In this document: one piece after another, positions 1 to 64,000 of the stretch
How positions within the stretch are numbered: position 1 is the first letter of the stretch
Layout of the letters: every line of letters begins with the position of its first letter
From: an uncultured archaeon
Lineage (GTDB): Archaea; Thermoplasmatota; Penumbrarchaeia; JASLWR01
Length of the DNA stretch: 64,000 nucleotides
Reading direction: 5' to 3'
NCBI GenBank assembly: GCA_964342815.1
Contig: CAYFHS010000005.1
Location: forward strand, 32,001 to 96,000
Notes under the pieces: model-generated
Told to the model about the DNA's origin: nothing
Seen by the model: the letters and a program-made list of their open reading frames with translations, nothing else
Databases searched by the model: none
Position numbers and translations under genes: made by a program

Positions 1-1
1 T

Positions 2-1309
2 GGGTGATAAGGCAATATGTGTCGGATAACGACTTGAATTTGAGAAATTGAAGATACGGTCCATACCGTTCATATCATCAGCTTTACAGACATTTACGGT
101 ATTATCTGTTGTCGAAAAGGCCAGCGTGCTACCATCTGAGGACCAGCCCAAATCATAGACATAGTCTTCATCTGTCAGGTTTGTAATAAGATGCCAATCA
201 TCGGTATCGTATATATTTATCACATCATCGGGATTGCCGTTCATTCCCACGGCCAACCTGTCGTTTCCGGGAGACCACTCAATCGATCTCGGAATTATCA
301 TGTCGCTTTCTAGTTGCTGTATATTTTTCCAGTTCCTCGTATCATATATCTCTACATAACCTTGCCAATAATCCGAATCATACCCTAAAGCGAATAAAGT
401 TCCGTCTTGAGACCAATCCATACAATCTATATGTTCCCCCCCACTGGTAAGAGTTTCTTTTAATACCATAGTACCCGCATCGAGGATTTCCACAATACCA
501 TCTAAATATTTGACCGCCAACATATCACTATCAGGAGAATAGTCCACTTCCATTATTTTATAGGAATCATGACTGTAATTGGATATCACGGTCCAATCAT
601 TTGGATCAATTATTTTGATAATGTCATCAACGAAAACTATAATTTTTTCTCCATCAGAAGACCATTCGAGGTATTTTATCGAATAACGATTGAAGTAATT
701 ATTGGAATAAGGATACATCTTATACTTGGTGATACTCCTCCATGAATACGTATCCCATAAAATGATCTCTCCATCTCCAGACCCTGTCGCAATTTTCGAA
801 CCATCGGGAGACCAAGAAATTCTCGATACGCCGTCCGAATGACCTACAAGTGTCTGTTGACATTCCCAACTCTCCGTGTCCCAAATTTTCACTCTCCAAT
901 CCGAGGAGACAGTGGCCAAATTCATCCCGTCCGGAGACCATTTGAATTCGCTGATAGTCTTCAAATGACCATTCAGGTTCTGAAGACACTTATTATTCTC
1001 GAGATCCCATATTTGAATCGTACTGGATATCGGACTATTGTTTGGATCCGAATCATCTCGCCATATATAATAATAGAGCGAGGCTAAATAATCTCCATCA
1101 GGAGACCAGTCGATACGATTTGGAATATCAATATCATCTGTAAATATACTTTCAAGAGAATAATATTTCTCATCGCTTCTTGAATTGACTTCGCTCGGCG
1201 AGGGCTCGATGATATTAACCGTCGCATTATCATTGTTATAAATCACTGTGGAATTGGTAATGAACAATAATACAGTAAAAAGTAACAACAAGGTCATATA
1301 TCTCTTCAT
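2..1309 (-). CDS. Secreted WD40-repeat beta-propeller protein; partial, runs off the left edge
   Basis: Not in the ORF track because it has no stop in the window. Manual translation from ATG 1309 gives MKRYMTLLLLFTVLF (signal-like), then WD40 repeats such as IQIWDLENNKCLQNLNGHLKTISEFKWSPDG and VKIWDTESWECQQTLVGHSDGVSRISWSPDG. The frame is open in the segments I translated, including the window edge. Confidence 0.85.
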   Translation of the reverse strand, partial: MKRYMTLLLLFTVLLFITNSTVIYNNDNATVNIIEPSPSEVNSRSDEKYYSLESIFTDDIDIPNRIDWSPDGDYLASLYYYIWRDDSDPNNSPISSTIQIWDLENNKCLQNLNGHLKTISEFKWSPDGMNLATVSSDWRVKIWDTESWECQQTLVGHSDGVSRISWSPDGSKIATGSGDGEIILWDTYSWRSITKYKMYPYSNNYFNRYSIKYLEWSSDGEKIIVFVDDIIKIIDPNDWTVISNYSHDSYKIMEVDYSPDSDMLAVKYLDGIVEILDAGTMVLKETLTSGGEHIDCMDWSQDGTLFALGYDSDYWQGYVEIYDTRNWKNIQQLESDMIIPRSIEWSPGNDRLAVGMNGNPDDVINIYDTDDWHLITNLTDEDYVYDLGWSSDGSTLAFSTTDNTVNVCKADDMNGMDRIFNFSNSSRYPTHIALSP

Positions 1310-1573
1310 TTGAATCACGATCAATTCATTTCTTTACTTGTATAATTAGTTTTAGGAGTTATTCCCTTGAATTATCTTCCTTTTTGTCAGACGTTGTGTT
1401 AAATGCTTTTGTCAACAATGTAACATAATTGAAGACATATAGTTTATAGACGTATTTCCATTACTTAGATTAAGATTGGAATTATACAATTATGGGCCTG
1501 GAATTATAGTCAGGGAATATGAGGTATGTTTGGCCCGTATAATAACTGTCGTCTTCGTCACCGTATGCTCCAA

Positions 1574-4500
1574 TCAGAATGTCGTCATATCCGTTTCCGT
1601 CCCAGGTTTCGTTTCGGCGTATACGTAGATCTGACATTTTATACACCAGTAACAATCGTATTCTGGATAGTACTGGGATGCCTTAGCGCATGTGGGACAT
1701 ATCGGAGTCTCTAAGGATTCTACTTGTTCTTCCGAAGCTCTATCAGTTTTTGATTGATCGGAATTAAGCGTCGATACTCTAGTGACTGGACGTGTGTTGA
1801 CAATTTCCGATCCAGCCTTGACTCCCGTGGATTCCTGCTGTATCATCCCTCCGTGAATCTCCTCTCTACCACCATCCCATTTTTTCTCAACTATCCCTGG
1901 CTCATCAATCGCACAACCCTCCGATTTCACCTCATCTTCCCCCTTCTTCCCCCTCGTAATCAATACCACTACCATAATCACTATAAACACAAGGACCACA
2001 ACCTCAACTCCCATTATCCACCACACCCAGCCGTCTACTTCCTCCACTTTTTTCTCCCGTTCCCACTGGTCCCCATCATATGGAAAAGCATCGTTTGCAT
2101 TTGGTACTCCGTCCCCATCCTTGTCAGGGTCTAAAGAATTGGGGATGCCGTCCTCGTCCAAATCTCGTGGAACCGAGAGTTTATCCATCGGGTCTTTACC
2201 AACTTGAATTTCGACGGAGTTATCCCATCCATCTCCGTCCCAGTCGAATGGGGTGGAACTTTCATTAAAGGGATCACTGCCCATAATAATCTCGTAGGTA
2301 TCAATGTACCCGTCGCTGTCCGAATCCTTTTCGGAGCTGTCCGTGGTGATCGTCAAGTACCCGTTTTCAGGGAATCTAACAGTATATTCACCGTCCGAAA
2401 CAGAATAATAATATTGATGAACTCCCTCGGTCATATTCAGAGTTAAATAATATTGAACTCCCTTTTTAAGGTCAAATGAGATGGGATCTTCTGCTATCAT
2501 GTCATACAAATCGTTATCGATGAACGCACTGATAACGACCGGTTCGTCGCCGTCAATGTCTTTGTACATAACAGAAAACGTAAGGTTTGTGGACGTATCA
2601 CCGTTGCTTAAAGTGGCATTGCCATCGTACAATATGGGTGGATCATTAACATTCAAAACGTGAAGTGGAAATTCGGTATAATCCCAACCATCGTTTCCAT
2701 CTGACACAGAAATATTGACCGTATAGATACCCACCTCGTCATTCGTGGGTGTTTCATATATGAGACCGGTTTTGGAATTTATAGATAACCAAGTGGCATT
2801 CGTAGTCAGAGACCATGATATTGATCCTTGACCGTCATCGGTAGAATGATAATTGTTAAAGTATTCCTCATCCTGAGATATTTCTTCAATATTTTGAGTG
2901 GTAATAACGGGAGGCGTATTCAAAACATCGAAAAAGAAATTCAGAAAATCGATACCACCCTTACCGTCATCCATGGAAACATTTATGTTATACGCACCTA
3001 CGTCACGATTCGTTGGATTACCGTAGAGAACTCCCGATGTCGTGTTCTGATTCAACCAATCGGCATCAGATTCAAGATTCCAGGTAATAATACCTTCACC
3101 CTCATCGGTCGAATTAATATCTAAAAATAATTCTTCATCCTCATAAACGTAAGTCTTTTTGGGGAAAAATATTGCTGGGGGTGTATTATTAACAATAATG
3201 GTGAACTTTATCTCATCAGAATAAATATTACCTTCTACCTGAAGATTGACCCAATAAGCACCCACATGAATATTGGTGGGGGTTCCGAAGAGGTTCATAT
3301 TGAATTCATCCCAAAATAACCAGGGCGCATTAGTTTCGAATGTCCACAACTCGGGATTCACCCCTGTGGTATTAAAATGGAGTAAAAAGTTCTCATCTTC
3401 GTTGATATATACATTGTTTGGTCTTGGTGCAATATGTATGCCCGGTCCATTGCTAATATTGATTAGTATAGTAGGATCTTTCCTGGATGAAATCTCAACC
3501 CACCCTCCAAGAGATACATCAATCCAATGATATCTTTCATGCGTTCTAGTAGCGATGGTAATCTCACCTCGGAACTTACCGGTGTTTTCTCCAGTCTCAT
3601 TTAATCTCAATATGAATCGCTTATTGGGATTTGAATTTCCTTTAACCCAAACCTGGGCAATATTCTTCTGAGCACCCCCGTCGATTCCATGCAATTCCAA
3701 GTAAATTTTATCGATAGGTTCTGTAGAGGTAATTTCATGTATGTATTCGTCGTCGGAATAAGCTTTGATCGAGGTAATCGATGTGGGTCTGGAATTATGG
3801 TCCGGGAAGATGAGGTATGTCTGTCCAGCATAATCCCCACCGTCTCCGTCTCCATCTGCTCCGATCAGAATGTCGTAGTATCCGTCCCCGTTGACGTCTC
3901 CCGCTCCAGCGACCGACGTTCCGGACCAACATCCATACTCTTCACCCCAAAAGGAAGCATCTGAAGCGGAGAGGTCATCATCCATGGTCCAGTTTGAAGC
4001 CTTGCCGAGTATAAGGTAGGTCTGACCAGCATCGCCACCGACCTCATCAGCGGGGGCTCCGATCAGAATGTCGTAGTATCCGTCCCCGTTGACGTCTCCC
4101 GCTCCAGCGACCGAGGATCCGGATATGTCATATCGGTCCTCCCCCCAGAATGATGCGTCTGAAGCAGAGAGATCGGCATCCAAGGTCCAGCCGGAGGCCT
4201 TGCCTAAAATGAGGTATGTCTGGCCTGCTCGATCACCTCCATCGTCATTCCCGGTTGCTCCAATCAGAATATCATCAAAACCATCTCCATTGACATCCCC
4301 CGCACCAGCGACCGAACCACCCGAAGTGTCGTTTACATCTTCGCCCCAAAAGGATGCATCCGAAGCGGAGAGGTCGGTGTCCATGGCCCAGCCGGAGGCC
4401 TTGCCAAGTATGAGGTATGTCTGGCCTGCTTCTTTACCGCCGTCCTCGTTGAAGGGTGCTCCAATCAGAATGTCATCGTATCCGTCCCCGTTGACATCAC

Positions 4501-5278
4501 CTGCATCTGCGACTGAGCATCCCGACCAGTCGCCTTCGTCCTCCCCCCAGAATGATGCATCTGAAACGGAGAGGTCGGTGTCCATAGCCCAGCCAGAAGC
4601 CTTACCAAATATGAGGTATGTCTGGCCTGCTCGATCACCTCCATCGTCATTCCCGGTTGCTCCAATCAAAATATCGTCATATCCGTCCCCGTTGACGTCC
4701 CCCACACCAGCGATTGACCATCCGGAATAGTCGCCAGCATTCTCTCCCCAAAATGATGCATCTGAAACGGAGAGGTCGGTGTCCATAGCCCAGCCAGAAG
4801 CCTTACCAAATATGAGGTATGTCTGGCCTGCTTCGCTACCGCCATCTTCGTTCGAGTATGCACCAATCAGAATGTCATCGTATCCGTCGCCGTTGACATC
4901 CCCTGCACCTGCAACGGAGTATCCTGACTCGTCACCAGAAGTCTCACCCCAAAATGATGCGTCTGAAGCAGAGAGATCGGTATCCATGGCCCATCCTGAG
5001 GCCTTGCCTAAAATGAGGTATGTCTGGCCCGCCCAATAACCACCGTCCTCGTTACCGTTTGCTCCAATGAGAATATCATTGAATCCATCCCCATTGACAT
5101 CCCCCACAACAGCCACCGAGTATCCAGATTGGTCACCTTCCTTCTCTCCCCAGAATGATGCTTCAACATTTCCGAGATACTGATCCATTCCGTAATCCAG
5201 TGCCTCAGAAGGAATCGAGATGAGTAGCTTTGAAACTATCATCAGGAACATCATACAAAGAGCGTATCCAATTCTCAT
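1574..5278 (-). CDS. FG-GAP (integrin-alpha-like) 7-bladed propeller surface protein with Ig/cadherin-like repeats, DxDxDG Ca-binding repeats, C-terminal TM helix and cytoplasmic Zn-ribbon
   Basis: Seven ASFWGE..D.SG.SVAGAGDVNGDG.DDILIGA repeats; DSDSDG/DWDGDG/DLDEDG motifs; TM WWIMGVEVVVLVFIVIMVVVLI; tail CPTC..YYPEYDCYWCIKC. The ORF track starts at 5449, but the signal-peptide-like MRIGYALC at 5278 is the likelier start. Confidence 0.85.
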   Translation of the reverse strand: MRIGYALCMMFLMIVSKLLISIPSEALDYGMDQYLGNVEASFWGEKEGDQSGYSVAVVGDVNGDGFNDILIGANGNEDGGYWAGQTYLILGKASGWAMDTDLSASDASFWGETSGDESGYSVAGAGDVNGDGYDDILIGAYSNEDGGSEAGQTYLIFGKASGWAMDTDLSVSDASFWGENAGDYSGWSIAGVGDVNGDGYDDILIGATGNDDGGDRAGQTYLIFGKASGWAMDTDLSVSDASFWGEDEGDWSGCSVADAGDVNGDGYDDILIGAPFNEDGGKEAGQTYLILGKASGWAMDTDLSASDASFWGEDVNDTSGGSVAGAGDVNGDGFDDILIGATGNDDGGDRAGQTYLILGKASGWTLDADLSASDASFWGEDRYDISGSSVAGAGDVNGDGYYDILIGAPADEVGGDAGQTYLILGKASNWTMDDDLSASDASFWGEEYGCWSGTSVAGAGDVNGDGYYDILIGADGDGDGGDYAGQTYLIFPDHNSRPTSITSIKAYSDDEYIHEITSTEPIDKIYLELHGIDGGAQKNIAQVWVKGNSNPNKRFILRLNETGENTGKFRGEITIATRTHERYHWIDVSLGGWVEISSRKDPTILINISNGPGIHIAPRPNNVYINEDENFLLHFNTTGVNPELWTFETNAPWLFWDEFNMNLFGTPTNIHVGAYWVNLQVEGNIYSDEIKFTIIVNNTPPAIFFPKKTYVYEDEELFLDINSTDEGEGIITWNLESDADWLNQNTTSGVLYGNPTNRDVGAYNINVSMDDGKGGIDFLNFFFDVLNTPPVITTQNIEEISQDEEYFNNYHSTDDGQGSISWSLTTNATWLSINSKTGLIYETPTNDEVGIYTVNISVSDGNDGWDYTEFPLHVLNVNDPPILYDGNATLSNGDTSTNLTFSVMYKDIDGDEPVVISAFIDNDLYDMIAEDPISFDLKKGVQYYLTLNMTEGVHQYYYSVSDGEYTVRFPENGYLTITTDSSEKDSDSDGYIDTYEIIMGSDPFNESSTPFDWDGDGWDNSVEIQVGKDPMDKLSVPRDLDEDGIPNSLDPDKDGDGVPNANDAFPYDGDQWEREKKVEEVDGWVWWIMGVEVVVLVFIVIMVVVLITRGKKGEDEVKSEGCAIDEPGIVEKKWDGGREEIHGGMIQQESTGVKAGSEIVNTRPVTRVSTLNSDQSKTDRASEEQVESLETPICPTCAKASQYYPEYDCYWCIKCQIYVYAETKPGTETDMTTF
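3810..5170 (-). repeat. Intragenic ~201-bp (67-aa) FG-GAP tandem repeat, 7 units; boundaries approximate
   Basis: Periodic DNA similarity. An 81-bp identical block lies at 4551-4631 and 4752-4832, and a 58-bp identical block at 4209-4266 and 4611-4668. Confidence 0.85.
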
Positions 5279-5740
5279 TGTGATTACCTTTTCAAAATTA
5301 TTTCTTGATTTACAATTAATATATGAATTGATAGTTATTATGATAATTAAATATATGTCCTTTATTTCCTCCTCTTTGGTCGCCATCGCTCCCTTGCCCC
5401 GTTGCACAATATGTATTCCTGGGGATGCATAAGGTCTGTCGATATGCAAATTATATGTTCAGCAATGTTTCCTGTTATAAACACTCTGCGGGACGGACTT
5501 TGAATTAGTAAGGGGGGGTGGATTTTGAGCTATTCTCTTTTGAGCACATATTTTACCATGACAATGTAATATTGGAAAGGGCAAAGATGACACCCTTTTT
5601 TTCGTCAGCAATCTTAGACCTTTAATTAATTTGTTTGTACAAATAAAAATTATCTAAGGATAACGTATTCTGATCTACAGTCCTGAGATAAGCAACAAGG
5701 GGTTAGAAATAAATACCTTCCAAGTAATATCATACATACC

Positions 5741-8700
5741 ATGAAACGCCCAATAAAATACCTTCATAATCTTCATTTTCATTTCTCAATTTTCTGCATT
5801 ATATCAATTATTTTTCTATCCATCTTAATGCCGACTATGGAAGGCGAGCCGCCATTCCTTACATTATCCGACAAACATTCTCCTGGTACTTCAGTGAGGG
5901 ATCCCGTCACCCAATACGGTTATTTCGATTATAATTCCATGGTGGATATGCTTAATGGGTTCGAGACGGATTACCCCGATCTCGTGGACCTGTCCACAGC
6001 ACAGGATGTCTACTCGATTCCCGATTGCGTGGATGGTTACAAAACATATATGCTGAGGATATCTAACGAAACTAGGGTTTCCTCTTCGACTCCGGAGGTT
6101 CTCTTTCTCGGTGGTATTCATGGTGACGAGAAGATATCCGTTTCAGCTGCCATGTACCTGGCCAAATTCCTGCTGGAGAACTATCATAATGATGAATATT
6201 TGCGCTATTTGGTGGATAACCGTGAGATCTATATCATGCCTTGTCTCAATCCCTATGGCCTGGAGAACGGGCAGCGTCTGGACGGGGACGGAGAAGACGT
6301 GAACCGGGATTTCTCCTTTGATCAACCCGGACTCGCATTCACAAGTGTTGGTGCCCTGGCAGTCCACGAACTTATGCGCGATCACCTTTTCATCTCCGCG
6401 GTAAACTGGCACTCAGGAACAGAAGCAATTGGGTACGCGTGGGGGTGTGAGGCCCACGATACAGCAACCGACGAATCTCCGGATGATTCGGCCTTTTACA
6501 GTCAAGCCCAGGGCATGCGCAGCTATGCCGGGGATTACCGGGGCCTTTATCCCGTAGGCCGGAATAACCAGGTCATCTATTATGCGAGGGGTGCATTTTC
6601 CGATTATGCCTATGCAGCTTCGTGGGAGGCTGAGAACAGCGATGAGGATTGGCCGACCGGAGGATGCAGGGCCCTTGGTTATACCGTGGAGATATCCGAT
6701 TCGAATGAACCGGAACTTGATGAATTGGGTACCGATGAATTTATCTATTACCCTGGTGGAGACGGGGACGGATACATCCCGAAGAACATTCGCCTTGCAC
6801 TGTACCAGATCGATACGGCGTCCCCCTACGTGAGGGAGCCGGCAGACTACGAGCCTCCAGAATTCGCCGATCCCAACGGCCGCACAATTGTGAAATGGGT
6901 TGTGGGAGGGTGCGAGAAGGTCGACTCAGCTGAAATAATTGCATCTAGCGTTCCCGATGTAAAAAACAATACGCTTTGGCGTTCATCCCTCCTTCCCGCT
7001 AACAGCAGTTGGGAGAATTTAGCCGCAGGGGGAAATCCGTTAACCATGAAGGATTTCCAGCATGAACTGCCAATACCCATGGAGGCCGGAACCTATTATT
7101 ATCAGATAAAGGTGATTGTGGACGGCCATCTGACCGAGCAGGGGACTCCATCTCCGCTTGTATCTCCACAGAGCCTATATGCGAAATTGAGAACAATGGA
7201 TAACGAGATCATAAGAAACGGCGATCAGGTCCTGTACTGCAGCAGTACTTATGAAAGTAAGATATACAAGGTGGTGGTGAACAGTTCTGTCCTTCTTGAT
7301 CCGTTACCCCTTTCCCTTGGGGCCGGAGAATCGCTCGGGCTTGAATGGCGGACCAGCGTAACGGGCGGTGTGAACCGGAGTTACATCGCATGGGGTGAGC
7401 GGGATCCCCGCATTTCGCCGGATTATATGGTGAACGGCACATTGATAGACGAAGACCGCTACGGTATAGACATAATTTTGCCGGATCGATGGGGCAATTT
7501 CCTTTTCGTGGCGGTAGCAATTGATCAATTGGGGAAGGTTTTCTTTTCCCAGCTCGCCGCAGTCAGCACTTGGCCTTCAGTACAGATTACCTCTCTGCCC
7601 CATGAGACCCTGAGGGATAGTTACATCAATATCAGCTGGAGCGTACAGCATGCGGAAACGGTGGACTCATCATATGTTTTTGCCGCCTTTTCCGGGGATT
7701 TGTGGAACAATTCACTGGTAAGTGCCGGACCTTTTTCAGGGGATGAAACCAGTTTTACAGGGAGGATAAGAGCTCCGGACACAACGGGGCTGCTTCGCTT
7801 GGGAGTCAGAGCCCAGGTGGATTCGCAGCCTACACATTTCTATTCGAGTGTGGAAACCATCCGAATTCTCGAACACTTTTCCATAAGCGGTACCATCCTG
7901 GACTATACCGGTGGATTCACCCAGATTCTGGATGTCACAAACGTCACCGTATCCCAATCGGAACCGGGGGCCCCGTCTCTTGGACCGGATGGGCTTTCTT
8001 TGTATGCTTTCACAGTAACGGATTCATTGGGTAAAGACACCAACCTTTCCGGAAACCTGTCCTTTGATCCAATCTCATCGGTATGGGGAGCATCCGGAAT
8101 TAACGTTTCAAATCTCTCCGAGGGAAGCCATTATGTCCGGATGGGTTTCCGTTATGACAGTATTGACATATCGAGTCAGTTGTCTGGGAGTTCACTTTTT
8201 TACGTGGACCACACGATATCTGTTTCCAGTCTCAATTTTACATTCAGCAACAAGCTCACCTTAATAATTCAGAACCTGACGATCATTTCCTCGAAACCAA
8301 ACCGTTCTCCCCTGCCGGGGGAATCCTTGGTGAACAGCACCCTGGAACTGTTTTATGATAACAATGGGACCCCCTTGTTGAACGTAAGAGATATGATAAT
8401 TTTCGATCCGCTCTCCCGGGAATGGTCTTCCCTGCCAATGGACCTTGGTGGGGCTATGCCCGGCAAATACCGCTTTATTTTATCCTTGGAAACCGTATTC
8501 GCAAACATATCCGTTTCCCAAGAACGATTCACCTTCGTGATTCCGGAGCTTGTGGGTGTAACGACCCTGTCCATCACAAATTTATCCTATACCGAGGGTC
8601 CGATCCCAGTTCTGGAACTGGGCGGTATTGTTGTCAAATTACCAGATAGGTTGAATGGTGGACCTTATTTCGATTATTTTCGTAACACCCGGGTCGATTT

Positions 8701-9460
8701 CAAGATATCATCCACGGAGTACCACGAAACCAGAGCTTTCTATCCAGTTTTTTCGGGTGGTCCGGATGATTTTGATTTCAACCTGTCCGGTTTCCCCTCC
8801 GGAACCTACGGTCTCAGTGGATATTTTTCAACGAAGGTGGTATTTCCTCTGGGTGGTTCGCTGGTCCTGGGTGCAGACTACATCTATCCTTTACCGATAA
8901 TAGTGGAGCATCGATACTGGTTCGGAGATTCTGTGAATGTGACGGTAAGGCAGGACCGGTCTGCCCAAGTAATATCGAGCATGGACATGAGAGAGATCGA
9001 ATTGTTCTCGACATGGGATCATGATTTCGAAAAAAATATCATGCTGCGGGCCATGGTTATGAGGGGTACAATGGAGCTCTTCAATATCTCAGTTTTCTTC
9101 CATGAGCAATCCGGTTACTGGGAGATATTAAATGTCGATATTTCAACACTGGAGCCAGGCGATTATTATGTCCGGCTCGAAGGGAAGATTGATAACCTTA
9201 CTTTTACCAGCGGGAAGGTATTTGAGAACAGATCCAGGTTCAGGGTTGGTTCGGGCAGTACTGACGATATACGGACCGGTTCAGGAATCGCTGTATGGGT
9301 TTGTGTTGTCCTTGTTTTGCTAATACTACTTGCAGCAGCGGTCCTGTTCTTCATTCGGAACAGAAAACGGAGGAAACAAGAGAACTCTGAAGTACCGGTG
9401 ATCGAAAGGGATGACGAACAAATACGCGATTCGGAAATGTCTGACTTCAAGGAAAACTGA
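5741..9460 (+). CDS. Membrane-anchored extracellular M14 zinc carboxypeptidase with long C-terminal beta-rich stalk
   Basis: Signal-like N-terminus; GIHGDE (HxxE), NRDF, NWHSG and YTVEIS M14 motifs; C-terminal TM followed by RNRKRRK. Confidence 0.85.
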   Translation: MKRPIKYLHNLHFHFSIFCIISIIFLSILMPTMEGEPPFLTLSDKHSPGTSVRDPVTQYGYFDYNSMVDMLNGFETDYPDLVDLSTAQDVYSIPDCVDGYKTYMLRISNETRVSSSTPEVLFLGGIHGDEKISVSAAMYLAKFLLENYHNDEYLRYLVDNREIYIMPCLNPYGLENGQRLDGDGEDVNRDFSFDQPGLAFTSVGALAVHELMRDHLFISAVNWHSGTEAIGYAWGCEAHDTATDESPDDSAFYSQAQGMRSYAGDYRGLYPVGRNNQVIYYARGAFSDYAYAASWEAENSDEDWPTGGCRALGYTVEISDSNEPELDELGTDEFIYYPGGDGDGYIPKNIRLALYQIDTASPYVREPADYEPPEFADPNGRTIVKWVVGGCEKVDSAEIIASSVPDVKNNTLWRSSLLPANSSWENLAAGGNPLTMKDFQHELPIPMEAGTYYYQIKVIVDGHLTEQGTPSPLVSPQSLYAKLRTMDNEIIRNGDQVLYCSSTYESKIYKVVVNSSVLLDPLPLSLGAGESLGLEWRTSVTGGVNRSYIAWGERDPRISPDYMVNGTLIDEDRYGIDIILPDRWGNFLFVAVAIDQLGKVFFSQLAAVSTWPSVQITSLPHETLRDSYINISWSVQHAETVDSSYVFAAFSGDLWNNSLVSAGPFSGDETSFTGRIRAPDTTGLLRLGVRAQVDSQPTHFYSSVETIRILEHFSISGTILDYTGGFTQILDVTNVTVSQSEPGAPSLGPDGLSLYAFTVTDSLGKDTNLSGNLSFDPISSVWGASGINVSNLSEGSHYVRMGFRYDSIDISSQLSGSSLFYVDHTISVSSLNFTFSNKLTLIIQNLTIISSKPNRSPLPGESLVNSTLELFYDNNGTPLLNVRDMIIFDPLSREWSSLPMDLGGAMPGKYRFILSLETVFANISVSQERFTFVIPELVGVTTLSITNLSYTEGPIPVLELGGIVVKLPDRLNGGPYFDYFRNTRVDFKISSTEYHETRAFYPVFSGGPDDFDFNLSGFPSGTYGLSGYFSTKVVFPLGGSLVLGADYIYPLPIIVEHRYWFGDSVNVTVRQDRSAQVISSMDMREIELFSTWDHDFEKNIMLRAMVMRGTMELFNISVFFHEQSGYWEILNVDISTLEPGDYYVRLEGKIDNLTFTSGKVFENRSRFRVGSGSTDDIRTGSGIAVWVCVVLVLLILLAAAVLFFIRNRKRRKQENSEVPVIERDDEQIRDSEMSDFKEN

Positions 9461-9464
9461 AAAT

Positions 9465-10736
9465 TCACATCTTCGGGAGATAACACTCGAGGAAACTGAA
9501 AAGGGATTGAGTGATATCGCTTTTGGACTGCTCGTCAAGTTCCTCATAATCCTTTAATATCTGGAAGATGGGGGTGCCAAGGGTCTTGATAATAACAAGT
9601 GTATCCCGCATGGGATTCACATTGCTGAGCGCATGGCTCTCGTTTCCCATTACCTTGTAATCGTTTATGGCTTCCTTCATAAGCACAAGGTTCATCTGTC
9701 GGGTTCCAAGGTGAAGATATGCTTTCTTCTTGATCCGCACGACGGGGTGAAGGAATTCCCTCTGGTCAGTGAACCTGAAGGGACTTTGTTCCATGGAAAG
9801 CATTTTTGAGAGGTTGTCAAGCGTATGAAGAAAAGCTTCTTCATGACTGGTATAATTTCCTTTAAGGAACAATTCTTTGGAGTCGGTGACCTTGATCCTC
9901 CCCTCTTCATCGGGTTGGTACGGAATTTCCTGTGGGGGTGCGCCCCATTGGCCGTGTCCGTCGTCCGGATATGCTGATCCGGGCGGGGGCCCAAACTGTT
10001 GGCGGGGATCATAACCTGGCATCGGCTGCTGCCCATAAGGGAGTGCCCCCTGCGGATAAGGATTGTATCCCGTCATCCGGGGATCGTGAGCGGCTTCAGG
10101 CCGTTGCATCCTGGGGTCATAACCTTGTCCCGGTGGCTGGGCAAATTGGTTCTGTTGTTGTCCCTGCTGAGGTGCTGGTCCTGGCTGGAACCGCGGATCG
10201 TAAGCCTGCCCCATAGGATTCGAAGGAGGAGTTCCCTGCATCTGCCTCTGTGCAGTTTGACCATATGGGTCGTGGGCGGGAGGTGTTCCGAACTGTTGGG
10301 GATTCTCTTGAAACATTTCCTGCGGCGCGCAATCTCTAGCCGGGGCTTGGTCCAAGGGGGCATATTTCTGTTCGACGACAACGGGAGGTGGAGAATATTG
10401 TACCGCTTGGGGTGGGGTTTGTGCGGGAACCGGCTGAAGAGGTTGTTTTGCTGGGTCCATTTTAAATACGTAAAATACCAGATCGTTATAAATATTTGAA
10501 GAAAAGGAGGGATCATCCACCTCCACAAGCATTTCGGCGCCGAGTTTCAGTGAGTATGCCTTCGCTGCCCTTCTTATCCTATCGGTATCCCAGTTCTTGT
10601 CGAACTCGAAGGGAGGTTCAAGTTCGAACCAACCCTGCTGGGCAAGTATCTGAAAGAAGGAATCCTTCTCATGGCGGTTGACAAGCCTGAACTCGAATTT
10701 TTTATCGTCCTTCTTCTTTTTTCCAAACAGACCCAT
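9465..10736 (-). CDS. Hypothetical protein with central Q/P/G/Y-rich low-complexity region
   Basis: 425-aa ORF in the track (TTG 10742); ATG at 10736 preferred. Globular-looking ends flank a QP-rich linker with YDPR repeats. Confidence 0.75.
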   Translation of the reverse strand: MGLFGKKKKDDKKFEFRLVNRHEKDSFFQILAQQGWFELEPPFEFDKNWDTDRIRRAAKAYSLKLGAEMLVEVDDPSFSSNIYNDLVFYVFKMDPAKQPLQPVPAQTPPQAVQYSPPPVVVEQKYAPLDQAPARDCAPQEMFQENPQQFGTPPAHDPYGQTAQRQMQGTPPSNPMGQAYDPRFQPGPAPQQGQQQNQFAQPPGQGYDPRMQRPEAAHDPRMTGYNPYPQGALPYGQQPMPGYDPRQQFGPPPGSAYPDDGHGQWGAPPQEIPYQPDEEGRIKVTDSKELFLKGNYTSHEEAFLHTLDNLSKMLSMEQSPFRFTDQREFLHPVVRIKKKAYLHLGTRQMNLVLMKEAINDYKVMGNESHALSNVNPMRDTLVIIKTLGTPIFQILKDYEELDEQSKSDITQSLFSFLECYLPKM

Positions 10737-10957
10737 TTTCAATCACCGAATCATGAAATACCCGCAACAAATGCGGGTGTGACTGGGGAATAGCGCAAGT
10801 TGAGAAACGAAATCCTCCACAAGAGCACATGTTCAATTCAACTATCCCATTTATTCATCCCTGACGTGCGATTGTAACGATGAAATAGTATTTAACCTTT
10901 TTATTTAATATTTCCAAGGATTTCTTAAAGATTTCCCTGGAATCCTCCTCCTGTACC

Positions 10958-13564
10958 CTAATATATCACCTTGTCGGCTTCCCTTTCGAGAAGCTTCAGT
11001 TCTTGCTCTTGGAAGGTAGCTGGACTAAGGGGAATGAGAAGGGTTCCCTTGGCCATGGAGACCATATCTCCCGATGCCTGTAAGAGTTTTAGAATGGAAC
11101 TGAAAGTATTGTGCGTGATCAAGTATTCCACTCCATCCAGTAGTATAATTTTTTTAACTCCATTTTCTTTAAGATGTTTTCTGAAAGCAAAACGCAGTTT
11201 CTCGGTATCCGTGGGTCTCAGAGCGTGTTCCTCGGGCACGTTAGTGAGCCATAGATACGGTACGTTCCTGAGATCGTATTTCTGAATGATCTTGTTGGGA
11301 TATTCTCTGGTAATGTACATTCCGCTGTAACCACGATTGATCATCTGCTTAAAGATGTTGAAGGCTCTTGCTGGTGTGGATTCTTCAAAGAGATATATAT
11401 ATCCCTTACCTGCCTCTACGGTCATGGTATCTTTTTCAACATCCACTTTTTTGGGTTTTTTCTTCATCTCCTTCTTTTTCTCAGGATAGGACTCGAAATA
11501 GTCCGAGTAATAATCGCTGTATTTGTCATAGAGCATGAAATCCGTAGTAAGGCCCGCCGGATGGTATTCCGGGGCTTCCTTGTCTTCGGGCATCCAAACT
11601 GGAATTGCGATCTCGTCCTTATCTGACCAGTAGGGGGCGGGAACTTTAAGGATATTCGAGGGTTCCTTGATACGGTAACGCCCGTTCCTTCCGATCTTGA
11701 GAACGCTCTCGTCCACCGGTGGCGGTATTTTTTCTTCTTCCCATTTTACCCGGAGATCCATTTCATCCATGAACATGTAATTCAACAAAGCAAGGTTCAC
11801 CTCATTATGTGAATAGAGGGTCAATATGAGAAGGAAAATCCCCTTCTCAGTTGGGGATGGTTTGACTATGGCCTCAAGACCGTATTCGTAAGATGTACTC
11901 TTCGAAGTGAAGCGAAGTATGATTGATTGTTTATCACGACTCATTTCCAATGCCTTGAATCCTCTATCTTTAGATATTTCCTGGATTATTGGTATGAGGT
12001 GCTGTGGAAGAAGTGATGAAAATCTCTCTGAAACCAGTTTGGATTTTTTCTGGATGAATTTGTCCCAAGTGGTATCGCGTATATTCAGGGGCGACATCTT
12101 GGGCCATACGTTGCTTAAAGTGAATTTCTTCAGGTACAATTCCTTTTTTTCACCATTGGTGAAATAACTCATTTGACACTGTCCCGAAGACCGCCCCTCC
12201 TGTGAAGTAGGTATGAATCGTATTGCATAGGTTTTGGCAGTATTTTCCTTCAATATCTGCTGCTTGATGGGGCTTTTCCTGATGTTGAATATGGGTTCGT
12301 CCAACTCGGTCTCGATAACAAGGTCCTGAATGGGTGAGTCGGTGGCGTTTTCTACCTGGACAAGGAGAATTGCAACACCCTTTCTGGACGTCAGGTTTGA
12401 TTTTACTACAATTTTTTTCTCCACCGCGAAGGGTTGAAAATCCTTGATTTTCTCCGTTTTCTTCGACTTGGGAGTCTCTTCCATCCATTCGTCCTCGACC
12501 TGTTCGCTCACTTTTGCCAGTCCTACATCCTTTTGGGACTCGAATATTTTTTCCAGTGTGTCGATGAGCGTGAAACGAACGTCGCACTCCTTTTCTTCGT
12601 CCTCGACCAATACATCTTTCTCATTCAACGTACGAAATCCCTTCTCGGCCGTATCTATGTTCTGGTGTCTTCCGGCGGTATTTTTCGTCCAGAGAAGCTT
12701 TCCGTTCCGATCGAACATGAATAGATTGAACTTATCGGTCCCCACCAGAAGATATTCGCCCCAGTCATCAGAACAGATTGTAAGTATCCTCTCATTGATA
12801 TTTACGGCCCATTCGAAAGCGGAATTTGCATTTATACTAAGCACGGTCATGTTGTGGAGCGCAACTTTCACCCCCCTTCCGTGGTAGGTGAACTGCTTTA
12901 TCCCACCCAAAAACATAAGATCATAGTAACTTTCGTCTTCAGGATCGAAGATATGCAGTACTCCCTTCTTTCCCCCACAGGAATCCACGAATCCCGTAAA
13001 TCCTTTACTTATACTAATTTTATCGATCTTACCATTTAGGTCGATCTTTCCCTTCTTTACGAGTTTCCGGCCGACGGTGTCTATAATATAGACGTACCCT
13101 CTCTTCGTAACGGAGATTATCATGTGCTTATGAAAGAAAGCAAATACGGGATTCTTCCAAGCTTCCAGGCGCTGGGATGAAAGTTTGTTACCCTTACCGT
13201 CGTATAGGAGGATCTGGGAATCGGAAGTACCGGCCACACACATATCGGAAAATCTATTTACCGATAGAGATGAAATGCTGACATCCACCGTCTTGCTCCA
13301 AAGAAGCTTTCCCTCCATATTCAGGCACCCGATGGAATCGGCCCTCCTTTTTCCAATGCTGTAAACATATATTTTATTATACGCAGGTGAGACCGCTATC
13401 AGCCGAACCTGATCCTTTGTAGTCACTTCCCAGAGCACATCCCCAACTTTGTTTAAACACATCAAGCTCGGGTCGGGATAGCCAAGAGCCACATACGCTC
13501 TATTGAGTTCGCTATCGTATTTCACATACCATATTGCCCGGGGAGAAGTATTCGTCATGACCAC
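10958..13564 (-). CDS. Beta-propeller + adaptin-appendage-like region + C-terminal DUF835
   Basis: N-terminal G..LW beta repeats (PQQ/WD-like); C-terminal YITREYP..YLWLT..LRP..ILLDGVEYLI typical of DUF835; the middle region resembles an alpha-adaptin ear by eye. Confidence 0.7.
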   Translation of the reverse strand: MVMTNTSPRAIWYVKYDSELNRAYVALGYPDPSLMCLNKVGDVLWEVTTKDQVRLIAVSPAYNKIYVYSIGKRRADSIGCLNMEGKLLWSKTVDVSISSLSVNRFSDMCVAGTSDSQILLYDGKGNKLSSQRLEAWKNPVFAFFHKHMIISVTKRGYVYIIDTVGRKLVKKGKIDLNGKIDKISISKGFTGFVDSCGGKKGVLHIFDPEDESYYDLMFLGGIKQFTYHGRGVKVALHNMTVLSINANSAFEWAVNINERILTICSDDWGEYLLVGTDKFNLFMFDRNGKLLWTKNTAGRHQNIDTAEKGFRTLNEKDVLVEDEEKECDVRFTLIDTLEKIFESQKDVGLAKVSEQVEDEWMEETPKSKKTEKIKDFQPFAVEKKIVVKSNLTSRKGVAILLVQVENATDSPIQDLVIETELDEPIFNIRKSPIKQQILKENTAKTYAIRFIPTSQEGRSSGQCQMSYFTNGEKKELYLKKFTLSNVWPKMSPLNIRDTTWDKFIQKKSKLVSERFSSLLPQHLIPIIQEISKDRGFKALEMSRDKQSIILRFTSKSTSYEYGLEAIVKPSPTEKGIFLLILTLYSHNEVNLALLNYMFMDEMDLRVKWEEEKIPPPVDESVLKIGRNGRYRIKEPSNILKVPAPYWSDKDEIAIPVWMPEDKEAPEYHPAGLTTDFMLYDKYSDYYSDYFESYPEKKKEMKKKPKKVDVEKDTMTVEAGKGYIYLFEESTPARAFNIFKQMINRGYSGMYITREYPNKIIQKYDLRNVPYLWLTNVPEEHALRPTDTEKLRFAFRKHLKENGVKKIILLDGVEYLITHNTFSSILKLLQASGDMVSMAKGTLLIPLSPATFQEQELKLLEREADKVIY

Positions 13565-13926
13565 ACCATTACAATAATAATAAAGTTGAAAATGTCCATG
13601 GAATGAAATATTTTATATTTTTTTGTTCTTTTTTATCATTTTCAGCCAGTGATTCGGCTCAATTGTAATCGTCTTAACATATTTGAGATTTTTGCCATCC
13701 TTTTTCCCAATATATATAGATATATTAAAAATTTGTGTTAATGGGATATTTGGGGGGAAGGATACTATTATCAATCTGACTGGGCAATCCATGGTATCCC
13801 TGGGTAATTTTGTATATCATTCAAGCAAGAGTAATATATAAAAGGAGGAAATGATGTTAGGGATTATTCATTACACCGGTTTGTAAACGGAGCAGTATAA
13901 TTATAATGATACGGGAGGAAATCCTT

Positions 13927-15354
13927 ATGAAATTTGAACCGAAGGGTGTCAATCCGGCCCTGGTCACTCCTTTCCACACGGACGAGAGGATAAACGAGGA
14001 AGGGTTAAGAGCGCTCATCAGAAGCGTGATTCCACATGTGGACGGGATAGTACCCTGCGGTACCACAGGTGAGTTCGCATATCTATCAATAGCTGAGAGA
14101 AAACGGTTGTTCGAGATAGCATTGGACGAGGTGGGTGGAAGGGTTCCGGTTATCGCGGGAACGGGAGCATGTTCAACCCGACAAGCCGTGGAACTTACTA
14201 CCTTCGCTCATGATATCGGTGCTTCGGCTGCTCTGGTAGTTAGTCCGTATTATCTCACTCCATCCGATAAAGGATTCTTTCAACATTATAAAACGGTTGC
14301 AGACTCATGCCCGATACCGATATTGATGTACAATATACCACAGGTCACAGGTTCATTTATACCCAGCAGGGTCATTGAAGATATTTCCCATATACCAAAT
14401 ATCGTTGGCCTCAAGGATTCCTCCGGGGACCTGACGTATACCATGGAAATATTGGATCGTGTACAGGGCCGGATAAATGTAATGATCGGGCATGACGAGG
14501 TAGTCCTTCCAGCATTGGCAGGGGGCTGCAAGGGGATGATACTGGCAAGCGCCCAGGTCTTCCCGGATGTTTGGCAGCAAGTCTACAAAGCAGTTGGGAA
14601 CTCCGATCTTGTTACTGCGAGGAAACTGCAGATGAAAGTGCAAAAACTGGCAAGGATGTACTGTAGAATGGGAGGTTCGGTTCCCGTTAAGGCATCTCTG
14701 AGAATTATGGGAATACCTGTGGGCCGCGCAAGGAGACCGTTGATGGAAGGGGGTTCGATACTTCACGAAGATTTAGCCGAGATCAGGGTTGAACTTGAGA
14801 AATTGGGCAAGGTCCCCAGGGATCAAACGGATATTGGACTGTCCTCGCCTTCGATCGGGGATAGTTTGAGAGACTTTGGCCTCAGCGACGGGGATTTGGC
14901 CAGCAGGGAATATCCTTTTTCATGCGGATCCGTAGATGAGGGAGCTGAAAGTGTGGCGGTCCACATGGTTGCAGGAAACAAGGAGGGGAAACTAGGCCGA
15001 TTGTTCGCATATCAGCTTACATATCCAAAGCACGGTTATGAGGCATTGACCACGATACTCGAACCGAATTTGGCAGTACGTCCATCCACACTGATAATAC
15101 CCGGTGTGATACAGAAGAACCTGAGACAGGCGAATATGATATTCGGCCCGGTACAGTCCGCCTGCGCCCGAGCAATCGCGGACAGTGTCGAGGATGGGAT
15201 CATCCCGGCAAACAAGACGAAAAGCGTTGTGATGATCGCAAAGGTTTATTTGTCTCCAAATGCTTCCGCGAGAGAAATCATCTATCGGAACAGCTATTCT
15301 GTTTTCAAAACGGTACTGAAAGAAATTTTTTCCGAACGGGGGGGTGTTGATTAA
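13927..15354 (+). CDS. DapA/NAL-family class I aldolase fused to a C-terminal Fae-like (formaldehyde-activating enzyme) domain, copy A
   Basis: GTTGE, YNIP and LKDSSGD (Schiff-base Lys); C-terminal KHGYEAL..PNLAVRPSTL..RQANMIFGPVQ..DSVEDGIIP matches Fae. GGAGG at 13914-13918 supports a start at 13927 (track start 13906). Confidence 0.85.
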   Translation: MKFEPKGVNPALVTPFHTDERINEEGLRALIRSVIPHVDGIVPCGTTGEFAYLSIAERKRLFEIALDEVGGRVPVIAGTGACSTRQAVELTTFAHDIGASAALVVSPYYLTPSDKGFFQHYKTVADSCPIPILMYNIPQVTGSFIPSRVIEDISHIPNIVGLKDSSGDLTYTMEILDRVQGRINVMIGHDEVVLPALAGGCKGMILASAQVFPDVWQQVYKAVGNSDLVTARKLQMKVQKLARMYCRMGGSVPVKASLRIMGIPVGRARRPLMEGGSILHEDLAEIRVELEKLGKVPRDQTDIGLSSPSIGDSLRDFGLSDGDLASREYPFSCGSVDEGAESVAVHMVAGNKEGKLGRLFAYQLTYPKHGYEALTTILEPNLAVRPSTLIIPGVIQKNLRQANMIFGPVQSACARAIADSVEDGIIPANKTKSVVMIAKVYLSPNASAREIIYRNSYSVFKTVLKEIFSERGGVD

Positions 15355-16830
15355 ATGACGAGGACCACATGGTTGAAAGGCGTTTTTCCCGCGCTGGTCA
15401 CTCCATTCGACAAGAGGGAGAGAATCGATGAAGAGGCGTTCCGCTCCCTTATCAGACATCTATGGGCGGACGTGACCGGTTTCGTTCCCTGTGGGACCAC
15501 CGGGGAGTTCATGTACCTCTCCGAGAAGGAAAAAAGGAATTTGCTGGATATTGCCGTTGACGAGGTAGGTGGAAAAAAACCGGTGATCGCCGGAACCGGC
15601 TGTCCCAGCACAAGGGAGACTCTGGAATTGACCCGCTACGCAAAAGATATCGGAGCTACAGCTGCTCTGGTGGCATCCCCGTTCTACTTCAAGCCCAGCT
15701 TCAACGAACTTTACGAACACTTTGAGAGATTGAACGAACTGGACTTTCCGCTTATCATGTACAATATTCCTCAATGCACCGGTACTCATAAAAAATGGTG
15801 GACCGCCGAGGGGATCGCTATGCTGGACAATGTAATCGGAATAAAAGATTCCAGCGGTGATTTCCCCTTCCTCATGGCCTTGTTCGAGAAGGTACGGGAC
15901 AAGATATCTATAATGTGCGGACACGACGAGATAGGGATGCCGGCCCTGGCGGCCGGAGCCGACGGACTGATACTGGCCAGCGCGAACCTGATTCCGGATA
16001 TATGGCAGAAGATACGAGGATCGGTGTTGGAGGGGGATCTTGAGGCCGCCCGTTCACTTCAGGCGGGGATACAGAAATTGGTGAGGATAGTGGTCAGATG
16101 TGGAGCCAATCAGGCAGTAAAAGAAGGACTGGGAATGATGGATCTCCCCGTTGGCAGATCGAGGCTGCCTATTATGCCAGGAGGGGTTTTCAAGCGGGAG
16201 GACAGGGAAGAGCTGCGGATACAGTTGGAGAATCTTGGTAAAATTCCACAAAGAATGGTGGATTTCGACCTCGGTGACGGTGAACCGTTGCAAAGCCGGT
16301 ATCCACGGATTCCATCCACACCTGACACAATTGGCGATTTCACCATGAAGATCGGAGAGGGATTTGCTGGACCGCCCGTGTTCGAAGTAGCGCATATCGA
16401 CCTGCTTATAGGCTCAAAAGGTGGGCCGGTGACTTATGCCATCGAGGAGGTGATCAAAAGATATGAGGTGAACGAGAATGATCCTTCGAAGTTGATTATG
16501 GATCGTCCCCGCACTCTCCTTGTTCCCACTATCACGGTGAGGACGAAAAGGCAGGCGGGATATATCTATGGTGACGCATCCGAAGGTGTAGTTCTCGCTA
16601 TCGAAAAATCCATCGAGGACGGTGTGCTGCCTGATGGAATCCTAGATAGATTGGATATAATAGTCAATGTTTTCGTCCACCCGGCAGCCAGGAACCGGCA
16701 GAGAATAAAATTCAATAATTACAAAGCCATGCTCCATGCAGTGAAGAGAGCACTGGAAGAGCGGCCGACAATGGACGATATTATGTACGAAAAAGCGGCT
16801 GCAAGGCATCCGTTCAGGTACGAACCTTGA
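15355..16830 (+). CDS. DapA/NAL-family aldolase fused to a Fae-like domain, copy B
   Basis: GTTGE, YNIP and IKDSSGD; C-terminal IGEGFAG..EVAHIDLLIG..VFVHP..NY.A..HPF matches Fae. ATG immediately follows the TAA of copy A. Confidence 0.85.
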   Translation: MTRTTWLKGVFPALVTPFDKRERIDEEAFRSLIRHLWADVTGFVPCGTTGEFMYLSEKEKRNLLDIAVDEVGGKKPVIAGTGCPSTRETLELTRYAKDIGATAALVASPFYFKPSFNELYEHFERLNELDFPLIMYNIPQCTGTHKKWWTAEGIAMLDNVIGIKDSSGDFPFLMALFEKVRDKISIMCGHDEIGMPALAAGADGLILASANLIPDIWQKIRGSVLEGDLEAARSLQAGIQKLVRIVVRCGANQAVKEGLGMMDLPVGRSRLPIMPGGVFKREDREELRIQLENLGKIPQRMVDFDLGDGEPLQSRYPRIPSTPDTIGDFTMKIGEGFAGPPVFEVAHIDLLIGSKGGPVTYAIEEVIKRYEVNENDPSKLIMDRPRTLLVPTITVRTKRQAGYIYGDASEGVVLAIEKSIEDGVLPDGILDRLDIIVNVFVHPAARNRQRIKFNNYKAMLHAVKRALEERPTMDDIMYEKAAARHPFRYEP

Positions 16831-16890
16831 TATTTAGGATACTGGGGTACATTTAAAATTATAAACCGTATGAAGGTGAGGTGAGCGCCC

Positions 16891-17973
16891 ATGAAGATGC
16901 CCGTGAAGATTTTATTTATTCAAAATCAATTGTGTGCCCGAGGATGGAAGGAGGCGAAGGTCTTGACGGAAGCGGGTGTTGATATAGACCTTCTGGAGCT
17001 AGGGAAACCCTCCGAATTTATGGACTACAGCATATTCAAGGATAGTCACAATATACCTGTGGGGGCCGATATTGGCAGTATGATAAGGAATAGGAAACGG
17101 ATAAAAACCGAGATTCGTGATTTTGCCGCCGGGCGTGATTACGATATTGCACACGTCCACAACGAACCGGACAACCTGGGCGTATGGACCAAAAAGAACC
17201 TTCCTATACCGGTTGTGCATGACATTCACGATCTGGTTAGCTTGAAACCAATAACATGGGCCCGGGGCCCGAAAAAATGGTTTGTAAGGAGTCTTGTGAA
17301 CCGATGGGAGGGCTACGTTTGCAGGAAGGCCGATGGAATAATGTCAACTTCGTCACTTATGATCGAGCATATTTGGAAACGATACGGTACAAAGAATATC
17401 GGTTACGTTGAGAATAAACCACTAAAGGAGAAATTCGAACTCGCGGAAAAGATCGACGACGGGAAGGTCCATTTTGTTTACCCGGGCGGCATATCTCTTG
17501 ATCCTGGCGGCAGCAGATACCTTTGGTCGATGTTCGAATCGATCTGCGCCATGGGATTCAATGTTCACCTTTATCCCCCTGTATTCGAACCAGGTCGGCA
17601 GGAGATCATCCGTAAAAGATGCTCTGGCGTTTCGGGACTTCATTATCATCTTCCTGTTGCCCAGAACAAGGTGATCCGAGAGATAAGCAAGTACCATTAC
17701 GGGCTTGTCCTGTTCAGCAGTTTCACTAAGAACATATTGATGGCTACCTCGAACCGGGTCTACGAATACCAGATCGCTGGTATACCGGTAATAACAAATG
17801 ATATTGGTCATATCGGAGATTATGTAAAGAAGAAAAAATGCGGCGAGGTCATAGGGGACCCGGGTGAGATAAAGAAATTAATAAGCGGTGGCCGCGAATA
17901 CAATCTGGATACAAACGACTGTTTCATGGATGCAAAACCTATTCTCGATCTTTATTCTAAGATAATAGCGTGA
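16891..17973 (+). CDS. Glycosyltransferase, GT-B fold (family 4-like)
   Basis: HVHNEPD, VVHDIHDL, FVYPGGI and NRVYEYQIAGIPVI motifs; GAGGTGA SD upstream. Confidence 0.8.
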   Translation: MKMPVKILFIQNQLCARGWKEAKVLTEAGVDIDLLELGKPSEFMDYSIFKDSHNIPVGADIGSMIRNRKRIKTEIRDFAAGRDYDIAHVHNEPDNLGVWTKKNLPIPVVHDIHDLVSLKPITWARGPKKWFVRSLVNRWEGYVCRKADGIMSTSSLMIEHIWKRYGTKNIGYVENKPLKEKFELAEKIDDGKVHFVYPGGISLDPGGSRYLWSMFESICAMGFNVHLYPPVFEPGRQEIIRKRCSGVSGLHYHLPVAQNKVIREISKYHYGLVLFSSFTKNILMATSNRVYEYQIAGIPVITNDIGHIGDYVKKKKCGEVIGDPGEIKKLISGGREYNLDTNDCFMDAKPILDLYSKIIA

Positions 17974-18032
17974 AATGTACATGAAATCGGTAAATTTATG
18001 CAAAAACACCGACACCTTTATCAAAAACAGGT

Positions 18033-18878
18033 ATGTTCTTGATATTGATGCCGGAATCAACGAAAAAATCCTCCACAAACGAAAAGGGAAAAAATGTGGA
18101 GTTTCAGCACGTACAGTCTCGATGGAGCAGGGTGGCCCGAAGGGGAGTGCACCTTACGTCCTCAGCGTTGATCATTTATTTTTTCTTTCCTGAAATAGTA
18201 TTCGAGATCGGGGCATTCAAAATGCACCGCGCGCTTTTATTGGTACTATTATTTTTACTAATACCTTTCCAGATCGAGTTCTGGAGGTTGAAGATGGGGA
18301 AATCCTTCTTCATGCTTCGCGAACACGAGAAGAACTGTGTGGCGGCCTATATCTGGACTCTCTTGGGGGCCATGGGCCTCTGTCTTTTAACCGAGATCGG
18401 GTTGCCGGAATTCATTGCCATTCCCATTATGCTATGTGCATCTCTTGGAGACCCTTTCCTCGGTGAGACGCGAGTAATGGCAGTTTTCAGAAGGAGACAT
18501 TATTATTCACTGGCGGTTCTTCTTTGCGGAAGCCTTTTTTTCATATGGCTGGGAAATCCCTTCCTGGCTTTGATGGCCGGTTTTCTCACGGTGGTGGCGG
18601 AATCCCTGAATATCAAACTGAACTGGGGTCTCAGAAAGGAAATGCTGCACGATCTCGAGAACCGTAACTTCATTCTTCGAAAGATCAAGGCATTGAACCT
18701 TTATGATCGGTTATTCTACACCAATGATAATCTGTTGATGCAGTTGATACCTCTGTATTTCCTGGTAATACTTTATCTTGCTCTGCCCCAGTTTTTCCCA
18801 CCGGATTCCATGTTCTTCGGCGATTGGTGGGCGGACATAATATCAAAATACCAGTTCGATACGTTTTTTAGCATCTGA
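18033..18878 (+). CDS. Integral membrane protein, CTP-dependent polyprenol/dolichol/diacylglycerol kinase-like
   Basis: Multiple TM segments; RRGVH (RK..H-like), GDP and AES motifs. Confidence 0.5.
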   Translation: MFLILMPESTKKSSTNEKGKNVEFQHVQSRWSRVARRGVHLTSSALIIYFFFPEIVFEIGAFKMHRALLLVLLFLLIPFQIEFWRLKMGKSFFMLREHEKNCVAAYIWTLLGAMGLCLLTEIGLPEFIAIPIMLCASLGDPFLGETRVMAVFRRRHYYSLAVLLCGSLFFIWLGNPFLALMAGFLTVVAESLNIKLNWGLRKEMLHDLENRNFILRKIKALNLYDRLFYTNDNLLMQLIPLYFLVILYLALPQFFPPDSMFFGDWWADIISKYQFDTFFSI

Positions 18879-19062
18879 AATTGATGATATGGTCCTGGAA
18901 CCAACACGGACCGGGTGAATTCCTCGGGGCAGAAAAATAATATAGGAAAAGCATATTAGTACACTGTTTCCGCTGAAAAAAAATCAAATTTTTTCCATGT
19001 GATCGGGTAAAAAAGTAAAATAAAATTTAAAAAAATGACTAATAATCCAAAGGAGTAATACT

Positions 19063-20241
19063 ATGAAAGAACCCGTTATAATATCCGCCGTTAGAACAGC
19101 TCTGGGAAAGTTCAATGGAACCCTCAAGAACATGCCTGCGGTAAAACTTGGCAGCCTGGTAATCGGAGAGTCCGTAAAACGTGCTGGAATTTCGAAAAAT
19201 GATGTGGATGAAGTGATTATGGGAATGGTGCTGCAGGCAGGAGCCGGGCAGAACCCGGCACGCCAGGCAGCTCTAGGGGCCGGTATCCCGGAGAACAAAG
19301 GCTGCATGACCATCAACAAGGTGTGCGGTTCAGGTCTGAAATCCATTATGATCGCGGCCAATTCCATAAAGGCAGGAGAGCATGAGATCATCGTGGCAGG
19401 GGGGATGGAGAATATGGCTAAAGCGCCCTATTATCTGTACAAGGCAAGGGACGGTTACAGAATGGGGGATGGGAAGATCGTCGATGGAATGGTTTACGAC
19501 GGATTGTGGGAAGTTTACAACGATTTCCATATGGGTATTACAGGAGAGCGCATCGCTGAACATTACGATCTCACAAGGGAAGAGGTGGATGCTTTTGCCG
19601 TAAGAAGTCACCGTTTGGCAGCAGCGGCGGCGGAGGGAGGAAAGTTCGCCGAAGAGATAGTTCCCATCGAGATCCCACAGAGGAGAGGAGACCCGGTTAT
19701 CTTTGATAGTGACGAGGGGATACGGGCAGATTCCTCGGTGGAAAAGCTGGCTAGGTTAAGAGCGGTTTTTAAAAACGACGGTCTCGTAACAGCCGGGAAC
19801 GCCTCCCAGATATCGGATGGAGCTTCGGCCGTAGTGGTCACCAGCCGAGAAAAGGCCGTGGAGCTGGGAATTCCGATCCTGGCAAAGATCGTGGATTATC
19901 ACACCTCCGGCTGCGCGCCTGAAGACGTGATGGAGGCGCCAGTACCCACCATGAGGGAGATAATGGAAAGGAATAATCTAAGCATTGGGGACTTGGACCT
20001 CATCGAACACAACGAAGCCTTTGCATCGGCATCATTGGCCATACAGAAGGAGTTCGACATTCCCGAGGACAAGTTCAACGTACACGGCGGCGGCGTTGCT
20101 CTGGGTCACCCCATAGGAGCCAGTGGTGCAAGGGTGCTCACCACCCTGATATATGCCATGAAGGACCGAGGTGCCAAGCTGGGGCTTGCAACACTTTGCC
20201 TTGGCGGCGGTAATGCAGTGGCAATGATAATTGAAATGTGA
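19063..20241 (+). CDS. thlA: Acetyl-CoA acetyltransferase (canonical thiolase)
   Basis: NKVCGSG, NEAFA, GHPIGASG and LCLGGG catalytic motifs all present. Confidence 0.95.
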   Translation: MKEPVIISAVRTALGKFNGTLKNMPAVKLGSLVIGESVKRAGISKNDVDEVIMGMVLQAGAGQNPARQAALGAGIPENKGCMTINKVCGSGLKSIMIAANSIKAGEHEIIVAGGMENMAKAPYYLYKARDGYRMGDGKIVDGMVYDGLWEVYNDFHMGITGERIAEHYDLTREEVDAFAVRSHRLAAAAAEGGKFAEEIVPIEIPQRRGDPVIFDSDEGIRADSSVEKLARLRAVFKNDGLVTAGNASQISDGASAVVVTSREKAVELGIPILAKIVDYHTSGCAPEDVMEAPVPTMREIMERNNLSIGDLDLIEHNEAFASASLAIQKEFDIPEDKFNVHGGGVALGHPIGASGARVLTTLIYAMKDRGAKLGLATLCLGGGNAVAMIIEM

Positions 20242-20267
20242 TTTATTCGTAAAACGGAGGGAAAAAT

Positions 20268-21122
20268 ATGGCTATACAGAAGATTGGAGTGATAGGTGCC
20301 GGGACCATGGGTCACGGGATCGCGCTGGTATCCGCAAAAAGCGGTTACGACGTCATAATGAGAGATATCGAAGAAAGGTTTATTGAAAAGGGACTTGCCA
20401 ATGTCGAGAAATTCCTCAAGAGAAGCGTTGCTAAGGGTAGGATGAGCGAAGAAGAGATGACACTCGTCCTGGCAAGAATAAGTACAACGGTGCATATGGA
20501 AGACCTGCAGGACTGCGACCTCATTATTGAGGCGATAATCGAGAATGCCGATCTCAAGAAAAAGGTTTTTTCCGAACTGGATAGTTACTGTCCCCCGGAA
20601 ACCATATTTGCATCGAATACATCCACGATCCCCATCACGGAAATGGCATCGGCCACGGAACGCCCGGACAGGTTCATCGGAATGCATTTTATGAATCCCG
20701 TCCCCTTGATGAAGCTCATCGAGGTCATCAATGGTCTCAGAACCTCGAGAGAGACCACCGAAGTTATAATGTCGCTTGCCGGGGACCTCGGAAAGATTCC
20801 CATAGAGGTAAATGATTATCCGGGATTCGTTGCCAACAGGATACTTCTGCCCATGATCAATGAGGCTGCGTACTGTCTAATGGAAGGTGTTGCAACTAGA
20901 GAGGCAATCGACGGGGTGATGAAACTGGGGATGAACCATCCCATGGGCCCTTTGGCCCTGGCAGATCTTATCGGCCTTGACGTATGCCTTTTCATCATGG
21001 AAGTTCTATACGATGGCTTTTCCGATTCGAAGTACAGACCCTGCCCTCTGCTCAAGAAAATGGTCAATGCCGGTTTCCTGGGCAGAAAGTCCGGTCAGGG
21101 ATTTTACGACTACAGCAAGTGA
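20268..21122 (+). CDS. hbd: 3-hydroxybutyryl-CoA dehydrogenase
   Basis: GAGTMG, EAIIE, SNTS, HFMNPVP, PGFVANR and PMGP motifs. Confidence 0.95.
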
Positions 21123-21146
21123 TCTCACCACATGGAGGTTTATCTC

Positions 21147-21908
21147 ATGATAGACGTTTCAAGAGAAGGAAATACCATAATATTGACAATAAACAACCCC
21201 CCAATGAACGTTCTCAACAGTGAATTGTTGAACGAACTTGGCGGGGTTCTGGATAAGATCAAGAACGACGATTCGTTGGCAGTCATAATCACCGGCGAGG
21301 GAAGAGCATTCGTGGCAGGCGCGGACATTAAGGAAATGATGAATATGGATCCGGAGGAGGCGAGGCTGTTCGCCAGCATAGGTCAATCGGTCTTCAACAA
21401 GATCGAGCAACTGCCCAAACCGGTAATCGCTGCTGTTAACGGATTTGCCCTGGGTGGTGGTACCGAATTGGCCATGAGCTGTGACATTATACTTGCTTCC
21501 GATAAAGCGAAGTTCGGGCAGCCCGAGGTCGCTCTCGCAGTGATACCCGGATTTGGTGGGACGCAAAGACTATCCCGCATAGTAGGAAGGAACATCGCCA
21601 AGGAATTGATATATTCAGGCAGTATAATCGGTGCGGACGAGGCCTATCGCATCGGTCTTGCCAACAGGCTGCTGCCCCCCGAAGAACTCATGGAGGCGGC
21701 AAAGAAACTTGCGGATACCATCTCGAAAAAGGGTCCCGCCGCGGTGAGGTTGGCAAAAGAGTCCATAAACGGCGGTCTGGATATGACCCTGGGTGATGGG
21801 CTCGAGTACGAGGCCGTCAAGTTCTCGGAGTGTTTCCGAACATTTGACCAGAAGGAAGGAATGGATGCCTTCGTAAATAAACGAAAACCCGATTTCCGAG
21901 GTGAATGA
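21147..21908 (+). CDS. crt: Enoyl-CoA hydratase (crotonase)
   Basis: FVAGADI, GFALGGGTEL and FGQPE..PGFGGTQRL. The track starts at 21132, but GGAGGT upstream of ATG 21147 favours the latter. Confidence 0.93.
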   Translation: MIDVSREGNTIILTINNPPMNVLNSELLNELGGVLDKIKNDDSLAVIITGEGRAFVAGADIKEMMNMDPEEARLFASIGQSVFNKIEQLPKPVIAAVNGFALGGGTELAMSCDIILASDKAKFGQPEVALAVIPGFGGTQRLSRIVGRNIAKELIYSGSIIGADEAYRIGLANRLLPPEELMEAAKKLADTISKKGPAAVRLAKESINGGLDMTLGDGLEYEAVKFSECFRTFDQKEGMDAFVNKRKPDFRGE

Positions 21909-21971
21909 GGAGCATTAGCTCCAAGATTATTCTCTCCCCTGCAGCATAAGTAAAAGTGGAAGGGTGGAACA

Positions 21972-23105
21972 ATGGATGTTTTACTCAACGACGAGCAGAG
22001 AAAGATAAGAGAGACCGTTAAGCGATTTGCCGATGAAGAGGTAATTCCGGTTGCTTCCGAGTTGGACCGTGAGCACAGATGGCCCGGGGAACTGCTGGCA
22101 AAGATGGGTGAAATGGGGCTAATGGGTATGCCTGTTCCGCAGGAGTACGGTGGTGCGGGCGCTGATTATCTCTCCTATATGATCGCCGTGGAGGAACTTG
22201 CCAGAGCTTGGGGTTCATTGAGTCTTATCATGACGGTCCATACTTCCGTGGGAACCCTGCCCATATATGATTTTGGAACACCTGATCAGAAGGAAAGGCT
22301 GCTGAAACCCCTTGCCCAGGGTAAGATGATCGGTGCTTTCGCCCTTACCGAACCGGAGGCAGGCTCTGACGTGTCGGGTGTCAAAACCACCGCTGTAAGA
22401 GATGGCGCTGATTATATTCTCAACGGATCGAAGATTTTCATAACTAACGGCAGCAGAGCAGGAACTATCATAGTTCTTGCTGTAACGGATAAGGATGCCG
22501 GAACGAAGGGATACAGTACCTTCATTGTCGAAAAGGGGATGGACGGATTCACTCTGGGGGTGGATGAAGACAAGTTGGGATTGCACTCGTCCGTAACTTC
22601 GGAGCTGGTTTTCAACGATGTAAAAATACCGAGGAAAAACTTATTGGGAGCCGAAGGAGATGGATTGAGAATTTCCCTTTCGGCACTTGACGGAGGGAGG
22701 ATGGGTGTTGCTTCCCAGGCAGTTGGGATCGCAAGAGCGGCTCTGGAGGAATCCATAAGATATTCAGGTGAACGGCAGCAGTTCGGCCACCCAATAAACC
22801 GTTTCCAGGGAATATCCTTCATGCTTGCAGAAATGGCCACCGAGGTTGATGCCGCGAGAGGTCTTGTCTACCGCGGTGCCTTTATGAAAGAGCGCGGTAT
22901 GCGTATCTCGAAAGAGGCCGCCATGGCAAAGCTGTATGCTTCCGGAGTGGCGGTCAGAACAACTACAAAGGCCATCCAGGTTCACGGTGGATACGGATAT
23001 ATTGCCGATTATCCGGTTGAGAGATTTTTCCGGGATGCGAAAGGCACCGAGATATACGAGGGTACTTCCGAAATACAGCGCCTTGTAATATCGAGAAACC
23101 TATGA
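21972..23105 (+). CDS. bcd: Short-chain acyl-CoA (butyryl-CoA) dehydrogenase
   Basis: FALTEPEAGSD, GSKIFITNG, QVHGGYGY and IYEGTSEIQR. Confidence 0.92.
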   Translation: MDVLLNDEQRKIRETVKRFADEEVIPVASELDREHRWPGELLAKMGEMGLMGMPVPQEYGGAGADYLSYMIAVEELARAWGSLSLIMTVHTSVGTLPIYDFGTPDQKERLLKPLAQGKMIGAFALTEPEAGSDVSGVKTTAVRDGADYILNGSKIFITNGSRAGTIIVLAVTDKDAGTKGYSTFIVEKGMDGFTLGVDEDKLGLHSSVTSELVFNDVKIPRKNLLGAEGDGLRISLSALDGGRMGVASQAVGIARAALEESIRYSGERQQFGHPINRFQGISFMLAEMATEVDAARGLVYRGAFMKERGMRISKEAAMAKLYASGVAVRTTTKAIQVHGGYGYIADYPVERFFRDAKGTEIYEGTSEIQRLVISRNL

Positions 23106-23277
23106 TGGATTTTCAATCTTAAAAAGACCTTTAATACGAGTTAGGACAATTCATCTTCAGAATATAGAACATAAACACCGAAATCATTAACTTAAATGAG
23201 ATATTACGTATTCTCGAGATAATTAATTTATGTAATAATTTATTGCTAAAAATATAAAAAACCGAGGAGGTGAAAGA

Positions 23278-24537
23278 GTGACAAGAAGAGTGTGTGTGAT
23301 AGGGATTGGACACACAGATTTCAATTCTATGACACCGGATATAGAATGGAAGGAACTAATGTACGAGGCTTGCCAGAAAGCTTATGTTGACGCCGGAATA
23401 GACCCCAGGAAAGACGTTGACAGTTTCATTACCTGTGCCGAGGATTATCTGGAAGGTTTCAGTATATTTGATGAATTCGTGCCCGATCAGATAGGCGCCG
23501 TGCTCCGCCCTTGCGGTACGGTATGCGGTGATGGGATCTACGGATTAGGAAATGCATATATGCAGATAAAGACCGGTCTAATGGACGTTGTGGCAGTGGA
23601 AGCTCATAGTAAGGTATCTGACCTATTAACTTTCGGTGAGATCGTGCTACATGCATTTGATCCCGTATTCGAAAGACCGGTGGCTGGTCCCGTGGAAAGG
23701 CCAAATTTTGCAGGTTCTCCCACATATACGAAGGAAAGCCCCAAACCCCTTGTGGGAAGTAGTGACGAAAAGGAGCGGCTCCATCCGTACTTTTTAGCGG
23801 GGTTGGAGATGCAGCATTACCTTAAAAAGACCAATACCACCGAGGAACAATGCGCTGAGGTGGTTGTAAAGAACAAGTTTAACGCTTTTAATAATCCTTA
23901 TGCGGATTATGAGGCAAAGATCTCAGTGGAGGATGTCATGGATTCAGAGTATCTCTTCAATCCACTGAAGAGTTTGGAGATCAGTCCCAACGTTGACGGA
24001 GCGATTGCCTTTGTCCTTGCCGATGAGAAGACGGCAAAGAGCCTAGGAGTAGATCCGATATACATGTCCGGATTCGGTTGGTCATCTGAAACACCGTGGC
24101 TTTCGACAAGAGGATTGGATGCAGGTTATGCGACCAATGCGGCGAAGATGGCCTATAAGATGGCAGGTATAAAAAAGCCCAGAAAGGAAATCGATATCGC
24201 AGAGGTGGATGATCGGTTCTCCTACAAGGAGTTCCAGCATCTCGAGGCCCTGAAACTGGCGAGACCCGGCGAACCGGCTCATCTGCTGGAAGAGGGCGAA
24301 CTGGGTCAGGGAGGTTCGCTCCCCACGAATATGTCGGGAGGATCGCTGGGAGTTGGCAACTGCCTGGAGGCCACGGGTCTGCAGAAGTCTCTTGAGATCG
24401 TGACCCAGCTGCGAGGATTCGCTGGGAAGAGACAGGTGGCCGATGCGAAGCTTGGAATCGCCCAATCTTGGCGAGGTATTCCATCGGGAAGCGGTGCCGT
24501 GGCGATCTTTTCAAGCGATAATGAGGTGATGAAATGA
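23278..24537 (+). CDS. Non-canonical thiolase-superfamily (SCP-x/Ltp-like) protein, subunit A
   Basis: Thiolase-fold signatures (VVKNK.NA..NP.A, SPNVDGA.A, GGSLGVGN) but no canonical CxSG or GHP. GGAGGTGA SD at 23266-23273 precedes the GTG. Confidence 0.85.
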   Translation: MTRRVCVIGIGHTDFNSMTPDIEWKELMYEACQKAYVDAGIDPRKDVDSFITCAEDYLEGFSIFDEFVPDQIGAVLRPCGTVCGDGIYGLGNAYMQIKTGLMDVVAVEAHSKVSDLLTFGEIVLHAFDPVFERPVAGPVERPNFAGSPTYTKESPKPLVGSSDEKERLHPYFLAGLEMQHYLKKTNTTEEQCAEVVVKNKFNAFNNPYADYEAKISVEDVMDSEYLFNPLKSLEISPNVDGAIAFVLADEKTAKSLGVDPIYMSGFGWSSETPWLSTRGLDAGYATNAAKMAYKMAGIKKPRKEIDIAEVDDRFSYKEFQHLEALKLARPGEPAHLLEEGELGQGGSLPTNMSGGSLGVGNCLEATGLQKSLEIVTQLRGFAGKRQVADAKLGIAQSWRGIPSGSGAVAIFSSDNEVMK

Positions 24538-25694
24538 AAGATGTAGCAGTGATCGGAGGCGGAATGACCATGTTTCGCAGAAGATTAAAGGAAACCGGCA
24601 AGGAGCTGTCCTATCTGGCTGCGAAGATGGCTATGGAAGAGGCCGGTATAGAGAAGAGCGACATTGATATGGTTGTAATGGGTAGCGCTCCGGATGCGTT
24701 CGACGGCATACACCAGAAGGGTGAGAACCTGTTGGACGGTGCCGCAGGGGCGGGAAAACCATATGTAAGAGTTTTTAACGGAGGCGGGACATGTGTTTTC
24801 GCACCCATCGCTGGGTGGTGGCACGTAGCCTCCGGCGTAGCGGATGTAGCACTTGTTGTCGCCGAGGAGAAGATGGGCTCCACCTATCCCCATCCTCAGA
24901 CCGCCTTCCGGCATATCTGGGACCCCATACTGGACCGTCCACTCAATCCCAACCTCGTTTGGTTGTTCGCCATGGAGATGAACCGGTATATGACAAGATA
25001 TAATATCAAAAAAGAGGACATAGCGAGGGTGGCTGTAAAGAACAAGAGGAACGCAGTTGGTCATCCCTGCGCACAGCTGGCTGATCCGAACATAACCGTT
25101 CAAGACGTTCTGGATTCGGAAATGATGGCATGGCCGGTCCAGCGCTTGGATATCAGCCCTCCCAGCGACGGGGCAGCGGCATTGGTTTTCTGTTCCAAGG
25201 AAAAAGCGAGGGAATTCTCGGATGATCCAAGCTGGATCTCGGGAGTGGGATGGAATATCGACAGCACCATGTGGACGAACAGGGATCTCGTCTTCCCACA
25301 GTACGTGGCCAATGCGGCAAAGATGGCCTACAAGATGGCAAGGATAACAAATCCGCCCAAGCAGATCGACTTTGCTGAACCGTACGACCCCTTCGATTAC
25401 AAGGAGCTGCATCACATGGAGGGATTGATGCTGTGCAAGAAGGGAGAAGCTCCCACACTTACAAGAGAGGGAGTGACACAGAGGGATGGGGATCTACCGA
25501 TATGTCCTTCCGGAGGTCTGTTGGGTGTTGGTAATCCCATAGCAGCGACCATGGGACAGAAGGTGGCCGAACTCCACTGGCAGCTAACAGGAAAAGCAGG
25601 AAAGAGGCAGATACCAGGCGACCCGAGAGTGGGTGTTGCCCAGGCATGGGGAGACATCATGCAGATGGGTACTGTGATCGTTATGGAGAAGTGA
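24534..25694 (+). CDS. Non-canonical thiolase-superfamily (SCP-x/Ltp-like) protein, subunit B
   Basis: VAVKNKRNA..HP.AQL, SPPSDGAAA and GGLLGVGNP; ATGA overlap with subunit A. Confidence 0.85.
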   Translation: MKDVAVIGGGMTMFRRRLKETGKELSYLAAKMAMEEAGIEKSDIDMVVMGSAPDAFDGIHQKGENLLDGAAGAGKPYVRVFNGGGTCVFAPIAGWWHVASGVADVALVVAEEKMGSTYPHPQTAFRHIWDPILDRPLNPNLVWLFAMEMNRYMTRYNIKKEDIARVAVKNKRNAVGHPCAQLADPNITVQDVLDSEMMAWPVQRLDISPPSDGAAALVFCSKEKAREFSDDPSWISGVGWNIDSTMWTNRDLVFPQYVANAAKMAYKMARITNPPKQIDFAEPYDPFDYKELHHMEGLMLCKKGEAPTLTREGVTQRDGDLPICPSGGLLGVGNPIAATMGQKVAELHWQLTGKAGKRQIPGDPRVGVAQAWGDIMQMGTVIVMEK

Positions 25695-25704
25695 GGTGAT
25701 GAAA

Positions 25705-26244
25705 ATGGCGAAAAAGATAGAAGGATATCCTAGGTATGCACCCGGAACACATGTTTCCACAAAGGATATCGTGGACAACAAAATCTCATACACCTGGTGG
25801 GAACCCGAGGTCCAGTATTCGTGGAGTCTCGGCCCCGCAATGAGCAAATTCCTTCAGGAACTCAAGAAGGGTCAGCTCGTGGGGAGGAAATGCAGAAAAT
25901 GCCGAAGGGTTTTGGTACCCCCCAGAATGTTCTGCGAACTCTGTTACGGCCCTACGAACGAATGGGTCGATCTCCCCGATACGGGGATGGTGGAAACCTT
26001 TTCCATCTCATACTTGGATGCGGACGCAAGGAGAATAAAGGTCCCGATATTGATAGGTGTCATATCCATCGACGGCGCAGCTCCCCTTCACGGTTTCATG
26101 CACTATTTCGGCGAGATGGAACCCGAGGAGCTTCACATCGGGATGAAAGTGAAGGCTGTTTGGAAACCCAAGGCCGAAAGGGAAGGCTCCATTACCGACA
26201 TAAAGTATTTCAAACCCTTGAAAAAGGGAGGTGGCAAGAAATGA
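25705..26244 (+). CDS. DUF35 (Zn-ribbon + OB-fold) protein A
   Basis: CRKC..PPRMFCELC, GMVETFS and IGMKVKAVW. The track start is GTG 25696; GAGGTGA SD precedes ATG 25705. Confidence 0.9.
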   Translation: MAKKIEGYPRYAPGTHVSTKDIVDNKISYTWWEPEVQYSWSLGPAMSKFLQELKKGQLVGRKCRKCRRVLVPPRMFCELCYGPTNEWVDLPDTGMVETFSISYLDADARRIKVPILIGVISIDGAAPLHGFMHYFGEMEPEELHIGMKVKAVWKPKAEREGSITDIKYFKPLKKGGGKK

Positions 26245-26714
26245 CGTTCCTTGAAAAACAGACCGATCCCACAACACCCATGCACTGGCGGGGTGACATG
26301 CAGGCCGATTATCTTTATCCGAACGGAGCTGCGGGGGACAAGTTCTTCCAGCATCTCATGAAAAAGGATACGTTCCTTGCGTGCCGCTGCCCCAAGTGCG
26401 AGAAGGTGTACTGCCCGCCAAGGCTTTACTGCGAGGATTGCTTCTGCGAGATTCCAGACAAGGAATGGCGTGAGGTTCCCTCGAAAGGAAAGATACGGCT
26501 TCATACCACGGTAATGATCGACACCCATGGTCATAAATTAAAGGAACCCAAGGTCATAGCTCTGGTGGACATCAAGGACACGGACAGCTCAATGCTGGGA
26601 ATAATCAAGACAAAGAAACTGGACAAGGACCTTTGCGGGCATAAGGTAAAGGCTGTCCTTCGATCCAAGAAGAAGAGAGAAGGAACCCTGAAGGATATCC
26701 TCTATTTCGAGTGA
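26241..26714 (+). CDS. DUF35 (Zn-ribbon + OB-fold) protein B
   Basis: CPKC..PPRLYCEDC, then GHKVKAV..REGTLKDILYF. The true start ATG 26241 has an ATGA overlap and GGAGGT SD; the track ORF 25797..26714 is over-extended. Confidence 0.9.
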   Translation: MTFLEKQTDPTTPMHWRGDMQADYLYPNGAAGDKFFQHLMKKDTFLACRCPKCEKVYCPPRLYCEDCFCEIPDKEWREVPSKGKIRLHTTVMIDTHGHKLKEPKVIALVDIKDTDSSMLGIIKTKKLDKDLCGHKVKAVLRSKKKREGTLKDILYFE

Positions 26715-26753
26715 TGCCTTCGTTCCTTCCTTTTTTTTATTATTTCACATTAC

Positions 26754-26790
26754 GGAGGTCCCCGAAGCGGGGGCCTTCATTTTTCTCTTT
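26754..26790. terminator. GC-rich hairpin with T-tract between convergent genes
   Basis: ggaggtcccc-gaagc-gggggccttc followed by atttttctctttt. Confidence 0.55.
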
Positions 26791-26795
26791 CAATT

Positions 26796-29700
26796 CTACA
26801 GGTCAAGTTCATCCCATATATTTTTATGCTCCTCAATAGATATCCCGAATCGTTCTCTGAAACCTTCCAGCATCTCCTCTTCTTCTGGGGATATCATCCC
26901 GTCCTTCAGGGCTCGATTTAACATACTCCGATAATGTTTCAGATTTTTCTCTCTATCCTTAAGTCCCTCTTCGAGTTTGGCCAGCATGGTGTCTGCACTT
27001 CTGAACCGCTTAGCCTTTTCCTTTTCCAGGGCCCTGAGAATGACGGCATCGATCTCGGGAGGTATGCCCGGTCTCAAAGAGCTTGGCGGCACAGGGATTT
27101 TTTCTACAATGTTATGCATTATGCCGATGGGATCATCCGCTTTAAAGGGATTTTCTCCAGTCAGCATCTCGTAGAAAACGACGCCCAACTGGTAGACGTC
27201 CGTGCTCCAATCAACCTCACCGTACTTTTCCTGGCTCATCTGTTCTGGCGCACTGTAAATAAGAGTTCCTTTTGTACCGATGGTTTTCGAGACGCTTTCC
27301 GATGCCATGAACTTACCGATGCCCCAATCAGCGATCTTTGGAGTACCGTCTTTCGTGAAAAGTATGTTCTCGGGTTTTATGTCCCTGTGAACAGATGCCA
27401 TGCGGTGGGCGTAGGCCATTCCCTCCAATATTTCCTGGATCAAACCGATTACTTTATCTACGGGTAATTGACCGGTCTTTATAAGATTCAGAAGATTGCC
27501 ACCTTCCATATATTCGATTACCATATAAGGAACCGGACGTATATCGCCTTTAAGGAATTTGACTATGTTCCTGTGCTTCAGTTTTTTCCAAATATCCGAT
27601 TCGGACTTGAATTTATTTAATACTGAGCTATCAATAGTCTCATCCATGAACTTCGGTAACTTGATGGCAACCGGCTCTCCTTTTAGATTATTTGCCTTGT
27701 AAACAGTTGCAAAGCCGCCCGAACCGAGTTTATTGGTAATGATGTAATCGGGAATGAGGCCTTCCATTGAGGACGGGATCGGTGTAAGTTCGGGAGAATA
27801 CTCCGCCCATGGTTCCTCTTCATCCTCGTCCTCATCCAACCATTCTTCTTCTTCGTCTTCCTCTGACCGGTCACGTCCGGGCAGGCCAGATGAATCTTTT
27901 GATTCATCAAGGTCCTCTTCCTTTCCGGCACCCCATATCTCCTCATCTTCTCCTTCTTCCTTATCACCCACCGTATCGTCCACATCCCATACTTCTTCCT
28001 CGTCCTTTCCGGTTTCCTCTTCTTCCTCGTCTTGTTCTTCTTTCTCTTCTTCCACAAACTCACCAAGATCCTCATCTGGTTCCGTGGTTTGTTCGTGTTC
28101 TTCCGTCGGTTCGGCTTTTCTCTTCTTGATAAAAATAAATATAGCGATAAGAACCGTAAGGAAAATGACAATCACGATGATTACGATAACAGTTGTGGAT
28201 AGGCCTTCCTCATCAGTCGTCTCGGTCCCGGCCAGTTTCTCGTTCACAGTAATACTGAAGAAGGCCTGCCCGTTATTCCCGGCGTCATCGCTCACTGTCA
28301 ATGTCACCGTATAAGTTCCGGGTTTGGTGAATATATAAACGGGTGTGGCCCCATATAATATCCGGGCTCCATCATCATTGAAAGTCCAAGTATAGTTTAC
28401 AATGCCGACGTTATCCGTACAACCGCTTGAATCGAAAATGACCTTATCTCCAGCATGTATTTCTGTATCTTTTGTGGAACCGACAACTTTCGGATTCTCG
28501 GTGTCCTTTACAGTGACTATTATCCAATCTCTATGTATGTTATCCGCCGCATCCTTAACGGTAAGTGTCACATTGTATATACCCGGATCATCAAATTTAA
28601 AAATGACAATCCTACCATAAAGGGATCTGTTGACATTATTATAACTGAAAGTCCATGTATAATTGCCGATGCCTACATTGTCGTTACTTTTACTTCCATC
28701 GAGAGTTACATTGTCGGATTGATCAGCGTTGATATTCGTTCCTGCGTCTGCCGTTGGCTTAGTATAATCCCAGATATCCCGAACAGACACGGTAAGAACA
28801 TCGGTCGCCTCGTTCCCCGCTTCATCCATAACTGCCAATGTGACGTTGTATGTCCCGGGGAGCTTGAAGGTGAAAGTCGCCGAGGGTCCTCTTAGGGTGT
28901 GATTAGTACCATTATATTCAATTATCCACGTATAATTTATTATTCCGATGTTATCAGTGCTATTGATAGAGTTGAAAGTAGCATTATCGTATTGATTGAT
29001 AGAAATATCCACTCCAGCACTTGCTGTGGGATCATCATTGTCCAACACATCAATACGGGTGACATTTGTGACAAGCCCGTTGCCCGAAGAATCATTTATT
29101 TCGAACCAATATTCCATCTCGGATGCATCACTTGGAATATCAATAGATTTGCTCCACGTAGTTCCATTATCACTACTGGTCATTTCGAAAGACAGGTTGA
29201 TATCATCACCGAAATCATAAATAACATATGTATAATCTATTTTTATATTGTCACTGGCATTGAATGATACTGTAAAAATATCTCCGGTAGTTGGGATTTC
29301 TCCCGTCAAGTCCTCGATCAATTGTGGTGGGTCGTTATCCGAAATATTTTGTTGAAACCAGGTTATATTAGAGGTATTGTAGACATTTCCGGCGGTATCC
29401 CAAATACTATATGTATAATTTACCTGTGTAACATCGGGAGGAATGTCGATAGAAGCACTGGTCCATATACCATCATCTGCCAGTGGATCGCCATGAGTTC
29501 CATCATCATACAAGGTCTGGGTTTGGAATGAAATTATGTCATAAGTATATGATACCTGTGTAATATTGACTCCGATGTTATCACTGGTGTTAATGGCGAA
29601 ATAAAATGAATCGCCGGTGGTGGGGATTCCACTTAGATCTTCTTCAAATTGTGGTGGGTCGTTATCCACGACACCCTTTACCATATGACCTGTGCCTCTT

Positions 29701-31112
29701 GTATTTCCAGCTTGATCCCTTAATGTAAACCAGTATCGAATCGTGGTGGAATTACTGGGTATAGTGATGTTATGGGACCAAAAATCCTGAAATCCACCCC
29801 ATCTCGATTCATTGTAATTCATGGATTTGTTAATATAATTAGTATCGTCGAAAGTGTAGGTAACGTTTACAGCCCCAATTCCTACGTTATCGCTGGCATT
29901 TATGATGAACGAGAATAGCTCACCTGTGGTGGGAGTCCCCGAGAGGTCTTCAGCAAGGACGGGACTTTCATCATCTATCGTCGCATATTGTAAATCATCA
30001 TCCTTTCCATAAGCGATATGTGGTATGCGGTTCGAATCAAGGGTAAGTGAAGTATATGCGCAAAACTCGGTATCAACTATTTTATCAATCCATTCGGGTG
30101 CATTATAATATAAATATTTTAATTGATTCCAGTCGTCACAATAACTTATATATGTATTGTTGTTGGAGTCAACTTCAATGGATGTATACCTGCCGTTAGC
30201 CCCAGGTCCCCCGCTTGAAAAATTTAACGTTTCTTTATGCCATCTATGATAATCAAAATAAGTATAATTCAAGGAATTGTTGCTTTCACTAAAATAGCTG
30301 ATCTTTGGTCTGTCGAAAGGGTCCAAGGCAATCGAAGAGTGGTTTCCACCACCATAATCGATGGTGAAAGTCTGCCAACCACCACTGACATTCCGTGCGT
30401 ATTTCAGATTATTTTGCTGTTCATCATAATAGCTGATATGAGCCCTATCGCCCAGATCCATTATGAGGGAACTGCATACGCCAACTCTACCCCAATCATC
30501 CACTGTAGTTGTATTCCACTCAAGAGAGTTATTCCATGCATATTTCAAACAATTATTTGTCTCATCACTATAATAACTTATATGTGGAAGGTTCTGAGAA
30601 TCCAGTGCAATCGAAGAAAATCTCCCACCATTCCAATCCACCGTTTCGATATGCCATTCATTTCCATCGTGGTATGCGTATTTCAGAGCATTATTGCTAC
30701 GGGAATGATAGCTTATATGCGGATGATCATTCGAATCCAGGACAATATCATTAAAGCTGCCGACATATCCCACGGAGTCCACGATTTCAATGTGCCAGCG
30801 GCTTCCATCATAATATGCATATTTAAGGTCCCTATTGCTTGCATCATAATAAGAAATATGCGGTCGATTATTCGTATCGTTTGCAATAGATGCATAATAA
30901 CCTACAAATCCAAGGGAATCGATTGTCACATTGGCCCATTTATCACTCCGTGTAAGTAAGGAATAAATTCCGTTTGGGGTATCTTGTTCAACTGGAATAA
31001 TATCACCCGAGGAATCCACTGTTTTATCTTTGATGCTGAAATTTCCATTGATTATTCCCGTAAGTAGAAGGGAGATCGTTATTACCAGAAGAAAGTTGAT
31101 TATTCTCTTCAT
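26796..31112 (-). CDS. Receptor-type Hanks Ser/Thr protein kinase: 7-repeat propeller + Ig-like/PKD ectodomain, TM, acidic linker, kinase, small C-terminal helical module
   Basis: GSGGFATVY, VAIK, HRDIKPEN, DWG, YSAPEQ and TDVYQLG; seven HISY-type repeats; three PKD-like repeats; one TM. The likely start is MKRIINFLLV at 31112 (track start 31334). Confidence 0.9.
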   Translation of the reverse strand: MKRIINFLLVITISLLLTGIINGNFSIKDKTVDSSGDIIPVEQDTPNGIYSLLTRSDKWANVTIDSLGFVGYYASIANDTNNRPHISYYDASNRDLKYAYYDGSRWHIEIVDSVGYVGSFNDIVLDSNDHPHISYHSRSNNALKYAYHDGNEWHIETVDWNGGRFSSIALDSQNLPHISYYSDETNNCLKYAWNNSLEWNTTTVDDWGRVGVCSSLIMDLGDRAHISYYDEQQNNLKYARNVSGGWQTFTIDYGGGNHSSIALDPFDRPKISYFSESNNSLNYTYFDYHRWHKETLNFSSGGPGANGRYTSIEVDSNNNTYISYCDDWNQLKYLYYNAPEWIDKIVDTEFCAYTSLTLDSNRIPHIAYGKDDDLQYATIDDESPVLAEDLSGTPTTGELFSFIINASDNVGIGAVNVTYTFDDTNYINKSMNYNESRWGGFQDFWSHNITIPSNSTTIRYWFTLRDQAGNTRGTGHMVKGVVDNDPPQFEEDLSGIPTTGDSFYFAINTSDNIGVNITQVSYTYDIISFQTQTLYDDGTHGDPLADDGIWTSASIDIPPDVTQVNYTYSIWDTAGNVYNTSNITWFQQNISDNDPPQLIEDLTGEIPTTGDIFTVSFNASDNIKIDYTYVIYDFGDDINLSFEMTSSDNGTTWSKSIDIPSDASEMEYWFEINDSSGNGLVTNVTRIDVLDNDDPTASAGVDISINQYDNATFNSINSTDNIGIINYTWIIEYNGTNHTLRGPSATFTFKLPGTYNVTLAVMDEAGNEATDVLTVSVRDIWDYTKPTADAGTNINADQSDNVTLDGSKSNDNVGIGNYTWTFSYNNVNRSLYGRIVIFKFDDPGIYNVTLTVKDAADNIHRDWIIVTVKDTENPKVVGSTKDTEIHAGDKVIFDSSGCTDNVGIVNYTWTFNDDGARILYGATPVYIFTKPGTYTVTLTVSDDAGNNGQAFFSITVNEKLAGTETTDEEGLSTTVIVIIVIVIFLTVLIAIFIFIKKRKAEPTEEHEQTTEPDEDLGEFVEEEKEEQDEEEEETGKDEEEVWDVDDTVGDKEEGEDEEIWGAGKEEDLDESKDSSGLPGRDRSEEDEEEEWLDEDEDEEEPWAEYSPELTPIPSSMEGLIPDYIITNKLGSGGFATVYKANNLKGEPVAIKLPKFMDETIDSSVLNKFKSESDIWKKLKHRNIVKFLKGDIRPVPYMVIEYMEGGNLLNLIKTGQLPVDKVIGLIQEILEGMAYAHRMASVHRDIKPENILFTKDGTPKIADWGIGKFMASESVSKTIGTKGTLIYSAPEQMSQEKYGEVDWSTDVYQLGVVFYEMLTGENPFKADDPIGIMHNIVEKIPVPPSSLRPGIPPEIDAVILRALEKEKAKRFRSADTMLAKLEEGLKDREKNLKHYRSMLNRALKDGMISPEEEEMLEGFRERFGISIEEHKNIWDELDL

Positions 31113-31297
31113 AATTTCACCAATACTTTTCTTATTAATTTCAAATACTATAGGATAAATTATGCTTTTATAAATACTTTCGGTTCTGTCTTTTATGGTT
31201 CTCTGTGTATGATAATCGATTATTAGATTTATTACACGGTCTATCCCGGCCATAACAATTTTCATTATCGAAAACGCCATTCTCTCTGATAGGTAAA

Positions 31298-32257
31298 ATG
31301 CCATTAACAAAAAGCTCGTCCTACAAGCCGTCACTTCTGTTCAGGAACGGCCATATCAATACGACATACGCCTCGAAGTTCAGAAAGGTTTTTGGCGTAA
31401 ACTATGATCGCGAACGGATCGATACCCCGGATGGTGATTTTCTTGATGTCGATTGCTTGATAAATGGCTCGGATAAGGTCGCGATACTGTGCCACGGGTT
31501 CGAGGGTAATTCCCGAAGGGTTTACATGAGGGGCATGGTGAGAGCGCTCACAGGGGCGGGTTACGATGCAGTGGCCATGAACTATAGGGGATGCAGCGGA
31601 GAACCCAATCGACTACTGCGTTCATATCATGCCGGAGCCACGGACGACCTTCATACCGTGGTTTCCCATGTTCACGCCAGTAAAAAATATGAGGAAATAT
31701 ACCTGATAGGTTTCAGCATGGGCGGCAACCTCGTGTTGAAATATCTGGGTGAAAAATTATTTCCTGTTATCGCATCGGTGAAGCGTGTAGCTACCATTTC
31801 CACGCCGTGCGACCTTGCCTCTTCCGTAACTGTATTGGATAGTTTTTCGAGAAGTATCTACACAAGGCGTTTTCTGCGGTTTCTGCATAAGAAAATAACG
31901 GATAAAATGAAAATGTTTCCCGGCGAGCTCGACGATGAGGATTACAAAAAGATTAAAACTTTGAGAGCTTTCGATGACAGGTATTCGTACCTCAACGGAT
32001 TCGAGGATGCGGATGATTATTATAAAAAAGCAAGTTCAAAGCAATTTATTTCCGGGATACGCAAAAAGACACTTCTTATAAATGCAAAAGATGATCCCTT
32101 CCTGCATGTGAATTGTTATCCGGTTGTTGAAGCCAGGAAAAGTAAATTTTTATATCTGGAGATGCCGAATCACGGCGGGCACATGGGTTTTGTTACCAGA
32201 AGTTCGGATGGACTTTATTGGTACGAAAATAGGACCCTGGATTTTTTCGAATCTTAA
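31298..32257 (+). CDS. YheT-family alpha/beta hydrolase
   Basis: NGHINT, PDGDFLDVD, HGFEG, GFSMGG nucleophile elbow, AKDDPF and GGHMGF. Confidence 0.9.
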   Translation: MPLTKSSSYKPSLLFRNGHINTTYASKFRKVFGVNYDRERIDTPDGDFLDVDCLINGSDKVAILCHGFEGNSRRVYMRGMVRALTGAGYDAVAMNYRGCSGEPNRLLRSYHAGATDDLHTVVSHVHASKKYEEIYLIGFSMGGNLVLKYLGEKLFPVIASVKRVATISTPCDLASSVTVLDSFSRSIYTRRFLRFLHKKITDKMKMFPGELDDEDYKKIKTLRAFDDRYSYLNGFEDADDYYKKASSKQFISGIRKKTLLINAKDDPFLHVNCYPVVEARKSKFLYLEMPNHGGHMGFVTRSSDGLYWYENRTLDFFES

Positions 32258-32312
32258 GCTGGATTCGCCGAATTCAAAGATATTATTTAAGTACTAGAAA
32301 TAATAAAAATAG

Positions 32313-32335
32313 GGTTCGGGGTAGTTCCCCGAACC
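32313..32335. terminator. Hairpin between convergent hydrolase and fhs genes
   Basis: ggttcgggg-tagtt-ccccgaacc, a perfect 9-bp stem. Confidence 0.6.
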
Positions 32336-32346
32336 TACTATAAAAA

Positions 32347-34068
32347 TTAAAACAATCCCAATGTCTTTCCGTTCTCGTCTATATCCACTCGTTCCGAGGC
32401 CGGGTGCGAAGGCATTCCGGGCATGGTTCTCATCTCTCCGCAAAGCGGATAAAGATATCCCGCACCGGCAGCAGGCCTTATATCCACAACAGGCAGCGTG
32501 TATCCCGAGGGGGCTCCCGTCAATTTCGGATCATGGGATATGGAAAGATGGGTTTTCGCTATGCAGATGGGGAGTTTACCAAGACCCCATTCGGTATAGA
32601 GCTTTATTTTCTCCTCTGCGAGATCGCTGTACTCAACGTTCTCGGCTCTGTATATTTCTCTGGCAATTGTTTCGATCTTCTCTTTGATGGATGCCTCGTC
32701 CGGGTAAAGAAGTCTGAAGTTGTTGGGCTTCTCGCAAGCCTCGACCACAGCCTTGGCAAGCTCGGTGCCGCCAGCGCCTCCGTCCGCATGCACCGTCACC
32801 GGTATGCAGCTTTCGGCACCTGCCCTTTTGGCTTCTTCGATAACCGTTGCGACCTCGGCGTCGGTATCTGCCGCGAACCTGTTGACGCAGACCACTACGG
32901 GTACACCGAATTTCTTCATGTTCTCAATGTGCACTGTAAGGTTGCAGCAACCCTTCCGAACTGCTTCCACGTTCTCTCCCCAGAGTAGCTCCGGGGAGGG
33001 CGCCTTGCCGGGTGGGAATTCGTAACCTCCGCCGTGTAGCTTGAGAGCCCTCACAGTAGAGTTCAACACCACGCAGTCGGGTTTCAGGCCTGAATTCCTG
33101 CACTTGATATCGAACAGTTTCTCAGCGCCGCAATCGGCTGCGAATCCGCTTTCTGTGACAACGTAATCAGCCAGTTTGAGAGCGATCCTGTCCTCGATAA
33201 CCGAGTTGTTGCCGATAGCAATGTTTGCAAAGGGGCCCGAGTGCATGAGACAGGGTCCGCCTTCTAGAGTCTGGATCAGGTTCGGCTTGATAGCCTCCTT
33301 CATCACCACGGTCATTGCCCCTGCAGCCTTCACATCCTCGGCTGTTACCGGAATCCCGTCTCTGCTCATTGCAACGATGATCCTGCCCATCCTCTTTCTC
33401 ATATCCTGCAGGTCGTTTGAGAGTGCCAAAATGGCCATTACTTCCGATGCCACTGTGATATCGACACCGGTTTCTCGTGGGTATCCCTCTATATCGTGCC
33501 TGGATTTAGTACCGATGGTCACGGTGGTCTGAGCGGAGTCGTTCAGGTCCACAACACGTCTCCAGGAGATAGTATCCGGATTGATTTTAAACTCGTTCTT
33601 CCTCCTGAAAGTCGGGTGGAAAACCTGGTTGTCGATGGCGGCAGCCAGCAGATTGTTGGCCACACCAACAGCGTGAATATCTCCAGTGAAGTGCAGGTTT
33701 ATGTCTTCCATTGGGAGAACCTGCGAATAACCTCCTCCGGCTGCACCGCCCTTGATGCCGAAGACCGGTCCCATGGACGGCTCCCGGAGAGCGCATATTA
33801 CGTTCTTCCCGATCAATCTTAGAGCCTGGCTCAGACCTACATTGATGACGGTCTTTCCTTCACCCAGGGGTGTGGGTGTAACTGCGGTGACATCAATGTA
33901 CTTTCCATCGGGCCTATGCTTCAGCTTTTCGAGGACCTCGAGGTTGATCTTGGCCTTGTACTTGCCGTAAAGCTCTATATCGTCCTCCGAAAGCCCCAGT
34001 TCCTTGGCCACGTCGATTATGGGCTTCATCGTAGCTTCCTGTGCTATCTCTAGATCTGATTTCATCAT
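32347..34068 (-). CDS. fhs: Formate--tetrahydrofolate ligase
   Basis: TPTPLGEGKT, GIKGGAAGGGYSQV, NLHFTGDIHA, HSGPFANIA, AKTHLSISHDP and MPGMP; start MMKSD at 34068. Confidence 0.97.
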   Translation of the reverse strand: MMKSDLEIAQEATMKPIIDVAKELGLSEDDIELYGKYKAKINLEVLEKLKHRPDGKYIDVTAVTPTPLGEGKTVINVGLSQALRLIGKNVICALREPSMGPVFGIKGGAAGGGYSQVLPMEDINLHFTGDIHAVGVANNLLAAAIDNQVFHPTFRRKNEFKINPDTISWRRVVDLNDSAQTTVTIGTKSRHDIEGYPRETGVDITVASEVMAILALSNDLQDMRKRMGRIIVAMSRDGIPVTAEDVKAAGAMTVVMKEAIKPNLIQTLEGGPCLMHSGPFANIAIGNNSVIEDRIALKLADYVVTESGFAADCGAEKLFDIKCRNSGLKPDCVVLNSTVRALKLHGGGYEFPPGKAPSPELLWGENVEAVRKGCCNLTVHIENMKKFGVPVVVCVNRFAADTDAEVATVIEEAKRAGAESCIPVTVHADGGAGGTELAKAVVEACEKPNNFRLLYPDEASIKEKIETIAREIYRAENVEYSDLAEEKIKLYTEWGLGKLPICIAKTHLSISHDPKLTGAPSGYTLPVVDIRPAAGAGYLYPLCGEMRTMPGMPSHPASERVDIDENGKTLGLF

Positions 34069-34445
34069 TTCCCTCCTTTTATGCATAAATGCATTTTTAT
34101 TAATTATTTTCGTTTTTATGGTAATAATATAGAAGAATTTTGAGTGTTAGAGGGCCAATAATATTTAACATTTTATGCAATATGATAGCAATTCCGCATT
34201 ATTGTCGTTTTAAAAGAGACATTTCTCGAAAATGAGTACCGTCGATATTGTTATGATGCGAAGTTCGAAATGTGAATCGTGAATTAGTAAATTCACTTCA
34301 CCCGCGTAAATCCAAGGATTTCCTGCGGGAATCGAAGTTCGCACCTTGACAATGTTAGCGGTAAAGCGTGATAACGCAGATACCGCAAAATATATATCAA
34401 TAAGAATTATATATAAAAATGGGATTTAGGTGCCTCGAATCTTAT

Positions 34446-34518
34446 AGTCCTGTAGTGTAGTGGCCTAGCATGCTGGCCTTTGGAGCCAGCGACGGAGGTT
34501 CGAATCCTCCCAGGACTG
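34446..34518 (+). tRNA. tRNA-Gln(UUG)
   Basis: AGTCCTG/CAGGACT acceptor stem (A1-U72, typical of archaeal tRNA-Gln); CTGGC-CT TTG GA-GCCAG anticodon arm; GGAGG-TTCGAAT-CCTCC T arm; no encoded CCA. Confidence 0.97.
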
Positions 34519-34601
34519 TTTAACCGCCAACATGGTATCATTATTGGTATCAGCATTAATGAAATTAACCAATATTATATACAGGAATCCCGAGGGAGAG
34601 C

Positions 34602-34880
34602 ATGCCAAAAAAATCAAAAACCGGACGGAAGGAATTACCAGTTGAGTTACCCACGTTTCGTAAGCCATTTTTGATAGGTCTGTTCATTGCCTCAATAGTT
34701 CTTGTCCCACTGTCCGTGACCGGAACCCTGATATTACCTCTAAATGATTGGTTTTCAATCACCACCCCTTTAAAACCCGGTTTGTGGACCATCTTTGGTG
34801 TGATGACGGGATTATTATTGTCAGCGATTTTTGCATTTTTCTTTGCAAGGAGCATAACTCCTTCTGGTAAAGCGAATTGA
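34602..34880 (+). CDS. Small two-TM hypothetical membrane protein
   Basis: 92 aa, basic N-terminus, two hydrophobic helices, SD-like GGAGAG upstream. Confidence 0.65.
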   Translation: MPKKSKTGRKELPVELPTFRKPFLIGLFIASIVLVPLSVTGTLILPLNDWFSITTPLKPGLWTIFGVMTGLLLSAIFAFFFARSITPSGKAN

Positions 34881-35114
34881 TTTTAATAATTGGTGTATAA
34901 CGAGCATTTTTCTTATCCCCAATGGTGTACGGGGTATTGTTTCATGTTTCTATTAGCCGATAATCCTGTTTTTTTACCTCCTCAGAGGCTTTTCATCAAG
35001 GGCCAAAATATGATAAACAACATTTTAAATACTACAAATTTATTAATGTCGAAATCAGGTTTTGTATCTGACAGAAAACTGTTGATTGACAGATTAAACT
35101 AAAAAGGTGATCCA

Positions 35115-37964
35115 ATGGCATATTTAGCAATAACGAAAAGAATATTGATCGTGATGTTTACTGGGATGTTGATGTTTTCCGGGTTGACACTTGTCAACGA
35201 CTTGATTGTGGAAAACGTATCGGGGAATTTACTTGTTTTTGGCGATACTTGGAACAGCGTTGCCACTACGGGAGGCGGAGGCGTATTTATCTCTGTAAAT
35301 ATTACTACCGATGGTGTTTCGGGCGCTCCCAACAATGCGGAGGTTTTTTTTAACTTTACCATCAATGGTCCCTCTGGCCTGATAAGAGGAGGTCAAAACA
35401 TTAGCGTAACCACAAGGAACGATACAAGTTGGACCGTAGTAATTAAAGGGCCGATGCCAACAAATGCCAACCAGATAGGATACGACTTTTCCGCATGGAA
35501 CATGTCTGACCAGGCTTCAGGGGTAGTCCGATTATCGAGTCAAACAATCAATATTATAGATAATATCAAGCCAACCGTTGTAAACCTTCAAAATGTAGAG
35601 ATAGGGACTGGTGAAGAAGTTAAGTTCAATGCCACGGGATGTACCGACAATGTTGATACACCCGACAATCTTCTTTATCACTGGAACTTCAATTATGGAG
35701 GGGTCCGGAATTTATCGGGAAAACTACAGACGTTCACCTTCGACAATCCCGGAGTTTATACGGTTACGTTGAGCATTAAGGATATGTCTAACAACTGGAA
35801 TTCGGGTTCAATGACCGTTACCGTATTGGCCGATGCGATATCGATAAACGCAACCACGCTTGCCAATCTTACGTTCAAGAATGTAGTACTGGTAGAGGAC
35901 GGCACCCCGTTCAATACAACCTTGTACAACAAAATATTCATCAATGAGACAGTGGGATTATTATCTTACAAGACCGGCGACACTTCAGAGGTGAATTGGA
36001 CCAATGTCAGCTGGGGGAGCGAGTACAGCACGGAGAACCTTAACGTCAAGATCGATAACATGGGTACTCCCGCCGACGGTACGGATGATCTGTTGATCAT
36101 AACCCCGAATCCTAACAAATTTTCGGCGATAAAGGAAAATGTGACCGTTAAGGCCAGTCTTAGCGGTTTCGAGGCATTGTTCAACTTTACTGCGACCATA
36201 ACCAGCGTTAACGATGCACCAGAATTCGTAACCTATAAACTCAACAACGATACCGAGGGCACTCCCGAGGGTGAAAATATCAGCTTCAGTCAGGTAAATG
36301 AGGACGGTACCGTTAATATAACTATCACCGCTGATGACGCAGATCTCCCTTACGGAGATGGTTTGAGTTTCGGTGTGTTCTATCAAGAGAATACCTCGAC
36401 TGCCACGATTCTCAAGCTGGATAATACCACTGCAAACCTCACCTTCACACCGAAGAAGAATTTCGTTGGCACTTCTCTGGTTATAATAACCGTTACCGAT
36501 GACGAGGGTAACGTGACCAAACAGAACCTGACGTTCATCCTTAAACCGGTGAACGATGCGCCCTCCATGATATCTTTCGTCCTGAACGGCGTGGAAGGGA
36601 CCGTGGAAGGAGACGGTAATGTCAGTTTTACCATAAAAGAGGATGAAACATGGAATATTACAATAACCGGGGCCGACGCGGACCTTCCTTACGGTGAGGT
36701 ACTAACGTATACTGTGGTTTCAAAACAGAAAGACTCCGTTGCGGTCTTTGGGCCTGTAGTTGGTTCAATGGCCAACCTTACCTTCACTCCAAAAGCGAAT
36801 TACAATAAAAATGAGATTGGAAATGAGGCGGTATTAAATATCAGTCTGGAGGATAAAGCAGGCGCTGTATCCTTCCAGATTATAACCTTCACCGTAACAC
36901 CGGAGAACGATGCTCCAAGCATTGCCGGTTTGGGAATAAAGGGAAATTGCTCGGTTCCTACTGCGGTTGAGAACGAACCGGTTTCCCTGACCGTCCGTTA
37001 TCTAAATAATACGTTGATAAATGGGACCGATGTTCTCGATATTGATAAGGACGTTCTCACCTATACGTGGTATATAAAATTGAAACCAACTGATCCAAAC
37101 GCTTCCGAAGAACCCGTCTGGACTCTTGCGGGGAATGCAACAGGTGTCAATACGACCTATACATTTACCACCACGGGGACCTATCTGGTATGGCTCAAGG
37201 TATCCGACGCATCCGGCGGTTATGATTATCAAAAAGTAATGACGATTGCTGTCAATCCCTACGTCCCACCCGCCAAACCTGACGATGGCGATGCAAGCAG
37301 TATGCCCCTAATAATGATCATCGTGATAGTCGTTTTATTGATTGGTGGCATAGTTGTAGCTCTTATAATGATAAGCAAGAAGAAGACTGAAACGAAGGCA
37401 GGGGATGAGTTCTCGGAATTCGACATGCCATCCGAATCACAACCAGGAATGGATCAGTTCGGCCAGCCACAGCAACCACAACCCGGCATGGACCAATTCG
37501 GCCAGCCAATGCAGCCGCAGCCGGGTATGGATCAGTTCGGTCAACCAATGCAGCCGCAGCCTGGTCTTGATCAGTTCGGTCAACCAATGCAGCCACAACC
37601 AGGTATGGATCAGTTCGGCCAACCCCAGCAACCCCCGCAGGCCCAGCCTGGTCTTGATCAGTTCGGTCAACCTCAGCAGCCGCAGCCTGGATTTGATCAG
37701 TTCGGCCAGCCACAGCAGCCTCAACAGGCCCAGCCTGGATTTGACCAATTTGGTCAGCCTCAGCCCGGGATGGGTCAATTTGGTCAGCCACAGCAGCCGC
37801 AACAACCTGCCATGGGTCAATATGGTGGTGCGCCAATGCAACAATCTCAACAATCTCTCCCCCAGGCAGGGGCCCCAATGGGTGGTGGGAACCTCTGTCC
37901 GCACTGCAGGGCACCTATTGAGCCCGGTTGGTTCCTCTGTCCCAACTGCAAGAACCAGATATAG
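35115..37964 (+). CDS. Surface protein with PKD and cadherin-like (VNDAP) repeats, TM, cytoplasmic QP/FG repeats and terminal double Zn-ribbon
   Basis: Signal peptide; VNDAP/ENDAP motifs; TM; PGMDQFGQP repeats; CPHC..CPNC. Confidence 0.85.
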   Translation: MAYLAITKRILIVMFTGMLMFSGLTLVNDLIVENVSGNLLVFGDTWNSVATTGGGGVFISVNITTDGVSGAPNNAEVFFNFTINGPSGLIRGGQNISVTTRNDTSWTVVIKGPMPTNANQIGYDFSAWNMSDQASGVVRLSSQTINIIDNIKPTVVNLQNVEIGTGEEVKFNATGCTDNVDTPDNLLYHWNFNYGGVRNLSGKLQTFTFDNPGVYTVTLSIKDMSNNWNSGSMTVTVLADAISINATTLANLTFKNVVLVEDGTPFNTTLYNKIFINETVGLLSYKTGDTSEVNWTNVSWGSEYSTENLNVKIDNMGTPADGTDDLLIITPNPNKFSAIKENVTVKASLSGFEALFNFTATITSVNDAPEFVTYKLNNDTEGTPEGENISFSQVNEDGTVNITITADDADLPYGDGLSFGVFYQENTSTATILKLDNTTANLTFTPKKNFVGTSLVIITVTDDEGNVTKQNLTFILKPVNDAPSMISFVLNGVEGTVEGDGNVSFTIKEDETWNITITGADADLPYGEVLTYTVVSKQKDSVAVFGPVVGSMANLTFTPKANYNKNEIGNEAVLNISLEDKAGAVSFQIITFTVTPENDAPSIAGLGIKGNCSVPTAVENEPVSLTVRYLNNTLINGTDVLDIDKDVLTYTWYIKLKPTDPNASEEPVWTLAGNATGVNTTYTFTTTGTYLVWLKVSDASGGYDYQKVMTIAVNPYVPPAKPDDGDASSMPLIMIIVIVVLLIGGIVVALIMISKKKTETKAGDEFSEFDMPSESQPGMDQFGQPQQPQPGMDQFGQPMQPQPGMDQFGQPMQPQPGLDQFGQPMQPQPGMDQFGQPQQPPQAQPGLDQFGQPQQPQPGFDQFGQPQQPQQAQPGFDQFGQPQPGMGQFGQPQQPQQPAMGQYGGAPMQQSQQSLPQAGAPMGGGNLCPHCRAPIEPGWFLCPNCKNQI
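37438..37820 (+). repeat. Intragenic ~39-bp (13-aa) QPG(M/L/F)DQFGQP repeat, 9 QFGQ units
   Basis: Counted directly from the translation. Confidence 0.9.
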
Positions 37965-37992
37965 TTCCGGTGCTATTTTCAGCTCAAAGAGT

Positions 37993-38031
37993 GGGCGGTT
38001 CCTTGCTGAGGGCTCGCCCTTCTTTTTTTTT
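37993..38031 (+). terminator. Hairpin plus oligo-T after the surface protein gene
   Basis: gggcg...cgccc stem followed by a T-run. Confidence 0.55.
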
Positions 38032-38050
38032 ATTTTAGGAATATACGGCG

Positions 38051-39517
38051 GTGTTCTGCATCTACATTGCATTGGATGATACGGATTCCATGGAGGGCGG
38101 TTGTACAACGTATCTTCTCACCCGGGCCCTTGAGATTTGCCGTGATTCAGGTTATACCTGCCTTTTTTTGCCGGGGCTGGTCCGATTGAATCCGAACATT
38201 CCTTACAAAACCCGTGGCAATGGAGCAGTAGTATTTTACGTATCTCGCCGGATGGGCGATGACAATAATACCTTTTGCTCAGGTGCCATAGGCAATGAGC
38301 CGATGATGTCGATATGGTCGGATGACGAACACCGTGCGCCGGACCATGAGCCGCAAACAGAATTATTTCAGAAATTGAAACGACTTATAGATGAAGAATC
38401 ATCTTATGGGCATGAAAACACGAATCCGGGCCTGGTTGTCAGCAGCGATACTTTTGGATTATCCAATTATGAACGCGCAGTTCGAGCAGTATATCCGCTG
38501 GAAATGGTGCTGGGTATACTGGATCGAAAAATGAATACCTTGTACCATGGTCTGGGCTCTATGCGAGGTCTCGTGGGATGTTTAGGTGCTTTATCGTGGT
38601 ACCAGAACTACCGATCAAAGGGATTGGACCACACTTACGAAATGATATGCTACAGAAAACCTGAATTTTGGGGTACAAAAAGAGATGTCAAGCCAGATTT
38701 TGTAAGGTCCCTGGACCTGGAACTGCCCGGATCATTTAACAATTACGATCTGAAGAATGATAAACCGTTGATATATCCCAACACTCCCTGCCCGGTATTG
38801 TTTGGGGTCAGAGGCAATGATTATCACGTATTACCTCGTGCTTTGGAGATATTGGAGACCTTTGAGATGGAGCGGTGGCAGTTATTCGTCACCAATCAGG
38901 GGACTGATGATCATTTGGTACCGACCAGCCTTGGAAAGATTGAAAACTACGCTTCGGTCATCACTGAAGGGACCGTTCTCGAGAGTTCATTCACTATAAA
39001 GGGGGGTCATGTATTCATAAGGATAGGGGAGGGGGATAATAGCATATATGCCGCGGCCTTTGAGCCAACGAAGAGCTTTCGGAAAATAGTTCGAGGACTT
39101 TTGCCGGGTGATCGGGTGCGTGTGTTCGGAGGGGTGAAAGGTGACGAAAAGGCGGCTGATGATGGATGGGGGAAAATGAGACCGGCGTTGTTAGACGGGT
39201 TTGCGAGGGTGATCAATCTGGAGAAACTGGAGCTAATTGATAAAACCCATAGGCTGACAAAGATCTCCAATCCCATCTGTCCAAGCTGCAAAACAAAGAT
39301 GAAATCCCTGGGAAAGGGTGTGGGTTACAGGTGCAGAAAATGCCGCTTCAAGGCTGCTGAGAAGGATGCGGATTACGGTGAGCTTCCCCGCACCTTGGTG
39401 GAGGGTAAAACGTACGAGGTTGACGGAGTTGCCATGAGGCATTTGTCAAAACCGCTTGTTAGAATTGGCCGTGAAAAAGGGAGATCGCTTACGGAAATTG
39501 ATCAAATAAATTATTAA
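38051..39517 (+). CDS. tiaS: tRNA(Ile2) 2-agmatinylcytidine synthetase
   Basis: IALDDTDS..GGCTTY, LVRLNPNIPYKTRGNG, NQGTDDH, AAFEPTK and a terminal CPSC..CRKC Zn ribbon. Confidence 0.95.
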   Translation: MFCIYIALDDTDSMEGGCTTYLLTRALEICRDSGYTCLFLPGLVRLNPNIPYKTRGNGAVVFYVSRRMGDDNNTFCSGAIGNEPMMSIWSDDEHRAPDHEPQTELFQKLKRLIDEESSYGHENTNPGLVVSSDTFGLSNYERAVRAVYPLEMVLGILDRKMNTLYHGLGSMRGLVGCLGALSWYQNYRSKGLDHTYEMICYRKPEFWGTKRDVKPDFVRSLDLELPGSFNNYDLKNDKPLIYPNTPCPVLFGVRGNDYHVLPRALEILETFEMERWQLFVTNQGTDDHLVPTSLGKIENYASVITEGTVLESSFTIKGGHVFIRIGEGDNSIYAAAFEPTKSFRKIVRGLLPGDRVRVFGGVKGDEKAADDGWGKMRPALLDGFARVINLEKLELIDKTHRLTKISNPICPSCKTKMKSLGKGVGYRCRKCRFKAAEKDADYGELPRTLVEGKTYEVDGVAMRHLSKPLVRIGREKGRSLTEIDQINY

Positions 39518-39525
39518 AAAAAAAG

Positions 39526-39631
39526 AGCCACCGGCGGGGATTGAACCCGCGATCTATGCCTTTTCGGGTTCGGCGCCGGGAGACCGGCACACGCTTACCA
39601 AGGCATCGCTATACCACTAAGCCACGGTGGC
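39526..39631 (-). tRNA. tRNA-Thr(GGU) with 34-nt intron at position 37/38
   Basis: GCCACCG/CGGTGGC acceptor stem; ATGCC-TT GGT A[intron]A-GGCAT; GCGGG-TTCAATC-CCCGC T arm; followed by an oligo-T tract. Confidence 0.93.
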
Positions 39632-39775
39632 CCGCAGATTCGTACATCGCGTTCGAACGGTGCGGCAAATATATTCCTGATTTTAATAATTTTTCTTCAA
39701 AATAGGTCGAGGAAATTCGTTTCACCAGTGGGAACCTAACGTAAAAAAATTAATAATCTATTCGCATTAGACCGG

Positions 39776-40756
39776 GTGATGATCACAATCAGGGATCTTA
39801 CAAAGCGCTATCCTCCGGGCATTCCAAGATGGAAGAAGTGGTTCCATCGTGGCAGCAAGGAAACTTTCCTCGGTGAACTTGCTGTGGACAGGCTGAACAT
39901 GGAGGTGGGGAAAGGGCAGGTATACGGTTTCATCGGTCCCAACGGCGCGGGAAAAACCACTACTATCAAGATGTTGGTCGGCCTTATGCCCCCTAGTTCC
40001 GGGACGGCGCTGGTATGTGGTCTTGATGTGGTTGAGGAGGGTGAAATGGTCCGGGGCAGGATCGGTTATATGCCTGAAGCCCCGTCATTCTATCCCCGAG
40101 TTTCTGTTTTGGATGTCCTGCGATATTACTCCAAGCTTTATTCCATCCCTGGCGGGTCTATCGACAGGAAAATTGCGAAGGTTTTGCGCACTGTGGGAAT
40201 CGCCGGTGAACGGGCCAAATTGTGCGGAAAATTATCTTTTGGGATGAAAAAGAGACTTTCTCTTGCCCAAGCATTGTTGAACGATCCCGAGCTGCTTATA
40301 CTGGACGAACCCACTGGTGGTCTGGATCCTGGGGGGAAGAGGGATTTCCGTAAACTTTTAACGAAACTGTCCGACCGTGGAATTACCATATTTATGTCAT
40401 CGCATCTTCTCGAAGAGGTACAGAAGATAAGTACCCATGTGGGCATTATCCATCACGGACGATTGATAACCAGCGGATCTCTCGGGGAACTTCAGGAGAA
40501 GATGGGTAAAGAGGCGAAGGTGAAGATAAAGGTAAGAGTCGCATCGACCTCAAAGATTCCCCTTTCATCTATCGAAAAAATAGAAGGAATAATTGACCTG
40601 AGGATTTCCGAAGATACAATGACCATAGTAGCTGAGACAGATAATATATCGTCGGAGGTCAACCGACTATTGGTGGAGAATGATTGTCAGGTTCGTTCCA
40701 TAGTGATAGAAGAACCGGAGCTTGAGGATATCTTTTTTGATCAGACTTCAAAATGA
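39776..40756 (+). CDS. ABC transporter ATP-binding protein (ABC-2/CcmA-like)
   Basis: GPNGAGKTT, LSFGMKKR, LILDEPTGGLDP and SSH switch. Confidence 0.93.
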   Translation: MMITIRDLTKRYPPGIPRWKKWFHRGSKETFLGELAVDRLNMEVGKGQVYGFIGPNGAGKTTTIKMLVGLMPPSSGTALVCGLDVVEEGEMVRGRIGYMPEAPSFYPRVSVLDVLRYYSKLYSIPGGSIDRKIAKVLRTVGIAGERAKLCGKLSFGMKKRLSLAQALLNDPELLILDEPTGGLDPGGKRDFRKLLTKLSDRGITIFMSSHLLEEVQKISTHVGIIHHGRLITSGSLGELQEKMGKEAKVKIKVRVASTSKIPLSSIEKIEGIIDLRISEDTMTIVAETDNISSEVNRLLVENDCQVRSIVIEEPELEDIFFDQTSK

Positions 40757-41235
40757 ATTCCATTTGTCCATGCCTGCTTTATGTCGTTTAGAGAATAACC
40801 CTTCGTATTGTATAGCTCGATCATATCATTTTCAGACCAGTAAGGGGATTCCCAGGGAGGGCGTCCGAGCCTTTTTCTGAATCTGGTAAGAATATCGTTC
40901 ACCACTGAAATGGAAGCCTGAGTTTCTTTGAAATCGGATGTTATTTCGATAAGTGACTGCCAGGTAGATGTGCCGATGGTTTCCGCTATGAGTTTGAAAG
41001 AAATATCCCCCAATTCAATGGATATGCTCCAGGGAAAATAATCCCTTTCCCACGTCAACCGTATATTTGGTTGGCTTCCCTTTCTCCGAACCGTCTTCAG
41101 GAAATTATCCCCCACATCGGTTAGCATCAGGCGGTCTTTGAAATTCCGAGGAGATAATATTTTACCCTTGCGAAGTCCCTTTTTCGAACAGCTGGGTCTA
41201 AGATGATTGGGGAACACAATATAGTGTTGGATCAT
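40741..41235 (-). CDS. Hypothetical protein
   Basis: 164-aa ORF; GGGTGTG SD-like sequence upstream; no recognised motif. Confidence 0.6.
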   Translation of the reverse strand: MIQHYIVFPNHLRPSCSKKGLRKGKILSPRNFKDRLMLTDVGDNFLKTVRRKGSQPNIRLTWERDYFPWSISIELGDISFKLIAETIGTSTWQSLIEITSDFKETQASISVVNDILTRFRKRLGRPPWESPYWSENDMIELYNTKGYSLNDIKQAWTNGIHFEV

Positions 41236-41352
41236 TCACACCCCTTTTGGATTATCGTAATATATCAGCTGGGATATTTCCAAGATAATAATAACTGATA
41301 CAGTGATCGATCTTGTAAATAATTTTTTCGGTGGATATAAAAGAATCGGAAA

Positions 41353-41709
41353 GTGCGAGTCCCCGCTTCGCTCTGGTCAATTAAAAATTGTCCTAACACG
41401 CATTTTTTCTACGAAAAAAAGTGCGAGGGCACGTTTCACTACGGTCAATCTGAGATTGCCCTGCCCTCTCCCTTTTCTCCCTTTGGTCGAAAAAGTGCGA
41501 GTCCCCACTACGTTCCGGTCAATTAAAATTGCCCTGACACGCATTTTTTCTCCGAAAAAAGTGCGAGTTTCCGCTTCGCTCTGGTCAATTGGAAATACTC
41601 GATGAATCGGAGATTCATCTGCACCCTCGGCTGGTAAGCCTACGGGTTGCCCTGACACGCATTTTTTTCTCCGAAAAAAAGTGCGAGTCCCCACTACGTT
41701 ACGGTCAAT
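41353..41709. repeat. Array of five A5-7-GTGCGAG-N15-GGTCAAT units downstream of tRNA-Leu
   Basis: GTGCGAG at 41353, 41421, 41495, 41561 and 41681, each followed after exactly 15 nt by GGTCAAT. Confidence 0.9.
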
Positions 41710-41756
41710 AAATAATTGCCCTGTCCCCGCCCTTTTTTTCCTTTTAGTCAAAAAAG

Positions 41757-41840
41757 TGCGAGGGCCGAGATTCGAACTCGGGAACCACTAAGGACTAGAC
41801 CCTGAATCTAGCGCCGTTGACCTGGCTTGGCTACCCTCGC
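41757..41840 (-). tRNA. tRNA-Leu(CAG)
   Basis: GCGAGGG/CCCTCGC acceptor stem; CTAGA-TT CAG GG-TCTAG; long variable arm; CCGAG-TTCGAAT-CTCGG T arm. Confidence 0.97.
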
Positions 41841-42286
41841 ACCTATGCATCCATTTATCGTGATTTCAATGATTTTCCTGTTCTATGCATCCAACTCATG
41901 GTCAACGGGGACCGGTTTGCAATACCCTTGTTGCCAACTAAGTTCAGCCCAAAGGGGTGAACGGAATTGACCTGGCTTGGCTACCCTCGCACCTATGCAT
42001 CCATTTATCGTGATTTCAATGATTTTCCTGTTCTATGCATCCAACTCATGGTCAACGGGGACCGGTTTGCAATACCCTTGTTGCCAACTAAGTTCAGCCC
42101 AAAGGGGTGAACGGAATTGACCTGGCTTGGCTACCCTTGCACCTATGCATCCGTTGATCGTGATGTTGTTGTTTCCGCTATATGCATCCGTTTCCTGGTC
42201 AACGGGTGCCGGTTGGCAACACACTTGTTGCCAACTAAGTTCAGCCAAAAGGGTGAACGAAATTGACCTGGCTTGGCTACCCTCGC
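41817..42286 (-). repeat. Three ~150-bp tandem units, with the first 24 nt of tRNA-Leu recurring at each junction
   Basis: ttgacctggcttggctaccct(c/t)gc at 41817 (inside the tRNA), 41967, 42117 and 42263. Units 1 and 2 are identical; unit 3 is diverged (146 bp). Confidence 0.92.
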
Positions 42287-42310
42287 TATACAAATCTTCT
42301 TATTATTGAA

Positions 42311-42318
42311 TAATTATA
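42311..42318 (-). promoter_or_regulatory. Candidate archaeal TATA box for the tRNA-Leu/repeat transcript
   Basis: TATAATTA on the minus strand, 25-32 nt upstream of the most distal tRNA 5' fragment (42286). Confidence 0.45.
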
Positions 42319-42387
42319 TGAATCAATTCGAAAAATAATTTGTCAGGGTTCACCTAACTTTCTCTCCAACAATTTTGACTTGGTTGT

Positions 42388-42741
42388 TCAATCTTCCTTC
42401 TTGATCTCTTCCAGTATGTCCCATGTCTTGTCGTATATTCGATCATCCAGTTGAGTGAGTTCCAGTCGGACCCTAAGCCTGCCGTTGTCGAAAAATATGT
42501 ACGCTGACTTGACCTGCGACCTGAAGCATCTTACACTCTTACCCTTGTTGGATAGTTTAGTATCCACGCATTTGATAAGACCCATGGATACTAGTTTCTT
42601 TATTTTTTTGTAACATACTGCCACGGGGATGGCCAGTTGTTTACTGAGTTCCTGGGCTGTCTTGGGATATTTGAAGGATGCCGCCAGGATACGGAGGACC
42701 ACCTCGTCTGCAAAAAGTTTCGCTGTTTTTAAAGCTTCCAT
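42388..42741 (-). CDS. Winged-helix (ArsR/HTH_20-like) transcriptional regulator
   Basis: RILAASFKYPKTAQELSKQLAIPVAVCYKKIKKLVSMGLI HTH pattern; GAGGGTG SD-like sequence. Confidence 0.8.
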   Translation of the reverse strand: MEALKTAKLFADEVVLRILAASFKYPKTAQELSKQLAIPVAVCYKKIKKLVSMGLIKCVDTKLSNKGKSVRCFRSQVKSAYIFFDNGRLRVRLELTQLDDRIYDKTWDILEEIKKED

Positions 42742-43033
42742 CCGGATACACCTCTTTCAGGTCCGACCGATGATATTTTTGTCGTCATTGCCGCTTATGA
42801 CAAAATGAACACAATTCATCAAATCCAATAAATATCAGTGATACCAGCGTGTATCAATATTATTTCGTACTTCGCCATCGGTCCCCACGGGATATTTTGC
42901 CACAGTAATATAAAATACATATAAATAGATTTCGCCGGTCACCAAATGACCGACTGGTCCGTTCAAAATAGGGTCGGACAAACTCCAAAAATAGGAGTGT
43001 AAAAGACTAATATTGTTTCATTTTATAATATTG

Positions 43034-44437
43034 CTATATCGATCTGAGCCGTTTTCTATGATAGAGGATCACACCCAGAGTGAAGAGGACTACTGTAAGT
43101 ATTATCATTATCACGATTTCAACAATAACATCGCCGAAAGATGCGCCGTATGTCATGGTCTTCGACAATGCCTTACTGCATTGTGTCCAGGGAAGCCAAT
43201 CGAACAGCTCGAAGGCTTTTCCGGTACCAAGAAAATTTTCGGTGAAGGTAACGGTTGGCAGCGAAAAAAATGCTCCCGTGAGAAATGACAGAGGAACTGC
43301 CACCATTGGTCCAAGGTAGCCCGCTTGATCCTCATTCTTTGCTATTGCAGCCAGTATCAAACCCAGGGCCACAGTGGCCAGACATCCCCAAATGGCTATG
43401 AACAGAGCCAGGAATATATTCGCATCCGGGTTGAACTGATAACCCATCAACAAGGCGATACCGAGTAGTACAAATAATTGGGCCACTGCGATAACGGTAT
43501 AGGGAATCGTGTTGCCGAAAAGCATGTCAAAAGAACTCATTTTTGTCAATTTCAGACGGGTGAGAGTTCCCTTGCTTTCCTCTCTTGACAGCGATATGCA
43601 GACGCCGGTGGCGCTCATCAGAAGGGCGAAGACAATGAGTCCGGGTACCTGATAATCGAATCCGGAGAGATCGGAAACATCAAGAGCCCTGTCTTCCACA
43701 ATTACGTAAGGTTCCTGGGAGCCGGGGTCTATCTTAACAGGAAGAGACTTGGCCGATATCGCAAGGGCGATCTTGCCTGAATTGTCCACGTATGCCTCCA
43801 TGGACCCTTGGATTATCCCGCTGACGGTGAAATAGGATGAACTGGCCGGATCACCCTTTATGATGACGCTGGCAGTTACATTGATGTTCTTTGTGAGTGT
43901 GGTGCCGCCAGTTCCGTTTTCCATCATATCACTTATTAACTGCTCCATCATTTTCGATGCGTTTGTCCCGTTTTCGTTATATTGATCGTAATATCTTTCT
44001 CCGATAGAATCCGATATGGCATGCTGGACAAACCTCATGCTCTCTGCCGCTACGGCCTGTGAGAAATTTCGGGGTATTATGATATAGGCGATGAGATCCT
44101 TATCTTCCACCAGTTCCTGGGCCTCTTTTTCAGTAAGATCCTCACGTATATCGAATATATGCTGGCTGGTGTTTTTACCATTTCCGTCGAGATAAGACAT
44201 TTCTGTTAAAATATTGACGTAATTATTGCCGTGATGGATCGTTGTATTGTTAAGGATGATCCCCTCGTCCATATTGATGACCGCAATATTGTATGTAGTG
44301 TTGCCACCGGTGAATGACCCGAATGCGAATCCGAATATCAGAATGAATATCGCCGGAAAAAGAAGACTGAAAAAGAGGGCTCCCTTATCCCTCATTATCT
44401 CTTTTCCGCTCTTTTTTGTAATAGCCAGCCATCTCAT
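43034..44437 (-). CDS. ABC-2 type transporter permease
   Basis: N-terminal TM, large external loop, PGLIVF..REESKGTLTRL and further TMs. Confidence 0.9.
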   Translation of the reverse strand: MRWLAITKKSGKEIMRDKGALFFSLLFPAIFILIFGFAFGSFTGGNTTYNIAVINMDEGIILNNTTIHHGNNYVNILTEMSYLDGNGKNTSQHIFDIREDLTEKEAQELVEDKDLIAYIIIPRNFSQAVAAESMRFVQHAISDSIGERYYDQYNENGTNASKMMEQLISDMMENGTGGTTLTKNINVTASVIIKGDPASSSYFTVSGIIQGSMEAYVDNSGKIALAISAKSLPVKIDPGSQEPYVIVEDRALDVSDLSGFDYQVPGLIVFALLMSATGVCISLSREESKGTLTRLKLTKMSSFDMLFGNTIPYTVIAVAQLFVLLGIALLMGYQFNPDANIFLALFIAIWGCLATVALGLILAAIAKNEDQAGYLGPMVAVPLSFLTGAFFSLPTVTFTENFLGTGKAFELFDWLPWTQCSKALSKTMTYGASFGDVIVEIVIMIILTVVLFTLGVILYHRKRLRSI

Positions 44438-45390
44438 TCTCTCAACCCCCTTCCAGTGAGCGAAATGAATACGTCTTCGAGAGTATTCTTGCGAAGCTTG
44501 ACATCCACGATATTTTTGTTACCAATCTCCACCTGGTGGAATATTTCGGGCAAGTGTTTTACTGCGTTTAGCGAATTAAGCCATATTTTATTTCCCACCA
44601 CGTGAACCTTGGTCACCGTCTCCATTTTTTCCAGGTCTTTTGCTATTTTTTCGCTGCCTTCCATTTCCTCCAGCGTCAACTCTACAACGTCCCCTTCGCC
44701 AAGATTGTTCTTGAGCTTTTCGGGGCTGTCATCCACCAGGAGTTTTCCATGGTCGATTATGGCAACTCTCTTGCATAGCCGATCCGCCTCTTCCATAAAA
44801 TGGGTTGTCAGGATCACGGTTTTATCTCCCATCTTCGGAATGGTATTGATGTAATCCCATAATACAAGACGGGACTGCGGATCGAGACCGGGGGACGGCT
44901 CATCGAGAACAACAATTTCCGGATCATGCACCAGTGCCATGGCAAGGTTCAAACGCCTTTTCATTCCACCAGAGAGAGACGTTGCCCGTGTTTTCCTTTT
45001 ATCCTCGAGTTTAAGGTCGTAAAGTAGTGAATCGATCTGTCTATTCAATTTCTCTTGTGGAGTTTCATAAAGGTCCCCTATCAGTTTGAGGTTCTCATAC
45101 ACGGTCAAGCGGTCCCATAGAGTTATTTCCTGGGGGCAGACCCCGATCTTCTCCTTCACTACCTCGCTCCCCGCCTCGATGGTCTCCCCGTCAATAATGG
45201 TTTTCCCGCTAGTGGGTTTCAGAAGACCCACCATCATCTTGATGGAAGTGGTCTTGCCAGCTCCGTTAGGGCCTAGGAATCCAAATACCTCTCCACGTTT
45301 TATCTTTATGGTAAGGCCATCCACAGCTCTGACGCCATCGGGGAATTCCTTTACGAGATCATGAGTACTGATGAGAAAATCGCTGGACAT
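44434..45390 (-). CDS. ABC transporter ATP-binding protein (DrrA/NodI-like)
   Basis: GPNGAGKTT, LSGGMKRR, LDEPSPGLDP and TTH; GAGGTG SD before ATG 45390 (track start 45468); overlaps the permease start. Confidence 0.93.
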   Translation of the reverse strand: MSSDFLISTHDLVKEFPDGVRAVDGLTIKIKRGEVFGFLGPNGAGKTTSIKMMVGLLKPTSGKTIIDGETIEAGSEVVKEKIGVCPQEITLWDRLTVYENLKLIGDLYETPQEKLNRQIDSLLYDLKLEDKRKTRATSLSGGMKRRLNLAMALVHDPEIVVLDEPSPGLDPQSRLVLWDYINTIPKMGDKTVILTTHFMEEADRLCKRVAIIDHGKLLVDDSPEKLKNNLGEGDVVELTLEEMEGSEKIAKDLEKMETVTKVHVVGNKIWLNSLNAVKHLPEIFHQVEIGNKNIVDVKLRKNTLEDVFISLTGRGLRE

Positions 45391-45503
45391 TGGAAAACAC
45401 CTCTTTTTCATATAATGACCTCCACGATAAATGCTTTTCCAGTTTATTTCCTTATGAAATCCATACAAAAAAGATATAATCCGTTATAATTCTTCTGTGG
45501 GGG

Positions 45504-47543
45504 ATGCAGGAACTGTTTCCATATATTCCCAGAAAGACTCAGAAGAAAATCGTCGAAGATATCTACTCTTCAGCACTGGAACAGCGAAACTTAATAATTC
45601 AATCAAAGACCGGTTCGGGAAAGACAGTCTGTTCTTTATCGGCGCTTTTACACTTCTGCATTGATGAAAAAAAGAGATTGGTCTATACCACGAGAACCAA
45701 TTCTCAGCAGAAACAGGTGATCAGAGAGGCAAGAGCCATCAGGGAGAATGCGCCAGATGGGACCTTTGCACCTGAAGAGCTATTGGCCCTGCCGCTTCAG
45801 GGCCGGAGGAACATGTGCCTTCTGATGGATAAACTTTCGGAGTTCAGAGAGGCAATGCCCGAAGAAATGTCTCTGATGTGCAGTACCAGGAAAAAGCGGA
45901 CAGGTGAAATACTCGAAGGTACGGATAAGGAAGTTTCGGTGGACTTTAACCGCGCCGTATTCGATATGATGCTCCATGACCGCATGTGTCCTTACTACTA
46001 TCGTCTGCTCACGACTAAGCAAAACTCGTTAAAACAATGGGTTGCAGAGCGGATACCCGATGCGCAGGAGATTGTATCGAGGTGCCGTGATGAGGAAATA
46101 TGCCCTTACGAGTTCATTAAGATTTTGCTGGAACGAGCGCTGCTGGTTGTGATGCCCTATATCTTTGTATTCAACGACGCAATACGCGGGCATTTGCTGG
46201 ACTGGTTGAACGAGGGAACCGAAGAGTTTGTCCTCGTTGTAGATGAAGCCCACAACCTGCCGGATTTCCTGCGCGACCTGTATTCATTCACCCTTTCTCG
46301 AAGCACCATAGGGACTGCAAAGAAGGAGGCGGAGCGGTACGGGATCGATTTTTTCTATGACGATATACCGCTAAAGCGTTTTCTTGACCTTCTTGAGAGC
46401 ACAATGGTGGAGCTTGCAGAAGAATACATTGATGACGGAAATACGGGTGATACAGTTCGGGATAATAGGTCCGTAATTATCTCTGTGGAGGAGGACGCCG
46501 TGATACCTCAGGACGCTCTTATGACCGGCCTTATGTCGGGGCTCGTGATCACTTCCACGACCCTCATGAAGGGAATACAAAAATTGGCATACGAGGGTTA
46601 TGTTATCAAGGAAAAGAAAAAGACTGACGGGAAGCTGCCCCGGTCATATCTTCTTATTATAGCAACATTTCTGCAGCAATGGGAGGACCTTACGGAGGAA
46701 TACTACATCAAGCTTATTTACGACCGGGAAAATCCGCATCTGGAAGCATACTGTCTCGATCCGCAGAAGGGGGGGGTGATTTGCCAGACATTTTATTCGT
46801 CAGTTCACATGTCAGGCACTCTCGAGCCCCTGCACGAGTACCGGGACTGTATTTCCCTTGAGAACTCCGAGCTTCGCAGCTATCCCTCACCTTTCGATCC
46901 GGATAATCTCCTGAGCCTTTTCACGCCAAACCTAACCACGAGATATGCGCAGTTTCACGAAAATGAGAATATGCAGGAAGCTTACGAAAGGTCAATCTGC
47001 AATATCCTCCGGGAGCACAAACGAAATACTATTATCTTTTTCCCGTCATACCGGATAATGAAGCTCATCAGCTCAAGCGATATGATGAAAAATATAACAC
47101 ATGACCGTCCCATTTTCCATGAGAGAACGAAGGACTCGCAGGAGGAACTGTTGGACGAGATCGGTTCGTTCAGGAGGTCTTCGGGAGGAATATATTTCTC
47201 GGTCATCGGCGGACGGGTCTCCGAAGGGATGGACTTTCCGGGGAATACGCTCGAGATGGCGCTCCTGGTGGGGATCCCTTACCCGAAACCAACAGCAAGA
47301 CAGAAGGGCCTGAGAAGATATTACGATATAAAGACAGGGAATGGCTGGTTATTCGCGGTGTTGGCCCCAACCGTGCGAAAGATACTACAGGCCATGGGAA
47401 GGGTGATCCGCTCGGAGGAGGACCGGGGAGTGGCCGTTATCATGGACGTGCGGGCTAAGCGTTTTCAGGAGTATATCGAGGGATTGGAAGAGGAAGAAGA
47501 TGTGGCGGGGAGGGTGAGGAATTTTTTTATGACCTTGGAATAA
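45504..47543 (+). CDS. xpd: XPD/Rad3-family Fe-S DNA helicase
   Basis: TGSGKT, Cys pattern C..C..CPYY..CPYE, DEAH, SGTL, SEGMDF and QAMGRVIR. Confidence 0.9.
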   Translation: MQELFPYIPRKTQKKIVEDIYSSALEQRNLIIQSKTGSGKTVCSLSALLHFCIDEKKRLVYTTRTNSQQKQVIREARAIRENAPDGTFAPEELLALPLQGRRNMCLLMDKLSEFREAMPEEMSLMCSTRKKRTGEILEGTDKEVSVDFNRAVFDMMLHDRMCPYYYRLLTTKQNSLKQWVAERIPDAQEIVSRCRDEEICPYEFIKILLERALLVVMPYIFVFNDAIRGHLLDWLNEGTEEFVLVVDEAHNLPDFLRDLYSFTLSRSTIGTAKKEAERYGIDFFYDDIPLKRFLDLLESTMVELAEEYIDDGNTGDTVRDNRSVIISVEEDAVIPQDALMTGLMSGLVITSTTLMKGIQKLAYEGYVIKEKKKTDGKLPRSYLLIIATFLQQWEDLTEEYYIKLIYDRENPHLEAYCLDPQKGGVICQTFYSSVHMSGTLEPLHEYRDCISLENSELRSYPSPFDPDNLLSLFTPNLTTRYAQFHENENMQEAYERSICNILREHKRNTIIFFPSYRIMKLISSSDMMKNITHDRPIFHERTKDSQEELLDEIGSFRRSSGGIYFSVIGGRVSEGMDFPGNTLEMALLVGIPYPKPTARQKGLRRYYDIKTGNGWLFAVLAPTVRKILQAMGRVIRSEEDRGVAVIMDVRAKRFQEYIEGLEEEEDVAGRVRNFFMTLE

Positions 47544-47698
47544 TTGTTGGATTTTATATTATAGTAAAGCTTACAATTAGCCATGTAAAATTAGTATGAA
47601 CCCCCCGACATTCAATATGAGCCGTACCCATCTGTGATCGGTTAAGATTTAATCAACCATTTTACCTTGTACTCGAGGAATACAAGTGATATGATTTC

Positions 47699-48196
47699 TC
47701 AGGTTCCGATCCTGTTTTTACCTACAATATTGATTGAGAGTACTACAGAATAATACCGACTCAGTCTTTCGATGATGGCGAGGGAGACCCGTGCTATTCG
47801 ATCCTTGCATTCATTCAGAAAACCCTTGACCAGAAAAAAGAGTGTCCAGTTGTCCGATTCGGACCTGTAGCGTTCGATCACACCGATTTCAGCAAGCTTC
47901 TTGAGTACCCGGGCTGTGCGCCGGTTTCCCCAATGGAATCTGGTTGACATATATGCATTTATCAACTGTTGCTGGCTCCCAAAACAGTCGAAATGGAAAA
48001 TCAGGGTTTGGAGCAATAATTTTGCTTCGGCTTTGGCTGTCCGGTCACCCAGTTTACTTTCGATGTCTTTTATTCCTTTTCTATATTTGGTCAATTTTTT
48101 CGTGTACATTCGTTTCTTCATCGTATCAATCCCGTTTATCTTTTTCTGGAGGTCATAGGCAACGGATATCCCATAACAAAATGGACAAATGTTCAA
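47699..48196 (-). CDS. Hypothetical basic protein, possible winged HTH
   Basis: SQQQL..WGNRRTARVLKKLAEIGVIER resembles an HTH plus wing; the start could be MKKRM at 48121. Confidence 0.45.
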   Translation of the reverse strand: MNICPFCYGISVAYDLQKKINGIDTMKKRMYTKKLTKYRKGIKDIESKLGDRTAKAEAKLLLQTLIFHFDCFGSQQQLINAYMSTRFHWGNRRTARVLKKLAEIGVIERYRSESDNWTLFFLVKGFLNECKDRIARVSLAIIERLSRYYSVVLSINIVGKNRIGT

Positions 48197-48295
48197 GTTA
48201 TTTATAAAGATAAGTCGGGGATGAGTGAATGTAAAATTGGCATTGGAAAAGAGCGCGTAATGGAAGGAATCGAGTAATGGCTGAAGGTGAAAGGG

Positions 48296-48384
48296 GACAT
48301 TTGTCGATAGTCATCGCGGACATTTGTCGGTGGCAACAGGCAGCATTTGACAGTAAGTCGAATATTACCAGGAGACATTTGTCG
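48296..48384. repeat. Three copies of the quasi-palindrome GACATTTGTCG
   Basis: Located at 48296, 48319 and 48374. Confidence 0.7.
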
Positions 48385-48717
48385 AGGAAGTACATGAATT
48401 TTTCCGGCAGTGAGATTTTAAATTCACTTGACCCATCACAGTCCGATCATGAATTCTGTTCTTTCCGGTCCGCGTGAAAACGTAGGTCGGGCGTTTCGCG
48501 AGCGGCGACACCGCGCCCAACGCACCGATTACTTTCATTGATTTCGTTTCGGATTACCGGTCTCCTAAAAAATCAAACATTTCACTACCCTTTGATGTGT
48601 TTAACTATGGCATCTGAATGAATGCAGCGGTCAATTATATTTATTTGAGATATCACGAGGTAAAATCTATATCTAAAGAAATTCTTACCATTTTGGATTG
48701 AAGGTTTTGAATTAATA

Positions 48718-50715
48718 ATGAGCGGAACAAATGGGGCATGTCCTATTGAAAGACTTGGCAGGAAGTTAGCAACGATTCTGGTGTTGGCGATCTTGCTTGG
48801 AGCCTATTTTTCGTACCGTTCTCCGCAAGAAAAGGAGAATAATTCGATCTTGCCCCCTTCATATTCTGTGAACCTCGATAAAGATACCTTGTTCCAATGC
48901 CTTTATGTGAAAGAGATAATGGCAAATTTTGAAGAGGATAACATTACTTCCCTTGATGTGAAAATCGGGTTATTACCGGGTTCCCTTCCTTTAGATATAA
49001 ACGAATTATCTATAAAATTAACTTATACAGATAATGAAGGTGAAAAACACTGGGTTCACTATTTATTCGACCCACTCAAAACAGATTTTAAAACCGAAGA
49101 AATGAAAGTGATCGAGTTTCACGATCCTGACAATAGATGGGATTCAAACATTATCACACAAAATTCAACAGTCAAGATGAGGTTTGAGGGAAATTTTAAC
49201 CGTTCCACACGAGGAACCTTGAATTTTATTGGATATTTAATATATCTCAATATTGACATTATAATGCCTCCCTTTATCACATCCCCTCCGCTATACACAA
49301 AATATAATGGAATGATCCTTTTAAATAACACAGGTGAGATAAATTATTCGAGGCCAGGAAATGATGACTGGCTCATTGAGGAATCGATCAATATGAAAGA
49401 CCGTGAGATATTATTGGATAATAATATAATTGTTTTAAAGGATAGTAAATTATCCTTTGAAAACGTTACACTGAGGATTGAAGCCACGAATAAGACGAAA
49501 TATGGAATCTATATTGGAGAAAACGCTGAATTCATCGTTACTAATTCCACCATCACTTCCACCAACGTTTCAGGTTTAGAAAATTTGCAGTATGACATCA
49601 ATGTATTCGGAAATATTTCTCTTGAAAATAGTTATCTCAGTCATTCTCAAGGATTGAATATATATGGCAGTAGTGCTACAATAAAAAATTGCAGTTTCTA
49701 TCAAAATAAATTAAACTTTTCCTACACTTGTGCGAACATTACATCCAATAAATTCACATCATGCAATGGAATCAATTTTATGTATGGCTCATGCATGATA
49801 AGAGACAATGCATTTGTAAATCTGCCTCGTGCCATATTTGGTCATGGAGATATTTTTTATTTTCAAGACAATCTAATGGATTACTGCAGAACTACAATCT
49901 TTATTGCATACAGGGAATCAACAATAATTGGGAATAGATTTTCAAACTGTGAAAACGGAATCTCTTTGGATTCGGGTTTAATTCAAGTCAGGGATAATGA
50001 AATGATACGAGTCGATGGTGTGGGAATATCTCTTGATAACGGCGTAAGTGTTGTGAAAAACAATACTCTGACCGATTCAGGAGGTATTACTATAACTGGT
50101 TCTAACAAACAAAGGGATAATAACTCTTACCAGGCAATAATTGAAGATAATCTGATACAAGATAGCAGTGAATGGGGTTTTTTGTTGGCGTTAATTGATG
50201 CATATAGCGGGAACAATACAATAATCAATAGCTCCCGAGCGGATATTTGTTCACAGAGCGCTACGCTGGTGGTTTTCAACAACACTTTAAGGTCCGAGGT
50301 TCCATTGAGTATAGTATCCCGCAACTGCACCGTATCAATTATTAATACGAGCATCGACAAATGCCATGTCGCGGTATGCATGATCGAATCTACAGCGGTG
50401 ATCATCAACAGTATCATTTTAAACGACGCCTCAGGGAAATTTAAAGTAATGGGAGAGATGCAAGAGAAATGTCACCTTCAAATTCAAGATGGTTCCACAG
50501 TGCAAATGAAAGATACTGTTTTCGACGAGGACGAAGTGATCTTCACCGATTACAAATCCAGACTTATATTACCTGACAAGACGATTAAAAAAGAAAAACC
50601 GCCACTCGGTTGGAGATTCTATGCAAATATCGCTTTGCTCGTCACCACAATAACATTAATCGGGATTTTGATTTGGATATACAAACGTGGAAAGAGGAAA
50701 AAACAATCGCTATAA
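48718..50715 (+). CDS. Membrane-anchored right-handed parallel beta-helix protein with N-terminal archaellin-like region
   Basis: Repeating N..I.NN.F beta-helix turns; hydrophobic N- and C-terminal helices; AT-rich gene. Confidence 0.75.
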   Translation: MSGTNGACPIERLGRKLATILVLAILLGAYFSYRSPQEKENNSILPPSYSVNLDKDTLFQCLYVKEIMANFEEDNITSLDVKIGLLPGSLPLDINELSIKLTYTDNEGEKHWVHYLFDPLKTDFKTEEMKVIEFHDPDNRWDSNIITQNSTVKMRFEGNFNRSTRGTLNFIGYLIYLNIDIIMPPFITSPPLYTKYNGMILLNNTGEINYSRPGNDDWLIEESINMKDREILLDNNIIVLKDSKLSFENVTLRIEATNKTKYGIYIGENAEFIVTNSTITSTNVSGLENLQYDINVFGNISLENSYLSHSQGLNIYGSSATIKNCSFYQNKLNFSYTCANITSNKFTSCNGINFMYGSCMIRDNAFVNLPRAIFGHGDIFYFQDNLMDYCRTTIFIAYRESTIIGNRFSNCENGISLDSGLIQVRDNEMIRVDGVGISLDNGVSVVKNNTLTDSGGITITGSNKQRDNNSYQAIIEDNLIQDSSEWGFLLALIDAYSGNNTIINSSRADICSQSATLVVFNNTLRSEVPLSIVSRNCTVSIINTSIDKCHVAVCMIESTAVIINSIILNDASGKFKVMGEMQEKCHLQIQDGSTVQMKDTVFDEDEVIFTDYKSRLILPDKTIKKEKPPLGWRFYANIALLVTTITLIGILIWIYKRGKRKKQSL

Positions 50716-52080
50716 ATTAACATTATCGATCTCAACAACCTCCTCGTTCCCCTTCCTGAACTTATCCATCTCTTTCTTGCTCCCCAGCACCCGAAATTTT
50801 TTCCCTTCAACATCCTCCACTTTGGTCTCTTCGACCAATAAAACCTCGAAGTTAGAATAAAAAAAACTCTCAAGGGACTTATTGAATGCGATATTTTTTA
50901 TCAATATCTCGAATTCATGGTAGTCAGGGAGATTATTCCTTATCATTTCTATCAAATGATCCAGGTTCTCCCTGGTACGCGCGGAAACACATACCAGATC
51001 ATTAGCAAGTACACCCGCCTCTCCCAGACCTTCTATTATACTCTCCGCCTTCGCTTCGTATTCATCATCAGGGAGAATATCTATCTTGTTGAAGACCGTA
51101 AGTATCCTGACGTTCATCCCCTCGTGGTTCATTATCCTGTAAGCCGTGGCCATCTTCCGTATGATCTCGTGCACCTCATCCGAGATGTCAACGACAAGGA
51201 CGATGAGGTCCGCATCGAAGATCTCTTCCAGAGTTGAGCGGAAGGCCTTGACGAGATATGGTGGAAGGAACTGTATGAAACCTATGGTATCCGTCATCAG
51301 AACCGGTAGGTTCTTTGCGTCTATTCTCCGGGTCCGGGTGGAAAGGGTCGTGAAAAATTTATTTTCGACAACACAGTTTTCACCGGCAAGGGCGTTCAGA
51401 AGCGAGGTCTTTCCGGCGTTGGTGTAACCTGCAAGGCTGGCAAAGAAACGGCCGTCGCTTCTCTTGTTCTTCCTCCGATTTCGTCGGGTTTTCTTTATCT
51501 TATCGAGAATTCTCTCTATCTTCACACAGCGGTTATTGATACTGTCCAGGTACTGCGATACCTGGTACTCTCCTCCCGCTAATAATCCCGCATGCTCGCC
51601 GGTCTTCGATTGATGTATCCATTCGCGTACCAGCGGAATTTCATACTTCAGGGTGGCAAGCTCCACCTGCAGCTTAGCTTCCTGTGAACGGGCGTTTCTG
51701 ACGAATATCTCCAGGATCACCCTGACGCGATCGAAGACGTCCATCTCGAGCATGTCCTGTATCTTGAAAATTTGGATGGGATCTAGGTTATGATCCACCA
51801 CTACTAAGTTCACAGGATTCTTATGAATGAATTCCTTTATTTCGAGAATCTTGCCCTTGCCCATGAAAAGCTGCGGATTCCGCTTGGATGAATTCTGGTA
51901 AAAGGTATTGACAATAGTGTAGCCGAGAGTGTCCAGAAGATCCATGAGCTCGCGGTATAGCACCGATCCCGCGCGGTTCTGTGTGGCAACCACAACACTC
52001 AGTTTTTCCTGTACCTCGAACGGTTTTACCGGTGTGTATAACCTGATACAAATCCCCGCCGGTTCATTTTTTCCTGGCAC
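50710..52080 (-). CDS. hflX: GTPase HflX
   Basis: IF..NA.S.EAKLQVELA.L.Y, GYTNAGKTSL.NAL, FTTLST, DTIGFI and NKID. Confidence 0.93.
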   Translation of the reverse strand: MPGKNEPAGICIRLYTPVKPFEVQEKLSVVVATQNRAGSVLYRELMDLLDTLGYTIVNTFYQNSSKRNPQLFMGKGKILEIKEFIHKNPVNLVVVDHNLDPIQIFKIQDMLEMDVFDRVRVILEIFVRNARSQEAKLQVELATLKYEIPLVREWIHQSKTGEHAGLLAGGEYQVSQYLDSINNRCVKIERILDKIKKTRRNRRKNKRSDGRFFASLAGYTNAGKTSLLNALAGENCVVENKFFTTLSTRTRRIDAKNLPVLMTDTIGFIQFLPPYLVKAFRSTLEEIFDADLIVLVVDISDEVHEIIRKMATAYRIMNHEGMNVRILTVFNKIDILPDDEYEAKAESIIEGLGEAGVLANDLVCVSARTRENLDHLIEMIRNNLPDYHEFEILIKNIAFNKSLESFFYSNFEVLLVEETKVEDVEGKKFRVLGSKKEMDKFRKGNEEVVEIDNVNL

Positions 52081-52783
52081 GTTTCTCTTCTTCGCGCTGG
52101 TATTTCGGTTTTCTCGCTAAACCCAGTCTCTTTTTAAATAGAAAAATCTCATTTTTTACCCCGTCGCCCCAGGTGTTCAGTTTGATGTCCCCGATCCGAA
52201 TTCTGTATTCAACCGGGATCTCTTTGCTTTTTATCTTCTTGTTCCTGAAAGCCTCTATCTTTATCTCTTCCGAAAGAGGCATTCCGTCAGAGGTCAGATT
52301 TAGTTTTTTGAGAATTTCCTTACGGAAACACCACATGCCGGATTGTGAATCCTTCAAACGCTTCAGAAAGAGGACGTTGGTGGTAAATTTCAGCATCCAA
52401 TTGCCCATGCGGTGGGTGAAGTTCATTGCCTTCTTGTCCAGCTTGGACAATCGGTCGCAGGTGATGAAATCAAGTTTTTCCTCTTCAAGCATCTTGACGA
52501 GGTCCGGGATGATCTCAGCCGGATAGGTTGTATCCCCGTCGAGAGTTACGATGATATCCCCCTTGGCTTTCGCAAAACCCGTTTTGTAGGCCCGCCCGTA
52601 TCCCCTCCTTTTTTCCATAATCACCCGCGCCCCTTTGTTCTTTGCGATCTCCACCGTTTTATCCTTTGATAATCCGTCAATGATTACTATCTCCAGGTCC
52701 GCAAAGTCCTTTGGGATCTGGTCCATCGTCTCCCCAATTGATTTTTCCTCATTGAGAGTCGGAATTAATACTGAAACCTTCAT
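52064..52783 (-). CDS. GT2 glycosyltransferase (dolichol-phosphate mannosyltransferase-like)
   Basis: LIPTLNEE, IDGLSKD, GYGRA, DGDTTYP and DSQSG. Confidence 0.9.
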   Translation of the reverse strand: MKVSVLIPTLNEEKSIGETMDQIPKDFADLEIVIIDGLSKDKTVEIAKNKGARVIMEKRRGYGRAYKTGFAKAKGDIIVTLDGDTTYPAEIIPDLVKMLEEEKLDFITCDRLSKLDKKAMNFTHRMGNWMLKFTTNVLFLKRLKDSQSGMWCFRKEILKKLNLTSDGMPLSEEIKIEAFRNKKIKSKEIPVEYRIRIGDIKLNTWGDGVKNEIFLFKKRLGLARKPKYQREEEKRARKK

Positions 52784-52891
52784 TCAAACACCCGTTTTAC
52801 AAGAATTGAGATTTTATATTTATAGCTGTCTGTTATTTATCCCCAGCCAACCGCAGATACCTTGCATTGGCTCGGGAAAATCCGTAAGATG

Positions 52892-53275
52892 TCACGATTG
52901 AACGAACTTGACATACTCCAGTTTATCGTCTCGTTGAAATCTGCTCAGAAGTTCTTTTACCTCTTCCCCTTTGCCCTGAACGATAAATACCTCGAGGCAT
53001 TTATTATTGCTGAGATGAGAGTGGATCTGGGTGGAGATGAGTTCTTGATATGAGTGTCTTGTATCATCAAGGCTGGGGGCATTGTGGGAATCGTGAACCA
53101 CAATGAGAACTCCTTCTACTTTTCCCGCAAGTGATTTACGGCCCCTGGCCTCCGTCTCTGCTGAACGCAGGCAGACACGGACTGCTTCACTTCGTCCGGC
53201 AAGCCCAAGAGAACTCTGAATGTTGTCCAGTACTTTTATGTTCTTATCAGTTAGGGAAATGCTGATGATAGGCAT
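52892..53275 (-). CDS. nikR: Nickel-responsive regulator NikR family (RHH + ACT-like)
   Basis: ISISL..RSEAVR RHH domain; H..IHSH..KCLE retains the His/His/His/Cys ligand pattern. Confidence 0.85.
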   Translation of the reverse strand: MPIISISLTDKNIKVLDNIQSSLGLAGRSEAVRVCLRSAETEARGRKSLAGKVEGVLIVVHDSHNAPSLDDTRHSYQELISTQIHSHLSNNKCLEVFIVQGKGEEVKELLSRFQRDDKLEYVKFVQS

Positions 53276-53417
53276 GCCCGGGAGAACACTTCACATGATA
53301 TTTATTTTTATTTATTTTATGAATTTTCCTAGCTCAACCTATGGCGAACTTATTATAAAACTAACTCATAATTATGATATATTTATTAAGAAATCAATAA
53401 ATAGTTAATAAGCCATA

Positions 53418-54458
53418 ATGTTTTCCGGAGTTGATTTTATAGAGAACAGTGCTCGTCCGCCAGAGGGGGAAAAAATTGGGCGGTCCCGGCGCATCATGCA
53501 TGAGCTGAAACATCACATCCCATATACGGTTTTCAGTGTTGCATTGGGGATCATCATAGTTTCCCTAATCACGGTATTTCTCATGAATATCGTCACGGAT
53601 CTACCCTCTCATGACTACGATCTGGAAAATGATATTCACCGCGTTATAGAACGGATGGAAAATGGCGATATAAATTCCAGCAGAGCTCTCCGTGAGATCC
53701 GGATATTTGTCAATAACCGATTTACTGCTGATGAGCAGGAAGAAACTGATACGCTTGTTGAAAAGATCCAAAGTGTTTTAAAGCAATATGAGAACGGAAA
53801 TAAAAATAATACTGCTTCCACAAAAGCTGTGGATGAGATCGAGAAACTGCTTGCCCACCGTTCATCAGCTCTAAAGGAACATGACAATAATGATGATCAT
53901 GAAGGGATTCCAGGGGTCTTCAGTGACATCTTCCACGTTTTCCATCCAATCCACGTTCTTTTCTCGGCCACCGCCACCACGGCAATGTTCCGCCGATATG
54001 ACAAGAATATCTACAAAGCGGCCATAGTTGGTGCCGCGGGAGCACTTGGAGTATGTGCAATTAGTGATATATTTTTCCCCTATATTGGGGGTCTGGTCTC
54101 AGGTGTAGAAATGGAACTTCATGTTTGTCTCGTCGAAAACCCCATGTCAATAATTCCTTTCACCGTTTTTGGTATCATCGTCGGCCTCTTTGCAGCAGAT
54201 GTATTTTCGGAGAGAAAATCCACGATTTTCTCCCATTCCGGACATATTTTCATAAGCACAATGGCGTCCTTGTTGTACCTGACGGCGTATGGATTCAGTG
54301 ATTGGATGCAAAATATGTTTGCCGTCTTTCTCATCCTGATCCTGGCGGTATTCATCCCCTGCTGCATATCCGATATCATTTTTCCGTTACTGTTTGTGAA
54401 CCCGGAAAACGCCCCCGGCTGCGCGTGTTCTCCGAAAAAAGTACATCCGCATAGATAA
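53418..54458 (+). CDS. Uncharacterised His-rich polytopic membrane protein, putative metal transporter
   Basis: HELKHH, FHVFHPIH, HSGH and PCCISD in or near TM segments; divergent from nikR; the start may be ATG 53496. Confidence 0.7.
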   Translation: MFSGVDFIENSARPPEGEKIGRSRRIMHELKHHIPYTVFSVALGIIIVSLITVFLMNIVTDLPSHDYDLENDIHRVIERMENGDINSSRALREIRIFVNNRFTADEQEETDTLVEKIQSVLKQYENGNKNNTASTKAVDEIEKLLAHRSSALKEHDNNDDHEGIPGVFSDIFHVFHPIHVLFSATATTAMFRRYDKNIYKAAIVGAAGALGVCAISDIFFPYIGGLVSGVEMELHVCLVENPMSIIPFTVFGIIVGLFAADVFSERKSTIFSHSGHIFISTMASLLYLTAYGFSDWMQNMFAVFLILILAVFIPCCISDIIFPLLFVNPENAPGCACSPKKVHPHR

Positions 54459-54635
54459 TAACGACACCTAATAGACCAAAGATACCCCGTGTATTCCGGG
54501 CCTTGTGACACTTGTTTCCAGGTACCAGTGACATGTATGATTATTGATCTGTACAGGCTGAACGATAGCAGAAATAATGAGAAATTCGGGTAAATCTATT
54601 AATATAGAAAAATAATACGCCATACTCCAATCGAT

Positions 54636-54708
54636 GCCGTTGTAGCTCAGTTGGGAGAGCGTCGGACTGAAGATCCGAAGGCCGCGTGTTCAAGTCACGC
54701 CAACGGCA
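54636..54708 (+). tRNA. tRNA-Phe(GAA)
   Basis: GCCGTTG/CAACGGC acceptor stem; TCGGA-CT GAA GA-TCCGA; GCGTG-TTCAAGT-CACGC. Confidence 0.97.
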
Positions 54709-54822
54709 CTTTTCTTCTACTATTACACTGGGATTTTGGGAATCTTTATTTATAATTTGGCGATATTATCCGCTGAAAAGTAGTTTAATTATTTGTAAAA
54801 TAATTCTCGGACAGGTGATCAA

Positions 54823-56268
54823 ATGGATGATAAGGGGGATATTTCAGACAGAATGGAGATCGAATTAAATAAAGAAAATTTCAGCGAATGGTATAATGAC
54901 GTTATTAAATTTGCAGGACTTTGCGATAAAAGATATCCAATTAAAGGAATGAACGTGTGGACTCCCTACGGGTGGAAGATAATGCGCCTCATAGATTCTC
55001 ACATACGCGACGAGCTGGACGGCACCGGACACGGCGAAGTGAATTTCCCCCTTCTTATACCTAACAGCGAATTCCAGAAGGAAGCGGATCACATCAAGGG
55101 ATTCGATTCACAGGTTTATTGGGTTACCCGGGGCGGTCTAAATGAGCTGGACGTACCCATGGTCCTTCGTCCCACCTCCGAAACGGCTATGTATCCCATG
55201 TTCTCGCTCTGGGTCCGATCACATACCGACCTTCCCCTCAAGACATATCAGATAGTGAATACTTTCCGGTATGAAACAAAACAGACACGAGCCTTCATAA
55301 GAGTAAGAGAAATACATTTCTTCGAGGCACATACCTGCCACGCTGATTTCGAGGACGCCGAGCGCCAGATAAAGGAGGACCTGGAGATAATGGATCGCTT
55401 GGCTGAAAGGTTGTGTATACCGTACCTGAGGCGGAAACGGCCCGAGTGGGACAAGTTCGCAGGCGCGGATTACACCATCGGAATAGACTGTTTCATGCCG
55501 GAATCCAAAACACTCCAGCTGGGCTCCATTCACCAGTACCGTACGAATTTCTCCGTCCCGTATGATATCAAATATGAGACTCCGGAAGGCGACCACAAGA
55601 ACGTTTACCAGACAACGTATGGGATGAGCGAGAGATTGGTAGGGGCTATAGTAGGGATACACGGTGACAACAAGGGTCTCATTATCCCCCCCGATGTTGC
55701 ACCTTTCCAGGTGGTCATAGTACCGATCCTGATGAAGAAACGAAAGGATGACATTTTGGAAAAGGCGGAGTGGATACGGGACGTATTGATAAAGGCTGGC
55801 TTTAGGGTTCAAATGGACGACAGAGACATCCGACCCGGTAACAAATTTTATCACTGGGAACTGAAGGGCGTTCCGCTCCGTATAGAGGTGGGTCCCAGGG
55901 ATGTGGATTCAGGCCATGCGGTAGTGGTCAGGCGTACCGATCGTGCAAAACGAACGGTAAAATTCGAAGACCTTGTTAATGGCGTGGGGCAAGAACTCGA
56001 TGAAGTGAAAAAGCAGCTTTATTCAAGGGCAAAGGAACTTATGGATTCCAATACTCATAATGTTACCTTCGCAGACGAAGCATATAACGTTGGTCGGGGT
56101 CTCATAAACGTCGGTTGGTGCGGGAACGAAGACTGTTCAACGGAGATGGAGACCACTCTCGATATGAGTATGCTGGGGATCGATACAACTGCAGAAAACT
56201 ATGAGGGAAAATGCGGACAGTGCGGAGCGCCCACCAAAGTTCTTGTAACCTACGCAAAAACTTATTGA
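54823..56268 (+). CDS. proS: Prolyl-tRNA synthetase, archaeal/eukaryotic type
   Basis: LRPTSET, FIRVREIHFFEAHT, YGMSER, KGVPLRIEVG, C-terminal Zn site and AKTY end. Confidence 0.97.
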   Translation: MDDKGDISDRMEIELNKENFSEWYNDVIKFAGLCDKRYPIKGMNVWTPYGWKIMRLIDSHIRDELDGTGHGEVNFPLLIPNSEFQKEADHIKGFDSQVYWVTRGGLNELDVPMVLRPTSETAMYPMFSLWVRSHTDLPLKTYQIVNTFRYETKQTRAFIRVREIHFFEAHTCHADFEDAERQIKEDLEIMDRLAERLCIPYLRRKRPEWDKFAGADYTIGIDCFMPESKTLQLGSIHQYRTNFSVPYDIKYETPEGDHKNVYQTTYGMSERLVGAIVGIHGDNKGLIIPPDVAPFQVVIVPILMKKRKDDILEKAEWIRDVLIKAGFRVQMDDRDIRPGNKFYHWELKGVPLRIEVGPRDVDSGHAVVVRRTDRAKRTVKFEDLVNGVGQELDEVKKQLYSRAKELMDSNTHNVTFADEAYNVGRGLINVGWCGNEDCSTEMETTLDMSMLGIDTTAENYEGKCGQCGAPTKVLVTYAKTY

Positions 56269-56292
56269 TCCTATTCAGCGATAATTTAAAAG

Positions 56293-59200
56293 GTGTGGAA
56301 AATGCTTTTCCATGGAACGAATCGTTCAGGAATTTCATTGGTAGTTATACTTTTACTTTCTATTATTGTAGTATGTCTTCCGCTGACGAGCGGAGGGTAT
56401 GTGTGGGAAGAAGAGGAACTGGGCGCTCTCAAATACGATCACAAATATCCCTTTGTGGTGTTGAGGGAAAATGCGATTATCTATTCCTCCAAAGAGGACG
56501 GGGGAGATCATTTCGATATATGGAGAATGGCGCTGGACGGAAGCGATCACCGCCAGCTAACCGATAATGACATTGACGAGATAAAACCCACCTCCGATGA
56601 TGACGGACGAAAAATAGTTTTCACGGGGGAAAACAATATTTACATTATGGATTTCGACGGAAGCGATCAGGAGAATATTGTCGATGACGTGCCGGAGGAA
56701 TTCACCTTGACGGATGCCAGTATATCTGCAGATCGAACTTGGGTGATCTTTTCCTCCAATATGGACAACGATACTGACAAGAACTGGGGGGACTATGGTT
56801 ATTTCACCAGCATCTCAATGGATATCTGGAAGTGCGAGATCGACGGTGACAATGCGGAACAGCTGACGGATCATAACTGGGATGAATACTCGCCGTCACT
56901 CTCCCCAGACGGGGAAAAAATTGTATTCGTCGCCGAGGAAAGTGCCGGGGACGAGGATATTCATATTATGGATAGTGAAGGCGATAATTGGGAACGCCTG
57001 GTCACGTGGCAGAACAAGGACGATTCTTATCCGTCTTTTTCATCAAGCGGCCGTTTTATTATCTACGGCGACGGCAACAACGACGACAAAAAAGCAGTAA
57101 TGTATGATCTGGACACGGGGAAGTCGAATTATATAAGTGCCGAGACCGTTGACGAGAGAGGCGAATATGTAGAGGAGAATGTCAAAGGAAGGTATATGCG
57201 TTTCTACCCTCCCACAGATAATATCAATGAAATGAAGGTAATTTATTCTGCCACTTCGGGTGCATTTTATCCGAAACTTAGCATATGGATATCGGAAAAG
57301 GTAAGGTTCTCCTATAACGTCAATATCGGGCCCATCGAGAGGGAATCGGGTAGCTACGATCACGATCCCATGGAAGGAGCCTCTGTGGCTTTTACTTTTG
57401 AACAGGTTTATTACGAGAACCTTACGGACGAAAACGGCTGGGCAAGTTTTACACTCCCCGTTGGAAAACTTCCCGGTGTCGAAATAAACGCCTCTGTGGG
57501 TGATGAGTGGATAACCTGGAATTCCAACTATAATCCCCCCGAATTTTCAAATGATCTCGTGGAAATCGGACCCGTAAAGCTCCATACCGAGGAGACGGAA
57601 TACTGGGGCCTTCCGCTTCAAGGAGTATTAGTGAGTTTCGCGTACAAGGAGATTACATACGAGGACACAACCGATGAAGAGGGTAAGGCACATTTCAGAC
57701 TCGTAATAAATGGGAAACGTGTGGATTGGCTTCCCTCCGGTACCATAATAAGTGCAACGTGGGATGGTGAAACACAGACGTGGGAGGACGGGGATGATGA
57801 AGCCGAATTTCATCGGTATATGATCGAGCTGGGCCCCATAGTGTTGAAAACGGATTCGTCCAGTTATTATGGTGACCGGGTACAGGGAGCTGCGATAAGT
57901 TTTTCGTTTGAAGGGGATGATTACGAAAATATCACCGATGAAGACGGATATGCCCATTTTGGGCCGTTTGGGATCGAAGAACTTCCGGCCGGAACCCTTA
58001 TTAACGTAAGCTACAAGGAGGAATGGATCAGCTGGGAGCAGGGCGATTATTCTATCCCGAATTTCGCGAGCTACACTGTAAGTATAGGGCCAATAAATCG
58101 CCTTACAGATGAATGGGACTACTCCGGTACCGCTGTGAAGGGTGCTGTTGTAAGTTTCGAATACAAAGGAAAGCGTTACAAGAACATCACAGATGACGAA
58201 GGTAAGGCTCATTTTACTCTGGATGTGAAAAAGCTTCCTGCAGGGATCGAAATAAAGGCCGAGAAAGGTGGAGATGAAATATCCTGGGAGCAGGATCAAT
58301 CGATACCAAAATTCCAGTACGAGCCCACGGCATCGGATTGGATCATGGACTACCTTGGTCTTTTGATCGTTGGCGGATTTTTCCTTCTTATAGTAATTAT
58401 TAGTATCATCCAGAGGTTGGTGGTGAAAAAGACCAGGAATCGCGGGAAACAGCAGTTCGGTATGCAAAAACCGCAGCCAATGTCGGAAGGCGCATTTGAT
58501 ATTGGAAAGAGCTCGGCGGCCAAGGGAAATGACCTGTTCAACCGAAAGAAGTTTCCGGAAGCTCTTGGACAGTACCAGATGGCATTGAGCAAGCTCGATC
58601 TGGCGCAGACCTGGGCGAAAAAGGAGAAGGATCAGGTATTGATCGGCACCATCGAAGATATGCTTTCCAGCGTGCGTAATAATATTGTTTCCTGTGAACT
58701 GGCCGTGGATAAGAGAACAGTGGAAGAGGGTTACCGGGATGCCGAAAGGAGATTCGACTCAGCATTGAAATCCATCAGGGACGATAAACTCTTCGAGGGA
58801 CGGAGGACCCTGATGGAATTATCCCGTAAACTGGAACACCTCATAACAATAGCAAAGAGCAGGAATTTCGTCCAGGCCATCAAGAACATCACAACCTTTC
58901 TGGTTAAGGTGCGGGAAAACATAAACATCGCAGATATGAAGATGAGCCAGGGGGTGGATGCAGTCAGTTTCGGCGGTGTCCCTGAAATCGGATCTGCAGG
59001 GGTCATGGCACTGGACGTTGCGATATCTGGAACAACCAAGCACCAGGGAGGTTACGTTGTTGAATCGCTCACCATGAAGAACAACACCATGTTCGACGTA
59101 AGCTCGGCAGAGCTTAAGATATCCTTCGATTCCAATATTCTGCGCCTGTCCCACACCTACCCGCCCCTGCCATTCTCGGAGAAGGAGGTATCCGTGGGCA

Positions 59201-60036
59201 TGCTTGCCAAGGGCGAGGAAAAAAAGATTGGCCTGTATTTCGATCCTCTGGTCTCCACCTCCACATATCTTGACCTGTCCCTCATTTACGCTGATTCCCG
59301 GGGAAGCTACAAGAGCGTATCAATGGGCCGAAAGAAGATTGATATCCAATCCCCCGATTTCGTTCGTGACGACAACATAAACATAGCGACTCTGCGGGAA
59401 ATTATGGTGTCCAATGCTAGATATCAGGACTCGAAAGTTTACGGTATCGATCCAAAGGTGCCTCTAAAGGACGTTCTGACCCTGGCCAAGGAGGGTATTT
59501 CAGAAGCCAACATTTCCAAGGTGAGGGATACTGCCAGCCATGACATGGAATCCTCGTGGTTCTATGCCACAGCCGGTAGCGGTGAAAGCATAGTGATCAG
59601 GGCCTCTGTGATCTCTAGCAGACGGGTTCTGGAGATATTTTGCGCTTGTACCAAGCGTGAGCATCTTACCACGGTTCTTGCCGACATCTCCCAGAGAGTA
59701 ATGGCTAAACTTAACGAAAGATGGCGTCAGCTGCAGCCGGTAACACAGGTGAACGTTGAGATAAAGGATTCCATCATCCAAAGATCTAACTTGGACTTTG
59801 GAGGGATGGGTGGGAAAGGAACGGGAGGAATAAAAATATCGGATTCGGTTGTCACGCGTTCTACCGTCGGGTCCGGCAGCGAGGGGAATATTAGCGTTTA
59901 TCGTAATCTTTTGATAATTGCACTGCAGGACGGGTATATCAACGAGAATGAAGAGAGAATGCTGGCGGACTCACGGAAAAAGCTTGGAATCTCGATTGAT
60001 CAGCATCAGAGCTTGCTAATGGCATTGAACAGGTGA
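56293..60036 (+). CDS. Single-pass membrane protein: TolB/PD40-like propeller + four ~85-aa beta repeats, TM, TPR-like helices, adaptin-appendage-like region, C-terminal helical module
   Basis: PSLSPDGEKIVF-type repeats; 4x IGP..GA.VSF.Y..TDE.G.A.F..LP.G; TM LGLLIVGGFFLLIVIISII. Confidence 0.8.
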   Translation: MWKMLFHGTNRSGISLVVILLLSIIVVCLPLTSGGYVWEEEELGALKYDHKYPFVVLRENAIIYSSKEDGGDHFDIWRMALDGSDHRQLTDNDIDEIKPTSDDDGRKIVFTGENNIYIMDFDGSDQENIVDDVPEEFTLTDASISADRTWVIFSSNMDNDTDKNWGDYGYFTSISMDIWKCEIDGDNAEQLTDHNWDEYSPSLSPDGEKIVFVAEESAGDEDIHIMDSEGDNWERLVTWQNKDDSYPSFSSSGRFIIYGDGNNDDKKAVMYDLDTGKSNYISAETVDERGEYVEENVKGRYMRFYPPTDNINEMKVIYSATSGAFYPKLSIWISEKVRFSYNVNIGPIERESGSYDHDPMEGASVAFTFEQVYYENLTDENGWASFTLPVGKLPGVEINASVGDEWITWNSNYNPPEFSNDLVEIGPVKLHTEETEYWGLPLQGVLVSFAYKEITYEDTTDEEGKAHFRLVINGKRVDWLPSGTIISATWDGETQTWEDGDDEAEFHRYMIELGPIVLKTDSSSYYGDRVQGAAISFSFEGDDYENITDEDGYAHFGPFGIEELPAGTLINVSYKEEWISWEQGDYSIPNFASYTVSIGPINRLTDEWDYSGTAVKGAVVSFEYKGKRYKNITDDEGKAHFTLDVKKLPAGIEIKAEKGGDEISWEQDQSIPKFQYEPTASDWIMDYLGLLIVGGFFLLIVIISIIQRLVVKKTRNRGKQQFGMQKPQPMSEGAFDIGKSSAAKGNDLFNRKKFPEALGQYQMALSKLDLAQTWAKKEKDQVLIGTIEDMLSSVRNNIVSCELAVDKRTVEEGYRDAERRFDSALKSIRDDKLFEGRRTLMELSRKLEHLITIAKSRNFVQAIKNITTFLVKVRENINIADMKMSQGVDAVSFGGVPEIGSAGVMALDVAISGTTKHQGGYVVESLTMKNNTMFDVSSAELKISFDSNILRLSHTYPPLPFSEKEVSVGMLAKGEEKKIGLYFDPLVSTSTYLDLSLIYADSRGSYKSVSMGRKKIDIQSPDFVRDDNINIATLREIMVSNARYQDSKVYGIDPKVPLKDVLTLAKEGISEANISKVRDTASHDMESSWFYATAGSGESIVIRASVISSRRVLEIFCACTKREHLTTVLADISQRVMAKLNERWRQLQPVTQVNVEIKDSIIQRSNLDFGGMGGKGTGGIKISDSVVTRSTVGSGSEGNISVYRNLLIIALQDGYINENEERMLADSRKKLGISIDQHQSLLMALNR

Positions 60037-60053
60037 TCTTGCCTATCCGTTTT

Positions 60054-60190
60054 CACGTAATGTCAGGAACATTTAGACTGACTTCTTGGTAAAGTTGAGC
60101 CAGAATGGATCGGCTTTACACGTAAAGTCAGGAACATTTGGACTGACTTCTTGGTAAAGACGTGCCAGAATGGGACGGCTTTACACGTAA
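60054..60190. repeat. 65-bp tandem repeat (2 full copies + start of a third) at the 3' end of thiL
   Basis: cacgtaa at 60054, 60119 and 60184; units share gtcaggaacattt(a/g)gactgacttcttggtaaag. Confidence 0.85.
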
Positions 60191-61222
60191 ATGTTCCCAA
60201 CCCTTGTCACTTACCGGGACAATATCTTCTCCGCTTATCAATGAAATATCTTTTCCCGTTACCTTCCCTATTGGCGTTAAGACCGGCAGTTTCTCGTCTT
60301 TCTCGAACATTCTTTCCACCCGTTCCAAGTCCCTTTCGGCCACGGTAAACAAAAGACCGAAATCGCCCCCCCGGTATAAAGCTGACTCAACCGCTTCGTC
60401 TTCGCTTAATCCGGAAAGTTCCAGGTCGGGATCCAAGGGAAGTTGGTTTCGCTCTACTAGAAAACCAATCCCGTTCTGACGCGACAGCTCGTGCAGCGAC
60501 ATTGCCAGTCCGTCGGAGTTGTCCATTCCCGAACTGACGAGTTTGGATTTTGATAGGGAAAGTCCTGCTTCCACATGCGGTAATATCTTGAGCATCTTTT
60601 CGTAATATTCATACGCACCTTCGCTATTCTTGACATGCCAATATGGACTTCCCACCCCTTTTTCGAACGACTTCATTTGAATATAATCATTTACCATTCT
60701 CAGAGCCGCTATCCCGCGTCCAAGTGTGCCTGTGACGCAAACGATGTCCCCCTCACTGCATCCTTTTCGGGAGATGAACCGGTCTGACTTGCATCTACCG
60801 ATAGCAGTGGGAGCCATTATGAGCGAAGGGGCGAACTTTGTATCGCCTCCGATCACCGGCATGTCGTATCTTTTGGCGCAGTCGTTGAAACCCGACAGCA
60901 ATAATTCGAACCAGGATAATGGAAAATCAGAGGGAAGAGCAACGTCAAGTAATATACCTGAAGGTTTTCCCCCCTTGGCTGCCAGGTCCGAGAGGTTCAC
61001 TGCCGCCGCATACCATCCGCATAGACTCGGGGGTGATCCCGCCGGAAAATGAGTGGTCGAGCACGTAAGATCGCTGGTGACAAGAATAAGTCCGGTTCCC
61101 GAGGTCAAGGCCGCTGTGTCGTCCCCAATACCAACGGCGATCCCAAGTAAGGAGACGTTCCGGGAAAAAATATTACGGGCGATCTCGACGAGCTTCTTCT
61201 CTCCAACGTCAGACACACGCAT
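60128..61222 (-). CDS. thiL: Thiamine-monophosphate kinase
   Basis: GIGDDTA, VNLSDLAAKGG, GGDT, MDNSDGL and KGWEH. Confidence 0.92.
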   Translation of the reverse strand: MRVSDVGEKKLVEIARNIFSRNVSLLGIAVGIGDDTAALTSGTGLILVTSDLTCSTTHFPAGSPPSLCGWYAAAVNLSDLAAKGGKPSGILLDVALPSDFPLSWFELLLSGFNDCAKRYDMPVIGGDTKFAPSLIMAPTAIGRCKSDRFISRKGCSEGDIVCVTGTLGRGIAALRMVNDYIQMKSFEKGVGSPYWHVKNSEGAYEYYEKMLKILPHVEAGLSLSKSKLVSSGMDNSDGLAMSLHELSRQNGIGFLVERNQLPLDPDLELSGLSEDEAVESALYRGGDFGLLFTVAERDLERVERMFEKDEKLPVLTPIGKVTGKDISLISGEDIVPVSDKGWEHLRVKPSHSGTSLPRSQSKCS

Positions 61223-61282
61223 GGAATCACGAAAAAGATGTCCGGGGCAGTTATACCCCTCTATGAAGAGTATTGTGAATGC

Positions 61283-61576
61283 TTAAGCCTTCATTATGCA
61301 GAACAGGAACAAAAGCAATCCAACAATGGCCCCAATCCCCGCTCCGAGGATGCCCAGAAGATGTTCCCGTATCCAGACCTCTGTAATACTGCCGAATTCA
61401 GCAAACTGCGTGACTACAACGAAAGCAACACAAAAAAGTCCTATCAGCATGAGTATTGTGCCTATCGATCTGCTCTTGCCAGCACCGAAATAAGCGGCAA
61501 AAACACCAGTGACCAGTGTGGTCACGCCAAACCAAAGTATCAAGCTTATTATGAAAATCGATAAAAGGGGTCCCAT
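61283..61576 (-). CDS. Small three-TM membrane protein
   Basis: 97 aa, hydrophobic, FGAGKSRSIG loop; GGAGGT SD upstream. Confidence 0.75.
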   Translation of the reverse strand: MGPLLSIFIISLILWFGVTTLVTGVFAAYFGAGKSRSIGTILMLIGLFCVAFVVVTQFAEFGSITEVWIREHLLGILGAGIGAIVGLLLFLFCIMKA

Positions 61577-61709
61577 GGGATACCTCCAAATCTCTACATA
61601 CCCGGAAATGAGTGATACTATATATTAACTTTGTTTTCTCCTTGCTGGAAATATAACCTTGCCGATGCTGGATTGGAACAAGCCGCTAAAGCTCGAAGTT
61701 TGCGCTACT

Positions 61710-61943
61710 CTAGAATTTGATTCCAGTAAGTGTTTTCGTATCAATAACACCCTCGATTGATCGTATACCGTCAACCACTATCTTTCCCAATTCGTTAAAA
61801 TCTTCGGTCTCGAGTTTTGCTATAAGATCGTACTCACCGAAGAGCGGATGCAGCTCGATGATGTCCGGAAGTTCTTTAAGCTTGTTGAATACTTCATGTT
61901 CCTTAGCAGGTGCAGTGCTTATCAATACGTAACCTATTGCCAT
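61710..61943 (-). CDS. Stand-alone Lrp/AsnC ligand-binding (RAM) domain protein
   Basis: GYVLI..HPLFGEYDLIAKLE..IRSIEGVIDTKT. Confidence 0.88.
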   Translation of the reverse strand: MAIGYVLISTAPAKEHEVFNKLKELPDIIELHPLFGEYDLIAKLETEDFNELGKIVVDGIRSIEGVIDTKTLTGIKF

Positions 61944-62282
61944 ATTACTCCCGTTTTAAATATCAGAATCGTCTCTATATAATGGTTTGTGTTGAATTGG
62001 TTTTTTTTATCATTTAGGAAATACAGACCATGCCCACTTTGTTCGGCAGAATCAAAGATTCTGCTGCACCTTCGATTTCCCCCGAAAATCTGCAGGTTCA
62101 GTCGATTTTTTTCGTCAATCGCGAGAACTGTACCCCCCTCTTTTTTTGGGCTGCTTTTTCCAAAAAAGTAGTTTTGGGCCGCTTTTTTTTCTAAAAAAAG
62201 TGATTTTTCATCATTTTGGGGAATACAATTCGTCAAAAAATGCAAACTGAGAGGTGGTGGCGGGTCTACATTTAAGAGGATA

Positions 62283-64000
62283 CTATTTCCTCACAGCCCA
62301 AAGGAAAGCCAGGGTCAACACAGTACCCAGAACTATAATACCGGCAACAGCCATGATCCAGTAGGCGACACCCCCCATTACCCCCGAAGAACCTTCGATT
62401 AACACGGGTTTCTCGATACTATTGTCCTGTTTGTCCTTTTCCACTATGAGGTTATCCGGATCCACTACCACTTTGAGCTTGCATTCCGAAATATCCGGGA
62501 CCTTCCACGTAAAGGCTACCATCTGAGTATTTCCAGCAAGGATCGTTCTGATCGGCATGGTGGCGACAGCCTGTCCGTCCACATAGAGACGGACCTGGAC
62601 ATCTTCCGCGCGAATATCTCCGGTGTTCTTAATGTTGACCATCACTGATACAAGCTCACCCGTTTCAATGCTGCCGGGGAGCTCGATGTCGCCTACAAAT
62701 GTGAGATCGGCATTCCTTACGCTTACCGTGGATTGTATCACAGGAAGTTCGAGACCAGGTGAGCTAATGCAAAATGAACTAACGTTGAAACTGACATCTC
62801 TCGCTGAGGCATACCGCGGTATCTCTACGGTCAGCGTAACCCAGGCAACACCTTTCCTAGGGATCCTGATAGTTATTTCATTAAGAATGATGAGTTCTTC
62901 TCTCATGTTGCTTGGTTCATACGCAGTGCTGCGGTCAAGGTTAGTTACGTCCACGGTCTGGGTGAAATCTACGAATTCCACATTATTGATGCCTGATATC
63001 TGTTCATCCAGGGAAACACTCGAAAAGAAAATCGTCCATGGTTTTCTTATACCAGTTGCCGGGTAGATATCCATGGGGAGATCCTCGATATTGAGCTGTA
63101 TCTCGTCCCAGGCATTTCCTTCATTACGCACGCAGATCCGGAAAAGGGTAAAAGCACCAGGTTCGGTGATCTCAATATCTCCGGATGAGAATATTTCAAC
63201 TGAAGACTTCCGGTTTACCTGTACGGAAAGGAAGAGATATTCGAAATTCTCCTCGCCGCTGATGTTGACAATTATAGAAAACGGGTCGAAGCTCGGGGTT
63301 TCCGGGATACCGTCTGCAAGAGCATTAAAGGGGACCGTTATATCCAACCTCAGGTTAACGGTTTGGAACGGTTCCAGTGTGACATAATCTACTGACAATC
63401 CTTCAAAAAGGAAATCGAATTCCCAGTCAATTTCAAGTTGGAACATGTAGAAGTTTGCTCCGGTCAAACCATTGCCGAGATTGCTCACTGATAGATTTAG
63501 GGAAATTTTATCACCAGGATTCAGGTTATAATAGTCGGTGTCCTCAAGAGAAGCGCTGATCAAACAGAAGCGGTTTACTATGGTTGTAAGGTATACCGAA
63601 TCCACAACCTTATCAACGGAGGGCATATTCACCTTCACCTCAAGAACACAGCGGGAACCTTCGAGAGCGCCTTTTGGTGCCGTCATGGTTATGGAAACGG
63701 TCTTTTTCTGCCTGGCTTGTAAAATGATCGTAGGCATGTCGGTAACGGCAGTCCATCCCGATATCATCGGGCCCAGCTGGATCTCAATATTCTCTCGGCT
63801 GTTTCCATTGTTTCTGACGCTTATCAAAAAGGTGACGGATTTTCCCGGATCAACGTATTTCACAGCCTCCTCGCATTCGATCTCCACTGCCCGGAACGCG
63901 CTGACCTCGAAGATGATCTCATCATCGTGCTTTCCCTTTGCGTCCTGCCCGCTCAGTTTGGAGAGATATGATTCGCCAACAGCAGTAACTATCGCCGTCT
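62283..64000 (-). CDS. Surface protein with NEW3/NPCBM-associated-like Ig repeats and CARDB domain, C-terminal TM; 5'-partial
   Basis: V.PG.SVTF.I.V.N.GN..D.I.L repeats; VNIKNTG..VVVDPDNLIVEKDKQDN CARDB-like. I checked that the frame stays open from 63887 to the window edge. Confidence 0.82.
   Translation of the reverse strand, partial: TAIVTAVGESYLSKLSGQDAKGKHDDEIIFEVSAFRAVEIECEEAVKYVDPGKSVTFLISVRNNGNSRENIEIQLGPMISGWTAVTDMPTIILQARQKKTVSITMTAPKGALEGSRCVLEVKVNMPSVDKVVDSVYLTTIVNRFCLISASLEDTDYYNLNPGDKISLNLSVSNLGNGLTGANFYMFQLEIDWEFDFLFEGLSVDYVTLEPFQTVNLRLDITVPFNALADGIPETPSFDPFSIIVNISGEENFEYLFLSVQVNRKSSVEIFSSGDIEITEPGAFTLFRICVRNEGNAWDEIQLNIEDLPMDIYPATGIRKPWTIFFSSVSLDEQISGINNVEFVDFTQTVDVTNLDRSTAYEPSNMREELIILNEITIRIPRKGVAWVTLTVEIPRYASARDVSFNVSSFCISSPGLELPVIQSTVSVRNADLTFVGDIELPGSIETGELVSVMVNIKNTGDIRAEDVQVRLYVDGQAVATMPIRTILAGNTQMVAFTWKVPDISECKLKVVVDPDNLIVEKDKQDNSIEKPVLIEGSSGVMGGVAYWIMAVAGIIVLGTVLTLAFLWAVRK

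Follow-up and report, generated by a model that had tools for sequence, protein, structure and literature searches.

An adaptin-like ear between a beta-propeller and DUF835 in a predicted scaffold protein of a non-Asgard archaeon

We find that one gene in the window (the whole 64,000-nt stretch of DNA analyzed here, from an archaeon of the Thermoplasmatota) encodes a protein whose middle part is confirmed, at the level of a structural model, as a two-lobed module of the adaptin/COPI-appendage fold class. In the protein, a beta-propeller comes first, then an acidic linker, then this module, or "ear", and towards the C-terminus a DUF835 domain; an alpha-solenoid/HEAT trunk is absent. The ear most likely shares remote ancestry with the ears of Methanosarcinales, Asgard archaea, and eukaryotic adaptins and COPI. 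On balance, we favor a reading in which the protein is a soluble cytoplasmic scaffold that acts as a signaling or assembly adaptor rather than as a vesicle coat, with an ear distantly homologous to known ears. Ears are protein-interaction hubs (PMC3597702), in eukaryotes those of the vesicle coats, and archaeal ears are relevant to the question of how older parts were put together into the trafficking machinery.

Gene and domain layout

The longest open reading frame begins with a GTG at 13564 and stops at 10958–10960 on the reverse strand. This confirms the gene that a sequence-only reading of the same DNA had placed at 10958–13564. The true start is probably an ATG two codons inside this frame, since the orthologues and a 100%-identical database entry of 866 aa begin there (Table 1).

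Table 1. Positions in the window of the propeller–ear–DUF835 gene, its parts, and the downstream partner gene
Feature	Position (nt)	Strand	Description
Propeller-ear-DUF835 gene	10958–13558	-	866 aa, ATG at 13558; start supported by orthologues and identical entry
7-bladed beta-propeller, aa 9–297	12674–13540	-	28 strands; PQQ/BamB-like by Pfam, generic WD40-like by structure
Linker 1, aa 298–384	12413–12673	-	One helix (328–340), then acidic low-confidence stretch
Ear subdomain 1, aa 385–485	12110–12412	-	Ig-like beta-sandwich, GAE/Alpha_adaptinC2-like fold
Ear subdomain 2, aa 493–612	11729–12088	-	Beta-alpha-beta4-alpha platform, TBP-like/helix-grip; invariant W500, Y561, L591
Linker 2, aa 613–715	11420–11728	-	Conserved Pro/aromatic/acidic PVW.PE ... 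YSDYY ... PYP, then Lys-rich stretch; low model confidence
DUF835 (inactivated KaiC-like), aa 716–868	10961–11419	-	Pfam; Walker A absent
Downstream partner gene, 423 aa from ATG	9465–10736	-	N-domain; P/Q/G/Y-rich disordered region with DP[YR]xQ motifs; conserved C-domain

Both domains that had been read as flanking the ear are borne out by Pfam. The propeller is matched at aa ~20–300 (Beta-prop_ACSF4, E = 1.6e-10; DUF5711, E = 1.5e-6). DUF835 (PF05763) is matched at aa 733–862 with E = 4.9e-31 and 107.8 bits (cut-off 33.1); the full-length model has low confidence in this domain. By rigid alignment, the modeled propeller is a generic seven-blade fold: the full-length model has VIA matches of Z ~25 to RbBP5, Apaf-1, YncE, and WDR5, and BBS chains are absent from the best 50 rows. 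Generic propellers fill these rows, making this search uninformative about the ear. One metagenome contig carries the propeller as a gene of its own, which ends 28 nt before an ear–DUF835 gene and points to a modular architecture.

Predicted fold of the ear

A model of aa 370–660 has a mean pLDDT of 85, with 183 residues above 90. Aa 385–485 are modeled as an Ig sandwich of 8–9 strands (pLDDT ~90), directly followed by a platform in which DSSP assigns a strand (508–516), a helix (520–533), four strands, and a closing helix (588–612). This high-confidence model agrees with the order of Ig sandwich and platform inferred earlier from the letters, and the stretches quoted in that reading for ~11750–12415 are found at aa 385–588 (nt 11801–12412). 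Residues N406, F426, G457, W500, Y561, and L591 of the ear are invariant in the family.

The model was compared with known structures using two aligners, which covered 350,542 chains (Foldseek) and 48,161 chains (VIA). The best 17 Foldseek matches in the PDB are all appendages, among them gamma-COP (1pzd, E = 6.6e-11), alpha-adaptin (1w80, E = 3.3e-9), beta2 (1e42, E = 4.5e-8), and also beta-COP; BBS7, BBS9, and BBS2 come next. These appendage alignments span ~230–245 columns and cover both lobes. An exhaustive VIA search gives a similar picture, with beta2 (3h1z, Z = 13.5, 198 residues aligned), alpha (1w80, Z = 13.3), gamma-COP (Z = 12.1), and BBS9 (Z = 11.3). With both aligners, the sandwich of the model aligns with that of the alpha, beta2, and gamma-COP ears. 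The platform alone is best matched in VIA by the AP-4 beta appendage (2mj7; Z = 12.5, rmsd 2.9 Å over 116 residues). Thus, neither another fold nor a set of purely generic Ig matches emerged; adaptin, COPI, and BBSome appendages rank best.

A search based on language-model features returned an archaeal cluster (0.94), followed by eukaryotic alpha, beta2, and COPI appendage clusters (0.83–0.90, with 173–207 common features). The nearest Atlas cluster of the ear is archaeal (243 aa; TM 0.57–0.66), with Methanobacteriota as its commonest phylum. Rigid superposition on ear models from Asgard archaea and Methanobacteriota places 224–230 residues at 3.5–4.2 Å. Superposition of both lobes on eukaryotic ear crystal structures gives an rmsd of 12–14 Å, which suggests that the modeled angle between the lobes differs from that in the crystals.

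Sequence-level evidence

Structure-based identity between the ear and eukaryotic appendages is 8–13%. The middle region has no Pfam match of its own: Alpha_adaptinC2, Alpha_adaptin_C, and B2-adapt-app_C are absent at E ≤ 1, and the thresholds of these families, of COP-gamma_platf, and of Coatomer_b_Cpla are not reached. When PDB sequences were searched by HMM using the protein, an ear profile, and a platform profile, only noise such as GH20, Tctex, and CcdB appeared, and no adaptin. A profile search of a 5.8-billion-protein set retrieved only eight relatives of near-full length; no named arCOG15284 member was among them. The residue alignment to alpha-adaptin given in the sequence-only reading is thus statistically unsupported and does not count as evidence, even though that reading named the fold correctly. 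Because there is no significant sequence similarity to eukaryotic ears, the case for homology is built on the fold, on the order of the domains, and on similarity of embeddings.

Relatives of the protein have sub-threshold Pfam matches to GAE_BBS1 on the sandwich (19.6 bits; cut-off 27) and then to Coatomer_b_Cpla on the platform (14.1 bits; cut-off 32.7), which is the order expected of an ear. CARDB matches the sandwich of these relatives about as well as GAE_BBS1 does, and weakly.

A conserved partner gene

The gene downstream of the fused ear gene is kept beside all four fused orthologues (4/4). Homologues of it also lie directly downstream of a stand-alone ear gene of ~281 aa in at least 23 genomes from several families of the class Penumbrarchaeia, in which at least 50 stand-alone ears occur. 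This conserved pairing makes the partner protein the most likely ligand of the ear. The gap between ear and partner genes is 43–101 nt in the seven stand-alone loci checked and 221 nt in the window, leaving co-transcription of the fused gene with its partner uncertain.

DP[YR]xQ motifs are enriched in the four partners from family f1 (P ≤ 4e-4 against shuffles) and in a fifth, N-terminally truncated copy (P = 0.004). One idea, by analogy, is that this array might be read by the ear in the way that the alpha-adaptin ear reads DPF/DPW arrays. As a general ear ligand the array was downgraded, since partners from other families of the class have a P/A-rich linker in its place, with a CPxC...CxxC zinc ribbon in the linker region of four of the five checked. 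A complex prediction for the ear (aa 381–619, 14-row alignment) and the partner (4-row alignment) gave a score of 0.00 and a mark of 0.32, and speaks neither for nor against binding. An Atlas search with the partner C-domain had no matches.

Signaling context and localization

DUF835 (arCOG03805) has been described as an inactivated KaiC output domain of archaeal signaling proteins (Galperin et al. 2018, PMC5847659). The Walker A motif [AG]xxxxGK[ST] was not found in the DUF835 of eight orthologues and relatives. The genome has eight DUF835 genes, including fusions to V4R, HAMP-PAS, PAS, HerA, and HEAT domains, which in these paralogues precede DUF835. Such fusions place DUF835 in a signaling context. 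The genome also has seven matches to the KaiC-type ATPase family; KaiC-like ATPases are encoded at C15:1906–2583, C9:100499–101146, and C2:102637–103290.

Hydropathy analysis detected no transmembrane segment, signal peptide, or N-terminal hydrophobic stretch in the protein. A surface or secreted location was considered and rejected: the highest 19-residue hydropathy (1.47) falls inside a platform strand, and DUF835 is cytoplasmic. Of the earlier proposal of a cytoplasmic scaffold, the predicted soluble, cytoplasmic state therefore stands, and the scaffold role is plausible. The proposed coat/adaptor architecture does not fit this context, given that neither Snf7 nor Vps4_C turned up in the 89%-complete genome, that an alpha-solenoid trunk is lacking, and that the C-terminus is a DUF835 signaling module. 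The protein looks like a protein-docking scaffold, not a coat.

We suggest that the ear, possibly in concert with the propeller, would serve as a protein-docking input module, and that DUF835 would act as the common output module, coupling a docking event to the KaiC-like ATPases of the genome. Such a combination of docking input and DUF835 output would make the protein a signaling or assembly adaptor instead of a vesicle coat.

Alternative explanations

The likeness to ears might be convergent, that is, a chance pairing of a CARDB-like Ig sandwich with a helix-grip/TBP-like domain that shares no descent with adaptin/COPI ears. The low identity, the unreached Pfam thresholds, the equally good CARDB match, and the 12–14 Å rmsd of both lobes on eukaryotic structures are consistent with this. 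So are the VIA matches of single lobes to unrelated proteins (Ig domains at Z up to 11.5 and Bet v 1/KA1-type domains at Z ~10–10.7), which come within 1–3 Z units of the ear matches. However, two independent aligners place two-lobed appendages first among all chains searched, the platform alone is matched best by an adaptin platform, and the sequence-embedding search independently yields appendage clusters. Furthermore, the Asgard and Methanobacteriota models have equal two-lobe geometry, and the related archaeal Ig+TBP region has HHpred matches of ~98% to AP-2 beta and beta-COP (PMC10936438). We consider convergence unlikely.

Two further explanations assign the protein another role. It might be a proto-coat or BBSome-like trafficking subunit that assembles on membranes and sorts cargo, as implied by the heading of the sequence-only reading. 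The best four Foldseek matches of the full-length model are BBS9, BBS2, and BBS7 (E = 3e-15 to 2e-14, 617–689 columns), which share its order of propeller, linker, ear sandwich, and platform; there is a weak PHTB1_N match (E = 9e-4), which at 19.4 bits is below the cut-off of 28.6; and the wider neighborhood has genes for a HEAT-DUF835 protein, a large WD40 protein, and Cdc48. Yet the propeller is generic and ranks no BBS chain among its best 50 rows, the protein has neither a membrane-binding element nor a transmembrane segment and ends in a signaling domain, and the neighboring genes are 10–17 kb away. Neither Snf7 nor Vps4_C was detected, although with a genome that is 89% complete their absence is unproven. 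We regard this role as very improbable, and are equally doubtful that the propeller-linker-sandwich-platform module shares descent with that of BBS1/2/7/9. If it did, a building block of proto-coats existed in non-Asgard archaea. The BBSome-like domain order is a lead that deserves a proper phylogenetic test. Least probable, in our view, is a transcription-linked factor whose TBP-like platform would join the partner in working with the basal transcription machinery. In genomes of family f3, a TBP gene and the stand-alone ear gene overlap at the TBP stop (ATGA), and the f3 partner zinc ribbon has a weak TFIIB-ribbon match (E = 3.5e-4). Of the loci checked, only the three from f3 show this adjacency, which is missing from those of f5, f6, and f7 and from the genome of the window; moreover, the partner of the fused protein has lost the zinc ribbon, and no DNA-binding signature was found.

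The preferred reading remains a scaffold with a homologous ear. Here, an ear occurs in a phylum only remotely related to Asgard archaea, in a genome where ESCRT genes were not found, apparently wired into DUF835/KaiC signaling and paired with a conserved partner gene. This argues that the ear was first a general docking device and was recruited to coats later. The ear and its partner also offer a simple two-gene system for testing ear-ligand recognition.

Comparison with known systems

The protein resembles BBS9, BBS2, and BBS7 of the BBSome (PDB 6vbu, 6vbv) in its succession of seven-bladed propeller, helical linker, GAE sandwich, and platform. This likeness is one of domain order only; the propeller is generic, and DUF835 replaces the C-terminal helical domain. 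With the ears of AP-2 alpha and beta2, AP-4 beta, and COPI gamma- and beta-COP (1w80, 3h1z/1e42, 2mj7, 1pzd/1r4x, 9qpq_H), it has in common two lobes of matching topology in the same order. It differs from them in its 8–13% identity, the lack of a preceding alpha-solenoid trunk, apparently the modeled inter-lobe geometry, and the absence of a coat context. Adaptin and COPI ears bind peptide motifs, through a DPF/FxDxF site on the platform and a WxxF site on the sandwich.

As in other arCOG03805 proteins, a DUF835 without Walker A lies downstream of variable inputs, comparable to REC-DUF835 and PAS-DUF835 (PMC5847659). The input here is a propeller and an adaptin-like ear, whereas theirs is REC, PAS, or a membrane anchor.

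The sequence-only reading had placed its ear-like region in an apparently non-Asgard archaeon. The archaeon is indeed non-Asgard, but the novelty of this is weakened by the ears and ear-like proteins reported in 2024 from Methanosarcinales and Halobacteria, respectively (Makarova et al., mBio, PMC10936438). Full Ig+TBP appendage regions were reported in Methanosarcinales (arCOG15284, in Meth_adaptin ESCRT loci), and Halo_adaptin of Halobacteria has an N-terminal PQQ/WD40-like propeller, with only its Ig-like domains matched. These proteins are also non-Asgard, with an Ig + TBP-like region equated with the adaptin ear. Some of them carry zinc ribbons, as do P0010 and P0024, two distant relatives of the ear family described here. 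Their genes lie in Vps4/ESCRT-III loci, whereas searches of the present genome for Snf7 and Vps4_C had no matches. Makarova et al. make no mention of a DUF835 fused at the C-terminus, and the propeller here is followed by a full sandwich and platform, in contrast to the Ig-like domains alone of Halo_adaptin. The propeller-ear-DUF835 protein is thus a new fusion variant of an already known part.

Domain architecture

The longest minus-strand open reading frame at this locus begins with GTG. However, the start used by its orthologues and by an identical 866-aa database entry is an ATG two codons further in. Pfam matches are confined to the two ends, an N-terminal beta-propeller (Beta-prop_ACSF4, E 1.6e-10; DUF5711, 1.5e-6; weakly PHTB1_N, 9e-4) and a C-terminal DUF835 domain; aa 300-730 match no Pfam family. 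For the nearest named orthologue (86% identity across the ear region), the annotation goes no further than [quoted passage not shown], so the host lies outside the Asgard archaea. The ear of this protein is unannotated in public records. The divergent DHDPS-Fae fusion genes beside it retain their synteny in every orthologous contig seen.

Coordinates of the ear protein, its domains, and related loci
Feature	Location	Strand	Description
Longest open reading frame	10958-13564	-	GTG start
Ear protein	10958-13558	-	ATG at 13558
Beta-propeller	aa 11-295	-	Seven blades from 28 strands (full-length model)
Helix after propeller	aa 328-340	-	Full-length model
Stretches quoted in the sequence-only reading	aa 385-588 (11801-12412)	-	Found in the translation
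Ear, lobe 1	aa 385-485	-	Ig-like sandwich
Ear, lobe 2	aa 493-612	-	Beta-alpha-beta4-alpha; TBP-like platform topology
DUF835	aa 733-862	-	Pfam E 4.9e-31
Partner gene	9465-10736	-	Directly downstream of ear gene
DHDPS (DapA-family)-Fae fusions	13906-16830	+	Two tandem genes
Multi-WD40 protein	1-1324		~1160 aa, running into window start
PD40-Ig protein	56293-60036	+	1247 aa; TolB-like PD40 propeller, several Ig-like domains
AAA+ ATPase and HEAT-DUF835 genes	G000:C5:24036-28720 (own genome)		3.3-8 kb ahead of window start
Stand-alone ear, own genome	C7:26996-27658		Unlinked
Second partner paralogue, own genome	C17:61270-61686		Unlinked
Split form	L035:455-3125 (metagenome locus)		Propeller gene, then ear-DUF835 gene
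TBP gene and stand-alone ear	L036:463-1005 and 1002-1877 (G071:C40)		Family f3; also L037, L038
Multiple ear paralogues	L027 (G186:C168:1-19000)		Large Thermoplasmatota genome

In the full-length model (mean pLDDT 68), the propeller and ear are confident. A disordered acidic stretch precedes the ear; after it come a linker of low confidence and DUF835, which is modelled poorly. This second linker contains a Pro/aromatic/acidic segment that is strongly conserved, even in relatives with 28-37% ear identity. We find no hydrophobic segments in the protein and no Walker A motif in the DUF835 of eight family members. In the split form, seen on one metagenome contig, a separate 323-aa propeller gene (34% identical) lies 28 nt upstream of a 556-aa linker-ear-DUF835 gene, which marks the domain boundary and indicates that the parts are functionally linked.

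The ear has the appendage fold

Searches with aa 370-660 return only nine matching representatives among 1.84 billion clustered proteins. An AlphaFold2 model of the ear region, built from a 14-sequence alignment, has a mean pLDDT of 85, with 183 residues above 90. When it was searched against 350,542 PDB chains with Foldseek, ranks 1-17 were all appendage domains, including beta-COP, followed by BBSome subunits. E values include those of gamma-COP (1pzd, 6.6e-11), alpha-adaptin (1w80, 3.3e-9), and beta2-adaptin (1e42, 4.5e-8); appendage alignments span 230-245 columns and cover both lobes. VIA-align 2, an aligner independent of Foldseek, was run against 48,161 representatives. Its list is led by beta2-adaptin (Z 13.5, 198 aligned) and alpha-adaptin (Z 13.3), followed by the platform of AP-4 beta (Z 12.5; 116 residues at an rmsd of 2.9 Å), then gamma-COP (Z 12.1) and BBS9 (Z 11.3). 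A single generic Ig domain (9fyo, Z 11.5) falls amid these rows; the remaining generic Ig domains (Z ≤10.6) and Bet v 1/KA1-type folds (Z ~10-10.7) lie below them. A protein-language-model search ranks an archaeal cluster first (0.94), with eukaryotic alpha, beta2, AP-3, and COPI appendage clusters at 0.83-0.90 (173-207 shared features).

The sequence-only reading, which saw an Ig sandwich plus platform here, was thus right about the fold. The outcomes it named as counting against it, a missing platform or matches to generic Ig domains only, did not occur: the platform is modelled, appendages rank first, and structure and embedding searches both return appendage matches.

The ear's best structural neighbor in the ESM Atlas, with 228 residues aligning at 3.5 Å, is a 788-aa cluster from Promethearchaeota (Asgard) in which PCI, E3_UFM1_ligase, and DDRGK domains accompany an ear-like region. 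The 1247-aa PD40-Ig protein in the window is not matched by the ear profile, and its Ig-like part matches only generic Ig families in Pfam.

Homology or convergence

This fold could be shared by descent or reflect convergence of two common folds. Structure-based identity to eukaryotic appendages is 8-13%, Pfam scans of the protein and its relatives yield no adaptin family at threshold, and no adaptin came up when PDB sequences were searched with HMMs; the residue-level likeness to alpha-adaptin in the sequence-only reading does not count as evidence. In relatives, sub-threshold Pfam hits fall on the expected lobes, GAE_BBS1 matching the sandwich and Coatomer_b_Cpla the platform. Superposing both lobes on eukaryotic crystal structures gives an rmsd of 12-14 Å, whereas 224-230 residues superpose on predicted Asgard and Methanobacteriota ears at 3.5-4.2 Å. 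Thus, at least in models, archaeal ears have a common inter-lobe geometry that differs from the eukaryotic one. We consider it likely that the ear is homologous with the ear superfamily; convergence is improbable.

A conserved ear-partner cassette

The partner gene adjoins the ear gene in 4/4 fused orthologues from f1, the family with the fused form. Its product, which matches no Pfam family, comprises an N-domain (~95 aa), a P/Q/G/Y-rich disordered region, and a conserved C-domain (~150 aa) with homologues in 33 of 37 genomes of the class. Comparing the coordinates of partner homologues with ear-profile hits, we find a stand-alone ear gene (~281 aa) directly upstream on the same strand in at least 23 genomes from several families (gaps of 43-101 nt in seven loci checked). 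Ear and partner therefore form a class-wide two-gene cassette, a copy of which gained a propeller and DUF835 in f1. In the own genome, the stand-alone ear gene and a second partner paralogue are not linked.

The disordered middle of f1 partners (four genomes) carries five or six DP[YR]xQ motifs (p ≤ 4e-4 against composition-matched shuffles), repeated as DPYGQ or DPYNQ in orthologous partners. This array brings to mind the DPF/DPW arrays bound by the alpha-adaptin ear. Outside f1, partners have a P/A-rich linker in this position, and four of the five checked contain a zinc ribbon there. Because this region differs across families, the conserved N- and C-domains are the likelier interfaces.

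In f3, a TBP gene overlaps the stand-alone ear start (ATGA), and the partner gene after the ear encodes a zinc ribbon that weakly matches the TFIIB ribbon; FolD is next. No TBP adjacency was seen in f5, f6, or f7 loci or in the own genome. Some large Thermoplasmatota genomes (G186, G158) have four to six ear-containing paralogues, four of them on a single 19.9-kb contig; fusions among such paralogues include an FGE-sulfatase domain (P0012, P0015) and, in P0010, zinc ribbons together with DUF835.

A signaling context

The own genome has eight DUF835 genes, with the other DUF835 domains downstream of V4R, HAMP-PAS-PAS, PAS, HerA, and HEAT; the KaiC-type ATPase family is matched seven times. Published work regards DUF835 as a KaiC-like domain that has been inactivated and serves as output in archaeal signaling proteins (PMC5847659; arCOG03805 annotation in PMC10936438). 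Together, these place the protein in signal transduction, with propeller and ear as its variable input. The coat reading is unsupported, given this context and a search of the 89%-complete genome that detected neither Snf7 nor Vps4_C by Pfam.

On balance, we favor a cytoplasmic docking scaffold that would feed a DUF835/KaiC-type signaling node, with the partner product as prime candidate ligand.

Elsewhere in this genome, a Cdc48/VAT-type AAA+ ATPase adjoins an 813-aa HEAT-repeat-DUF835 protein, whose weak Adaptin_N match (E 4.6e-4) is probably generic HEAT.

Comparison with known ears

Makarova et al. (mBio 2024, PMC10936438) described adaptin-appendage regions (Ig + TBP) in Methanosarcinales ESCRT loci, which match AP-2 beta and beta-COP with an HHpred value of 98%, as well as Ig-like adaptin-type domains that follow PQQ/WD40 propellers in Halobacteria; they traced the ear to the last archaeal common ancestor. 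AP ear domains have also been reported in Asgard archaea (Eme et al., 2023), and the platform is viewed as a TBP-domain homologue (PMC3597702). Our literature search found no paper tying BBSome architecture to archaeal proteins.

With the full-length model, the four best Foldseek matches are BBS9, BBS2, and BBS7 chains (E 3e-15 to 2e-14; 617-689 columns); no other solved chains run from propeller through linker and ear sandwich to platform. By rigid alignment, the propeller is generic (Z ~25 to RbBP5, Apaf-1, YncE, and WDR5) and BBS chains are absent from the top 50 rows, so the likeness is limited to domain order. What is new is a full ear between a propeller and DUF835, in a signaling context with ESCRT genes undetected, and in a propeller-ear order like that of the BBSome.

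Follow-up and report, generated by a model that had tools for sequence, protein, structure and literature searches.

The 64,000-nucleotide stretch of DNA analysed here (the window) comes from a marine archaeon, whose genome is referred to as G000. Two genes on its forward strand, A (13927..15354; 475 amino acids) and B (15355..16830; 491 amino acids), were called as open reading frames that each encode an aldolase-Fae fusion, with A bearing what is termed below the loop face of a Fae pocket and B its histidine/tail face. The open frame of A can be read from 13906 or 13927 to 15354. The ATG at 13927, downstream of GGGAGGA, is the likely start codon, and a database twin of the protein (P0122, 100% identical) supports this choice by its length of 475 amino acids. 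At the A-B junction (...GTTGATTAAATGACG) the TAA stop codon of A lies directly against the ATG of B, and a Shine-Dalgarno-like run (GGGGGGTG) occurs just 5' of this junction. Judged by its TAA-ATG junction, B is translationally coupled to A. Comparison with a relative, L006, revealed an upstream conserved element (13825..13863, forward strand) with a TATA-like box (TAATATATAAAA, 13833-13844); this block is identical in L006, while the surrounding intergenic DNA is divergent and includes an indel of approximately 130 bp. Located ca. 85 nt 5' of the start of A, the element likely serves as an archaeal promoter. A mini-ORF at 13851-13886, preceded by a strong AAGGAGG, falls inside this conserved promoter-like block; it was rejected as a leader peptide, as its frame is not conserved in L006.

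The N-terminal regions of both proteins were identified by Pfam as DHDPS/NAL-family class I aldolase domains (PF00701; A, 13939..14748, E = 5e-72; B, 15373..16182, E = 1e-67; both forward strand). GTTGE, YNIPQ and KDSSG motifs are present in A as well as in B, in agreement with a preliminary description of this DNA, in which these motifs were read as intact. The Schiff-base lysine (Lys170 of A in P0001 numbering, codon 14413-14415; Lys164 of B, codon 15844-15846) was invariant in 48 A-type and 48 B-type sequences, and the tyrosine (Y142/Y136) and GTTGE were likewise invariant within each clade. Each subunit is predicted to supply a competent Schiff-base pyruvate/2-oxoacid aldolase barrel. The two aldolase sites, each seemingly intact, differ from one another. 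A and B have separate invariant sets of specificity-loop motifs; in B, a clade-specific HxKWWTAEG follows YNIPQC, with H145, W148, W149 and T150 invariant in the 48 B-type sequences.

The C-terminal regions matched the Fae family (PF08714; A, 14932..15324, E = 1.6e-32, 113 bits; B, 16351..16815, E = 2.8e-30, 106 bits; both forward strand; cut-off 27 bits). Scores with TIGR03126 were 123.1 (A) and 122.4 (B) against a cut-off of 118.05. These profile searches, which the preliminary description had proposed, bore out its account of two tandem, abutting fusions of a DHDPS-like and a Fae-like domain. The match of B spans positions 1-158 of the Pfam profile and that of A only positions 6-136 of 159, which marks the domain of A as C-terminally shortened. 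A complete set of Fae motifs (PNL loop, GPxQ, HPF tail) was found in neither chain. A retains the PNL loop, LRQA and GPxQ (KHGYEALTTILEPNLAVRP...LRQANMIFGPVQ) and ends without HPF. In A, ESVAVHMVAG stands where B has EVAHIDLLIG, so that Ala351 (14956-14958) occupies the position of the catalytic histidine and His353 that of the aspartate. B has GEG, AHIDL (His347, codon 16393-16395), VFVHP and ARHPFRYEP; it has lost the PNL loop by a 5-residue deletion and GPxQ is absent. This complementary loss, already noted in the preliminary description for the two copies at hand, was shared by 121 A-type and 120 B-type sequences and, on the strength of that breadth, is not due to chance. The catalytic histidine of B was invariant (120/120 B-type sequences), as were R484-H485-P486 of its tail among B-type sequences; the PNL loop and GPxQ of A were invariant in 48 A-type sequences. 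In the A clade, the catalytic position is occupied by Q (43 sequences), H (38), R (11) or S (7) among 121 sequences. With histidine still present in 38 of these, the histidine face of A appears relaxed rather than uniformly destroyed.

A model of the complex was calculated for one two-chain A:B pair of the Fae domains, in line with the mixed-oligomer prediction suggested at the outset. It gave ipSAE values of 0.84, 0.84 and 0.83 (best control 0.00), a pass that may stem from the predictor having learned the solved Fae pentamer (1Y5Y/1Y60). The applied mark had been reached in 58 of 80 solved complexes and in 2 of 110 mismatched pairs. Runs shared at least 83% of contacts, with a partner pLDDT of at least 83. 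The modelled interface comprises residues 359-394, 406 and 414-418 of A, and residues 330-337, H347, D349, 436-443 and 461-485 of B, thereby placing the motifs kept in A opposite those kept in B.

A-type and B-type sequences formed two distinct, widespread clades. Of 79 GTDB species loci, 70 have A followed by B on one strand, and the remaining nine contain a single gene or are interrupted. The 79 loci come from Thermoplasmata, Methanomassiliicoccales, Anaerolineae and other Chloroflexota, and Myxococcales; relatives were detected in 415 species-level genomes and hundreds of metagenomic clusters, from both archaea and bacteria. Among 301 Thermoplasmatota genomes, Fae was found in seven, six of which carry the pair. 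M28/M20 peptidases recur next to the pair in several lineages. Beyond what the preliminary description covered, A and B belong to a sizeable, conserved family that crosses domains and has a recurrent third component, treated below.

A relative from Asgard archaea, P0251 (annotated as DapA), combines the same two domains in a single gene, here called C-type, and has every Fae motif in one chain (Fae, 194 bits). P0251 is 44% identical to B and 43% identical to A, and in a quick tree its aldolase domain clustered with B (support 94/90). The C-type is highly conserved, with more than 120 clusters sharing 84-98% identity, and is presumably homo-oligomeric. Its complete motif set makes the division of the Fae site between A and B look derived and, together with the grouping of its aldolase domain with B, indicates that the loop deletion in B is a derived loss. 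Complementary conservation, the A-then-B gene order, the complex model and this complete-site relative make an obligate heteromer with a composite Fae site, as first postulated in the preliminary description, a well-supported prediction.

In the preliminary description, Fae was presented as an enzyme that uses tetrahydromethanopterin (H4MPT), a premise that has to be amended here. In five pair-carrying genomes, including G000 (88.9% complete), neither beta-RFAP synthase (above cut-off) nor Mch was detected, and FolD was present in all five. Absence of the two markers is a genomic proxy only for H4MPT use. Taken together with the presence of FolD, it makes H4MPT an unlikely carrier in pair-carrying Thermoplasmatota and folate the likelier one. 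To our knowledge, Fae acts only with H4MPT, and we know of no folate-dependent Fae.

The third component, X, is a conserved TIM-barrel protein. Its gene in G000 (contig C12:40031-41296) is unlinked to the pair and encodes a protein 61% identical to the Asgard X, whose gene precedes the single-gene aldolase-Fae form by 20 bp. At least 23 other Thermoplasmatota have X as the first gene of an operon that also encodes homoserine dehydrogenase (Hom), AOR and an aminotransferase. Each of the six pair-carrying genomes encodes either X or a shorter relative of it, U; within family f1, X is present in all three pair-bearing genomes, and G083 lacks both X and the pair. A fold search with X found no specific relative (best Foldseek match E = 2.6e-4, TM 0.33), and its best VIA-align match (Z 12.6) was tied with many generic TIM barrels. 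These associations suggest that the A/B system probably also works together with X, and the operon linkage of X to Hom elsewhere provides indirect support for a reaction involving 4-hydroxy-2-oxobutanoate.

We lean slightly towards the interpretation that A and B form a hetero-oligomeric enzyme, probably acting with X, in which a composite Fae pocket couples pterin-bound C1 to aldol chemistry on a 2-oxoacid. In the scheme that follows, the interface is taken from the model, and we infer cofactor, substrate, direction and physiological role. Each of the two subunits would contribute a Schiff-base class I aldolase barrel. The loop face of A (AxQLT, the KHG..EPNL loop, LRQA and GPxQ) would close over the histidine face of B (GEG, His347 and Asp349 of AHIDL, VHP and the C-terminal ARHPF), so that every A:B pair would have one full Fae-type pocket. 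This pocket would bind a reduced pterin, most likely tetrahydrofolate in G000, and interconvert its methylene adduct and formaldehyde, which the adjoining aldolase site would add to, or release from, a 2-oxoacid. Most probably, pyruvate and C1 would be converted reversibly to 4-hydroxy-2-oxobutanoate, the keto acid of homoserine; interconversion of this compound with pyruvate and formaldehyde is a plausible chemistry for A/B. A more far-reaching proposal, that A, B and X provide a natural route from folate-bound C1 and pyruvate to 4-hydroxy-2-oxobutanoate and homoserine or the reverse, as the first tetrahydrofolate-linked Fae-type enzyme and with a site split by complementary loss after duplication, is tentative and itself rather doubtful.

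The individual elements of this scheme have parallels in known systems. The C-terminal domains of A and B align to Methylorubrum extorquens Fae (1Y5Y/1Y60; PF08714, TIGR03126) with E-values of 1e-19 and 4e-15 and jointly hold its AHIDL histidine, PNL loop, GPxQ, VF(I/V)H strand and HPF tail. In A/B, however, these motifs are divided over two chains and fused behind an aldolase, in a host without H4MPT markers, and an A:B pair is the likely assembly instead of a homopentamer. Archaeal Fae-Hps (5,6,7,8-tetrahydromethanopterin hydro-lyase/3-hexulose-6-phosphate synthase) is likewise a fusion of Fae with a formaldehyde-making or -using lyase, and the hand-over of formaldehyde between two active sites predicted for A/B would follow the same logic. 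In Fae-Hps a complete N-terminal Fae is linked to an OMP-decarboxylase-fold Hps, whereas A/B combine a C-terminal, split Fae with a DHDPS/NAL class I aldolase. Scores with the Fae-Hps model NF009833 (101 and 92 bits; cut-off 274) came from the Fae part only, and no Hps domain was found in A or B by Pfam. The Asgard C-type, which adjoins X, has the same two-domain architecture as A/B and differs in its single gene and full Fae set. Among DHDPS/NAL aldolases (DapA, NanA, YagE/YjhH), the TIM barrel, GTTGE, the YNIP tyrosine and the KDSSG Schiff-base lysine are shared, but A/B have specificity-loop motifs of their own; YagE (3n2x/2v8z) was among the PDB matches. YagE and YjhH are able to condense pyruvate and formaldehyde. 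Ketopantoate hydroxymethyltransferase (PanB, PF02548) transfers a formaldehyde-level C1 from methylene-tetrahydrofolate to C3 of a 2-oxoacid. The reaction proposed for A/B is of this type, although the fold of PanB is unrelated and the enzyme is metal-dependent.

Databases label these proteins DapA or Fae. That A and B are 4-hydroxy-tetrahydrodipicolinate synthases (DapA) would be in keeping with DHDPS as the nearest solved structures and with the TIGR00674 score of A (227 bits; cut-off 206.15), but B remained below this cut-off (194.5 bits). Moreover, Arg138 (E. coli numbering), which in DapA follows YN(V/I)P and binds the carboxylate of aspartate-semialdehyde, is replaced by Val in A (YNIPQVTG) and Cys in B (YNIPQCTG); the corresponding motifs of the DapA of G000 itself and of M. 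jannaschii DapA read YNIKGRTG and YNVPSRT. Both proteins have GHDE where DapA has GDD, which we take to resemble the GxDE motif of NAL. Another dapA and H4MPT biosynthesis were among the features that the preliminary description had singled out for inspection of the genome; the former was present, as a canonical gene adjoining asd on contig C4, and the latter was missing its markers as described above. Since both lack this arginine and G000 has a genuine dapA-asd pair elsewhere, neither A nor B is, on sequence grounds, a DapA; the database label is a mislabel, and the DapA reading is hardly credible. The N-acetylneuraminate lyase models (NF003164/TIGR00683) gave 173.6 and 171.8 (cut-off 281) and 150 (cut-off 382); scores with the HpaI model were also below cut-off. 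It is improbable, too, that the Fae-like domains are catalytically dead oligomerization or regulatory modules on two homo- or hetero-oligomeric aldolases of differing specificity. Each Fae domain is incomplete by itself and both aldolase sites seem intact, which favours such a role, yet the B histidine, the GPxQ and PNL loop of A and the HPF tail of B are retained across bacteria and archaea, and these same residues meet at the modelled interface, which is unexpected for dead domains.

If the preferred composite-site enzyme is assumed, its direction can be argued both ways. In an anabolic role, the pair would make 4-hydroxy-2-oxobutanoate from pyruvate and methylene-tetrahydrofolate and an aminotransferase would convert it to homoserine, replacing the missing Hom and supplying ThrC or the synthesis of methionine; X would act downstream. 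The presence in G000 of Asd and a ThrC-family gene (above cut-off) and the absence of Hom and ThrB fit this role, as do the operons of relatives that join X with Hom, the Asgard arrangement of X beside the aldolase-Fae gene, and the joint occurrence of X and the pair in family f1. However, Hom, ThrB and PanB profiles did not separate pair carriers from relatives; Hom and ThrB are missing also from most relatives that have no pair, a gap that is hence not peculiar to pair carriers and renders these two profiles uninformative. G229 has both the pair and Hom, none of the genes linked to the pair encodes an aminotransferase, and G146 and G010 carry the pair without a ThrC above cut-off, so that a threonine-directed role cannot be general. 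An anabolic function is, on present indications, unlikely. The same estimate applies to a catabolic function, in which 4-hydroxy-2-oxobutanoate from homoserine or an X product would be cleaved to pyruvate and formaldehyde trapped on folate, as an alternative to the Hom-AOR-aminotransferase exit of relatives. The peptidases and beta-oxidation cluster in the window suggest a heterotrophic life on peptides and fatty acids, M28/M20 peptidases are recurring neighbours of the pair in several lineages, and archaeal Fae-Hps reportedly traps formaldehyde set free by a lyase. Against this, the pair has no linked gene for a transporter or for homoserine production, the peptidase neighbours may represent lineage synteny, and reaction direction is not readable from sequence. 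Replacement of PanB, with hydroxymethylation of alpha-ketoisovalerate to ketopantoate, is formally the same chemistry as that of PanB, which is absent from all six pair-carrying Thermoplasmatota. That absence is uninformative, as PanB is lacking in 225 of 301 Thermoplasmatota genomes sampled. An HPS-RraA fusion (NF005442, E = 1e-182 to 1e-199) is encoded in all six pair carriers, including G000, and, family by family, its distribution is the near-perfect complement of that of PanB, which stands alone in f14, f28 and f31. The PanB gap thus already has a better-fitting candidate, and replacement of PanB by the pair was rejected for this lineage as very improbable.

Full-text literature searches found no papers on an aldolase-Fae fusion; both domain families are textbook examples, and their combination is not. 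The pair provides a clear natural example of an active site between subunits that is shared out over duplicated genes, and Asgard archaea still retain its undivided form. In organisms that lack H4MPT, the pair is a candidate for a formaldehyde enzyme linked to folate. It is also a candidate natural enzyme for joining C1 and pyruvate, a step for which synthetic methylotrophy now relies on promiscuous aldolases; if correct, the route via A, B and X would represent in nature what the 'homoserine cycle' is among engineered pathways. Correction of the systematic DapA misannotation matters for metagenome surveys, in which it may distort lysine-pathway and methylotrophy calls.

Downstream of B, the region 16891..18878 encodes a GT4 glycosyltransferase (16891-17973) and a 281-residue dolichol-kinase-like membrane protein (18033-18878), both on the forward strand. 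Their synteny with the pair is restricted to the closest relatives and, as glycosylation and dolichol-kinase-like genes, they were rejected as partners of A/B and placed outside the system. A weak BLAST similarity of the 281-residue protein to U (E = 0.03) was dismissed, and a 425-residue ORF (9465-10742) proved unrelated to X and had no Pfam match. Large peptidases and a beta-oxidation cluster are also encoded in the window.

The open reading frames of two adjoining plus-strand genes for aldolase-Fae fusion proteins, A (13906/13927-15354) and B (15355-16830), meet without a gap: the stop codon of A directly abuts the start codon of B (…GAT TAA ATG ACG…), and a G-rich ribosome-binding run lies immediately 5' of the junction. 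The most probable start codon of A is ATG 13927, which is preceded by GGGAGGA and agrees with a 475-aa database twin. Within the upstream intergenic DNA, which otherwise diverges, the closest relative (locus L006) shares an identical 39-nt block (13825-13863) that includes a TATA-like box and is a putative promoter of A. At L006, an indel after 13890 adds about 130 bp, including a GC-rich hairpin-like stretch, between this block and A; the window does not contain it. Profile searches confirmed the domain assignment of the preliminary description, with DHDPS and Fae domains found in both proteins by Pfam and, concordantly, NCBIfam, where both Fae domains exceeded the TIGR03126 cut-off. A and B share 40% identity over their full length, so the fusion preceded the duplication that gave rise to them.

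The preliminary description had noted that A and B each lack Fae motifs kept by the other. This was accurate, and the pattern was conserved in an alignment of 121 A-type and 120 B-type sequences. In the aldolase part, both clades retained GTTGE, YNIPQ, KDSSG, and GHDE. In addition, each clade had specificity motifs of its own that were invariant, such as HxKWWTAEG in B. The Fae part of B retained GEG, the His and Asp of AHIDL (each 120/120), VHP, and the terminal ARHPF; a five-residue deletion has removed its PNL loop, and GPxQ was absent. In A-type Fae domains, AxQLT, the EPNL loop, LRQA, and GPxQ formed invariant columns, and the chain stopped short of the C-terminal tail. At the catalytic His position, the 121 A-type sequences carried mainly Q (43), H (38), R (11), or S (7), so that this position appears relaxed rather than uniformly lost; in A of the window the residue is Ala, and His takes the place of the Asp.

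The Fae domains of A and B were modelled as two chains, with 48 aligned sequences for each, and gave ipSAE values of 0.84, 0.84, and 0.83 (best of three controls, 0.00). Of 80 solved complexes, 58 attain this score mark, as against 2 of 110 mismatched pairs; as the Fae pentamer has been solved, the pass may reflect memorisation of that structure by the predictor, and it scores the A:B pairing alone. At least 83% of contacts were common between runs, with a partner pLDDT of at least 83. The modelled interface comprised the loop face of A (359-394, 406, and 414-418) and the histidine and tail face of B (330-337, H347, D349, 436-443, and 461-485). In the model, the motifs retained by each paralogue are thus those that meet at the A:B interface. 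The earlier proposal that A and B form a heteromer is well supported.

A search of 1.84 billion cluster representatives with the Fae domain of B gave only 312 matches. One of these, P0251, is an aldolase-Fae fusion with the full Fae motif set in a single chain (Fae, 194 bits) and is 44% identical to B and 43% to A. This type is very conserved and largely restricted to Asgard archaea. An aldolase-domain tree, with its root on the single long branch of the stand-alone DapA from the window's genome, placed it with B (support 94/90), and A branched below. In B, the loss of the loop is therefore derived, in a lineage having an A partner, which fits complementary degeneration after duplication.

A role of A and B as dihydrodipicolinate synthase (DapA) was rejected. 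A has Val, and B has Cys, in place of the Arg that binds aspartate semialdehyde, and the search for another dapA, suggested in the preliminary description, located one in the same genome (contig C4:19321-20208, motif YNIKGRTG), with asd next downstream. Public-database entries that label members of the family "DapA" are misannotated. Replacement of PanB by the pair was not supported either. PanB was absent from all pair carriers, but also from 225 of 301 genomes overall, and an HPS-RraA fusion, complementary to PanB across families, was already present in every pair carrier (C79:1048-2331 in the window's genome). Across families of the 301 Thermoplasmatota genomes, PanB and HPS-RraA (NF005442) were almost mutually exclusive, with families f14, f28, and f31 having PanB only and most others HPS-RraA only. 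Homoserine dehydrogenase (Hom) was missing from 5 of 6 pair carriers, and likewise from most relatives; true ThrB occurred in no genome of the class, and the window's genome encodes Asd and a ThrC-family gene. The proposed aldolase-Fae chemistry is plausible. The preliminary description took Fae to act with tetrahydromethanopterin (H4MPT); neither β-RFAP synthase above cut-off nor Mch was found in the window's genome and four other pair carriers, and FolD was present in all five, thus making H4MPT an unlikely carrier here. Tetrahydrofolate is the natural candidate and probably the carrier used, a novelty among Fae-type sites if true.

Fae occurred in 7 of 301 sampled Thermoplasmatota genomes, six of which carried A followed by B; the window's genome (88.9% complete) has no Fae domains beyond the two of the pair. 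GTDB species genomes, scanned by pattern, yielded 415 relatives; hosts include Thermoplasmata, Methanomassiliicoccales, many Anaerolineae, other Chloroflexota, and one Myxococcales MAG. Among the 79 best loci, 70 had A then B on the same strand and nine had one gene alone or an interrupted pair. Flanking genes were conserved solely among close relatives, so the moving unit is A-B. At eight loci (L058:9158-10423 and seven further Anaerolineales), S-adenosylhomocysteine hydrolase lies just downstream on the opposite strand, which may reflect lineage synteny or a link to methionine/C1 metabolism. No published account of the family was found in the literature as far as searchable.

Two proteins recur near the fusions. 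U (about 310 aa, no Pfam match) lies upstream of A in 21 of the 79 loci (L016:4904-5854, L019:6588-7529, L021:6615-7535, and 18 others), shares 65% identity between Chloroflexota and Thermoplasmata, resembles U32 by ESM language-model features, and is absent from the window's genome. X (428 aa) directly precedes the single-gene fusion in Asgard archaea; a 421-aa copy in the window's genome (C12:40031-41296, L107:8032-9297, minus strand) is 61% identical to it and has no Pfam or NCBIfam match, and a distant relative occurs upstream of A in some Anaerolineae. X was predicted to combine a helical domain with a TIM barrel (pLDDT 87), for which no specific solved relative was found. Profile-profile alignment of U and X covered 220 columns (E 3.5e-4, probability 37%), with FK(V/I)S, N, H, and K.E in common. 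Every sampled pair carrier had X or U, G170 only as an X fragment at a contig end. In at least 23 other Thermoplasmatota (loci including L108-L119), X heads an operon with Hom, aldehyde:ferredoxin oxidoreductase, and a class I/II aminotransferase, which may represent an undescribed aspartate-semialdehyde/homoserine route. X is thus associated with one of two modules, homoserine/aspartate-semialdehyde or aldolase-Fae, and this gene context points to the homoserine/4-hydroxy-2-oxobutanoate node as their putative common metabolite. This linkage is the best lead to the function of the pair.

In 18 of 79 loci (for example, L016:7700-7894 and L017:7729-7929), A and B are separated by a gene for a Cys-rich DUF6485 mini-protein (about 65 aa). 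A 50% identical copy in the window's genome (C42:14260-14535, minus strand) adjoins a diphthine-synthase-like gene. The window further encodes three giant surface or signalling proteins: a 1291-aa protein with FG-GAP repeats (1574-5449), a 1239-aa M14 carboxypeptidase (5741-9460), and a 1512-aa protein with PKD repeats and a C-terminal Ser/Thr kinase domain (26796-31334). It also holds, in an archaeon, a β-oxidation-type cluster (19063-26244) of thiolase, 3-hydroxyacyl-CoA dehydrogenase, enoyl-CoA hydratase, acyl-CoA dehydrogenase, two thiolase-like proteins, and a DUF35/ChsH2-type OB-fold protein.
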